This document shows, one piece after another, positions 1 through 64,000 of a DNA stretch of 64,000 bases; within the stretch, counting starts at the first letter, position 1, and each line of letters starts with the position of its first letter. The stretch lies in assembly GCA_047967505.1 (NCBI GenBank), contig CM106538.1; one strand, given 5' to 3'. This stretch comes from Dipteris shenzhenensis. Lineage: Eukaryota. The position numbers and the translations under genes are program-made. Below the pieces are notes generated by a model that had not been told where the DNA came from, ran no database searches, and was given only the letters and a program-made list of their open reading frames with translations.

Positions 1-2114
1 GCAAACATGCCTGAATGGAGTGTAGCAATGTGTGCACATGGGACCGGTGTAGTTGTAGATATTGATATTTGGCATAAACGCATTGGTCATGTTAATGTAC
101 AACGACTTAAATTAATGCAGGCCCAAAATATTTTTGTAGGATTGCCTAAGTTCAAGGCTGCAGAAATGCATAAGGTATGTGAAGCCTGTCAATTTGGAAA
201 ATAGGCAAGGAAACCATTTCCTAGACATGTTCAAGAAAGTAAGAGGCCATTGGAATTAATCCACTCTGATGTGTGGACTACTAAAGCTACATCTATTGGA
301 GGCTGTCATTATTTTGTCACTTTTATTGATGACTACAGTAGAAAAGTTTGGGTGTAATTTATGAAAAAGAAAAGTCAAGTGTTTGGGCATTTCAAAGCTT
401 TTAAAGCTATGGTTGAGAAAGAAACAGGACTGCAAATAAAATTCCTAAGGTCAGATGCAGGGGGAGAGTACTTCTCAAATGAGTTTGCAAGGTTCCTGCA
501 AGAGCATGGTATAAAGTAGCAATATTCATGTAGTCATACCCCACAACGAAATGGACTTGCAGAAAGGAAAAATAGGCATATTGGAGAGGTATCTCGTGCC
601 ATGCTCAACGAAAAAGACCTACCATATTATTATTGGGCTGAAGCAGTTGCTACAGTAGTTTACATAATGAACAGGACTCCCACTGCAGCAATACATGGCA
701 CGATGCCAGAGGAGATGTATACTAATAGGAAACCAGATATTTCTCATTTGAAAATTTTTGGTTTCATTGCCTATGTTCATGTGCTAGATGAGTTGAGGTC
801 CAAGTTTGATCCAAAAGGTGAGAAGTGCATCTTTATTGGTTATTCTCTATAGCAGAAAGGGTATAGATGCTATAACCCTTCTACTCGTAAGTTTACAGTG
901 AGCAGAGATGTTGTATTTGATGAGATGAGCAGCTGGTATAAACCAGTACATGTGATTGATGATATAGATGCACAAAATGGTAATGCTGCATAGAATTCAC
1001 GGTAGCAATCACAAAATATTAGTGGACCTACAGTGTCCTCTAGTAGTGGTTCACATACTTCGCCATGGACAGGTAGATTGAGATCAGGAGAATCTCCTCA
1101 AAGCAATGTAGATAGTGGTATGCAGGTATCACAAAAAGGAAAAGAGAAGGTAGATCAGCCCATGTTTGATGTGAATGCAGGTCACTCTTATGTGGATGGT
1201 GAATCCAGTGGCTCTGAACAGAGCATTGATGATGAGTTGGGTATACCTTCTGTTGTTACACCTAGAGTAAGGAAGACCAGGGATGTTTTGAGAGCACCTG
1301 GAAGTGAGCCTATTTTGCGTAAATCTACCAGAGCTAGGTATCCTGTGGATAGGTTGAAATATGATGGATTTACAACCATGCAGTATGCCTATATGGTCAA
1401 AGTGATACAGGAACCAGAACCCACTTCTTTTGAGCAAGCCATGGGAAAAGAAAAATGGGAGAAAGCCATGGATGAAGAAATGGATGCCTTGGAAGCAAAT
1501 GCTACATGGGAATTGGTGCCTTTGCCTAAAGACAAGAATGCAATTGGTTGTAAGTGGGTTTATAAGGTGAAGCACAATGCAAATGGTTCTGTGAATAGAT
1601 ACAAGGCAATATTAGTTGTCAAGGGGTATGCACAGACATATGGCATTGATTATGAAGAAACATTCAGTCTGGTTGCAAGGATGGCAACTATAAGAGCAGC
1701 CATTGCGATGGCTGCATCAAAGGGATGGTCTTTACATTAGATGGATGTAAAGAATGCCTTCTTGCATGGTGATTTGCAAGAAGAGGTCTTTATGGAGTTG
1801 GATCCAAAAACTGAGAAGTGCATCTTTATTGGTTATTCTCTGCAGCAGAAAGTGTATAGATGCTATAACCCTTCTACTTATAAGTTTACAGTAAGCACAG
1901 ATGTTGTTTTTGATGAGATGAGTAGCTGGTATAAACCAGTAAATGTGATTGATGATGTAGATGCACAAAATGGTAATGCTGCACACAATTCATAGTAGCA
2001 ATCACAAAATATTAGTGGACATGTAGTGTCCTCTAGTAGTGGTTCACATACTTTGCCATGGATAAGCAGATTTAGATTAGGAGGATCTCCTCAAAGCAAT
2101 GCAGATAGTGGTAT
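1..2114 (+). mobile_element. Ty1/Copia family A, copy A1, left part (GAG-pre-integrase, integrase, N-terminal RT; decayed)
   Basis: WHKRIGH..CEACQFGK zinc finger, YWAEAVATVVY integrase, CKWVYKVK and [14 protein letters not shown] motifs in Copia order (INT before RT); in-frame stops; highly similar to 7186-12706. Confidence 0.95.
1795..2114 (+). repeat. Internal ~320-bp duplication of the integrase C-terminal region (copy of ~805-1120)
   Basis: RT sequence EEVFME jumps back to LDPKTEKCIFIGYS, already present at ~805-850. Confidence 0.9.
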
Positions 2115-4173
2115 TGTGACGCCAAAAAATGATATTTTTAACTTGGCATTGATATTGTTTTTCTCTATGTTTGATAAGAGTTTGAGTATCAAGTGATAGC
2201 CTAGCGGCTCTCACTTATTTCTATTTTCTATGATATTGTATGGGATGGAGAGGATGAGTGGAATGGCTCATTGTAAATACCATAGGTATGAATTATAAAT
2301 ACCTTGGTATGGGGTGAGAGTTATTTGTGTATGGGATATTATGGAGTTTTTTAGAAAATAGGAAGAGTGAGTCATATAAAGAGGTGGGCTCATGTCCATG
2401 TGTTCCAATAATATAAGAGAGGCCACATGCCAAGTGTGTGAAAGGCATGTGGAGGAGTGTGAAGTCAAGAGGAATCCTTCTAGAACTCCTATGTGGAATA
2501 AGGAGGATGTGGACATGTGGAAAAGAGAGGGTCCCTATGGGCTCCATGTGAGGAGACTCTTGACTTTCTCAATATTTTAAGAGTCTTGAGCATCTTTTGA
2601 TGGGACACATGGCAAGAGTAGCCAAAAAGGACATGGATGGTGACATACGTGCTTATGTGATTAATGGGGAAAAGAATCTACAGGCAGCAATTGTAAATGG
2701 GTGAAGGAGGGTGACAAAATCTCTATAAAAGGAGCCCTCCTCTCCCTTGTTCATCAATCTCTTCCACCATTAGGCCTCATGTTGCTGTAGCTCTAGTCTC
2801 CCCAAGCCTCTTCCATGAGCCTTCTCTCCCTCTTGTAGATATTCTCTTATGTAGACTCTTGAGTCCTTCTCTCTCTAGTTTATTCTCTCTCTATGAGTAG
2901 TCTTGGAGCTTCCGCTCCCTTTTGTATGTATGAAACCTCTTCTTCTCCCTTGTGTTTGTAGTGTTGAAGTGGATTCTCACTCTATTTGTAATGAAGGTCA
3001 CTTCAGGTTCTCTCTCTCTTGAGTGTCTCGTCCCTTTTCTCTTTTAAAGCCTTGAAAGTTCTTTCTATTCGGTCGCTTACTGTGCATACATGGTCCATTT
3101 GTTTCTCGAGCCACCATGCAAAATTCTTCCCCTCTTCTAGGCAAAATCCATGAGAGGTGGATCGTTGATGAAGGTGGAGTCTTGAGGGAGCATCCTACTC
3201 AGGCGAAATTAGCTTGGGGGAAGGTAGTTTTCATGATAGTTTGACCCCCTATTAGTGTTTTTTTCATAACTTTCTGCTCAATAGTCTGATTGTAATGAAA
3301 TTTATATCAGTGCAAAGCTCTATTCAAGGCGCATGTTTGTATATAATTAGATCTTGAATCAGATATTGCTGCAAAAAGTTATGAGTCTCTGTGTCTGACA
3401 GTCTGTTTTCATGACAGTTTTTACCCCCATCTAGTAAACTATCCATAACTTTTTGGCTGCTTCTTTGTTTCTTACGAAACATATATCAGCGTGAAGCTCT
3501 CTTTAAGCCGCAAGTCTCTATGTGCTTAGATCTTGAATCAGATACTGCTATAAAATGTTATGAGTCTCTGTGTTTGATAGTCTATTTTCATGACAGTTTT
3601 TACCCCCTTCCAGTAAACTGTCCATATCTCTTCAACCGTCTGTCTGTTTCCAATGAAACTTATATTAGTGCGAAGCGCATCTCAAGGTGCATCTCTTTGT
3701 GTACTTGAATCTTTGATATCATGTCTCTACTGAAAGTTATAGGCCTCTATGTCTAATGATAGTTCATAGAGTGTTTTGAGCTAAGTATAAGGGTGTCTAT
3801 GAAGGAGGTGCAATGTTTCCTCAGAATCTACCCATCCGACCCAGTCAGCCCCTTCAAACTCATCGATATATATCAGTTCATGTCATGTTGAGCCACAAGA
3901 TCTTCTTTCAACAACGTATCACTTTTCTCTTTGGTGCAGACCGGCTTATGGCCTCTGCTGATCCTTTCCTTCTCCCTATGCTTGATTACAACATCACTTG
4001 GGATGTTACTATCTTCATTCTCATCTAAGGGAGGAAGGTATGGTGTGGTATCTTGGCATAAAAGCTTCTTTCTAATGTCCCATTCTCAATGATAAATATC
4101 TTTGGCAGTCAGTTCGAAAGCAGCAGGAAGTGAAGAGGTGCGTGAAGTTTATTACCCCCAACTTCATGTCACA
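2115..4173 (+). mobile_element. ~2.06-kb 5' LTR, probably Ty3/Gypsy-type, inserted into A1
   Basis: Starts TGTGAC exactly where A homology stops, ends GTCACA (6-bp terminal inverted repeat); CTATAAAAG TATA box at ~2723; followed by a PBS-like site. Confidence 0.75.
3225..3750. repeat. ~3 tandem ~179-bp repeats inside the LTR
   Basis: TTTTCATGA(C/T)AGTTT recurs at ~3228, 3406, 3586; TAGATCTTGAATCAGATA at ~3348 and 3527. Confidence 0.85.
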
Positions 4174-4178
4174 TCTTT

Positions 4179-4194
4179 TGGTGGAGACATCGGG
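4179..4194 (+). promoter_or_regulatory. Primer-binding site, probably tRNA-Ala
   Basis: TGGTGGAGA 5 nt after the LTR end is complementary to the ...TCTCCACCA 3' end of tRNA-Ala. Confidence 0.6.
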
Positions 4195-5990
4195 TACGTT
4201 TGGTATTGGATTCATCCCACCTTACTAAAAGGTCTCGGGTGTACTTGATTGCATGTTATGCCTAGAAGAGGCATGTGTTTTGATGAGACAAAGAAGATGC
4301 CTGGAAGAGACAAAGAAGATGCCTGGAAGAACTCCATTAGAAGAGATTGCAACCCGTTTAAGAGAACTTGAAGATTGTGAAGGTGATGCTCAAGCTATTC
4401 GCATAGTCACCATGATCATATCCTTTATGTTTGCACTCTTGAATATGTTGGTGAATCGACAACGCCATCAGCAGGCACAATGATAGATTGGGGATTGTTC
4501 CATGCACTGGCATCTTGGTGTGAAGAAGAGTTGAGTCTTTGGGTAGTTTTTGAGTATAACAGTGGAGTGGTGATTCTTAATGCTTTCAACTTCTTTTGCT
4601 ATGCAAATGATGAAGAGTATAATATCTTGAAGCTTTTATGTGCACTTCCTATTGTGAGAAGGGTGATTCTAGAATGCATGTATACATAATGTTTTCATGG
4701 TGCTGGTTGGTCACTTATTTTTGAAGATTTTGTTGAGGATCACATTGTGGAGGGTTTTCAACCACCAATTTCCAAAACCGATAAGCCCAAGCTCACTTCC
4801 TTTTATTGCAAGATTTTGCGAGAGCTCAAGAAGCTAATTAGTAGTCACATCACTGACGCAGCGGAAATGCAAAGTAATGTATGTGACTTAAGTAAAGATC
4901 CACTCACTAAGTGGTAGTAGAGGGTGACCCCAGTTTGCAAATACACTAGAAATTTGGGATGGCACTAGACATCACTGAGACACATGAAGATCCAATTGCC
5001 AAAGCATGGACACTAGATTGAATCATCAACCGATCTTCCTTTGATGCTAACCTTCCTTTGATGCTAACCATTGTATCCATGTCCTCCATAAGGGCAATGG
5101 AATGTTGAAGCTGATCCTCCAACCTCTTCTCCTCAAGCCTCATCAACAGATGAAGCTATCCTTTCAAGTTAGCTAGCTTGCCCCAATCCATCACTTTGAT
5201 GAATAAGCCATCAGTCACAGCACACCTATGGTTTCAACCCAAGAGCCTCAGTGTTTGAGCATTGGTTTGTCCCTGCAAGTCTATGAGGACATGACTAAGG
5301 ATAGCCGCGGCAAGATATTAGCCTCAGGTTAGCAGGCTAGCATGGAGGTTTTACATATGAAGGTTTTGACAAGGCATAGATTCCCTTGTATCATTCTTAA
5401 TGTACTAACGATTGCTAGCCCTCGGGTGAGGCTAACATCATAGGGTTCAAAGTGTATTCATGGAGTGCCAACTTACTCAAATGGGATGGAGCATCTTGGC
5501 CCGATTAATATTTTGTAGAAGAGGTACAAGAGATTGCACATATCCACAAATCACAAGTAGTGGCATGACGCACCAAGCAATACTACTTTTAGAATGTGGT
5601 TTTGCCTAGGTAGAAGAAATGCAGTTGTAACAAGGAGTAAAGAAGAGGACAAGAGAGTAGTGTGCCAAGTCCTCTTCCTCTCATCGGTAGAGCTTGCTAG
5701 GATAGGAAGCTATTGAGTGTTCATTAGCTTGGTTGTAAGAACATCAATATACATTGATTACTTTTTGTTATCTAATTGTCTCTTATGGGGTATCACACTC
5801 AGTATTCCTTTGCTAAGTGTGTGTATAACTCGGTATTCTCCCATCCGGTTCTCCTATGAACAATTAACCCCAAACTCTGAGTGTTAATGTTGTCATCTGT
5901 TAGTTCACCCAAGCATATTGTACTTAGGATTTCAAGAGAGGGCATCTTCACCAAGAACTAAAGAGGGTCATCTTAACACCTCGCATCATA
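4195..5990 (+). pseudogene. Degenerate internal (gag-region-like) sequence of the same element
   Basis: Short coding-like ORF fragments (4253-4689) directly after the PBS; no diagnostic motif recognised. Confidence 0.35.
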
Positions 5991-7060
5991 TTATTGTCAT
6001 TGGGTACCATTTGCATGGTTAAGAGGCCATATTTCCATGTTCTTGATCTCATGCATCATGCATCTGTGGGGAAAAAATAACTCAGTGGTATTTCAAGCAT
6101 GAAAATGTAACCTGATGGCTATGATACTTTACAGAGGCATTCAAATTACCTAATTTAAGGCCCATGAAAGGTATCATGCCCATCAGGTACCATTTTCATA
6201 GTCAAGAAGCCATATTTCCATGTTTTTGTCCATGCATCATGCATGGGCATACAAAAAATGCCTCAATGGCTATGCATGCAAATGGGATCCAATGGTCATG
6301 ATACTTTTTATGGGACCTAATCTCACATACTTAAAGTCTTGTACAAAGTGTCATACCCATTTGGTACCATTTGCATGGTCAACAAGCCATATTTCACACG
6401 TTTTTGGCCATGCATCACACATGTGTAGGGAAAAAATGCCTCAGTGGTCTTCTAAGCATGAAAATGTTACCCGATGTCCATGATACTTTGTACAAGCCTT
6501 GGAATCACCTAATTTAATGATTGTACAAAGTATCATGCCCATCAAGTACCATTTGCATGGTCATGAAGCCATATTTCTATGTTTTTGCCCATGCATCACG
6601 CATGTGCAGAGGGGAAATGCATTGGTGGTATTCTAAGTATGAAAATGGGACCCGATTGCAATGATACTTTGCATGGGACTTAATATCACCTAATATAAGG
6701 CCCGTGAGAAGATTCATGCCCATCGGGTACCATTTGCATAGTCAAGAGGCCATATTTCCATGTTTCTAATCATGCATCATGTATGTGTGGGGAAAAAATG
6801 CCTTGATGGTCTTCTAAGCATGAAAATTAGATCCGATTGCCATGATGATTTTCACATCCCTTAAATTCATCTAATTTAAGTCTTGTGCAAATTTCATATA
6901 AAACAATGCCCCAACAGTCTTCTAAACATGAAATGGGGCTTGATGGCCATGATACTTTTGACAAACCTTTGACTCACCTAATTTAAGTCCTTTGCAAGTT
7001 TATGCCAATTAGGTTCCATTAAATGGTCAAGAGGCCATTTTTCCATGTTCTTGCCCATGC
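5990..7060. repeat. Tandem array of ~181-bp internally palindromic monomers (~6 units)
   Basis: GTACCATTT(G/T)CAT.GTCAAGA.GCCATATTTC recurs at ~6004, 6187, 6364, 6546, 6727 and (after a shortened unit) 7013. Confidence 0.9.
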
Positions 7061-7185
7061 TGTAAGAAAACAATACAACATATGTGCTCAACAGATAACA
7101 GGATCTCGTATGCAAGAGAGAGAAAAGCTGATAGTATGGAGAATCCAAAAATTGATTACTGTAAAATTGATACAATAGATGGCAC

Positions 7186-10100
7186 TGTGAAGATAGTGGG
7201 AGAGAGGGAAGGAGTCTCACTTGAGGATTTCTCACAATCACAATGGGGGAATACACACAAAGGTGGAGGCTGAAAACAATTTTCCTCTTCTTAGTTGTGA
7301 AAGCCAAAAGAACTCTAGTACAAAGAAAATAGAAGAACCCTATATGTGGGTCTTAAACCAAACTCAACTAACTAAGGTGGCATACTAACTGAGCCACAAA
7401 CTAGAGTAGATAAGGATAGCTGTCATCCAGCTATTATTCGTGGGCGGTGTACCAACCGCATCTCTAGCTAACAACTCGGTGACATAAATACACAATGGTC
7501 ACCCTGGCATATCGCGAGTGGAGCTCAATATCTCAACACTCCCCCTCGAGCTCAACCCCAATTCCTGCACACCAAGCAGGTCTTTGAACTTGCGCAGCTT
7601 CTCTGCGCCCAATGCTTTCGTGAATATGTCAGCTACTTGATCCTCTGTGTTGACATAAACTAGATCAATAAGACCTAATAAAACCTTCTCCTGCACATAG
7701 TGATAATGCACCTCAATGTGCTTTGTTCTAGCATGAAAGACTGGGTTCTTTGCCAAGTGTATGCTGCTCATGTTTTCACAATAAATGACAACTGGCCCAT
7801 CTGTAGACTGATGCATATCATAGAGTAGCTTATGCAACCAAGCTACCTCACATGCAGCCATTGCTGCACCCCTGTACTCAGCCTCTGTGCTTGACAAGGC
7901 AACTATAGGCTGTTTCTTGCTGCTCCAAGTGACTGTAGCACTCCCAAAAGAGAACACATATCCACTGATAGATCGTCTATCAGAAATACTACTAGCCCAA
8001 TCAGCATCAGTGTATCCATGCAACTGTATATGAACCCCAGCCTCATAAATAGTCCATACTACAATGTGGACTTCACATACCTGAGTATGCGTCTAGCCGC
8101 ATCCAAATGCGGTTTCCTTGGAGCCTGCATAAACTGACTTACCAACCCAACAGCATAGCTCAAATCTGGCTTGGTAATAGTCATGTAAATCAAACTTCCT
8201 ACTATGTGTCTGTACATAGTAGGGTCTTCCAGAAGCTCACCTGCATCTGCGCTCAGCTTCACATTCTGCTCCAATGGAACTGACATAGGCTACAGCCTGT
8301 CATCCCATATTTGGACAGCATGTCCAATCCATACTGCCTCTACAAGAGCTGTATCCCACTTGGTGATCTAATCACCTCAATGCCCAAGAAATAACGCAGC
8401 TCTCCCAAATCCTTCATCTCAAACTTCTGCCTCAATAGCATTTTCACATGGGATATCTTCATCACTATCACCTGTGATGATCAAATCATCAACATAAATG
8501 ACAAGCAGCATAATCCCTTTCTCTGTTTTTCTCACATAGAGTGAGAAATCTACCTTGGAAATCTGAAAGCCAATAGTGACAAGATATTGTCCTATCTTGT
8601 CAGACCATGCTGTAGTGCTTGCTTCAAGCCATACAAGGATTTCTTCAACCTGCAAACAAACTCAGGATGAATAGCATGAACATAACCTGCTGGCTGCTCC
8701 ATAAAGACCTCTTCTTGCAAATCACCATGCAAGAAGGCATTCTTTACATCCATCTGATGTAAAGACCATCCCTTTGATGCAGCCATAGCAATGGCTGCTC
8801 TTACGGTTGCCATCCTTGCAACTGGGCGGAAAGTTTCTTCATAATCAATGCCATATGTCTGTGCATACCCCTTGACAACTAATCTTGCCTTGTATCTATT
8901 CACAGAACCATCTGCATTGTGCTTGATCTTATAAACCCACTTACAGCCAATTGCATTCTTGTCTTTAGGCAAAGGCACCAATTCCCATGTAGCATTTGCA
9001 TCCAAGGCATCCATTTCTTCATCCATGGCTTTCTCCCATTTTTCATTTCCCATGGCTTGCAAAAGAAGTGGGTTCTGGTTCCTGTATCACTTTGACCATA
9101 TAGGCATAGTGAATGGCTGTAAATCCATCATATTTCAGCCTATCCACAGGATACCTAACCCTAGTAGACCTGTGCAAAATAGGCTCACTTCCAAATGCTC
9201 TCAAAACATCCCTGGTCTTCCTTACTCCAGGTGTAACAACAGAAGGAATACCCAACTCATCATCAATGCTCTGCTCTGAGCCACTGGATTCACCATCCAC
9301 ACAAGAGTGACCTATATTCACATCAAACATGAGCTGATCTACCTTCCCTTTTCCTTTTTGTGATACCTGCATACCACTCTCTGCATTGCTTTAACGAGAT
9401 TCTCCTGATCTCAATCTGCCTATCCATGGCGAAGTATGTGAACCACTGCTAAAGGACACTGCAGATCCACTGATATTTTGTGATTGTTGCTGTGAATTTT
9501 GTGCAGCATTACCATTTTGTGCATCTACATCGATCATCACATTTACTAGTTTATACCAGCTGCTCATCTCATCAAAAACATCTCTGCTCACTGTGAACTT
9601 ACGTGTAGAAGGGTTATAGCATCTATACCCTTTCTGCTGTAGAGAATAACCAATAAAGATGCACTTCTCAGCCTTTGGATCCAACTTGGACCTCAACTCA
9701 TCTGGCACATGAACATAGGCAATGCAACCAAAAATTTTAAAATGAGAAATGTCTGGTTTCCTACCAGTATACATCTCCTCTGGCGTCATGCCATGTATTG
9801 CTACAGTGGGAGTCCTGTTCATTATATAAATTGCTGTAGCAACTGCTTCAGCCCAATAATAATCTGGTAGATCTTTTTCATTTAGCATGGCTCGAGATAC
9901 CTCTCCAATATGCCTGTTTTTCCTTTCTGCAATTCCATTTTGCTGTGGGGTATGACTGCATGAATATTGCTGCTTTATGCCATGCTCCTGCAGGAACCTT
10001 GCAAACTCATTTGAGAGGTACTCTCCCCCTCCATCTGACCTTAGGCATTTTATTTGCAGGCCTGTTTCTTTTTCAACCATAGCTTTGAAAGCTTTGAAGT

Positions 10101-12706
10101 GCCCAAACACTTCACTTTTCTTTTTCATAAAATACACCCAAAGTTTTCTGCTGAAGTCATCAATAAATGTGACAAAATAGTGACAGCCACCAATAGATGC
10201 AGCTTTAGTAGTCCACACATCAGAGTGGATTAATTCCAATGGCTTTTTACTCTCTTGAACATGCCTAGGAAAAGGTTTCCTTGCCTGTTTCCCAAATTGA
10301 CGGGCTTCACAAACCTTGTGCATTTCTGCAACCTTGAATTTAGGCAATCCTGCAACAATATTTTGGGCTTGCATTGATTTAAGTCGCTGTATATTAACAT
10401 GACCAATGCGTTTGTGCCAAATATCAATATCTGCAACTACACCGGTCCCATGTGCAAACATTGTTGCACTCAATTCAGGCATGTCCGCATCCAGCGTAAA
10501 CATCCTGCCCTTCTTCTTTCCTTTTGCTATCAAGCGACCATTATTTTTCATATCCTCAACAAAGCATCCATGAGGATTAAATCTGACCTGCAAGCCCTGC
10601 TCAACCATTTGACCAATAGAAACCAGGTTCTTGATGATGTTTGGGACATGAAATACATCAGACAAGTATTTCTTTTTCCCATCCTGCATAGACAAAGGAA
10701 TTTCGCCAATCTGCACAATAGGATGTGCAGTATCATCACCAGTCTCCAGAAATCCTAGTTTTTCCATTTTCCTTGCATCCTGCATCCATTCAGCATGACC
10801 TGTCATGTGGTTTGATGCACCTGAGTCAACATACCACACTTCATTGCTTTCTTCTGCACTTGTCACAGAATTTGTCATATGCTGCACCATAAACAAATGC
10901 TCATTTCTGTCATCACCGTATCTACTAGAGGATGCATAATTGCCTTGCTGCAATTTTCCATTCATAATGTCATTCTGCTTTTTGTAGCAGTCTTTAGTCA
11001 TATGCCCCATTTTACCACAGTAGTAGCATTCAACATTGCTGTTTGCATTTTGGCCTCTCTGCCATCCACCACGACCTCTTTGGCTCCCCCTGCCTCTAGA
11101 GTTACCACGTCCTCCTGCATAGGATTGGTTTTCTTGCATTTGCTGCATATTCAGATTTCTACCATGGCCTGCAGATCGGCCTCCTCTACCTCTATCTCTA
11201 CCTCTGCCAGCATTTGAGTAGAAGACAGTTTCTTTTGAAGTTCCTGCTGAAGAAGATGCACCACCATTTCTTTGCTCTTCAGAAATTTAAAGAGCAATCA
11301 ACTCCTCAAAATTAGGAAATTTTTCACGGACGGAAATGGATGTCCGAAACTGTGCATAATCCTTTCCTAGACCATTCAAGGTCACAGAAACTAGATCGTC
11401 ATCATCCACTGGCGACCCAATGGAAGCAAGTGCATCCGCAATTTTCTTCACCTTCATGTGGTAGTCATTGATGCTCATATTTTCTCTCTGCACATTGTGC
11501 AGCTCCTGCTTGAGCTACATTTTCCTGGCTTGCGTATTTGTGCTGTACATTTTTGCCAAAGTATCCCATGCCTCCTTTGGCGTACTTGCATCCTGAATAT
11601 GCACAATCATGGAGTCCGAAATATTGATAGACAGCCAGTACATAACTTTCCTGGCTCTCTCATGCCATCCTTTGAATGCCTGCATTTCCGGTTGATTGGG
11701 AACATTAGGAAGAATAGGTTCTTCTTCATTTCCTGTAATGAACTCCCAATAGCCTTTTCCCATCAAGAAATTCGTCATTCTAAACTTCCATGCCTGGAAG
11801 TTGTTCTTGTCAAGCTTTTCAGTGACAATCTGTGAAAGAGAATCAGATGCCATTATAGAACACTGCAAAATATTATGTCACTGCAAAAAAACACAGCTTT
11901 TGCCTCACACGGGCAGATCTGCAAAACTGACGAAAGTGGTATTTCACCACACAATCACTTCCTAGTGACGATTTTGCATCAATAGGCAACAAGCATGAAT
12001 CTACAACTCCCAATGTCTCTGCGCACAGGCATACGATGCAATTTCTGCGGTAACTTTTCACCGACCTGCAGAACAGTGGTCGCACAGCAAAAACAGGGCC
12101 TTTTTCTTAGTGCTTGCGGAGAACTTCTGCCTCCAAAATGGCTTTGCCCTCCCCCGCAGCATATAATGCCCTCTCGCCACACCGCGAAGGGCGTCTCAAT
12201 CTGAGACAGTGCACTCTTGCACTTCCGGCTGTGCTACCTGCAGAGATTTGCTCCCAAACTCGAAAAAGGAAAGCAACACTGGTCCTCTTACCAGGACACT
12301 GCGAACTTGGTTTGCTTTCTTGAGCTCCTTACCATGAACAAGGCTCTGATACCATGTGAAGATAGTGGGAGAGAGGGAAGGAGTCTCACTTGAGGCTTTC
12401 TCACAATCACAATGGGGGAATACACACAAAGGTGGAGGCTGAAAATAGTTTCCTCTTCTTAGTTGTGAAAGCCAAAAGAACTCTAGTACAAAGAAAATAG
12501 AAGAACCCTATATGTGGGTCTCAAACCAAACTCAACTAACTAAGGTGGCATACTAACTGAGCCACAAACTAGAGTAGATAAGGATAGCTGTCATCCAGCT
12601 ATTATTCATGGGCGGTGTACCAACCGCATCTCCAGCTAACAAGTCGGTGACATAAATACACAACGGTCACCCTAGCATATCGCGAGTGGAGCTCGATATC
12701 TCAACA
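7186..12706 (-). mobile_element. Structurally complete Ty1/Copia family A element (A2), 5.5 kb
   Basis: LTRs 7186-7538 and 12355-12706 (TG..CA, about 11 differences in 352 bp by eye); TSD GGCAC at 7181-7185 and 12707-12711; PBS TGGTATCAGAGC at 12343-12354; PPT CTCGAGGGGGAG. Confidence 0.98.
7499..11853 (-). pseudogene. A2 gag-pol polyprotein (gag, zinc knuckle, protease, integrase, RT, RNase H) with several stops/frameshifts
   Basis: KLDKNNFQAWKFRM, CYYCGKMGHMTKDC, WYVDSGASNHM, LRSDGGGEY, IYVDDLII, YTDADWA, KHIEVHYHYV; 585-aa open segment at 9391-11148. Confidence 0.95.
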
Positions 12707-14845
12707 GGCACTGCCTCCCAGCTGTGCGCTCTTGTGTGAGAAGGTTTGATTGCATGCTGGAAATAGTAGTGGATGGAGGCTTGATGCTACGGAATCAAGG
12801 TTGCTATAGCCAATGATGAATATGGGCTTCACGGGCTTGCTCTTATATAGCCACCAGTCGTAGTCGGTTAGACCCAATCAGGAGACCGACTCAGTTGGCT
12901 CAAAATGGCCGACTAGAGGTTGGTACCAAAATAGGCCACCGACCACACGTTTGAACCATGGTGTAGAATAGAGCAACTAACCTATGGTTACCGTTCGGGG
13001 CCCAAAGCCATCTGGGATCATCTGGGGCTCCACATGGGCCCCACAGCCTGAGAGTGAGCTGCCCCAGGAAATGCTTCATCGACCCTCAGTGCAGTCAGTC
13101 AAGGGATGCCTTCCCGCACTTGCATGTAGCCTAGTTGGCAGTGTGCCAACTCTATCTGAACTCATCCAGCCATCAAGCCACACATGTCCCCCATCTGGTG
13201 TCCAAACCAGGACCTATTGGATAACCGATCTACTCAAATGCCTTCTGCTCATATGGGGGGCTTACAAGTAGAGTTAGCTAGTTCTTGAGTAGTTACATGA
13301 GAGTGGAGCATTGATATCTAACACCCCCCCTCAATGTCCACCCATAAGTGAACTACTTTTTCGGCCCAATGCCAAGTCGATGAAGATGCCTCTCCAGCAA
13401 GTCTCTTCCAAGAGCCTTCGTGAAGATGTCCGCAGCATTCTCTGTAGTCAGACAGTACACCAAGTCAACCTCTCCATCCATGATGAGCTCATGTACAAAG
13501 TGATATTGAATCTCAATGTGTTTTGTGTAAGCGTGGAACACAGGGTTCTTCGCAATTGCCATGTAAGCTGGCACATAAAGAATATCAGAAAACTATTTTA
13601 CAACTCCATCTGATTTGAGAGCAATTGTACCTTTTCCTTTTGCTGGACATTTTGCCGACTGCTACCAGGATGTCATTCCCTACTGGATGTAGAGAGGTAT
13701 ACACCAATCCTTCCGACTGGTCATGTGGCACGATGCACCACTGTCAATAATCCAAGGTTCATCCGCAGGTACATGAAGTGCCTCTATGCAAATCTCCTCA
13801 ATTCCTACAAATAGCTCTACTGGTACTGCTGTTGTTGGACTCTTTCTTTACTCCGTTCTTCTCATCTGCAATCTTCTTCTAGCACTCATTCTGCTTGTGT
13901 CTTACCTTATTGCAATAGAAGCACTTGATGTTCTTCTTTCTCTTTTTATCATCAGAAGAAGATGGGTTACCAGATTCCTTACCCTTTCCTTTCTTTGATC
14001 TAGCCGAGAAGGCCGAATCTTCTACAATCCTCATCTTTTAACTCATCTCCTCCTCAGAAGCATCGCGCTGAAATCCTCAAAGTTGAGGGGCAGATTTATG
14101 TTTTGCGTATTCAATGCTGTAACAAGACCATCGTACTTTGGTGGGAGAATCCGTATGCACCTTTGTGCTAGATTCTTGCTGGTGATGGTGATGCCAATTG
14201 CAATCATCTGATTGCGTAGATTCTTCACCTTGAAGATGAACTTCTCTACCATTTCAGACTCAGACAGTTTCTCGTTCACGAGTTGAGTCTCCAAATTCTG
14301 AATCCACATCTGATTCATGGTCTCATACTGATTTTTCAAGACCGTCCATGCCTCCTCCACTGTGGTGACATGTTGAATTAATGCCATGACAGAATCACTT
14401 ACACTGCAGACAATAGAACATAGCGCATCTGCATTTCTTCTTGTCCACACGAGAATCTGATCTGCAGTTGGTACTATCTGTAGTCCTACTTTCCGGCGGC
14501 TTCACGTCCACCCCAGTAGTAGTATCCCAAAGCTTGTATGCACTTAGGGATGTCTTCATCTTGAACTTCCAGAGTGGATAGTTAGTGCCGTCCAACTTTT
14601 TTCTTTCGCCGAATGGTGGGATTCGCAGTTTTGCAGGCTGGGTCATCTCTTTGGGCCATCTCTCACAATCTACTTGCAAACAGAAACACACTACCAAATC
14701 TTCTTGCTAGAGCCCAAGCTCTGATACCATGTAAGAAAACAATACAACGTATGTGCTCAACAAATAACAGGATCTCGTATGCAACAGAGAGGAAAGTTGA
14801 TAGTATGGAGAATCCAAAAATTGATTACTAAAAAATTGATACAAC

Positions 14846-17800
14846 CATTGAGAAATGCATTCTTGACATCAAGCTGATACACATTCCATCTACTGAGTGT
14901 CACTAGTGATATCAAGAACCGTATGGAATCCAGCTTTGCTACCAGAGCATAAGTCTCATCATAGTCTTGCCACATATTCTTGTGCAAATCCTTTTGCAAC
15001 TAGTATGGCTTTGTATCTCTAAATACTACCATCTAGATTGTACTTCACTTTGTATACCCATTTGTTTGCTATGGCCTTCTTTCCTGCTGAAAGGTCACAT
15101 AATTCCCAAGTATTATCCTTATACAGAGCATCCATTTCTTCATTCATAGCAGTTTGCCATTTTGGCTTGTCTATTGCATCTTTGAAGTACACTGGCTCTT
15201 CTGTAGCCATGATGGTAGTCATAAGAGCATAGTTAGTGGTTTCCACCTGAATTGCTTTGCCTTTCTCAGGATATGTCAATCTGGTTGGAGATCTGCTTTC
15301 CCTAGTAGACCATCTGTGCTGCTGTGGCTCTACTTGGGGTGTTGAAGGGGTGTTGCTGGCAATTCTTGCTCTTCTTCATCAACCTGTTCTGTAGATGACT
15401 GTGAAGTCGATGCTTCTAACTCCTATGTAGTGAGGTTTTTCATTTTGATTCCTCATCAAAGATTACATCTCTAGAGATAATGACTTTGTGGTTGATGGAA
15501 TCATACAATTTGTATGCTTTGCTTTCTTCACTGTAGCCAACCATGATGCATTTGCATGACTTCGCATCCAATTTCCTACGATGATCATTATGTATGTGGG
15601 CATATGCTATGCAACCAAATATGCAGAGATTCCCAATGTTTGACTTGTGTCTAGTAAATGCTTCATAAGGAGTCATACCTTGTATTAGTTTGGTAGGAAG
15701 CCGATTAAGCAAGTAGTTTGATGTAGCTATTGCTTTTGCCCAATACTAATTCGGAAGATGCTTTTCGCTAAGCATTGCTCTAGCACTGTCTGCTAAAGTC
15801 CCATTCTTCCTTTCAGCTCTTGCATTCTGCTGAGGAGTATCTGCACATGTGAATTGTCTTCGAATGCTGTGATTTCTGTAAAAGTTCATGAATGCTAAAG
15901 ACATGTACTCACCTCCTCTATCTGATCTCATGACCTTGATCTTTCTGCCTGTCTGGTTTTCTACCATGGCTTTGAATTCTTGAAATCTAGAAAACACTTC
16001 AGATTTCTCTTTCAGAAAGTATACCCAACAATATCTGATGAAGTCATCGATGAAAGTCAAGTAGTAAAGTGAACCATTGATGCTGCGGGTCTGGGCATAA
16101 TCCCATACATCTATATGTATCAAATCAAGAATATCTCATGCACGAGAGGTACTTTTGACAAAGTTAGAACTTCGCTTTTGTTTGCCGAAGTAGCATGCTT
16201 CGCAAACTTTTCCAAGAAATTGTAGCTTCGGAATCCCAGTTGCCATATTTTGATTCCTGAGATCTAACAAGTACTTAAAGTTGACATGACCATATCTCGT
16301 GGCATCTGTTGTAGTTGAGCTGACATGGCATGCTTATCTGGTACTATAGCTAGCATTTTGTATAAGCATCCTTCCTTGACACCTTTTGCTACTAGCTGAC
16401 ATCTTTTGGATTTATCTCTGATAGCGCATTCATCACCGTCGAAGATGAGTTTGTAATTGTGTTCTGTCATTTGACCTACTGAAAAAAGGTTCTTGCTGAG
16501 CTTTGGAACATAGAGCACATCTTTCACTAATCCTTTTGTACCAGTGAAATTGTTCATAGGGATAATGCCTGTCCCTTGAATTGGATTCGGTGTATTGTCT
16601 GCTGTGTAATGACATTTTTCTAACCTTATAATGGTTTCATCTCTGTGAACCATTCCTAATGATTTGTCATGTGAGATGATGCACCGCTGTCGATGTAACA
16701 AGGATCCTATTCCACTTGGTTGACTTGATAGCTATAATCCTATTTGGGATTGAAATCAGTGTCTAGGTACACTCTAGGTACACTGTATCAATCTGATGCA
16801 ATTCCTCGCTTGCAAGAAACATATTTCCATGTTCATTTGCAAAATGACTATGACTAGAATGTCCACCACGATGATTTCCTCTACCTCAAAAATTCCCTCG
16901 ATTATTGCTGGATTGACCGCCTTGGTCGTATTGCTTCTTGCGACAATCTCTTTCATAGTGTCCAAACTCATGACAGTAGTTGCACTGAATGTTTGACACA
17001 TTGGTGGATGCATTCCCTCGTCCTTGGAATCTTCCTCGATTGGAATGATTTCCTCTTTGTTGATTCTGATGTTGTTAAGGATGATGCTGATGCTGATGTT
17101 GATGCTGACTTTGATTTTGTTGCTGATGATGACCAGTTTTTTGATATGATCTACCTCTGCCTCTGCCTTTGCCTCTGCTTCTATATGAAGCTGTGAATGC
17201 CTGATGATTAGAATGACCTTTATGTGCTTGAATGGCCTAAATCTTGAGTTCCTCTTCACCAAGTAGGACTGACTGAAGTTCTTCCAATGTTGAAATTTGC
17301 TGTTGGATGGAAATACTCTGGACTAGATTCTCGTATCCCTCTCCTAGTCCATTCAAAATGACTTGAACCATTTCTGTGGGGTTCATAGTCTATCCTACTG
17401 TTGCAAGTTGATTGTTGTAGTCTTTTATGCAGAGTACATGAGCATGACCGGTTTCAATGCTGTTGCAAAAACTTTGGTTGATCTGGTTTCTCAGGGTGAG
17501 AATCGTGGATGTGTTCTTGGAATCATAGAGAGCTGTGAACATATCCCATGCTTCTTTTGATGTCTTGACTATGTTGAGCTATCCTAGCATGACATCTTGC
17601 ACATTCTGCTTGATCAAGTGATAGGCGTACTTGTATTTCTTATCCCATTCTGCTTAAGCTCTCAGGCAATGGCAGGATTTGCTACTGGTGCAGAAACTGT
17701 TTGTGTAGATGTAGATCCTGTTGCTAGTGCTGTGACAACAGATGGAGTAGAGATACTGGTGGTTGGATTGTCCAATGGTCTAGGTGTAGACCCATCGACA

Positions 17801-20513
17801 TACTCCCATTTGTCCTGAAGTACAAGAATGGTCTCCATTCAGTATTTCCATGTACCATAATTGGAGTTGTCTAAATTAGCAGATGCCTCTAGATTGAGGT
17901 TGCTAGTTGTAGACATGGTGCAAGAAATGTACTCAAAAGTGTCGTGAAAATCTCTATATGAATCAACTGCAAATACACTGACTATGCCAAGTGAAATCTC
18001 TGTATTGTCGATGAAGATAGAACTGCAATATATACAATTTGATATGTATTACAAGGCTTGTGGCAATGATGCCAGGAATAGCCAAGAGTCTTTACAAGGC
18101 TGAAATGATGTGCACGATGCCATGAGATAGCCGAATAGGCTTTACAATGGTGGCATGTGTGTGTGAAATCAAATGCTATCTACCCACTGAAACAATCTAC
18201 AATGCCTCTGAACTCTAAAGTCTACTCACTGAACTAATGAACATAAGGTTTTAGGTAATGTGAAACCGTATATGAGCGTATGGATTGACTTCGAGTAGGT
18301 ACTAGTCGGGAGTTTCGGGGATGGCTTAGATTGGCAACTTGGGGAAATTCAAAGCATCCCCTCTATGGCGATCTAGTCTACTCTGATCTAGATCTATACC
18401 AACCATCGATCAATAAAAGAATAGCAAATAATTCCTTTTCTTTTGTTATTTTTAAGTGCTGGGTCAGATGCGTCGATGTAGAGGCAAATGTATGTGAAGG
18501 AAGTGGTTTTGTCGACAAGGCTAAAATGTGAGTGTAACTTGCACCGAAATGTGTGCATGATGTGATGAGTGCATAGAGCACCAAAAAACGAGCGACTTTC
18601 CTTTTTGGAGCACCCTCAAATTCTTCCTAGATCAAGAGATACGCCTTGATCTAGGTGGAGGGGCAAAAGGAGTGCAAATGTGCTCAATGATGATGTGTCA
18701 CTGTGGGTCACATGAAGTGTGATGTAGCATTGTGCCTAGAAGAGGTGTGCCAGTGAAGCCCTGTGCTGAGGTGACAGAAGTGTTCACATGCAGTAACTGT
18801 GAAGCACTATGTGTGCCTGCAGAGGTCAGTGTTGATTGGATAGCTGAGGTGGCACAGATGATGATGTTAGCAGATGATGTGGTAATGATGATGTGGACTG
18901 ATGATGTGGATTGATGATGTGGTTTTGGATAAGAAGATGATGTGGATTGTTGATGTGGTAGATAAGGTGCTGATGTGTCAACAAGATAGGGTTTGTTGAT
19001 GTGGCACAATGATAGGGGTGACACATGGCACGGGGATAAGGTGATGTGGCTTGATGAAATTATGAGATGCCGATGAAATCTTCGAGATTCTATCATCTTC
19101 TCATGTGATGGTTGACGGATGGAGATGGTGGCAACTGGAAGCTTCGATTGGTGCTGTAGTCTGTGAGCTCATGGAGGAGTAGAAGCGACAAAAGCCTAAG
19201 CCACTGAGCCATGCTATGGTCCACTAGCCGTGTGTAGATGACTTCAATGGTCCAGAAAAGGAGCAGCCCGTGGATGCTGAAGCGCCAAGGCTGTGCACGA
19301 TGGTGCTTAAGGTTGCGGTGCTCGTGGCTTGAGGAAATGGTCATTGAGGATTATTGGCGATGGTAGCATTGATAGGCAGTTGGATTTGAGGACCCGATTT
19401 GGTGTTGCATTGATAAGTGTTGCAGCCCTCAACCATCCATCAGAATAGTGTAGAGCTTTTGGGAAAGGTGGCTAGGAGGTGGAAATTGGAGCCATTTTGG
19501 AGAAGCAGGCTGTTATGGAGTGCTGGTGGCACTATAGGAGCTTGGAGATGGAAGCACTGTAGAGGCTTCGATGGAACCAGGTCAGTGGACGGAGCCTATG
19601 CAGAGCTTTTGGACTTTGGAGTAGGCTGATGAGACGGAGCTGTTGGCCCGTTGGCATTGGAGCTTAAGCCCTAGTGCCTTATATGCAAGAGTCAGGCCAA
19701 ATGGAGAGAGCCGGGCTGCACATCTTGTAGCAGTTGATCGTTGGTGGCCTTTGCATAAAATAGGCATCGAACAATCGTAGAAGAGGCTTGCAAGAGCTGT
19801 CTTTCAAAAGTTCGTGCTAAAGAGGCTTGCAAAAGTCAGAGTCGGTCATGTAGAGCCTTAGGCTTGTTGTAGAAGCTAGGTAGACATTGAGGGTAGCCAG
19901 GCGCAGAAGGTCTTCTTTGTTCAGAGAGAGTAGGATCTCTAAATCCCCTCTCAATCCACAAGTAGAACAATAGATAGAGATAAATCTCTCTCTTTCTCTC
20001 CCAAACTCAATAGATCTCTCTCACAAAGGACTCTCACAAACTCAAAAGAAATGAACTCTCAACCCTCACAACTAAAATGAACGGAAATCTCTTATGGAAT
20101 GATGGAAATTTTATCTCAACACAATGAAAAAAATCTTCTCTTGACGGAAGTGAACTTGCTTGAAGAATACTCAAGAGAACCTCTCAATCTCTCAATCACT
20201 CTCACTCTCAAAAGGATCGCAATGCCTCAGCGGAAGGCAAGGGAGCTCTGATACCATGACAAAATATGAAGAGGGGAGAGGAGAAGAGTGGAGATGAGGA
20301 GAGAGGGCACAGTTAGAGAGCACACCTTAAATGACTAACTGTACACTAGATTTAGTTGAAAAAATAGAATATATACAAACCCATTTAGGGTTAGGGTTAG
20401 GGGATCTAACCCTTTCCTTTATAGCACTCTATAAGGTTAGTGCTATGCACATATGATCACGTGATGGTGCTATGCACACATGATCACATGACGTTGAGCA
20501 TGAACTCTCAACA
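14846..20513 (-). mobile_element. Ty1/Copia family C, copy C1 (5' LTR 20257-20513, PBS, long leader, decayed gag-PR-INT-partial RT; 3' end lost)
   Basis: PBS on minus at 20245-20256; LTR homologous to 28736-28956 and 48084-48313; gag ATG ~17916; MRSDRGGEY, NKWVYKVK, LDVKNAFLNG motifs. Confidence 0.92.
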
Positions 20514-22526
20514 GGTCACTCTTATGTGGGATGGTGAATTGAGTGGCTCAAAACAGAGCCTTGATGATGAGTTGGGTATTCCTTCTCTTGTTACACCTAG
20601 AGTATGGAAGACAAGGGATGCTTTGAGAGCACCTGGTAGTGAGCCTATTTTGTGTAGGTCTACCAGAGCTAGGTATCCTGTGGATAGGTTGAAATATGAT
20701 GGATTTATAGCCATTCACTATGCCTATATGGTCAAAGTGATACATGAACCAGAACCCACTTCTTTTGAGCAAGCCATGGGAAAAGAAAAATAGGAGAAAG
20801 CCAGGGACAAAGAAATGGGTGCCTTGGAAGCAAATGCTACATGGGAATTAGTGCCTTTGCCTAAAGACAAGAATGCAATTGGCTGCAAGTGGGTTTATAA
20901 GGTGAAGCACAATGTAGATGGTTCTGTGAACAGATACAAGGCAAGATTAGTTGTCAAGGGGTATGCAGAGACATATGGCATTGATTATGAAGAAACATTT
21001 AGCCCAGTTGCAAGGATGGCAACTGTAAGAGCAGTCATTGCTATGGCTGCATCAAAGGGATGGTCTTTACATCAGATGGATGTAAGAAATGCCTTCTTGC
21101 ATGGTGATTTGCAAGAAGAGGTCTATATGGAGCAGCCACCAAGTTATGTTCATGCTGTTCATCTTGAGTTTGTTTGCAAGTTGAAGAAAGCCTTGTATGG
21201 CTTGAAGCAAGCACCCAGAGCATGGTCTAACAAGATAGGATAGTATCTTGTCACTATTGACTTTCAGATTTCCAAGGCACATTTCTCACTTTATGTGAGA
21301 AAAACAAAGAAAGACATTATGCTGCTTGTCATTTATGTTGATGATTTGATCATCACAGGTGATAGTGATGAAGATATCCTTCATGTGAAAATGCTATTGA
21401 AGCAGAAGTTTGAGATGAAGGATTTGGGAGAGTTGGTTACTTCTTGGGCATTGAGGTGATTAGATCCACAAGTGGGATATGGCTCTTGTAGAGGCAATAT
21501 GGATTGGACATGCTATCCAAATATGGGATGACAGGCTGTAAGCCTATTTCAGTTCCTTTGGAGTAGAATGTGAAGCTGAGCACACATGCAGGTGAGCTTC
21601 TGGAAAACCGTACTATGTACAGACGTATAGTAGGAAGTTTGATTTATATGATGATTACTAGGCCAGATTTGAGCTATGCTATTTGTTTGGTAAGTCAATT
21701 TATGCAGGCTCCAAGGAAACCACATTTGGATGCGGCTAGATGCATACTGAGGTATGTGAAGTCCACATTGTAGTATGGACTATTTTATGAGACTGGGGTT
21801 CAGATACAGTTGCATGGATACACTGATGCTGATTGGGCTGGTAGTATTTCTGATAGACGATCTACCAATGGATATGTGTTCTCTTTTGGGAGTGTTGCAG
21901 TCACTTGGAGTAGTAACAAACAACCTATAGTTGCCTTGTCGAGCACAGAGGCTGAGGACAGGGGTGCAGCAATGGCTGCATGTGAGGTAGCTTGGTTGCA
22001 TAAGCTACTTTATGATATGCATCAGTCTATAGATGGGCCAGTTGTCATTTATTGTGACAACATGAGCAGTATACACTTGCCAAATAACCTAGTCTATCAT
22101 GCTAGAACAAAGCACATTGAGGTGCATTATCACTATGTGTGGGAGAAGGTTCTAGTAGGTTTTATTGATCTAGTTTATATCAGCACAGAGGATCAGATAG
22201 CTGACATATTCACGAAGGCATTGGGTGCAGAGAAGCTACGCAAGTTCAGAGACCTGCTTGGTGTGCAGGAATTGGGATTAAACTCGAGGGGGAGTGTTGA
22301 GATATCGAGCTCCACTCGTGATATGCCAGGGTGACCGTTATGCATTTATGTTACCGACTTGTTAACTACAGATGCAGTTGGTACACCACCCATGAATAAT
22401 AGCTGGATGACATCTATCTTTATGTACTCTAGTTAGTGGCTCAGTTAGTATGCCACCTTAGTTAGCTGAGTTTGGTTTGAGACCCACATATAGGGTTCAC
22501 CTATTCTTTTGTACTAAGAGAGTTTT
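20514..22526 (+). mobile_element. Copia A1 right part (RT, RNase H, PPT, truncated 3' LTR from 22295)
   Basis: Resumes at GGTCACTCTTATG, ~65 bp downstream (in element coordinates) of where A stops at 2114; YTDADWAG; GAGGGGGAG-TGTTGAGA; LTR matches A2. Confidence 0.93.
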
Positions 22527-22529
22527 TTC

Positions 22530-23520
22530 CGAAGCGAGTCATCATCCAGCCCCAAGTGATAGACATCTTACATGCAAACACATATAAGCAAGCATAAATA
22601 AGCATAACACATATTCCTCTCTCTCTTGCCCTCTCTCAATTGGGGCGAGGTGAATCTAGCCAGTCAAAGCAAGCCATCACCTGACCTTAATCATGATACT
22701 ACTAAAGTGTCACTCGAGGCAAGATGAATCCAATCGATCGAAGCGAGTCATCATCCGGCCCCAAGTGAAACACATCATGCAAGCACACACACAAAAGCAA
22801 GCAAGCACAAACATATGACATATTTGTCTCTCTTTTCTCTCAGCTGAGGGGACGTGAATCTAGCCGACCGAAGCAAGCCATCACTTGGCCCTAACTAAAA
22901 ACAATAGTGAGGCTATAAACTCACCAAAATCCTGAAGGAGAAGGCGGCAAGCAGTGGAAAATAGCAGGGATGCAGGTGAAAAAAATCTGCGGGGAATTTC
23001 GATGGAAGGCAAAAGAAAATGACATGAACGTGCCCTTTTATAGAACCCAACTCCACATACCTGCTGGTATGTCCCCACACCGGTTGGTGTTTACGACCAA
23101 TGCATGCATGCCACATGTTCTCCTCGATGCACACTAACTAGTGTAGCACTACACCAACTGATGCACGGTTTCACCGATTGGTGTATTGGATACCGGTCGG
23201 TGTAGTGATTCACCGATCGGTGGTTTTTTCACCCCTCGGTGTATCCCAACACCATCTGGTATTTTTAGGAATACCGATCGGTGTTGGGATACATCGAGCG
23301 CTATATATCTGGTCAACCGATGCACGTTGATTGGTTATTAAAAATACATTTTTGCATTTTGAACATCCACAAGCATTTTTAATTCGAAAAGCGCGTTATT
23401 TTCTCCAAAAAAACATACTAAAAAAATATCAGGTTCTCCCTTAAAGGCACATTAGCATTTAAATGGGAGGTTGTGGGGATTCAAGGCCACTATGCCTTAA
23501 CTCCGATTATGTATAATACT
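22530..23520 (-). mobile_element. Probable fragment of a long LTR with tandem sub-repeats
   Basis: ~210-bp duplication (CGAAGCGAGTCATCATCC at 22530 and 22739), CTATAAAAG on minus at ~23035-23043, cluster of ACCGATCGGT/ACCGGTTGGT palindromes at 23080-23330; no coding signal. Confidence 0.45.
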
Positions 23521-24279
23521 CAAACACATATATCTATGGATGACATATAAGATTAAGTTGTTCTGCACCCATCAAAACTTGTGTGGATCTCCTGTAGCTC
23601 TCCCTCTCTTTCACCCTCTTCTATTCTGCTTCCAATGTTGAGATCTCTCATTTTTTACGCAAGGAAAATTATCCACGTATTCGCCATTGCTTGCAAAACC
23701 CAGTAAACTATTTGGAGGAATATTTTGCCAAATTGTCAAATCTAAGGCATTTTATTTGACAATCTCTGAGCTTCCATCATAGTCTTGAAGCTCTTTGAAC
23801 TTTGCAAGTAGTTTGGACCTTTTCTTCATGGTGTAGTCATATATCTTTCTAGTGTAGTTATTAATAAATGTGACTAAGTATTTGCTCCCACGAAGTGATG
23901 GGGTATTGGTCATATAGCTTGAAATATCAGTATGTACTAACTCTAATGGTCGCTTGGCTCTTCAAGGCCTCAAACTTGTGAAATGGTTCCCTATTCTATT
24001 TCCCATAAAAGTATCCTTCATGTTAGAGTTAGCTCAAATGTCCACCTCTCATGTAACCCACCAATATTCTGTGTACCCAATGTTGTAAGGCCCCCATATG
24101 AGGAGAAGCCATAATGGGTATCAGATATTGGGAGGGATCCCCAGTTTAGACACTGGAAGGGGTCTTAGAGTAGACCAGATGGTTATGAGACGGCTTAGGA
24201 GCCAAGAGTAGAGATACCCGTCTGCACAAAGGGGGGGTTCGGGGGGGCGATAGCCCCCCCGATAGCAGGGGGTCCGGGG

Positions 24280-25744
24280 TTTTCCACCATCTTTTGCCAC
24301 TGTTTGAATTTTCCAAGAGCTTCAGCCTTATCTCGTAAAAAATACACCCACATGTATCTACTGTAGTCGTCGACGATAAGCATATAGTAGTTACATCCCC
24401 CCAAAGCTTGAGTCGGAGCTTTCCCACTGAGATCAGCATGAACCAATTCTAGAGGAGCCTTTGCCCGATAGCCGCTCTCATGTGGAAAAGCCTTCCTTTG
24501 TTGCTTGCCCATCATACAAGCTTCACAAGGTTCCTGCACCTTTGAGAGTGCAGGCAAGTGTGCAACCATCCCTGTTTTCTGCATTTCCAAAAGAATAGGA
24601 TAACTAAGATGACCAAATCTTTCATGCCATACCTTACTGATGCCCACTCCTGAAGAGACTGTTAGTGCCGTCAGCTTGTAGAGATTGTTCTTCCTTACTG
24701 CCTTGCCGACCACCTTGCCCGCTGCATTAAGGATTTCTGCTCCGGTCCTCTTGAAACGTACCTCCAAGTTGCGATCAGTTATCGCAGCAACCGAAAGCAA
24801 GTTCTTCTTTAGCTGAGGAACTAGTAATACATCAGAAAGCTCTTTAGTTTCACCCTCTTGAATGGAAAGAGAGATAGTACCTGTACCTTCCACAGGGCAT
24901 TTTGCATTATTACTGACCGTCACGTTCATGGGCTCTTGTAGAGGCTTGAAAGAGCTATACCAGTCCTTCTTTCTGGTCATGTGACGGGACGCTCCACTAT
25001 CAAGGAGCCACGAATCATTCGTTGTTGAAACTTCTGTTGAGGAGCATATTTCTTCAATTGCAACCCATAGCTCCAACTCAGTTTCAACTGTGTTGGCAGA
25101 TTCCTTGCCTTTCGAAGAAGACTGTGTAGTGCCATTCTTTTCGTCCTGCTGCTTCTTTCTGCAATCCTTGATCATGTGACCGCTTTTGTTGCAGTAGTGG
25201 CACTTACCTGAAAACTTCTTCTTCTTACCATTCTTCTTCTCTCCACCCTTCCCTTTGGATGTGGTTGAGAATGCTGCATCACTTCCGCCATCGCGGGTCT
25301 TCATTCGCATCTCCTCCTCTAGAAGCATCGCGCTGAACTCTTCAAAAGTGAGGGGTGGATTTCTTACCTGCGTGTTGAGTGTCGTGACCAACGCATCATA
25401 CTTTTGTGGAAGGATCCGAATGCACCTTCTGGCCAACTCTTCGCTGGTCTTTGTAATCCCAACCGCCGCCATCTGATCACGTAGATTCTTGATCCGTGTG
25501 ATGAATGTCTCAGCTGATTCTCCATCAGAGCACCTCTCTGCAGCAAGCATATTCTCCAGATTTTGAATTCTGGTCTGATTCCGCATTTCATACTGACCTT
25601 TCAGTATGTTCCAAGCCTCACTTGCCTTGTCTGTGTGCTGAATCAGAGTCAAAATAGAATCACTTGAACTGGTAACAAGAGCGCAGAGTGCATCTGCGTT
25701 CCTTCGTTTCCATGCGCGAAGAAGATCTGCATTCGGTGGCGTTA
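24280..25744 (-). CDS. Inverted gag-protease-integrase(N) segment of E, truncated at both ends
   Basis: Uninterrupted ORF 24195-25652: CHYCNKSGHMIKDC, WLLDSGASRHM, WHERFGH..CEAC, VDDYSR; opposite strand to the LTRs and RT. Confidence 0.93.
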
Positions 25745-26438
25745 TGTTGGAGGTGCAAATCTCTCATGGACAAAGGGGATAAGAAGAAGGAGAAAGGGTT
25801 GAATTATCCCACATACAAAGGTGTGTGGAAGATGAAGGGACATAAATAGTCCAAGTTGCCCCTCCTATCTTCAATTCCCCCAAGCTTGCCTTTTGTGGAG
25901 GTTGGAGGGCTGGCTAAGCAAGGGTGCCTTATGGCAGGGGTGGGGACCTGCCATACACACATGCCAGAGCCTCCCTAGTGGCCATGAAGGTTGTGCACTT
26001 CCGTGAGGTGCTAGCGGTCTTGGCGGGGGGCACGCTAGGCACATGCTCTTGGATTGTAACATGGTATCAGAGCCCGGGTCTGATCCCCGGCCACCTCTCT
26101 CCATGATCGATTGGAGGGGGGTGTTGGAGGTGCAAATCTCTCATGGACAAAGGGGATAAGAAGAAGGAGAAAGGGTTGAATTATCCCACATACAAAGGTG
26201 TGTGGAAGATGAAGGGACATAAATAGTCCAAGTTGCCCCTCCTATCTTCAATTCCCCCAAGCTTGCCTTTTGTGGAGGTTGGAGGGTTGGCTAGGCAAGG
26301 GTGCCTTATGGCAGGGGTGGGGACCTGCCATACACACATGCCAGAGCCTCCGTAGTGGCCATGAAGGTTGTGCACTTCCGTGAGGTGCTAGCGGTCTTGG
26401 CGGGGGGCACGCTAGGCACATGCTCTTGGATTGTAACA
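25745..26438 (+). mobile_element. TRIM (terminal-repeat retrotransposon in miniature), 694 bp
   Basis: Two 317-bp LTRs (25745-26061, 26122-26438; TGTT..AACA; 3 differences); 60-bp internal part starting with PBS TGGTATCAGAGC and ending in PPT GGAGGGGGG; no TSD (CGTTA vs GATTT). Confidence 0.95.
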
Positions 26439-27571
26439 GATTTGAGGTGCCCAATTCAGAGAACAAGGTTTGCAGACTAAAGAAGGCATTGTATGGGCTG
26501 AAACAGGCCCCAAGGGCATGGTACCAACGGATTGATAGCTTTCTCATATCTATTGGTTTCTCAAAAAGTGCTTCTGATGCTAACCTGTATGTTTGTAAGC
26601 AGGATGGCAAGTATGTGGTAATAGTCCTTTACGTGGATGACTTGATCATCACAGGAGATCATGAGAAGATGCTGCAACAGTTGAGGGAGTCGTTGAGTTC
26701 CGAGTTTGAGATGACAGATTTGGGGCTCATGCACTTTTGCCTCGGCATTGAGGTTTGGCAAAAACCTGGCAGGATTTTCATCTCTCAGCAGAGATATGCT
26801 CGCGAGATCTTGAAGGCATTCGGTATGACCGAGTGTAAGGACGTGGTCTCTCCCATGGAGGTGAAAGGTAAGCTCTCAGTGGAGGATGCATCACCACTTG
26901 TCGACATCAAGGAGTATAGGAAACTTGTGGGGAGTCTCATTTTTCTGTGCAACACTAGACCTGATATCAGCTTTGCAGTTGGTGTACTTAGTAGGTTCTC
27001 AAATCAACCTCGAGAGAACCATTGGAAAGCAGGGATGCGTGTGCTAAAGTACGTGAAAGGTACACTGGAGTATGGCATTACCTACAGAGCAGGGAAGACC
27101 TTGGCGGGTTACTGTGACTCAGATTGGGCGGGAGATTGTGATTCTAGAAAGTCAGTTTCTGGATATTGTTTTTCACTTGGTTCAGGAGTGTTCTCTTGGA
27201 TTAGCAAGAAGCAACCAACAGTGGCACTATCTTCGACGGAAGCTGAGTACAAGGCAGCATGCATTGCTGCTTGTGAAGCAGTTTGGCTAAGGAGGATCCT
27301 GCAAGACATAGGAGTTCCAATCGAAGATGCGACGGTTCTAAAATGCGACAATCAGAGTTGCATGGCCATTGCAAAGAATCCTGTGTTCCATGCTCGTACA
27401 AAGCACATAGAGATCCAGTATCACTACGTACGAGAGCTCATCGAGGATGGAGTCATAGAGCTGGAGTATTGTCCCACAGAGGACAATTGCGCAGACATCT
27501 TCACGAAGGCTCTTGGGAGTGATTTATTGTTGCGGCATCTACATCGACTCGGCATTGGTCCGAACACGTAG
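26439..27571 (+). CDS. RT C-terminal half and RNase H of E
   Basis: Open frame with [39 protein letters not shown]. Confidence 0.95.
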
Positions 27572-30249
27572 TTCTTCGGGTGAACATTGAGGGGGGGTGT
27601 TAGAGTTAGCTCAAATGTCCACCTCTCATGTAACCCACCAATATTCTGTGTACCCAATGTTGTAAGGCCCCCATATGAGGAGAAGCCATGATGGGTATCA
27701 GATATTGGGAGGGATCCCCAGTTTAGACACTGGAAGGGGTCTTAGAGTAGACCAGATGGTTATGAGACGGCTTAGGAGCCAAGAGTAGAGATACCCGTCT
27801 GCACAAAGGGGGGGTTCGGGGGGGCGATAGCCCCCCCGATAGCAGGGGGTCCGGGGGGCGCAGGCCTATGCGCGATCCTTCATCTGCCCGACGGCATGTT
27901 TTCTGAAGGGTCGGTTGGTCTTCCAGGCCGACTGTCTATTAGGCCGACTGCCTATTACAGGGCCGACCGTCAACCACTTACACTATATAAGTGGCCACCC
28001 CCTATCATCAGATCACCAGTTCTTCACGCTCATAGTCCTCCGTCCAGCATCTGTCTAGATCACCATCGAAGCTCTGTCTGTAGAGCGCACGGGTGGACAG
28101 CCAACCATCAGTTGTATCAGCAGTTTGGTATATCAGAATTTTTGTATTCTCTCCAGCTTTCCATCGTGTACTTGCGTTTTGTTGTTATCTTCCGCTGCGT
28201 ACTATTTTCTTACACTTCACAAATCTTGCTCTTTCATGGAGGGGAGTCCTTTCACCTTGTCCTTGCATGCAATCAATTGCGTAGATATAAAGCTAAGACG
28301 CCCATACATTTGATGCCATAAATGAGAGCCTATATGTGCAAGCATGCATGCATTCTGATGAGTGTAAATGAACGTCAATTTGTCAAAGATGCCATCTCTC
28401 AATCCATGTGCAATGACCTCTTTTTGAGTGAGCAAGAGAACCTTCTCATCATAAAAAAAGATCCAAATCTTTTGATCATCACATTGTATGACTGATAGTT
28501 GATTCATGGCAAGTTATGGCACATGAAGCACATCCCAACTGAGATTTATGTTCCCATTTGGAGGTTGAATTGGTATGCCACGAATTCCTTTGACTAGAAG
28601 TGAATGATTGTCTCCTAAATGAACATCTGGATCTCCCTTGACTAGATCAAGTGCCTTGAACCAATCTCATCTACAACACGTGTTGTGATGCACCAAAATC
28701 CACTATCCACATGTCTCAATGAGTTTTCATTGATGTGACAAAATATAATGAGGGGAGAGGAGAAGAGTGGAGATGAGGAGAGAGGGCACGGCTAGAGAGC
28801 ACACCACAAATGACTAGTTGTACACTAATTTAGTTGAAAATGTAGAATATATACAAACCCATTTAGGATTAGGGTTAGGGCATCTAACCCTTTCCTATAT
28901 AGCACTCTAGTGCTATGCACATATGATCACATGATGTTGAGCATGATCTCTGAACACCTTCCCTCAAAATTAACATCATGAAGTAGGCCTTCCCTCAAGA
29001 TGATGATTCTAGGGAATCGAAGAAAGACTGAACATTACATTCCATCACACCCCTTTAATGGGTATGTCCTTCCTCTGCGTCAAACCAAGAGCTTGTCGGT
29101 GTTTCTCGAAAAGCTCTTTACCGAGTCATTTGGTAAAGATGTCTGTGACATTCTCTTTGCTATCACAATGCTACAGTGTGATGTCACTAAAGTGACACTC
29201 TTTCTCTGATGAAGTGCTCTCTGACATCAATGTGCTTTGTCGTGGAGTGATATATTGGATTCTTGGCCAATGATTGAGCCGATTGATTATCACAATATAT
29301 TGTTGTTGGCTTTGACTCATCAAAGTAATCTATTTCTGACAATAGTCTTCTGAGCCATATAGCCTCACATGCACCTGTAGTGAGTGCTCTATATTCTACT
29401 TATGTCGAAGACAAAGAAACAGTTGTCTGTTTGTTTGACAACCATGATATAGCACCTTGACCAAGGAAAAATGCATATCCTTGTGTTGATCTCTTGCTCT
29501 CATGATCTCTGGCATAGTCACTGTCACAGTATCCATGCAACCTTGGATGACTGCCTCTGTATTCTATTCCAAACTATCTTGTACCTCTAATGTATCTCAA
29601 GACTCTTTTGGCTTTATGCCAATGAGACTGTTTTGGATTTGCCATAAACTGTGCTAGTAAGTATACTACATAACAAATATCTAGCCTTGTGATAGTCAAA
29701 TATCACTACAAGGCATAGGCCATTTTCCGACAAAAATACCGACGCTTTTTACATTAAATTTTTTTTTTTCACGGGCACAAACGTCGCTATAAGAGTCGCT
29801 AAAAGCATCAAAAAAGAACCGTCGCTATATAGCGACATTGGTAAACGGCGCTATATAGCGACACTGGTAAACGTCGCTATATAGTGACATTGTTAATCGT
29901 CGCTATATAGAGACACTGGTAAATGTTGCTATATAACGACAATTAACATAACTTAGAAAAAAGGGTTAGTGGGCTAAACAGGACTTGCTATGGCCCTGTT
30001 TAGCCCCAGTAATCCTTTTTTTTTTGGTAATTATAAAACAAAGTTTCTTTATAACAAAATTTCCCTTGCGAAAAGGGTGATACAAAATCGCTCTTGTGAA
30101 ATGATGAGCAACAAAAGCATGTACATGTCGGACATATACAACATTGTTTGTAACAAAATTACCATTTTGAAAGGGCGATACAAAATTGCTCAAATATACA
30201 AAATGACATACAGGGCGAAGAAAATGCTACTACCACTACTACTCATCTG

Positions 30250-31789
30250 AATCCGAATCATCCTCGTCTTATTGGCCTGTTCCTTGGTCCTCGTCAGCTG
30301 CGTCTTCTCCCTCATTCTCGTCACGTGCGTCTAATCCTTGGCCCTGTTGATCGCTTGCCTCTAATGATGGGACGCTTGAGCTTTAACCCTAAGAGTGAAC
30401 CATATAAATCAAAAATTATATTGGAACTTAAATTAAAAAGTGAGATTACAAGTAGGAGTAAACTTATACCGTGCGAGCAGCCACCTTAGCCCAATCGACC
30501 ATCGCTCCCATTTCCTCTTGCTCAATAAACCACGGCTTTGTTCCTATCCAAAATGTGCATCGCGTCTCTGCATCTGTAGGAAGATGACCCATCGCAGCTT
30601 GCTGTGGATCCAATTTACGAGAGTTAGAGTTAGCTAAAGTGCATGTAATATGTAGTAAAACAAATAGAACAATACATTAAATGAGAAGAAGTAGACTTAC
30701 CACGGTTGCCTCGAATGCATACCGTCTGCCTGCACTAAAGTGCGAAGTACCTACGACGTCTAGCCATCTCTTCGCAACCCTCCTCTGACCCTGGAACAAT
30801 TCGGGATGGTCCCTATTTTGCTTCTTGAAGTACTTCCAATCAGCTTTGTCTGCCCAGCTGGGTTTAGCCAACCCCTTTGTGATGGAAGTACGCAAGGTTG
30901 ATCTACGATGCTTCAAGACCAAACCCATGTGCTCTCGCATATAATCATCATTGAACTCCACATTTGGCGGGTTAGGGTATCTTTGTTTTAACTCATCGAT
31001 GACCGTCTGCTTCTTTTGGCCATCTTGATACCGCCAATCGATAGCAATGCCGCTCTTGAAGTGATGACTCATCAACCTCCTCATGGTGGCCATCATTGAT
31101 TTGCCCTTTCTATCTTCTATTATCTCTCCAGCAGCTGTGATTTGATAGGAGAGATCCCCTGATGAGTAAGGAGGACTGATGGTAGCAGAGTCAGAAGGAG
31201 TGGAAGCTACACGAGCACTTCTGGAGTGAGGAGTAGCAGTGGGAGTAGGAGAGGGAAAGGAACCTGACTGATACTGTGTCTCCGGACCAAGTGGAGACCT
31301 GTAGGAACGTGAGTGTGCTGACTCGTCTACATCTCCCGAGTCAACACAACATGAGCCACCCTTCCTACTATTCCTTCCCTTACGAGAGGCATGCGCCGGT
31401 GATGACCCCGCAGTCGAAGGGGCACGAGGGGATGGCTAGGTAGTACGTCCACCTGTCGGTATAGGGGAGGGAATTGCTGAGGTCCTCTTTGATAGCAGAG
31501 AGAAGAATCTCGCTGCCTCCTCATCGCTCATCTGTGCTACAAACTCGTCAGCACTCCCAAAAAAGCCATGCGCAGCTAGCAAAGGAGTTCCCCGAGGGGT
31601 AGTCATAGTGCTACGTGGAAGAGGAGTCGGACGAGGGGTAGTCGTAGTGCTAGGTCTGAGAGGAGTCGGACCAAGGGTAGTCCTCGGGGTAGTTGCCTGA
31701 GAGGAATCAAAGTCCTCTGGAGCATAAAGATCATGAGCTCTTCTCCTACGAGGCTGTCCATACTCATTGAATGAGTGACATGATTCCAT
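30250..31789 (-). pseudogene. CACTA second gene (TnpA-like/ORF2), decayed and spliced
   Basis: ATG at 31789 right after a TTAG acceptor; S/T/P-rich N-terminus, then DWRYQ..VIDELKQRYP..KPSWADKADWKYF, resembling CACTA ORF2 proteins; GTAAGT donor at ~30699. Confidence 0.6.
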
Positions 31790-32164
31790 GTCTAACATAG
31801 ACACAAACACGAAAACAAAAAACAAAAAAACAAACATAAGCATAGGCATAGACATAGGCATAGGCAAAGAGGGAAAGAAGAGGAAGAAGAGGAAGAGGAA
31901 GAGGAAGAAGAGCAAGACGAATCTGAAGAAGAGGGAGAAAGAGGGAAAAGAGAAGGGGGAGGAGAAGAGGAAGCAGAGGGAAAGGAAAGATGGAAAGAAG
32001 AGGACTTTAGAGGGAAAAGAGAAGGGGGAAAAGAGAAGAAGGAGAAGAAGAGGAAATAGAGAAGGGGGAAAGAGAGAAGGGAAAAGAGAAGGAAAAAGAG
32101 AAGGGGGAAAAGAGAAGGGGAAAAGAGAAGGGGGAAAAGAGAAGGGGGAGGAGAAGAGGAAATA

Positions 32165-33770
32165 GAGAAGGCTTATGCTTATGCATGAGCTTATGCGAAA
32201 ATAGAGAATAAGAGTTAGAGGAAATAGAGAAGGGGGAAACAGAGAAGCATAAGCATGAGCATAAGCTCATGCTCATGCATAAGCATAAGCATGAGCTTAT
32301 GCTTATGCTTATGCTTAAGCATAAGCTCATGCTTATGCTTATGCATGAGCTTATGCGGAAATAGAGAATAAGAGTTAGAGGAAATAGAGAAGGGGGAAAG
32401 AGAGAAGCATAAGCATGAGCATAAGCTCATGCTCATGCATAAGCATAAGCATGAGCTTATGCTTATGCTTATGCTTAAGCATAAGCTCATGCTTATGCTT
32501 ATGCATGAGCTTATGCAGAAATAGAGAATAAGAGTTAGAGGAAATAGAGAAGGGGGAAAGAGAGAAGCATAAGCATGAGCATAAGCTCATGCTCATGCAT
32601 AAGCATAAGCATGAGCTTATGCTTATGCTTATGCATGAGCTTATGTGAAAATGAAGAATAAGAGTTAGAGGAAATAGAGAAGGGGAAAGAGAGAAGCATA
32701 AGCATGAGCATAAGCTCATGCTCATGCATAAGCATAAGCATGAGCTTATGCTTATGCTTATGTTTATGCTTAAGCATAAGCTCATGCTTATGCTTATGCA
32801 TGAGCTTATGCAGAAATAGAGAATAAGAGTTAGAGGAAATAGAGAAGGGGGAAAGAGAGAAGCATAAGCATGAGCATAAGCTCATGCTCATGCATAAGCA
32901 TGAGCATGAGCTTATGCTTATGCATGAGCTTATGCGGAAATAGAGAATAAGAGTTAGAGGAAATAGAGAAGGGGGAAAGAGAGATGCATAAGCATGAGCA
33001 TATGTCTCATTTTCTTATGCTCATGCTTATGCCGCATAAGCTCATGCTCATGCATAAGCATAAGCATGAGCTTATGCTTATGCTTAAGCATAAGCAGAAG
33101 CATAAGCTCATGCTTATGCTTATGCATGAGCTTATGTGGAAATAGAGAATAAGAGTTAGAGGAAATAGAGAAGGGGGAAAGAGAGAAGCATAAGCATGAG
33201 CATAAGCTCATGCTCATGCATAAGCATAAGCATGAGCTCATGCTTATGCTTATGCATGAGCTTATGCAGAAATAGAGAATAAGAGTTAGAGGAAATAGAG
33301 AAGGGGGAAAGAGAGAAGCATAAGCATGAGCATAATCTCATGCTCATGCATAAGCATAAGCATGAGCTTATGCTTATGCTTATGCTTAAGCATAAGCTCA
33401 TGCTTATGCTTATGCATGAGCTTATGCTTATGCTTATGCTTAAGCATAAGCTCATGCTTATGCTTATGCATGAGCTTATGCAGAAATAGAGAATAAGAGT
33501 TAGAGGAAATAGAGAAGGGGGAAAGAGAGAAGCATAAGCATGAGCATAAGCTCATGCTCATGCATAAGCATAAGCATGAGCTTATGCTTATGCATGAGCT
33601 TATGCGGAAATAGAGAAGGGGGAAAGAGAGAAGCATAAGCATGAGCATATGTCTCATTTTCTTATGCTCATGCTTATGCTTATGCTTATGCTTATGCTTA
33701 TGCTTATGCTTAAGCATAAGCATAAGCATAAGCTCAATGCATGAGCTTATGCGGAAATAGAGAATAAGAG
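32165..33770. repeat. Compound satellite: purine linker plus GCATAA/GCATGA/GCTTAT/GCTCAT hexamer blocks, unit ~130-200 bp (several of 160 bp)
   Basis: Linker AAATAGAGAATAAGAGTTAGAGGAAATAGAGAAGGGGGAAAGAGAGAA recurs ~9-10 times, e.g. ~32199, 32359, 32519. Confidence 0.95.
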
Positions 33771-34550
33771 GGAAAGGAAAGAGAGAAGGGCAAAAGAGAG
33801 AAGGGGGAAAGAGAGAATAAGAGAAGGGGGAAAAGAGAGAAGGGGGAAAAAAGAGAATAAGAGAAGGGGGAAGAAGGAAAGAGTTTGAGGGGAAGAGAGG
33901 GTTCCTACATCCATCACTGCAGCTAGCGCTTAAGGCGCTAGCTACAAGCCAATGCAAATAATAAAAATAATAAATGGAAAAAAGAGGAAGCACTTACCTG
34001 AAATAGTACGTCCCGCTCGGTGTTGTGTACTGGCCCTACAAAAGAGAGAAAACAACCCATTTTTTCAAATAAGATGTTAGAGGAAGGAGGAGATTACAAA
34101 AGCAACTTCTTGAAAGGAGGAGATTGAGGAGACAAGGAGAAAGAGAAGGAAGAGAAATACAGAAAAAAGAGGTGAGTCTTCTTTCTTTCTTGAAATCTTG
34201 TTTTTTGTTTCAATCCTTTGAAAACAAGCATGAAAACTAGTTTACAGGTTTAGCAATACAAGGAGAAGCACTCACAAAACTAAAGCTAACAAACAAAAAA
34301 CCTACATTGTTGAAACAAACTCACCTTTTGAAGAACTTCTTTCAAGAAACCAAAGAGGAAAAAGGGTAGAGAGGGAGTACAAGAGCTAGGAGAAGGGTGA
34401 GGAGTGGAAAATAGAGTGAGAGGTTGCTTGAAATAGGTGGGAGGTCTTCGAAAATAGGTGGGAGGAGATATTGGCTTGCTATCTTGAGAGATTAGAGAAT
34501 AGGATAAAGAAAACGCCACACGACGAGAGTTTCGGGTTTTAACTCACAGT

Positions 34551-34660
34551 GTCGCTATATAGCGACGCTTATCCGTCGCTATATAGCGATGTTTTTAATT
34601 AAAAACGTCGCTATATAGCAACAGAATAGAGCAAAAAGGTTGCTATATAGCGATGCTTAC
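34551..34660. promoter_or_regulatory. Internal cluster of the subterminal palindrome between the two divergent CACTA genes
   Basis: GTCGCTATATAGCGAC and variants, 4 copies. Confidence 0.7.
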
Positions 34661-34758
34661 AGTTGCTTTTTGTTGTAGCATGAAAAAAGCTCATAGATGC
34701 TATTTTATAACTGTTAATATCTCTTCTTCATGCTTATGTTGTGATTTTATAAGTGTAG

Positions 34759-37700
34759 ATGGAAGGGACAAGTGGAAGCTCATCCGATGATGCGCCAATG
34801 CCCGGGAGCATGAAGTGGCTTATGGAGAGGTTATACTGTCATTGCACTCATTGCAAGAGAGAAGTATGACATCAACGTCGTATTATCATGTGCCACTTGC
34901 GGATGTATGGGGAGGAGCCGGAACCAGTACCCACCGTTGGTGTTGCACGTGTTGATGGACCATCGGTAAGTCAAAGCTATTTAAGTTCACAGTCTTATTG
35001 TATACCAAGAAATAGAAGATCTTATATTTACACGAAATCTTAAAACAGGATGAGGAGGGTGATGAGGGTATGCATATACCTTCTCACTTTCAGCAAGGCT
35101 ATAGTCTCCCGGATGATGGATTCCATTTTTAGGGGCACTACATCCCACATACACGTGATGTCAGAGTCTGAGGTCAAAATGTGAGAGTTGCAATCAACAC
35201 AATTGTACGAGGGTGCTAGGATGTCTAAACTACATGCTTGTCTCTCAATCTTGAATCTACAAGTAAAGTATGGGTGGTCAGATACAAGTGTCTCGGCCTT
35301 AATGAGGTTAGCTCTTGCATTAATTTGACTCATTATTTGGATATTGTTTGTTTTGAGAATCATCATTTGGATAGTGTATACTGAATCATCATTGTTGGAA
35401 GACTATGTATGTTTTGAATTGTCATAGGTTGCTCCAGAAGATGTTGCCTGCACCAAATACCATGCCCGCATCAAGAGATGAAGCAAAAAAGATGCTAACA
35501 ACAGTGGGTATGGATTATGATACCATCCATGCTTGCCGTAATGATTGTATTCTCTTTCATCGTGAGCATGGAGATTTGGCTAGTTGTCCAAAGTGTGGGG
35601 AACAACGATATAGAGATGACTTGCAGGGTGAGCGGACACTGGTAAAGGTCTTGAGACACTTTCCCATCATTGCAAGAATACAACACATGTTCCGATGCAA
35701 ATCCATAGCAGAGTTGATGACATGGCATGCATCTCATCGATCCACTGATGACACATTGAGGATTCCCACAGATTGTGTAGCTTGGAAGCACATAGATAAT
35801 CAGTGGCCGGACTTTGCGAGGGAGCCATGCAACTTACATCTTGGGCTAGCCATGGACGGCATGAATCCTTTCGGGTTACGCTCGACATCTTGGTCGACAT
35901 GGCCCATAGTTGTGGTGAATTACAATATCCCACCATGGCTAACAATAAAAAAGACACCTCATTCTTGCACTACTTGTGCCAGGAAAGTACAAGGCAAAAA
36001 ACATGGACGTGTACATGGCACCTTTGATAGAGGAGTTACAGATATTATGGAGAGGAGTGCATGTCTTTGATATTTCCTGAGCTCCTAGACATACCAATGA
36101 TATTTTGATCAGGGGTATCTTGATGTGGACCATGCATGACTACCCAGGATATGGAGAATGCGCGGTACATGGTTGTGTCTTTACATGTACAATGAGAGAT
36201 TATGCTTTTTTGACTCTCTTTCGCATGCATGTCTTGTACTAACACATTCATGCACGCGTGCAGGACTTGTTACAAGTGGGTACCATGCTTATCCTATTTG
36301 TGGACCCGCTCTGAAATCGCTTGCATGCTACTTCAAACATATGAGGAAAAATGTTTATGAAGGTCATGCTTGATACCTTCCGCTCGACCATCTCGCACGT
36401 GGAGGTCAGCTTGATCCACCACCATCATATTTGAAGGCAAGTGACTGGATTCAAGCTTGGAGGGTGAATGGAGAGGAACCTCCTCCTGGTATGAAGAGGC
36501 TATCGATCTTTCACGAGCTTCCTTATTGGGGTCAGTTACAAATCAATCATCTCTTGGATCCCATGCATATCTTCAAGAATGTGGGGGCTACTGTTTGGGC
36601 ACACTTGGTTGGTTCCAAGGACTCGAGAGGAGTGCGAGAAGACTTGCGTGCTATGAATAGGATGTCTCGTTTGTGGCCCCAAGTGCATGCTTCGAGAAAA
36701 GTTGTCCTCCCGAAAGCAATGTGGATCCTCTCTACGAGGGAGGAGGCAGCGGTCACAAGGCAGACATTGCCTCTTTTCAAACACCGACAGGGTACATGTG
36801 TTGCTTGAAAGGAGCATTTTCAAAGGACAATAAGCTTAGTGGGCTCAAGTCCCATGATTGGCACAAGGTCTTACAAGTATTCTAAGTAGAATTAGTGTAC
36901 TGATAATCGTGATGCGTTAGCATAATTATTATTATGTTATATTGTTGACATGACTTCATTGTTGCTTTGATAGTTCATCCTCCCAATTACAATAAAAATT
37001 ACAATAAAAGGGTGCTTACAAGAAGATGTTAGAAATGATATATTTAAGATCTGTGGTATTGTGAGGTATGCTTACTATCAAATCACATTATGTATTTTCT
37101 TCAATTTAAGCTGATTAATCTGTAGACTGATTATGAAAAAAACTTACATGGACATGTGAAATAGGTGGGTATCTCAAAAAGAGATCTCTATATCGAGCAT
37201 CGAGAAGGTTAGGGTGGAATCCATTGAAGCCATATGCTTGCTTGAGAAGCACTTTCCCTCGAGCATTATGACAACTCAAGTCCACTTGCTTGTGCACATA
37301 GTTGATGAGGTGGCTATAGCAGGTACCGTTCATAGTCGATGGATGTTTTTTCTCGAGCAGTTTATGAAAACTTTAAAGGGATTTGTAAGACAAAGAGCAA
37401 GACCAGAAGCAAGCATGGTAGAGGAATGGCTTGTGCAAGAGTCATTAGTATATATCACATAGTTTCTTGCATCCACGGATCCCGATATGTTGTAAGCTTG
37501 GCACAACAAGGATGATGATGGCATCGTTGGCGAAGTTCCCCAAGGAAAAGGGATTGAAAGAAAGATGAGCGAAGAGCAAATGGAGAAATTCAATAATTTT
37601 GTATCCTCAATAGCCCTGAGATGCAAAAGTGGATTGAGAGATATGAAGTGGCCAAAGCAGAAAGAATAAATGCAAGGATGACATTCATAGTAATGTACAG

Positions 37701-38847
37701 GCGATCACAACCATATCCACAGGATCTGGCTCTTCTCCCTACTCACATGTCACTTGATTGGCTACAACTGGCTCTACGTAAAGCCCAATGTGATGGAGAG
37801 ACAATAAACGAGCGTGAGCGAGAGTTATCATCTGGATGTATGGTGCATGTAAGTTTCTTACCTCTTGACGTAATTAAGTAATTATTTGTGGCAATATATG
37901 CTATAAAATAGATGCATCTTCATTGTTTTAATGATGCTCTTTTACAGTACAAAAAGTACAGTGCATTATGGTCATATGGACGACATTTTCACGTGGAACA
38001 CATCGATTCAAAGAGAGTCACGTATGATTGTGGAGTCATGGCTAACTTCACACAAGATAGCTGAGCAAGTGCTTCGGATACTAATCTTCTCTCCTCACAG
38101 TTTGATTATTGTGGAACCATATGCGACATCTATGAAATTGATTTCAGACGATTTACTATTTTCATTCTTGATGTAAAATGGTTTAGAACTACTTACAACG
38201 GTCCCCATACAACAATGAGAAAAGATAGTAGCAGTCTCTTTGCAATAGACTCCACCAAACATTGGACCGATGAAAGTGATACTTTTGTTCTTCCCGAGCA
38301 CTGCGAGCAGGTGCATACTAATGATTTAATTAGTCGAAGCTTTGATTTTTAAAGTCCATTGATACATGTACTTGAGCATAATTTCATATATATAATTGAC
38401 AACATTTGGCACCCATCTTTAATATAGGTGGTTTTTCATCCAGATCGTTCTGATTCAAGATGGTGGTACGTGATCCAAGTTGCACCACGAAGTAAGCAAA
38501 TTTTTGAAGATCGAGATGTGGATATGAAGATTCCACTACCAATGCCGGATCCAATTGATGAATCTAGCAAAGAAGATGTAGATCACCATATGAGCCAAGA
38601 GGAAGATGTGCATAATGACATCGCACGGGAGGAAGATGGAGATCATGATATTGAGGAAGAAGACAACAATCATCAAGAATCACCACACTTTATTGAAGAA
38701 GATGATCAAATACTTTTAGGTGAACGTACGATGCTAGAGTACGATGATGATATAGGAGATCAACTGGGTATAGAGTTGGAGATAGACTTGTTTGGCGCCT
38801 TAGACTTGGCTCAAGATGAAACAGTTGATGTAAATGCTCTTATTTGA
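34759..38847 (+). pseudogene. CACTA TnpD-type transposase, multi-exon, decayed
   Basis: IHACRNDCILF..CPKCGEQRY, LGLAMDGMNPFG, YNIPPWL, HLLDPMHIFKNV, GLKSHDWH, HLLVHIVDE..RWMFFLEQFM; GT-AG introns; stops and frameshifts. Confidence 0.93.
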
Positions 38848-39596
38848 TTTTTCTCATCTCAAACTTGGACATGAATATATGAGCTTCAAAGGCTTGATGT
38901 ACATGCTCTCATTTTTTTATTCTCTATGAGCTCAAACATGTATGAAAATTTAAAAAAATTTGTCATAGCAAAAAACTAACTTTTAAGGCCTATATAAAAA
39001 AAAAAACCTCTTTGGAAAAATGTCGTTATAAAATTTTATATTAGTGTCGCTATATAGCGACACTTAAAAGTCGCTATATAGCAACCTTTATAATAGTCAC
39101 TATATAGCGACTTTTAGCAGGAGTTGCTATATAGTGACGATTTAGGAAACCCGCTTTTCATACCAACGATTAATGCTAAGCGGGCGCTAAACGTCGGTAT
39201 GTAAACGTCGCAATAGGATCCATGTGTAGTAGTGTATATAAGAGATTTGATGAGCTTTCTGTAGTACCTGTCATTGATTGTAGGATTTTTTGAATCTTTA
39301 GTAAGTTTCAAACTCGGTTCCATGGGAGTGGCTGCAATATCTGCCATATGAAACTTCTTCAGGAGACTGTCAACGTACTTGAGCTAACTCATAAATGTGC
39401 CATTTGAATCTCTCTAGAACTCAATACCGAGAAAATAGTGCATAAGTCCAAGATATTTCATGTCGAACTCTATAGATAAGTCTTGTTTTAGCTTTTCAAT
39501 GAAGCTAACCTTGCTTCCTGTCACAATCAGATCATCTACGTACAAAAGTGCAATAGTAATGTCTTCCCCTTGAACTTTGTAGTAGAGAGTAAGATC

Positions 39597-40474
39597 CACT
39601 ATAAGGCATAGGTCCTTTTCTGACGAAAATACTGACATTTTTTACACTAATTTTTTTTTAAAAACAGGCGCAAACATCATTATTAACGTCGTTATAAGCG
39701 TCGAAAAAGAACGGTCACTATAAAGCATCGCTATATAGCGACACTGATAAACATTGCTATATAGCGACACTAGTAAATGTCGCTATATAGCGACATTGGT
39801 AAACGTCGCTATATAGCGACGATTAATAGAACTTAAAAAAAGCATTAGTGGGGCTAAACAGGGCCATAGCAAGCCCTGTTTTGCCCCACTGATGTTTTTT
39901 TTTTTTGTAATTATAAAAAAAGTTTTTTATTACAAAATTTCCTTTGCGAAAAGGGTGATACAAAATCGCTTAAATGAAATGATCGAGCAACAAAAGCATA
40001 TACATGTCGAAGATATATAACATTGTTTGTTACAAAATTACCCTTTCGAAAAGGGTGATACAAAATCACTCAAATGAGCCGATATACAAAATGATATACA
40101 TGGCGAAGTATATGCAAACTACTACTACTACTACTCATTCGAATCATCGTCGTCCTCCTCCTCGCCCTCGTCTTGCTGGCCTGTGATCCTTGGTCCTCGT
40201 GAGCTGCGCCTGCTCCTTCACCCTCGTCAGGTGCACCTGATCCCTGGCCCTCATGATCGCTCGCCTCCGGTGATGGGATGCTCGAGCTTTGACCCTAAGA
40301 GTGAAACCATATTAATTGAAAATTAGATTGAAACTTAAAGAATAAAACAATTTAAAAAGTGAGATTACAAGTAGGAGTAGACTTATACTGTGTGAGCAAC
40401 CACCTCAACCCAATCGACAGTCACTCCCATTGCCTCTTTCTTAATAAACCATGGCTTTGTTCCTATGCAAAACG
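39597..40474. mobile_element. Left end of a second, truncated CACTA of the same family
   Basis: CACTATAAGGCATAGG start; colinear with 29704-30555 including the palindromic subterminal repeats. Confidence 0.92.
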
Positions 40475-43400
40475 CAGGGGTTCAAGGGCAAGAGCCCGAG
40501 GCGACAGTACAGGGAATATTCCTTGAATATTCCATGGACGACTAGTCGGTTCCACCAACTAGGTTGACTGCTGGTCGGCTCCACCGACTGGTCATCTGGT
40601 CGACTCCATCGACTACATTGATCCGACTACCGCCCTCATAGCTAAAAAGAAGCGACCTCCCCAGTCCATTGCATCAGATCAGTTCAAATCAGATCAGATC
40701 TTCAAGCTAGTAGCTCTTCACCTAGTATCTGTCTAGATCGCCATCTAAGCTCCACTGTGGGAGTGCACGGGTGGGATGGAGCCATCATCTGTACTACATT
40801 AGTATTGAAGAAAAAGTTTGTGGCCCTCGTCACCGCTCGCCTCCGGTGATGGGACGCTCGAGCTTCGACTCTAAGAGTGAAACCTGAAGGAGAGACAGCG
40901 GAGGCGTTCAAAACTCGAATCAAAAATCTATGTGACCAGATGGCTAGTGTTGCAATACAAAAGTCTAGCAAAGAGCTAGCTCGGCAGTGTCTCCGGATAT
41001 GTCCACCAAGGTTTGATGGACTAGTAACAATGCTTAACACTCAAGTGAGACCCCAACCATTGTCATTTGAGGAATTGTGTGCTTTACTTATGGAGGAGGA
41101 ATTGAGGCTTAAAGCTCGAGATGGGAGGCAGCAATGGGATGTTGCATTCTCTGCCACTGCGAAAGGCAAAGGTAATTCCTCCACCAAAGGTGAATCCTCT
41201 ACTAGTGGTGACAAAAAGAAGAAGGGCGGCAAGAAGAAGTTTCAGGGAGAATGCTTCTACTGTAAGAAGAAGGGCCATATAATTTCAGATTGCCGGGTCA
41301 AGAAAGAAAATGAAAAAATGGTACCCTGAAGAAGACAAATAAGGGGAAAGAGACAGCTAACATAGTAGAAGCAAAGTTGGATCTATTTTTGGGCATTGAG
41401 GAAGAGTGTTCATCAGTTCAAGAAGCTTCAACCACTAATTCATGGGTGTTGGATAGTGGTGCCTCCCGTCACATGACCTACAAGTAGGGTCTATATTGTT
41501 CCATGCAGCCTTTATAGGAACCCATCACCATGACGGTTGGTAATAATGCAAAATGCCCTATTGAGGATACAGGTACAGTTTCATTTATCTCTATAAATGG
41601 AGATGTTAAGAAACTATCTAATGTGCTATATGTTCCACAAATCAAGAGAAATTTGCTATCAATTGCTTCCATAGCTGACCTTGACCATGAGGTGAGGTTC
41701 AACAAGACAGGAGCAAAAATTCTGGATAGTGCGGGAAATATTGTTGGCACAGGAGTATGGAGGAACAACTTTTATGCGCTAAGTGCTCTTAAAGCCATCG
41801 CTGGAGTGGGCACAAGCAGACTTTGGCATGAAAGATTCGGCCACATCGGATTTGCAGTGCTGAAGGAGATGTAGAAGCAAGGTATGGTTGCTCACTTACC
41901 TGCAGTCGTAGAAATCAAAGAACCATGTGAAGCTTGCATGATGGGCAAGCAATAGAGAAACGCATTCCCACAAGAAAGCAAGAATAGAGCAAACGCTCCT
42001 CTAGAGTTGGTGCATGTTGACTTGTGCAGTAAGATGCCTACATAGGCCTTGGGAGGATCTTCCTATTTTTTATTGATTGTTGACGACTATAGTAGAAAGA
42101 TGTGGGTGTACTTTCTTCGCGAAAAGGCTCAAGCTTTTGGTAAATTTAAAGAATGGCTACAACTTGTTGAAAATGAAACAGGGAGAAAAGTGAAGAAAAT
42201 CAGATCGGATGGTGGTGGTGAGTTTGTTTCTACAGAGTTTGGTGATTTTTGCAAGAGCAAAGAAATCAAGCGACAAATGACAATACCACATACGCCTCAG
42301 TAAAATTCGGTTGTTGAATGCCGAATGCAGACCACCATGGAGATGGGGAGGTGTATGTTGAAAGGTGTTGGACTACCAAACCACTTTTGGGCTAAGACTG
42401 TCAATACTGTGGTTTACATCCTTGATCGCATCTATACAAAGGCACTCAAAGGTAAAACACCACATGAGGCTTACAGCGGTAAGAAGTCATCTGTCTCCCA
42501 CTTCAAAATGTTTGGGTGTGAATGCTATGCACATGTACCAGACAAAGAGAGAAACAAGCTCCAACCAAAAAGCACCAAATGTATCTTCTTAGGCTATTAT
42601 GATGAGAAGAAAGCCTATAAGTTGTATGACCAAGAGGCAAAGAAGATCATAGCGAGCCGCGATGTGGTGTTCAGGGAGCAGCCACATGCAGTGGAGGCAA
42701 AGAAGAGCTCTTCCACTTTATCATCAAGCGAAGAGGTAATTCACTATGGACCTATCCCAAGAGCTATAAAGGAGGAGGAAATATTAGATGATGAAGGTAT
42801 AGGTCACCAACCTGTTGTTACACCATCAGAAAAGCCATTGTCGTGATGGGTAAGGCAGCTCTATGACCATGATAATTAGATGCCTATGTCTGTTGACCAG
42901 CATATGCAGATGGACCAAGGTAGTCTCAGAGAATCGAGGAGCAAAGGAGGGCTTCTACTCACATAGTCAATATGGCCTTGATGGCTGAGATTATTGTAGA
43001 AGTAAAGGAGCCTATGAGTTTGGAGGAAGCACTTGCAGACTGAGATGGGAAAAACACTATGCAAGTAGAATATGACAACATCATGAAGAATGAAACTTGG
43101 GAGCTGGTAGTCAACCACCTAATAGAAAGGTTATTGGCACCAAGTGGGTTTGGAAGGTAAAGTACAAGGTCGATGGGACTTTAGAAAAGTACAAAGCCAG
43201 ATTGGTTGCACAAGGATTTTTGCAGGTTGAAGGGATTGATTTTCAGGAATCTTTTGCTCCAACTGCCAGAATGACCACTATTTGCACAGTACTATTGGAA
43301 GCTCCTCGTAAAAAGTGGCCAGTTTATCAAATGGATGTTAAATCAGCATTATTGAATGGTGACCTCAAGGAGGAGGTGCACGTGCATCAGCCACCTAGGT

Positions 43401-45186
43401 TTGAGGCCCCCCATTCTGAGAACAAGGTATGTAAGCTGAAGAAGGCTTTTTACGAGCTAAAACAGGCCCCAAGAGCATGGTACCAACAGATAGACAAATT
43501 CTTTCATAAATTAAACTTCAAAATATGTGCCTCAAATGCTAACTTGTATGTGTACAAGAAAGGTGGAAAATCTGCTATTACTGTTCTATGAAGATATGAT
43601 CCACTAGACAAGAAAGGAGTTGAGCACTAAGTCTAAGATGAGCACTTAGGCTTGATGCACTACTGTTTGGGGATTGAATTCTGGAAAGAGCTAGCCAAGA
43701 TCTCCATCTCTCAATAGACATATGCAAGGGAGATCTTGAAGGCATTTGGTATGTCCAAGTGCAAGGAGATATCTACACCTATAGAGGTAAATGTGAGGTT
43801 GTCTATGGAGGATGCCTCACCACCAGCAAACATTGGGAGGTACAGGAAGTTGGTCGGCAGTCTCATCTATCTGTGCAACACCAGACCGGACATCAGTTTT
43901 GCTATTGGCATTTTGAGTAGGTTCTCCAATAAGCCCCGGGAGAATCGTTGCAATGCAGGGATGCAGGTGCTCAGGTATTGAAGGGCACTCTTGATTATGG
44001 CATCACCTATGGTACAGGCACTTCCTTGGCTGATCATTGTGACTCAGATTGGGTTGGAGATGTTGATTCCAGGAAATCAGTTTCTGGTTATTGTTTCTCT
44101 TTAGGTTCAAGTATCTTCTCTTGGATCAGTAAGAAACACAACCAATAGTGGCATTGTCTTCTACCGAGGCTGAGTACAAGGCTGAGTACAAGGCAGCATG
44201 TTTTCATACATGTGAAGCAGTGTGGCTGAGCAGGATCTTATGGCACATGGGAGTGCAAGAGGATGACTTGAAATTGTGCTGAGGTGCGACAATCAAACTT
44301 GCATGGCCATTGCTAAAAATCTAGTGTTTCATGCGTGCATAAAACATATAGAGATTCACTATCACTATGTGCGTGATTTGATCGAGGACGAGATATTGGA
44401 ATTGGTCTACTATCCAACAGAGCAAAATGGAGTAGATATCTTCACCAAGGTACTCGGGATGGATCAGCTACAGGGTCATCTTCAGAGACTCGGCATTGGG
44501 CTGAGAAGGTACTTCACCTATGGGTGGACATTGAGGGGGGGTGTTATATATGCTCAATGCCCCACCCTCTTGGAAACCACCAGTGGTCCAAGGTGCTCAA
44601 GTTGTAAGGCCCCCATATGAGGAGAAGCCATGTGTGAGCCCGGGACACTGGATGGTGGCTCCTGACTTGCATGTCAGATGAGCTCTATTAATGAGACCGT
44701 CGATGGTAGAAAGGTGATTGTGTGGGAGCCCATTATTCTTGCTGGGGCCTGGGGGCTAGCGGCCCCCTTGGTGGGGGTTCAGGGGTGAGAGCCCAAGGTG
44801 ACGATATAGGGAATATTCCTTGAATTTTCCATGGACGACTAGTCGGTTCCACCGACTAGGTTGACTGGTCGGCTCCACCGACTAGGTCGACTAGTCGACT
44901 CCACTGACTACGTTGATCCGACTACTGCCCTCATAGCTATAAAGAGGCCACCTCCCCAATCCATTGCATCAAATCAGTTCAAATCAGATCAGATCTTCCA
45001 GCTAGTAGCTCTTCACCTAGTATCTATCTAGATCACCATCTAAGCTCCACTGTGGGATCGTACGAGTGGACGGAGACATCATCTGTACTACATCAGTATT
45101 GAAGGAAAGGTTTGTTCCTCTCTAGTTTGCTGTGTACTCTCTATTCTTTGTTCAGTTTTTGTTCCGTTGCGCCGTGTAATTAAACA
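40475..45186 (+). mobile_element. Ty1/Copia element D (B/E-related): partial 5' LTR 40475-40821, decayed gag-pol 40885-44520, 3' LTR 44542-~45186
   Basis: CFYCKKKGHIISDC, WHERFGH, IRSDGGGEF, TKWVWKVK, KHIEIHYHYV; PPT TTGAGGGGGGG; 40476-40821 homologous to 44773-45115. Confidence 0.92.
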
Positions 45187-45439
45187 AGTTCAACTCATAA
45201 AATTTTAGTGTACCACGTGCATTCAATAGGAGGGGTATATTAATTCAATGTTTTGGTAAAATTTAACAAGATGACAATAACAAGAGGGGTTTTATAATTA
45301 AACTTTAGGGAAAAATCACTTAATTCATAAGTAAATAGGCGTGTTTTTATTTGGGAAAAAATATTTTGTTGAGGTGTTTTTTAAATACCCTTTGAATGCA
45401 GGTGATACCTAAGCTTTCTTAGTAGTGCACCCACCAAGT

Positions 45440-48313
45440 AATTTAGCACATAGTGCTAGAGAAATACTTAGTGAGAAGCATCTTCTGAATTAGTATTGGG
45501 TAGAAGCAATAGTCAACTACTTGCTTAATTGGCTTCCAACCAAACTGATTTAGGGTATGACACCTTATGAAGCATTCATTGGAGACAAGCCATGCATTGG
45601 ACATCTATGCCTATTTGGTTGCATAGCATATTCCCACATACATGATGACCATCGCAAGAAGTTGGATGAGAAGTCACGTAAATGCATCAAGGTTGGCTAC
45701 AGTGATCCCATCAACCAAAAGGTAATTATCTCTATAGATGTAATCTTTGATTAGGAATCAGAATGGAAAACCTCAAATACACAGGTAATAGATGCAGTGT
45801 TTACTCAATCATCTACAAAAAGGTTTGATGAAGAAGAGTAATAATTGCCACAAGCAGCTCAAGAAGAGCCAAAGCAACTCAAAAAGTCTACTAGGGAAAG
45901 CAACCATCATGGATACAAAAGAGCCAGTGTACTTTGAAGACATATTTGACAAGCTAGAATCATAAATAGCTATGAATGAAGAAATGGAGGCTTTGTACAA
46001 GAATAATACTTGGGAATTATGCAACCTTCCACCTGGAAAGAAGTCCATAGTAAACAAATGGGTATACAAAGTGAAGTATAGTTTAGATGGAAGTATTGAA
46101 AGATACAAAGCCAGAGACTAGTTGCAAAAGTATTTGCACATCAATATGATCAAGACTATGATGAGACTTATGCTCCTGTAGCAAACATGGACTCCATACG
46201 GTTCTTGATATCACTAGCAGTACTCTCAGCAAATAGAAAGTGTACTAGCTCAATGTCAAGAATGCTTTTCTCAATGGTTACCTAGACAAGGAAGTTTACA
46301 TGCAACAACCAACAGGTTATGTTGAACTAGGAAGAGAGAATTAGATTTTCCATCTCAAGAGAAGTCTCTATGGCTTAAAGCAAGCACCCAAAAGTTGGTC
46401 CAATAGAATCATCAAGTATTTTGCTAATTTGGGGTACGTGCAATTTCAATGCAGATCATACTCTCTACTATAGAGTTCAAGGGGAAGACATTACTATTAC
46501 ACTTTTGTACATAGATTATCTGATAGTGATCAGAAGAAATGATAGCTTCATCAAAACATTGAAACAAGAATTATCTATAGAGTTTGACATGAAAGATCTT
46601 GGACTTCTGCACTATTGTCTTGGAATTGAGTTCTGGAGAGATTCTGGTAGCACCTTCATGAGTTAGCTGAAATATGTTGGCAGTCTCCTAAAGAAGTTTC
46701 ATATGGCAGATTGCGAGGTTGCATCCACTCCCTTAGAATAGAGTTTGAAACTTAAAAAATATTTAGAAAACCCTATTTTCAATGAAAGGTACTATTGGCA
46801 ACTCATCGGATCTCTTATATATCTAACTATCACATGGCCAGATATCTATTATGCAGTAAGTTAAGTTGCACAGTTTATGGCAAATCTAAAATAGTCTCAA
46901 TGAAATGCAGCCAAAAAGAGTCTTGAGATACATCAGATATACAAGGCAGTTTGGAATAAAATACAAAGGAATTCATCCAAGGTTGCATGGATACTATGAC
47001 AGTGACTATGCCAAAGATCTTGAGACCAGGAGATTCACGTAGGAATATGCATTTTTCCTTGGTCAAGGTGCTATATCATGGTTGGTAAACAAGCACCACT
47101 TGTTTCTTTTTCTTCATTTGAAGAAAAATATTGGGCACTCACTACAGGTGCATGTGAGGCTATATGTCTCAGAAGACTATTGTCAGAAACATATTACTTT
47201 GATGAATTAAAGCCAAAAACAATATACTATGATAATCAATCACCTCAAGCATTGGCCAAGAATCCAATACATGACTCCAAGACCAAGCACATTAATGTTA
47301 GAGAGCACTTCTTCAGAGAATGAGTGTTACTTGGTGACATCACACTGCATCATTGTGATAGCAAAGAGAATGTTGCACACATCTTTACCAAACAACTTGG
47401 CAAAGAGCTTTTTGACAAGCACTGACAAGCTCTTGGTTAGACTCAGAGGAAGTACATTCCCTTTAAAGGGGTGTGATGGAATATGGGGGATTTACTCTTA
47501 GTACTTGGGGGACGTCACCTGCATGTATGAACTTCAAGAAAATCCCCTATATACAGTCCATGTAGCATAACAAAATACCCCTATTTAAGCTTATAAGGAT
47601 ACCACCAAAATTGCACTATGCCCCTCCTTCCTTAAATCTATGTTCTTTCTCAATTATTTGGACCATCTTCAAATATTCACCAATGGGTATTATTTATTTG
47701 TTTCCTACCATGGCCTAAAATTAGCTATAGCTCAGGCTTAGTTCATGTGCAATTGGTACATGACTGATTGTCACTAGTCAAATGTGCATGTCTATGTACC
47801 TTTTATGTTTAGGGGGTAAAAACTTGTATTTCCCTATACCCCTCCCTCTTCTTCTCCAAAGATGTCAAGGCCCCCTAACTTAAATTTAAGATTGAGAAAA
47901 ATTTAAAAGGGCCCCCACCCCTAATGTATAAGCTTATGTCTCATCTCAAAAAAAACCCCTATTGTACACTCATGTGATATCATAAGTTTCCCCTTGTGAA
48001 TCCCTCGGGGATGGAATGTAATGCTTAGTTCTTTCATCATCTTGAGGGAAGGCCTACTTCATGATGTTTATCTTGAGGGATGGTGTTGAGAAACCATGCT
48101 CAACATAATGTGATCATATGTGCATAGCACTAACCCAATAGAGTGCTATAAAAGAAAGAGTTAGATGCCCTAACCCAAACCCTAAAAGGGTTTGTATATA
48201 TTCTAAATTTTCAACTAAATCTAGTGTACAGTTAGTCATTTGTGGTGTGCTCTCTAGCTGTGCCCTCTCTACTCGTCTCCACTCTTTCCCTCCCCCCTCT
48301 TCATATTTTGTTA
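45440..48313 (+). mobile_element. Copia family C copy C3 (integrase C-terminus, RT, RNase H, PPT, 3' LTR 48084-48313), heavily decayed
   Basis: Homologous to C1/C2 in coding region and LTR; TTGAGGGATGG before TGTTGAG. Confidence 0.9.
47485..48006. mobile_element. ~520-bp MITE-like insertion in the 3' UTR of C3
   Basis: Absent from C2; flanked by duplicated GATGGAAT; ends GGGGGATTTAC / GTGAATCCCTC are imperfect inverted repeats. Confidence 0.55.
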
Positions 48314-48464
48314 GGCATCGAGGGCAAATTTGGTAGAAATCGTCATTCGATGTTGGAGAAAGAGAGAGAGAAGAGTGAAACACAAAATTTCTCCCATAAG
48401 TAGTGAGTGTATCCATGCATCATAGACATATATATAGTTAAGAACTAGGTTGAGTTAGGGAGAA

Positions 48465-49019
48465 CTATAGATAGCTATAACAACATATTGTGATGAACCA
48501 TTCAAAAACTTCAACAAGACAAAAAATGAGACTTGTGTTATCCTGATACCTATCTCTTACTACCTTGAAACTAGTCACCATCTCAACCCGCTCTTGCTTT
48601 TTCCTTGGAAGAACCGTAGTTATGAAGTGTAGAATCAAATAAGATTTTATGGGTCTCATCTTTTCTGGCAATTCTCTATAAAGTTCTTGCGAGTTGCCCA
48701 CATGCTTTCCATATGTTACTCACTTTTATCAGCATCTCTGAAGTAGAGCTAGTATTTTGAAGAGCACCTTGATCATTGTTGAGTCTTTTAGACTCAATCA
48801 AATATATGTTCTCACTCTTGAAGATGCATATTATTGTAGAGTATTGGAATTGGGGTATCCTATAGAAGATATCCCTCATAAATCTTTTCTATTTGAGTGC
48901 CTCTCTGGCAAGTTCCTTGCAAGCATATGCACAGTGATGACCATCTATAGGATCAACTACACATTGGAGTAAGAAATCTCTCCTTACACTTTCAATATGG
49001 GCCCTTGTTCGCCAATATC
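48465..49019 (-). pseudogene. Exon of a ParB/Sulfiredoxin-like protein gene (left paralogue)
   Basis: Manual translation after a CCTAG acceptor: YWRTRAHIESVRRDFLLQCVVDPIDGHHCAYACKELAREALK*KRFMRDIFYRIPQFQYSTIICIFKSENIYLIESKRLNN. Confidence 0.55.
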
Positions 49020-49440
49020 TAGGGTTAAGGATTTAGGGCTTAGGATTTAAGATTTAGTGTTTAGGGTTTTGGGTTTATGATTATGGTTTTAGGGTTTAAG
49101 GCTAAGGATTTAGGATTTAGGGTTTAGGGTTTAAGATCTAGGGTTTAGGTTTTAGGGTTTAGGGTTAAGGATTTAGGATTTAGCATTTAGCGTTTAGGGT
49201 TTATGATTATTGTTTTAAGGTTTAGGTTTTAGGGTTTAGGGTTTAGGGTTTAGTATATAAGGTCATGAGCTTAGAGTGTAGAATCTAGGGTTTAGGATCT
49301 GGAAATTAGGTTTTAGAATTTAAGCTATAGGGGTTAGGGTTTAAGGTTTAGGGTTTAGGGAACTGTTAGATAAGTTTAAGAGCTTAGATTGTATAACCTA
49401 AGATTTAGGGAACTTCAGGATTTAAGATTTAGGGTGTAAG
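49020..49440 (+). repeat. Degenerate interstitial plant telomeric (TTTAGGG)n array
   Basis: Dozens of TTTAGGG/TTTAGGA/TTTAAGG units. Confidence 0.93.
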
Positions 49441-49692
49441 ATTTAAAGTATATAGACTATATAAAATATGCATTCCAAAAGATTTAGTTTAGATATATAT
49501 AGACTATATATTATATGCTTTCCAAAGTGTTTTGTTTATATCCAATACTAAGTATGATCCTTTGCAAAGGCTTTACTTTAAGTAATTATAAGTCTACCTA
49601 GTCAAAGTATCCTACTGATTAGGGACAAGCACATAGGCTAAAAGCACACCGATTCATATTTTCTTACATTCATGCTGCAAGGTGTATCAGAA

Positions 49693-49848
49693 GAAATGAA
49701 GAAGTATGTGATAAGAAATATTCAGAAGAAATATGTATTCCATATCATGGATTCATACCATGGATATCTAAGAAATGAAGAAGTATGTGATAAGAAATAT
49801 TCAGAAGAAATATGTATTCCATATCATGGACTCATACCATGGATATCT
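49693..49848. repeat. Two ~78-bp tandem copies
   Basis: GAAATGAAGAAGTATGTGATAAG...ACCATGGATATCT duplicated nearly perfectly. Confidence 0.9.
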
Positions 49849-51825
49849 GGTGGTTGCTAAAGTAGAAAAATGATATGGATTCAATGATATTGTAGTTTTG
49901 TGCAAAGCCTTAAACAAAGTTTAAGGCTTTTGCAAAGTATTACATACTCTAACAAAGATAAGCAAGTATGCTAAACCTCTTCCAGATTCTATGGTTTTAA
50001 ATACATACCTTACAAATACATTATCTAATTCTTTATATTTCGACTAACAAGTATTATACACATGGAAGAAAAGCATACATGCTTTTCTTCCATGTGTGTA
50101 AAATTTAATATTTCCTTATTTTTAAAATTGTTTCATTCTTTGATTGACTACTTTTTAAAATTTAAAGGTTATTACTATATATTATACATAATTTTAAATA
50201 TTATTAATGTATAATATTAATAATTTATATATTTTTATTTAAATTTATATAATAATTATATTATATTTATATTAGTTTTTAAGTTAATAATGTATATTTT
50301 TATTAAAACTAAAATTTAATATCTAATTAATAGCAAGAAGAATATTATAGAGATTTTTCATACTAAGAACTACCTTACAAATACATTTACTAATTCTTTA
50401 TTGTTTGAAGAATGAGAATTATATAAAGCACATATACTAGAAGACCTCCCTTTCAAAAATATTTTCATTATTATATTTTTTAAATTAATGTATTTATATA
50501 ATATTTATAGATTAACAATATATATTTTTAGCAAAATTCTATTTTAACATTAGTTAATAAAAGTTTATTATATTATGGAGTAAAAATATTATAAATGGAT
50601 TTCTCATATTAATAAAGTGTTGTGAGAAGAGTTTTTTGAGAGATTTATGGTTAAATTTTATTTTGAAGTTGTTGCATACGCAATAGGTAGGGAGGTTTGA
50701 GTGGTTTTGAGGTTGAGAGAGAAATTTGTAATAGATTGTTTTCTAATTTATTTTTTTGGAGAAATTATTATGTGCCCAATAGGTTGGGAGAGTTTCAATT
50801 TGAGAGAAATTTGTGACAATAGGTTGTGAGAGTTTAAGGTAAAGAGGGAAATTCGTGGGAAAAAAGATTTAATGCAAAAGATGGTTTTTTGAAGTTGTTG
50901 CATACACAATAGGTTTTTGAGAAAAGAATCAGATTTGAAAAAAAAGTCAATTTTACAAAAACTTGATTCTTATAAGTTATTGCATACGCAATAGGTTGGA
51001 AATGAACTCACCCCTTGCAACATTTTGAAAATTTTGAGAATCCTGCAACAGGTTGATGAGAGGAGAAAAGTATGTAGTGTGAAAGAATGAATTTTGAATG
51101 AAAGAGAGGATGAAGAACGTTCTACTTATAGTAAATCTAAAAGAACTAAAAGACCTAAAAAACTAAAAAAAGCTAACTTACCTAAAAAAGCTGACTTGAC
51201 CGAAAAGCTACCCATTTCCTATAAAACTCTACTTCTCCTCATTCTCTCTCTCACAACTTTCCCCGAGCTCCTCCACCACCTCCCCACCCAGGTACTCCTT
51301 CCCTCCCTTCCCCTCTCCTCCCTTCCCACCCTTCTCCCCTCCTCCTACTTCCCATCCCCTCTCCTCCTACTCCCCTCCCTTCCCCTCTCCTCCCGCTTCC
51401 CCCTCCCCTCTTCTCCTGCTTGCCCCCTTCAATTGCGAATCCTCTCCTTCCCTCCCTTTCCCCTTCGCTCCTTTTTTTTTTTGTCCTTTTTTTTTTGGAT
51501 GTGGGGAGGCGGGGAGCAGAGAGGCAAAGGGCATTTTTTTTATGGGGAGTGGGGAGGCGGGGACCGGTTTGGGGGAGGAGAGGCAGAGGCGAAGGCGGGG
51601 AGGCAGAGGAGAGGACAGAGGTGGGACACAGGAGGCATGAGGCGAAGGTGGGGAGAGGAAGGCGTGATGGGGGAGGCGAAGGCGAGGAGGGGGGATGCGA
51701 ATGCGGGGAGGCGGGAGGGGGGAAGCGAGAGGCGAAGGCGGGAAGGGGGGAGGCGAAGGTGGGGAGGTGAGAGGGACGAGGCGAGGAAGCGAGGAGGGGG
51801 GAGGCGGGGAGGAGAGGAGGGAGGA

Positions 51826-51958
51826 GAGGGGATTAACCCCCCCTAACCTGCTGCGCGCACAACAGGTTAGGGGGAGTTAATCCCCTCCCCTAAGGACCCA
51901 AGGGCCCCTGTCGCGCGTGCAACAGGGGGCCGTTCGGGCCTTAGGGGAGGGGATTAAC
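51826..51958. other. Two overlapping GC-rich inverted repeats
   Basis: 51826-51850 pairs with 51863-51887 (24/25); 51876-51895 pairs with 51939-51958 (20/20). Confidence 0.9.
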
Positions 51959-52679
51959 CCTCCCTTAAGTGGGGGCCCTTTGGGACTCCCACAAAAAAAA
52001 AGGACGACGAAAAAAATAAATTAAATTAAATTTTAAATAAATAAATAAAATTTTAAAAATTAATTAAATTAATTAAAAAAAAAATCAAATAAAATAAAAT
52101 ATATTAAGATTAAATAAATCAATAAAATTAAAAAATTTTCAAAATTTTTTATTTTTAAAAAATGACCAAAAAAAATTCAATTTTAAATAAATAAATAAAT
52201 TTAAATAATTTAAATAAATAAAATCAAATAAAGTAAATAAAAAATAAATAAATTTAATTTCATTTAATTTAAAAATAGAAAAAATTATATTATATTATAT
52301 CTATATAAAATTAAAAAAAAGTAAAAATAAATAAATAAATAAAATTTTAAAAAAGTAAATTAAATAAAAATTAAAAAAATCAAACAAAATTTTAGAAAAT
52401 TTAAATTAATTTTTTTATCTATGTTTATAAAATATTTTGAATTAAATTATTTATGTAAAAAATATTAGATAAAAAAATAATATCTAGAAATATAAATATA
52501 TATTTTTAAAAATATATTTGAACTTTTAAAATTTCAATAAAATATAGTTGAAGTTTTGAAATTTTAACTAATTTTTAATTTTTAATACTTAAATATTTAA
52601 TTAGCAAATGTTTTAATATTTTGAGTTTGGAAATCATTGTAATCGTCATTTTTTGTTTTTGATTACTTTGCAGAAAACT

Positions 52680-55600
52680 ATGGCTTCGAGTTTTGGTTCC
52701 AAGGTGTCTTTCAAATATCTTGAACATGCTTGGTATTTTATGGAGCACAAATCAAAGTATTTGTTGGTGATCTTACTATCGAGAATGTGTCAAGCGTGAA
52801 ATATTCTCCAGAGGCAGTACAAAATGGTGGCATGGTCTCAACCATCAACATTAAAGAAAACAATTTGATAGAAGTTGTGTACAAAGGGAAGAATGACAAT
52901 GTGGTCTACAAGTTACGAGTTATGCACAAGCACTTCTTGAAGCCCTTACCAGATTCAATTGAGGGATCCCAAGAATTACTTAGTGCCTTGGAAGCATTGA
53001 AGAAAACGTGGGATGCATTTTCGAGTGGTGGTATTTTACCTTCAATAGCAGTAAGTATGCCATCTATAATATGTAGCCCTCAAGTTGTACCACCAATATC
53101 TGTGGTGATAACTACAGCTACATCTCCTGCAAGAGTAACTACAATATCTCCAACTGTACCTACACCATCGACTACTAGAACTATAGGAACAAGAAGGAGT
53201 GATCATGGAGTAGATTCAAGTTCCACAGCTATTCTTAGAAAGAGAGCCAAAATAACTCCTACTCCACGTGCAGATCGTTCAAGTGTAGGTTATTTAAAAC
53301 CAGGCAAAAAATTGGATAGTGATGATCAGGAGGATCCGCAAGAAGAAGATACAAGTCTCATAGACTTTTCTATAAGTGTGGCAGCAGACTTACATCCTCC
53401 AGAGGATGAGGGGTACATTTGGGGATTTTCACAATTCAGCATGGCCACAATGCTTATCGGTTGAGCTTCATTGTTCACAAATCAAAGAAAGCTAGATAAG
53501 ACATTTGCACACAAATTGTATGAAGATACGAGGAAAACAAGAACTCCAATTGCCACTAATTATATCACTCTTCATCCTATGGCATTTAAGAGACTTCAAG
53601 AAGATGATCCTACATTGCCTGATGTCACATTTCAAAAGCGCATGGTCTTTCATGATGCTTTTGAGAACTTTAGAAGGAGTGACTTTGTTCGTGAAGAGGC
53701 TTTGTACCAAAGCCGGTATGGGACTGACACTCGGGGGGGTCACTCATCATATGTAACCCTATCACGTGAGTTCAATAGAAGGATTTTTTTTATTTCTAAA
53801 ATTTACAGAAATAAATATACATAAGGGACTATTTAAAATAGTTTTGGAAAAAAATTACAGATTTGTATAGAAAAGGGGTATATTTTATTAATAAAATTTT
53901 TTACAGATAAGGGACTTTAAATATAGGCCTTGAACGCACGTGATATAGAGGGTTTATACATAGTGACCCCCCCGACATCAAGAAGAGATACATGCCGGCA
54001 AAGAATAGATTCCTGGAAAGATGCAGGTTTGAGCCCATTAATGGGCAACACTTTTGTGAAGCTTGCAAGATCGCCCTTGATGAGGGAAGAAAAGGAAACT
54101 TGCCACAGATTGAATGGATGGAAAAGTTTCAACGGGTCATTTGTCATGTATGCATATTGAACAATGGCTTGAAGTACATTTTAGAATCAAAAAGGCTGGC
54201 TTTATCATGAAGATCTTGGTTCTTCCTTTGAAGATCCTGCATAGAGTTATGCACTACAACAATGGTGCTATTTCCTAAATGTGCTAGCATCTCTACTTGG
54301 GCTCTGCGCATCTCACTTGCTTGCATAGCCACATTGACTGAGCATTGTTTAACCAATTGCAATAACCAAGCAACCTCGCATGTCCATTTCCAATAAACCA
54401 AACTAGCTCATGCTCCACATCAACTCCTTGATAAGACATGGGCTAGAAAGTGGTTGGCTTCAATGGATGCAGATTCCACACCAATAAAGGATCTAAGAGC
54501 TAAAATGCCAAAGGTTGTTGAGATAGAATATATGGACATCAAGAAAAAGGCCTTGTAGTCCATTGCCCAATGTAGAGCAATTGGTGGTTTAGATGATGGT
54601 TCTCCATTTAGCTTATCCTATGATATCTTACTATTAGAGAATGATACAAATTTTGCACACATCAATGGCATTGATACAGAGCATTTCATAGCAATGAGTG
54701 GTCATGCTTGGGAGAAGCCATGTGTATTTCATAGATGAATTGCAAGACCTTGCAGTGTCACGGATAGTTGAACTTGTGAGGTTTATCATACAAGGTCCTA
54801 TGGCAGATAAGAAAAGATCAACGTTGGTCCTGTTCATAATAGAATCACAAAGGGATGCCTTGTATTCGAGTTTGACATGTGCATTTGGGTATTTACTTCA
54901 AAAGTATACCATGGTATAGTCCTATGCAACCATATGACTATCTTGGAAGGCACTGCCATTCAAGTCTTGCAACCTTTCTTGATGTGCTTCTTATCCAGGG
55001 GTGGTGGCAATCTAATCGAAATTCATTTAAGGACTCTCGAGCTTCATTACTTTGAGGACAATAAGGTTAAGCTTGATGCAGCAGCAATGGTGGATTATAG
55101 AAAGCCGATGCATCCTACTGTGATACTAAAGATGACAAAGAATTTACTATATGATGGGTGGGAAGTAGCATTGTATCCAATGGGTTTTACTGCTGCTGAG
55201 AAATTTCTATGCTAAGTAGAAATGTAAATGTCATTAATACCCCCCATCAGATTGAGTTCTTTGACACATATTACAGTTGCACTACCTTCTTTGAAGAGGA
55301 AAATGTCAAAGAAGAGAGTAGTGAGGAAAATGTCAAAGACGAGGGTAGTGAGTCTGAGAGTGATGATTCTAGCTCAAGTGATGAAGAGGATGAAAGCTCT
55401 GAATCCAATGACTTATTCCAAGAAGAAATCCGCACAAATAATAAGGATGATCAATTGTCAACTAGAGTCAAGGAGGTTCCGCTCATTATACGAGAAGGCC
55501 CGCGGTAGCAAGAAGTAGTAGTACAGCACGTCATAGGAAAAGGTAAGGCTAAAGAGGTGGAAACACTTCCCTTGAAATTAAAAGTGAGGAAGGCACCCTT

Positions 55601-55937
55601 GATCTTGGGTGAAGGACATGCAAGTGGATCAAGCAAGGAAAGCAAAGCATGACCAGCCAGAGGAGTTACCAGGAGGCATAGATGGTTCTTCAACCATGAC
55701 CTTACAAACTCTAGAAACTCTAGAGCAGCCTACTAGTCAGGTGCTTGGAACTGAAGAGCAAACTATTGAGGACCTTGCTATAAGACTCCAGTCTTAGAGT
55801 AGCCTATTAGTCAGGATCTTGGTAGTCAAGGGCGCATTGAGGACATTGGTACTGTCTTAAAGTAGCCTATTAGTTAGGACCCTAGTAGTCAAGGGCTTGG
55901 CATTGAGGACATTGGTATTGAGGAACATGATGGCTGA
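52680..55937 (+). pseudogene. Large decayed multidomain gene (right paralogue): small beta-rich N-domain, S/T/P linker, ParB-like domain, possible degenerate methyltransferase-like fold, acidic tail
   Basis: TTTGCAG acceptor then ATG at 52680; ORFs 52730-53464, 53471-53780, AT-rich intron to 53906, 53992-54210 (FLERCRFEPINGQHFCEACK..YILESKRL), mostly open frames on to 55937. Confidence 0.6.
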
Positions 55938-56139
55938 CGGCTTTGTAATCACAAGTTTTGGACATCGCAAGTTTTGAACTTCTACGTAAAGCGAATATCT
56001 AATAAAAAGTTTACTTTTTTGATTTCTTTACTCTCATTATTGTGTATAAAGATTGTTTATGAGGTCCATTTTATACTTAATGGTGTATTTTAAACTTTAT
56101 GTCCATATATTTTTATAGTTAAGGGTGTTTTTTAATACC

Positions 56140-56380
56140 AAGTGAGGTGTATATGTACACCACTTACACATAAAAGGATTTATGTACACTACCTTTCTAA
56201 GGGGTTTATGTACACCACCTTTCTAAAAGAAATGGTCATAAAGGTGTGTGCACACCACTTATACATAAAGGTGTTTATTTACACCACCTTTTTAAGAGAA
56301 TTGGCTATTTATTGATGTTCTTAAGGTGATAGTAGCTCAATTCATAAGAAGTTATAAAGATGTTTATGTAGACCACTTTG
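56140..56380. repeat. ~6 short repeats of T(G/T)TA(C/G)AC(C/T)AC(C/T)T, each preceded by AGGTGT/AGGATT-like sequence
   Basis: Copies at ~56153, 56183, 56209, 56249, 56279, 56368. Confidence 0.7.
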
Positions 56381-56589
56381 AAAGAGATTTGGTTATGCAT
56401 TGATGTTCTCAGTACTTAACGACCAAATCTTTTGTTTTGAGTTGTCAAATCTAGTTCAAAAAACAACATTACTAGTATATTCAAAAATTTTGGACTGTTT
56501 TGTAGTCCATTTCTCAAATTGAACTTTGCACGAGTCCAAAATTTTTGAATAGTGTGTTCTTTTTTTTTGAGAAGGTAGAAATGGCAATG

Positions 56590-59500
56590 GAAGTAGTGCA
56601 ATAAGGCACATGGACGATCAAGAACCGACCCCTCTCTGTCTAGATGTGGGAACCTTCATTCAATCTAGACTCACCTCCGCCTACCAACGCGCCCATTTGT
56701 GTAGAGTTTCTAGACCTGCCCATGTCAATCTTTCCTCAGTTGGAAGCGCTTTGCCTCCCTCTTGGCCAGTTTTTAGGATTAGAAATGAAGAGATTCATAA
56801 GTCTTAGAAAAAATCCACTAGCCTATTTCCTTATGGACTTGTCTATAGATACTCCCAATGCCATCTGATTACTTGATGGTGACGGGTCTGAACTAATACA
56901 AAAGGTGTTCTACAAGAATATCCCAAACTCATGTTTTCTATGTGGTTTGGGCGGACACTTTATAAAAGACTGCCTTGCCCGCAACAGTCATGTGGTAAAG
57001 AGAAGCAAGCTGAGAAGAGTAAGGAGCCAGAGACACCGGAAAATACAAGGGTAGACGATCCAACTCCTCCACAGGAAGAGAAACAGAACCAGGTTAAAGA
57101 GAGTCGGGTAGAGATAGAAAAGAAAGGTAAACAAATAGAGGAAGAGAGGACCAATGGAGAGATCATGGAAGATAGCTTAGGAGAATAGGATTTTGTCCCC
57201 AACACATAGGATTTTGAAGCTCAATTAGAGCAAGCCGAACACAAAGCCATCTCACAGGATGAATAACCTTTCACCATTGTGAAGGGGAAAAGAACAATCC
57301 AAATTGAAAAAAAAAAAGGATAGCTCCCACCTAGATAACCCAACCAAGAAGAGCTTAGCAGAAAGAGAAAAGAGGAGGTTGTCTAGAGGCTTTAAGTTAT
57401 CTCCACAAATGAGCCTGATCAATTTCAAAAAGTTGAGGAATAAAAGCTCCACCCAATGATGAGTCAAAAAAAATTTATGTCTCTTAGTAAATGTTCAAGG
57501 GTTAACAAATGACTTGAAGCCCCTAGTTTTCAAGAGATGGTTGAGGACAAACAAGCTTTCCCTCAACTTCTTAGCTCTCCAAGAAGTCAAAGTTGGAGGA
57601 GCGAATCTTATCTAGCATCTAAAGCAAATCGATGACAAGAGAAGCTGGTTCACAATAGTCATGATGAAGGGAGAGGAGGTGCATTCATAGGTGTTGCAAA
57701 TCACCTAGTTCAAGGGGTAGCAAGAGTTTTACCGATTTGTGGCAAATTCGGGATTGGGGGTGGAATTTGTCATCCTAATCTCTCATGCCAGGTCTTCTTG
57801 GTGTATGCTCCAAATCAGGCTAGAGAGAGCAGAGCTCTTCTATGGGGAATCGTTCGCTTTGCAGACAATGTGCTTCTACTTTGAGACTTTAATATGGTTA
57901 AGAGTAGATTAGATAGGTGGGAAATAATAGGCAGTGTGATAAGAGGCCATGAAATGAATACGTGGATGCACCTCAAAGAAAGGGAAGAGCTGGTGGACAT
58001 ATCAAAAGAAACTACCTTTACTTGGACAAATAACCAGGTAAGACACCTCCATAGAAAAGGGCATTTGAATAGAGCATATTGCTTCAAGAGAATAGTTGAG
58101 GAGATGCTTTGTGTTAAGAGTAGAGCACTGGATACCCTCCCCTTCTTGGATCACAAACCCATTTTCATAGTCCTAGAAAAGGAAGAAATGATCATTGGTC
58201 GCTCTTGGTTTAAGGCCAATCCTTTCTTTTTTCAACTCTTGTACGTTAGGAATAAGATAGATAAAATCTGGCACAATGCCTTTGGGGGCTCAGCTAATCC
58301 AATAGATAAATGGATTAGAGCCATGGCTAGGACCAAAATTTTCTTACAAGAAATCAAGTGTAGAGCTGACAAAGCTAGGTCTCTTAGAACACAAAAGCTT
58401 GAAGATCATCTGGCTCTCCTTGAGCATGACAACACTGATCACAGTCAGAGGAAAATGAGGACACTCAGAGCTAAACTCAGAATAGAAGCAGAAATAGTAG
58501 CCAACCAGGCAAGGATTTACACACAGGATTAGTGGGAAAGAAGAGAAAATAAGGGTAATGAGGATATGTTGAAAAGCCTGAGGAAAAAACACACTAAAGA
58601 ATACCTAGAGGCTCTTCAAGTCGAAGATAGCCGCATTCAAGACCCGGTTGAAATTCTTGAGGTGATCTCATAACACTTTAACCAATTGCTAGGAGAGGAG
58701 GAAATCATCAGAATAGAAAAGGCTATAGCTCAAGGGAAATGTTGTAAAGTTAGAGAAAGAAAAGTCTCCTCTTTTGATAGCAATTATCTAGATAGAAACC
58801 TCACCTTAGAGGAACTAAAAGGTGTAGTAGATCAAAGGGGGAAGGTAAGACACTAGGAGAAGATGGCCTCCCTATAGAGTTTTATCATGTCTTTTGGGAA
58901 ACGGTAGGCCCCTATCTCATGTTGCTCTGGCAAGATTTCAAAGAGAAAGGGTTTTTAGACCCAAGAATAAACACAAGTATGATAAAACTTATCCCTAAGG
59001 GTGGACTAAAAGAGGAATTAAAGGACTAGAGGCCGTTGACCATGCTGAATTGCAACTATGAGATCTTTGCAAAGGCGCTTGCTTATTAAACTTAAAACCA
59101 AGATGCAATGCTAGATAAGGGAGGATAAAAGGGGGTTCATTCAAGGAAGACATATCCTTGAAGAAATTCTCACCTTGTGGGAAGGACTTGAACTGGCTGA
59201 GGAGACTCAGCAGGACATATGCTTCCTCAAAATAGACTTTGACAAAGCCTATCATAGAATGCAATGGGGTTTTATCTTGTCCTCCCTCAAAGAGATGGGA
59301 GTTGGTTAGATCTTATGTAGAAATTCTACTATGTCAAGCTAGAAGGTTGAAGAAAATGGTAGAATGACACAACCTTTTGGGCTTAAAAGATCAATCAGAC
59401 AAGGTTGCCTGCTAGCTCCTCTACTCTTTGCTATAGTTGCAGATGCACTAGGATGTCTTGTTAAGGATGAACTAGACAAGGGTCAAGTAAAAGGAATTCA

Positions 59501-60037
59501 GGTGGAAGGGGGTAGATAGATTATGTGCCAACAATTTGCAGATGACACAAATCTAACATCATACAATGATGAAGAGTCAGTACGAGTCATGTTGGAGTGC
59601 TTAAATATGTTTTGTATGGCCTCGGGATCCACGTTTAATCATGATAAAACAGGGATATATGGCACCTTGAGCCTTCCCCCCCTTTTTTGGTATAATAAGG
59701 GATGTAAATAGATTAGAAAAGGGGAGGTTTTCAGACTATTGGGAATCCCTATGGGCTTCGGTTGCACTATGCAGGACAGATGGGACTAGGTCTTAGATAG
59801 GGTCAAAAGCAAGGTGAACAGATGGCAAGGGCTGCAGCTGACTCTACCAAGAAGAAAGTTTATCCTCAACCACTACATCTACCCCTCCATTATCTACTTC
59901 ATTTCTTGCTAGTTCCCAACTAAGAAGTTCCTTAGATAAATAAACAACTTATTTAGATCTTTTCTCTAGGTAGGAGATGAGGTCAATCACAAGGTTCCTA
60001 AAGTTAAATGGCAAACTTGCACAAAGCCAACAGAAGT
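56590..60037 (+). mobile_element. Decayed L1-clade LINE (ORF1 zinc knuckle; ORF2 APE endonuclease + RT), 3'-truncated
   Basis: CFLCGLGGHFIKDC; NVQGL, LQEVK, DHKPI endonuclease motifs; KIDFDKAY, IRQGCLLAPLLF, QFADDT RT motifs. Confidence 0.92.
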
Positions 60038-60198
60038 TGTATTTTTTTGTAGTGACAGAATATTTTGCAGTGCTCTATAATGGCATCTGATGCTTGTTTA
60101 CAGATTATCACTGAAAAGCTTGACAAGAACAACTTCCAAGCATGGAAGTTTAGAATGACGAATTTCCTTAAGGGAAAAGGCTATTGGGAGCTCATTAC
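60038..60198 (+). mobile_element. Isolated ~160-bp Copia A leader/gag-start fragment
   Basis: MASDACLQIITEKLDKNNFQAWKFRMTNFL matches A2 (~11737-11897, reverse complement). Confidence 0.9.
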
Positions 60199-60504
60199 TA
60201 GAGCTAAACCTGCGCCGAGAGCTGCCTCCATGGCACTGCTGGTAAGCTTCGTGACTTTGCATGGACCATCCACCGGCAAGTGCAACCGGGCCGCTACCAG
60301 CTCCTTGCACAAGGTGAAAGTCTTTCCATACACCACGACCTTGCGCCCGCGTGCAAGCTGCACCAAGATATCTTGCGCCAATGGATGAACTGGTGTCGTA
60401 GCCCATGGCAAACCCGCGAACTCCACCAGACGAGCTCGTGTCAGCCAAGACTGCACAGCCTCATCCCCAACAGGTAACGGATTGATCAGATGGAAGACCA
60501 CCAT
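60199..60504 (-). CDS. Extra ORF downstream of the Gypsy pol (env-position accessory ORF), 3'-truncated
   Basis: MVVFHL..LVEFAGLPW..VVVYGKTFTLCKELVAARLHLPVDG resembles the V.G..i.l....ia..l.LP..G pattern of plant retrotransposon accessory ORFs; the frame is open back to the pol stop. Confidence 0.55.
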
Positions 60505-60824
60505 AGCGGCGAGAAGCTGGGATGCGAGGGAGAAGAGTTCTGGAAAACAAAGAGTCGGAAATAAGCCCCCTTTTGCTTCCAAATTGCCTTTTGGATGCCC
60601 TGGTGAACTCCTTGTTTGCATGCAACGATCAAGTGTCCCATCATCTTGATAAAAGCCCCACTTTGAAGATTCAGTAGATTGCATGGCGACGTCCTTGCTC
60701 CGCAACACGAAGCTTTGCTCCCACCGTTTCTCGGAATAAAGTGAGTGATACCACACGTGCGTACTAATAGCCCCCATCATCGGTTTCTCCACCGAAATGG
60801 CTACAAATGCATTTGAAATGATCT

Positions 60825-63800
60825 TCACAGTGGTATCTCCGGAAATGGGTAAGGTGGCATGGGCCCTGTATATGGTCGGAGACGAAATCCATTTACCGGC
60901 TTCTGCAACAGCTCCCCCTGTAGTGTTCCTAATCGGAACGTGCCGTCACCATAACGCTCCACCACCCAATACGGACCTCCCCACCGTAACTTCAGCTTAC
61001 CCGGATGCGGACCCATCCGAGTGTTAAACAATATCACGGCATCTCTCCGTTTGAAGGTCTTCTTCTTTGAATGACGGTCCACCCAGACCTTCCGTCTGTC
61101 CTGGACTACCTGTGCAAGATACGCACTGTTGAACCGCTCCTCACCCAGCCGATCCAGCTGCTCAATCCTCCGGTGTACGGACTCGTCCCAGCCCAATTTC
61201 TCTGCCGCTGCAATCCGCAGACTCGGTACTAGGAATTCCATGGGGACCACTGCTTCAACTCCGTAAACCAACTTGAATGGCGTGAACCCCGTCGCAACCT
61301 TATAGGAAGTCCGGAACGCCCATAATGCGGAGTAAAGTTTTTCATCCCAATCTGTCCGATTTTCATTGACCAGCTTTTTCAGAATGACTAGCAACACCTT
61401 ATTCGAGGACTCCGCCTGTCCGTTTGCCTGAGGGTAATACACTGTGGACTTCTTATGAATGATTAGGTGCCGGGTAACCAGTTCCCGTAACAGCGCATTA
61501 AGGAAATGCCCACCTTGATCTGTGACGAGCTCAACCGGACATCCGTACCGTGTCATAATGGCTTCATAAAGGAATCTGGCCACAGCCTTTGCCGAATTAT
61601 CCTTCAGTGCTCTGGCCTCCACCCATTTGGTACAGTAATCCGTCGCCACCAGGATATACCGGTTACCTGTCCTCCGCGCCGGCGGCGAAAACGGACCTAC
61701 AAAGTCCAGCCCCCACTTCATGAACGGTTCGAGGGCCAGTATGGGATTATGCGGCATCCGGTCCCGACCTGATGGCTGGCCCAACCTCTGGCACACATCG
61801 CATCTTTTGACGAACCTATGCGCATCCCCCATTAATGTTGGCCACCACAGACCTCCTTGGAGTACCTTCCGTCCGGTTACTTCTCCTGCGAAGTGTCCAC
61901 CGCTGATTCCTTGGTGAGCCTCTTCCAGGATGACCTCCTGCTCATGTGGGTACACACACCGTCGCAACACACCATCTAGCCCCTGCTTATACAATTGGTC
62001 AGCAATGATCCGGAAGTCTCTGCTCTTGAGCGCGAGCCGTTTCCGCTGGTCTCGCGACATTCCGTCGCGCATCTGGCCCGTGTCGACAAAGTGAAACATG
62101 TCATCGTACCACGTCTTTGGAGCTGCCGGTACCACCGCCTCCAGTTCGAACAGCTGGGCATCCGAAAAATCGTCTTCCACACCCATCGGGTCTTCGCCAG
62201 ATTCCAACCGCGAAAGGTAATCCGCTACGGCATGTGTACTTCCTGGTCGATGGACCACCGTGAAGTCGAACTCCTGTAAAAGCAGCATCCACCGGGCCAA
62301 CTTTCCAGTGAGCTCGGGCTTGTGTACCAAATACAACAAGGCGGAATGATCCACATGAAACGTGAACCGATTCCCCAACAGGTAGTGACGAAACTTTGTT
62401 ACGGAATAAATCATCCCCAATGCTTCCCGCTCCGTCGTAGAGTAATTCCGTTCGGCTTTTGACAACCTGCGACTTGCATAATACACCGGTCGGAACCACT
62501 TGCTTGTCGCTTCCTGCATGAGGACACTACCAATAGCCACGTCCGAGGCATCCACGAAGACATGAAACATCTTCGTCCAATCTGGCGGCTGAACCACCGG
62601 TGCTGTCGCCAACATCAGTTTGAGCCGTCGAAAAGCTAAGTCACAAGCAGGAGACCAGACTACCGGTACTTTGTTGAGTTGGTCATACAGTGGTGTCGCC
62701 ACATCCGCCAGATACCGTAGCATTCGGCTGTGCCATTTAACCTGCCCTAGGAATCTCACGAGCTGCTTACCGTTGCCAGGAACCTTGGCCTGCCGAATCG
62801 CTTCGACCTTCGCCGGATCTACCGCAATGCCTTCCGCCGAGATAATGCAACCCAGCAGCATACCGCTGCCCACGGCGAATGCACATTTCATAGGGTTCAG
62901 ACACAACCGTGCCTCCCTACACCGGGTTAAGCATTTCTTCAGATGCTCAAGGTGCTGCTTGCGACTCTTGAAAACACTGAAATCGTCCAGAAATACCTGC
63001 ATAAAGATTAGTAAATAATCATCAAATATTTCTTGGACCATGCGTTGAAATGTTGCCGGAGCATTCTTTAGCCCAAATGCCATCACCAGGAAAACAAATG
63101 CTCCCTTCTCCGTGATGAAGGCTGTTTTCTCTCGATCTTCTGGTGCCATCTGCACCTGGTTATACCCACTGAAGCCATCCAGAAAAGAATACATCTCGTG
63201 ACCTGCCACTGTATCCAGCATAGTATCATTAAACGGCAAGGGAAACGGATTCGTGATTGTCGCCGCGTTAAGCTTTCTGTAGTCAACACAGACCCGCAAC
63301 TTCAAATTCTTTTTCGGAACAATCACTATTGGCGAAAGCCACGTTGCACGGTCAACCGGATAGATAAACCCGACCTTTAGCAACCTGTCCAGCTCCTCCT
63401 TCACCCTCTGGGCATAGTTCGGGTTCATTCTATACCGTTGTTGCCGAACCGGTATCGCATCCTTCTGCAGATTGATCCTGTGCTGATAGAATTTGGGATC
63501 GATGCCGAGCAAATCTGTGTAGTCCCAGGCGAACACGTCTTTGAAGGATTTCAGCAATGTCTCCAATTTTCCCCGAAATCCTTTATCGAGCTTCGCACTA
63601 ACACGGACGTTCTTTGGCTCCTCCTCCGTCTCGAGGTTAAGATCCAGCAGCTCGTCTTCTTTGACCCTCCGTGAGCGACGGAGTTCCTGCTCGAAAACTC
63701 TTTCCGCCTCCGCCACTCCCGCTTCGTCCGGCATGTCTCCTGTGCCTTCCGGTAGACTCCCTTCGACTGGTTCTTTCGTGGAACTGGATGACTCCTGCGT

Positions 63801-64000
63801 AGCCGAGGGAATCTGATGCTGATATTGCTTTAAAACGGCAACCACATCGACCTCGAACAAGCTTACCAGCTCCGTATTCCTACTGAAGTAGTCATCCTCC
63901 TCTTCGACCCCCATTCCGTCCATCATATGGATACCTTCTGCCATCGTCGGTCGGAATGGTGTCCTCAGCCCTTGTTTGGTATGTACCGAGAGCTTCAGCT
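60825..64000 (-). CDS. Intact Ty3/Gypsy pol (RT-RNase H-integrase), non-chromovirus; runs off the window
   Basis: 1039-aa ORF: WLSPIVIVPKK, LRVCVDYRKLN, FLDGFSGYNQ, VFLDDF, VDASDVAIG, H..GGH..C..C, WGLDFVGP, TDQGGHF, QANGQAE, WGGPY; no chromodomain, no second RNase H. Confidence 0.97.
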   Translation of the reverse strand, partial: LKLSVHTKQGLRTPFRPTMAEGIHMMDGMGVEEEDDYFSRNTELVSLFEVDVVAVLKQYQHQIPSATQESSSSTKEPVEGSLPEGTGDMPDEAGVAEAERVFEQELRRSRRVKEDELLDLNLETEEEPKNVRVSAKLDKGFRGKLETLLKSFKDVFAWDYTDLLGIDPKFYQHRINLQKDAIPVRQQRYRMNPNYAQRVKEELDRLLKVGFIYPVDRATWLSPIVIVPKKNLKLRVCVDYRKLNAATITNPFPLPFNDTMLDTVAGHEMYSFLDGFSGYNQVQMAPEDREKTAFITEKGAFVFLVMAFGLKNAPATFQRMVQEIFDDYLLIFMQVFLDDFSVFKSRKQHLEHLKKCLTRCREARLCLNPMKCAFAVGSGMLLGCIISAEGIAVDPAKVEAIRQAKVPGNGKQLVRFLGQVKWHSRMLRYLADVATPLYDQLNKVPVVWSPACDLAFRRLKLMLATAPVVQPPDWTKMFHVFVDASDVAIGSVLMQEATSKWFRPVYYASRRLSKAERNYSTTEREALGMIYSVTKFRHYLLGNRFTFHVDHSALLYLVHKPELTGKLARWMLLLQEFDFTVVHRPGSTHAVADYLSRLESGEDPMGVEDDFSDAQLFELEAVVPAAPKTWYDDMFHFVDTGQMRDGMSRDQRKRLALKSRDFRIIADQLYKQGLDGVLRRCVYPHEQEVILEEAHQGISGGHFAGEVTGRKVLQGGLWWPTLMGDAHRFVKRCDVCQRLGQPSGRDRMPHNPILALEPFMKWGLDFVGPFSPPARRTGNRYILVATDYCTKWVEARALKDNSAKAVARFLYEAIMTRYGCPVELVTDQGGHFLNALLRELVTRHLIIHKKSTVYYPQANGQAESSNKVLLVILKKLVNENRTDWDEKLYSALWAFRTSYKVATGFTPFKLVYGVEAVVPMEFLVPSLRIAAAEKLGWDESVHRRIEQLDRLGEERFNSAYLAQVVQDRRKVWVDRHSKKKTFKRRDAVILFNTRMGPHPGKLKLRWGGPYWVVERYGDGTFRLGTLQGELLQKPVNGFRLRPYTGPMPPYPFPEIPL

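Follow-up and report, generated by a model that had tools for sequence, protein, structure and literature searches.

The window analyzed here, a stretch of DNA 64,000 nucleotides long, contains two members of one protein-coding family that point away from each other: a long, nearly full-length pseudogene on the plus strand (53471-55508, the right copy) and a much shorter relic on the minus strand (the left copy). Simple repeats and low-complexity repeats fill the ~4.5 kb between them, and the surroundings are made up of Copia, CACTA, LINE and Gypsy elements together with simple repeats. Searches with the family by tblastn found these two loci only in the window. The initial annotation had placed a short motif and an ESKRL string in each copy, and all four positions are correct (54034-54054 and 54184-54198 on the plus strand; 48931-48951 and 48781-48795 on the minus strand).

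Table. Features of the two family copies and of the adjoining DNA (positions in the window).
Feature	Position	Strand	Basis or remark
Left relic, motif block to W..CG block, ~100 residues	48679..48984	-	tblastn; one in-frame TAG
Left Cys/His motif, C-x9-H-C-x3-C variant, CVVDPIDGHHCAYAC	48919..48963	-	Sequence and family alignment
Degenerate plant-type telomere repeat array	49020..49360	.	Unit TAGGGTT, 48.7 copies, 69% matches
Stop-free 246-codon frame, possible gene part	52724..53461	+	Frame of the FTNQRKL exon, one TGA between
Exon with FTNQRKL...YQSR, frame 2	53471..53715	+	tblastn of P0008 and P0016
Putative intron, 248 nt, GT..AG, phase 2, AT-rich	53716..53963	+	Homologues read through
Exon with Cys/His motif (54022-54066, CRFEPINGQHFCEAC) and YILESKRL, frame 1	53964..54207	+	tblastn
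Degenerate stretch, stops at 54208, 54229 and 54394	54208..54399	+	No family similarity left
Middle region, frame 1	54400..54735	+	P0004, E=4e-33, 77% identity
ELQDL region, frame 2	54698..54904	+	Between frameshift 1 (~54733) and frameshift 2 (~54900)
C-terminal conserved region, frame 1	54898..55212	+	P0003 at 87% identity; P0005, P0007 and P0010 at 34-40%
Last conserved block and acidic tail, frame 0	55215..55508	+	P0003 172-268 at 86% identity; P0007 104-137

Comparison with homologous proteins allows the gene structure of the right copy to be modeled. Residues 1-90 of P0008 and P0016 align to 53471-53743 (E=7e-23 and 1e-23, respectively; ~50% identity), and the string NQRKLDKTFAHKLYED, reported earlier upstream of the right motif, is indeed present in the frame of 53465-53824. 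Similarity then resumes in another frame, where the second exon is matched by P0019 (E=8e-27, 61% identity), P0022 (2e-18) and P0008 (5e-14). We infer a donor (GT at 53716-53717) and an acceptor (AG at 53962-53963) that would join the two exons in phase 2, and an intron at this point is plausible from the sequence. P0008, P0019 and P0006 run through the junction without an insert, and the spacing from a conserved Ser-Arg to NRFLE across the spliced junction is 13 residues, as in P0008; the same count is found in P0019 after an aligned Asn-Gln. A phase-2 AG acceptor had been proposed ahead of both motif-bearing exons. This is plausible in the right copy but unsupported in the left copy, because family tblastn gave no further match nearby at E≤1 and thus no detectable upstream exon.

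Downstream of the second exon, no family member matched 54208-54399 by tblastn. The middle region that follows is matched not only by P0004 but also by P0012, P0014, P0015 and P0011, and a TAG at 54556-54558 occupies the position of a Gln in P0004. Three frameshifts interrupt the remainder of the right copy, each spanned by a contiguous homologue along ungapped DNA: that at ~54733 is bridged by P0011, that at ~54900 by P0003, P0005 and P0018, and that at ~55213 by P0003 and P0007. In-frame stops number at least four (54208, 54229, 54394 and 54556), and the final stop at 55506-55508 roughly coincides with the end of P0003. The coding length comes to at least ~590 residues, or ~840 if the upstream 246-codon frame is included; that frame matched no Pfam family and had no homologue among proteins of 135-431 aa. 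In the product, a long Ser/Thr/Pro-rich segment would be disordered, and there would also be a basic stretch and an acidic tail.

Much less remains of the left copy. It aligns with P0006 over 48975-48700 (tblastn, E=1.3e-11) and also with P0019 (E=2.3e-10) and P0020 (E=7e-8). The ORFs at 48889-49032 and 48676-48888 share a single frame, and the stop codon previously said to split this frame is there, a TAG at 48886-48888. On one side the relic is flanked by a Copia-related repeat ending at 48311. On the other side lies the degenerate telomere-type (TTTAGGG) array, which is directly upstream on the relic's sense strand and truncates its 5' side.

The two peptides had been described as homologous at the protein level, and this was borne out when the right reading was compared with the 64-kb window by tblastn (E=0.004, 22/72 identities). 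The copies are old paralogues, ~31% identical, as had been suspected, and each resembles database members more closely than the two resemble each other. Counting from the D/N of DG/NG to the E of ESKRL reproduces the reported spacings, 50 and 48 codons. The copies show no DNA or protein similarity to the window's Copia, Gypsy, LINE or CACTA sequences, again as first stated; self-blastn of 48312-56400 gave no match outside its own tandem repeats and none to the window's other transposons. Pfam searches found no reverse transcriptase, integrase, tnp2 or transposase domain in the family. Around the right copy, a search for terminal inverted repeats and long direct repeats returned low-complexity pairs only, and neither an Rfam scan of 46000-58000 nor a tRNA scan of the whole window returned anything. 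A word search of sequencing runs listed six DNA runs, with only 5-11% of words, and no RNA run.

An exhaustive phmmer search of 1,835,955,588 representative proteins gave 13 matches at E≤0.001, all of 70-269 aa. They come from Logan, ENA and one NCBI record (Diphasiastrum complanatum), so that all that is known of the family is a set of short and diverged fragments from plant-derived, lycophyte-type data. Identity is 33-100% among members and 33-84% to the right copy; these several divergence tiers suggest many paralogues. The fragments chain by overlap, P0015 and P0014 with P0011, P0011 with P0018 and P0005, and these with P0003, and a second chain links P0008 with P0019 and P0019 with P0013. 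Judged by these overlaps, the fragments appear to be parts of one long protein. Proteins of 311-2000 aa included no longer family form, which is weak evidence, and searches with narrow family alignments found no relatives in viral contigs, in prokaryotic genomes (tblastn) or in metagenome contigs. The one annotated member is O6H91_10G033900 of D. complanatum (KAJ7540859.1; P0006), a hypothetical protein with no assigned function, annotated as a 177-aa fragment. It has the motif block NRFLE.C.FEP.D.QH.C followed by the Y.LES.RL and W..C blocks and its identity is 36-41% with the right copy and 33% with the left, but it is without the N-terminal exon and the C-terminal regions. Two functional assignments for other fragments were discarded. 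A match of P0014 to GIY-YIG_2 (E=0.12) covers the tail of the profile only and is attributed to chance. For P0003, ESM Atlas scores were all <0.9 and pointed to mixed P-loop-type families; since P0011 has no visible Walker A motif upstream, the idea of an ATPase was dropped.

The conserved core of the family has the pattern C-x9-H-x-C-x2-C, and in five aligned rows the columns N, R, F, L, E, C, F, E, P, Q, H, C and E never vary. We read the 'DGQH' box as part of this conserved Cys/His pattern, which by its sequence may be zinc-binding. The sole related Pfam match, zf-TRM13_CCCH, was not significant (E=0.13, and 0.047 for one of 14 alignment rows). An AlphaFold2 model of P0019 built with 11 rows is unreliable (pLDDT 51.1, pTM 0.32), as is a second AlphaFold model (pLDDT 38).

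The same box had been taken by the initial annotation as the mark of a ParB/Srx-like nucleotide-binding protein. The ParB/Srx box is defined by the conserved Arg of a GxxR or DGxHR phosphate-binding box, and ParB-type domains have roughly 40 residues between a QR-like segment and this box. It is very improbable that the family is a strongly diverged, DndB-like member of this superfamily (ParBc, DndB, DUF262, sulfiredoxin) whose DGxHR box has lost its Arg. The likeness is confined to the short D-G-x-H string (DG-Q/H-H), a probable helix after it, predicted from residue 47 of P0019 in a low-confidence model, and an N-Q-R-K-L string upstream. However, the residue that follows DGxH is Arg in none of the eight rows covering the motif (Phe in six, Val in one and Cys in one), and it is Cys and His that are conserved around the box. 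The Cys of the left copy had been explained as a deaminated Arg, but the family consensus at that position is Phe; the left TGT would more simply be the conserved Cys of the family, shifted by one codon, for which the right copy likewise has TGT. Nor does NQRKL fit as the QR-type segment that precedes the box, as it lies ~100 residues before the motif (P0008).

Profile and PDB sequence searches point the same way. No ParBc, DUF262, DndB or Srx profile was found for the 14 alignment rows at E≤10, for the read-through translations P0001 and P0002 at E≤1 or for 10 database fragments at E≤5. P0001 had no phmmer match in the PDB at E≤10, and two family profiles (A3 and A2) run against 177,635 PDB sequences gave three and one unrelated matches, respectively, at E≤10, none of them ParB, Srx or DndB. 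Foldseek with the AlphaFold model, which is too poor to judge the fold by, returned nothing from the PDB at E≤0.001, and neither ParB nor Srx was among the matches listed. The ParB/Srx identity of the pair is unsupported, and what had been read as a nucleotide-binding box is here corrected to a Cys/His pattern.

A second lead for the motif domain is the bacterial family DUF1173 (PF06666), a distant relationship with which would make the protein a DNA-binding protein of nuclease fold. DUF1173 is described as combining an N-terminal Cys/His zinc motif, C-x-C-xn-H-x3-5-C, with a PD-(D/E)XK-like domain that is without the active-site signature (PMC3045609), and in the present family, too, a Cys/His motif stands near a domain with no conserved nuclease signature. 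The best three ESM Atlas clusters scored 0.90, 0.90 and 0.88 (203, 203 and 194 of 256 features shared), and among their members 37%, 31% and 19%, respectively, have DUF1173; a beta-hairpin predicted by the model has E-S-K in both window copies. However, shuffled proteins reach a score of 0.9 in 4 to 10 of 100 cases, and PF06666 was absent for P0006 at E≤5 and for the 14 rows at E≤10. The Lys of E-x-K occurs in only two of eight rows, both of them the window copies, and the other six read ESD, ESM, KSV and, three times, EFV. DUF1173 is moreover bacterial, ~400 aa long and different in Cys pattern, and tblastn found no prokaryotic relative of the family. We regard this relationship as a very long shot.

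Plant transposons carry accessory ORFs of unknown function, and by analogy the present family may be of this kind, being orphan, multi-copy and found as a decayed frame in transposon-dense DNA. We favor, with a probability of about one in two, the reading that the window holds two dead members of one uncharacterized multi-copy family that is probably repeat-borne, where 'multi-copy in one genome' is argued from the two window copies and from database fragments of unnamed samples. Such a dispersed family would most likely be the ORF of a repetitive or mobile lycophyte element that has yet to be described. The divergent layout, which had been presented as a candidate mobile element or chromatin system, would then be an accident, the two copies being old, separate, situated in a transposon graveyard and not a functional head-to-head pair, and neither copy would now be able to make protein.

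A less probable explanation is that the copies are pseudogenes of a lineage-specific, non-mobile host family for a nuclear protein, which spread by segmental duplication and then decayed. The putative spliceosomal-type intron of the right copy, the disordered, basic and acidic stretches of its product, the annotation of one member as a gene in D. complanatum and the family's lack of a transposase, integrase or reverse transcriptase domain are all consistent with such an origin. Set against this are the database members, all short fragments with none of 311-2000 aa, the many divergence tiers, and the fact that both copies are dead and lie in a transposon-dense stretch.

A more specific version of the repeat-borne reading seems unlikely. 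In it, the family would be the main protein of a mobile or repetitive element, as yet undescribed and restricted to lycophytes, and its C-x9-H-x-C-x2-C pattern plus hairpin would be a new domain of zinc-dependent DNA-binding or nuclease type, possibly with a distant tie to DUF1173 or PD-(D/E)XK, with the telomere-type array hinting at a link with such repeats. As it stands, the finding has limited biological weight and is an ordinary one, an orphan family represented by dead copies amid plant DNA rich in transposons. It brings to light a fairly large family protein of ~600-850 residues that has so far been seen in lycophyte-type data only and lacks both an annotated full-length member and any known domain. 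A point against the favored reading is that the intron, a possible nuclear-localization stretch and the acidic tail would fit an ordinary nuclear host gene equally well.

The observation of two decayed, related coding regions is real but smaller than first described: it comprises one long pseudogene and one relic of 100 residues, both belonging to an orphan family. On what we consider the most likely reading, with a probability of about 0.5, the gene is present in multiple copies and is probably carried by a repeat, with its two dead copies being neighbours here by accident.

The peptides quoted in the initial annotation were found in both copies at the coordinates it gave, and the homology that it proposed at the protein level held up. 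When the read-through translation of the right copy (P0001, stops written as X) was used as a tblastn query against the window, the left side was found with 22/72 identities (E=0.004). Family proteins from the databases, mapped back onto the window, matched at two places only. The right side had many matches (best P0003, 83-87% identity; P0019, 61%), and the left side was matched by P0006 (E=1.3e-11), a hypothetical protein of Diphasiastrum complanatum (O6H91_10G033900, KAJ7540859.1), as well as by P0019 (2.3e-10) and P0020 (7e-8). Because database proteins match both loci, the left fragment is, judged by sequence, a true but diverged member of the right copy's family. The closest relatives of each copy are database members, not the opposite copy.

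Family members trace a path with four frame changes through the right copy. The intron with a phase-2 acceptor proposed for this gene can be retained as putative; we infer the choice of splice sites, and the GT..AG junction keeps the family spacing. The conserved Ser-Arg lies 13 residues from the NRFLE block across this junction, equal to the distance in P0008, and the same count follows the aligned Asn-Gln in P0019; P0008, P0019 and P0006 are continuous across the site. Past the YILESKRL block, about 190 bases without family similarity contain three stops before similarity returns, and a later TAG corresponds to Gln in P0004. At each of three frameshifts the flanking matches abut or overlap in the DNA and one database protein spans them. 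The frame terminates at about P0003's end. These stops and frameshifts mark the right copy as a pseudogene. Directly upstream, in frame with the first exon and separated from it by one TGA, lies a candidate frame whose beginning is beta-rich and whose middle is rich in Ser/Thr/Pro, followed by basic and then acidic stretches. It had no Pfam family and no homologues among proteins of 135-431 aa; P0008 and P0016 start at FTNQRKL.

The left copy is a short relic of about 100 residues, and its reading frame is broken by a stop codon as originally noted. Family tblastn of the window (E<=1) found neither an upstream exon nor a downstream family region, leaving the proposed left exon behind a splice acceptor unsupported. 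The relic is bordered directly 5' (sense strand) by a telomere-type array and, within about 370 bases 3', by a repeat with further copies in the window.

Features of the two copies and their surroundings (P numbers, database protein fragments)
Feature	Position	Strand	Details
Left copy, recognisable part	48679-48984	-
Left stop codon	48886-48888	-	TAG
Interstitial degenerate plant-type telomere repeat array	49020-49360		unit TAGGGTT, 48.7 copies, 69% matches
Repeat 3' of left copy	46819-48311		further copies 28738-29703, 20259-20469
Candidate upstream frame	52724-53461	+	246 codons without stop
Right exon	53471-53715	+	frame 2; begins FTNQRKL
Putative intron	53716-53963	+	248 AT-rich bases; GT 53716-17, AG 53962-63; phase-2 junction
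Next right exon	starts 53964	+	frame 1
Right stops	54208, 54229, 54394	+	past YILESKRL
Similarity returns	54400	+	frame 1
Right TAG	54556	+
Frameshift	near 54733	+	crossed by P0011
Frameshift	near 54900	+	crossed by P0003, P0005, P0018
Frameshift	near 55213	+	crossed by P0003, P0007
Right frame end	55506-55508	+
Tandem duplication	49691-49848		79 bp, exact-length, 98-99% identical
Two GC-rich palindromes	51822-51965		arms 35 and 40 nt, 88-89% complementary, GGGGATTAACCCC-like core
CACTA tnp2 transposase fragment	35375-36070	+	E=4e-24
LINE-type zinc-knuckle frame	56869-57051	+
Gypsy pol frame	60828-63998	-	1057 codons without stop
Copia-type segments	5-1797, 8697-10484, 20512-22528, 7307-9313	both	mutual identity 92-93%

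An exhaustive phmmer search of 1,835,955,588 representative proteins gave 13 matches at E<=0.001, all of 70-269 aa, and a word-based profile search added four fragments. The 13 matches trace to Logan and ENA contigs (0.6-4.8 kb) and to a single NCBI entry, the hypothetical protein of D. complanatum, which is a lycophyte. Overlapping fragments form chains with the same block order as the window, by which one long protein is implied; no family protein of 311-2000 aa was found, in a search whose negative outcome the tool itself rates as weak evidence. Relatives were found neither in viral contigs, nor in prokaryotes (one genome per species), nor in JGI metagenome contigs, and the orphan family has so far been seen only in lycophyte-type data. 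Identity between members ranges from 33% to 100% (79-85% among P0013, P0020 and P0021), which looks like many paralogues. Neither a repeat search nor self-comparison of the window found the two-copy pair flanked by terminal inverted or long direct repeats. The chief rival, a host gene family that is not mobile, is possible but less probable than the multi-copy, repeat-borne reading.

The initial annotation had read the D/N-G/S-Q/H-H box as the nucleotide-binding signature (DGxHR) of the ParB/Srx superfamily. In eight rows from six distinct clusters (P0008, P0016, P0017, P0019, P0006, P0022 and both window copies), the residue after the box was F in six, V in one, C in one and R in none. No family row matched a ParB-type Pfam model, and family profiles against 177,635 PDB sequences gave no ParB, Srx or DndB chain at E<=10. 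Neither the box nor these searches support this identity, and membership in the superfamily is very improbable. AlphaFold2 models were of low confidence (motif region, pLDDT 51.1, pTM 0.32; C-terminal region, pLDDT 38.5, pTM 0.28), and Foldseek with the motif-region model gave zero matches at E<=0.001. The invariant columns of a five-row alignment were N, R, F, L, E, C, F, E, P, Q, H, C and E, and the conserved pattern is thus C-x9-H-x-C-x2-C, which suggests putative metal binding; a CCCH finger, not significant, was the only related Pfam match. The left TGT need not be a CpG-deaminated Arg codon: more simply, it is the family's conserved Cys codon, shifted by one codon, and the right copy also has TGT.

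A further lead was DUF1173 (PF06666), described as combining a zinc motif with a PD-(D/E)XK-like domain from which the signature is missing (PMC3045609). In the ESM Atlas, P0006 lay near bacterial clusters with DUF1173 in 19-37% of members (score 0.90), but by the tool's own account shuffled proteins reach that score 4-10 times per 100; P0003 had only scores <0.9. PF06666 had no HMM match in family sequences, and E-x-K occurred in 2/8 rows, namely both window copies. A DUF1173-like family is a long shot.

Transposon-dense plant DNA extends across the window, with frames for Copia gag, integrase and RT and for CACTA tnp2, a zinc-knuckle frame of LINE type directly right of the pseudogene pair, an open Gypsy pol frame, and many internal repeats at 85-99% identity. 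Some 3.4 kb between the copies (49400-52700) consists of low-complexity (AT-rich, CT-rich, GA-rich) sequence and tandem repeats, including a 79-bp duplication; two neighbouring palindromes lie at the end of its 51250-51850 block (CT-rich, then GA-rich). The Copia-type segments, in both orientations, suggest nested or recently amplified copies. The Gypsy frame, which encodes RT, RNase H, an integrase zinc domain and the integrase core, continues past the window end and may belong to a young or intact element.
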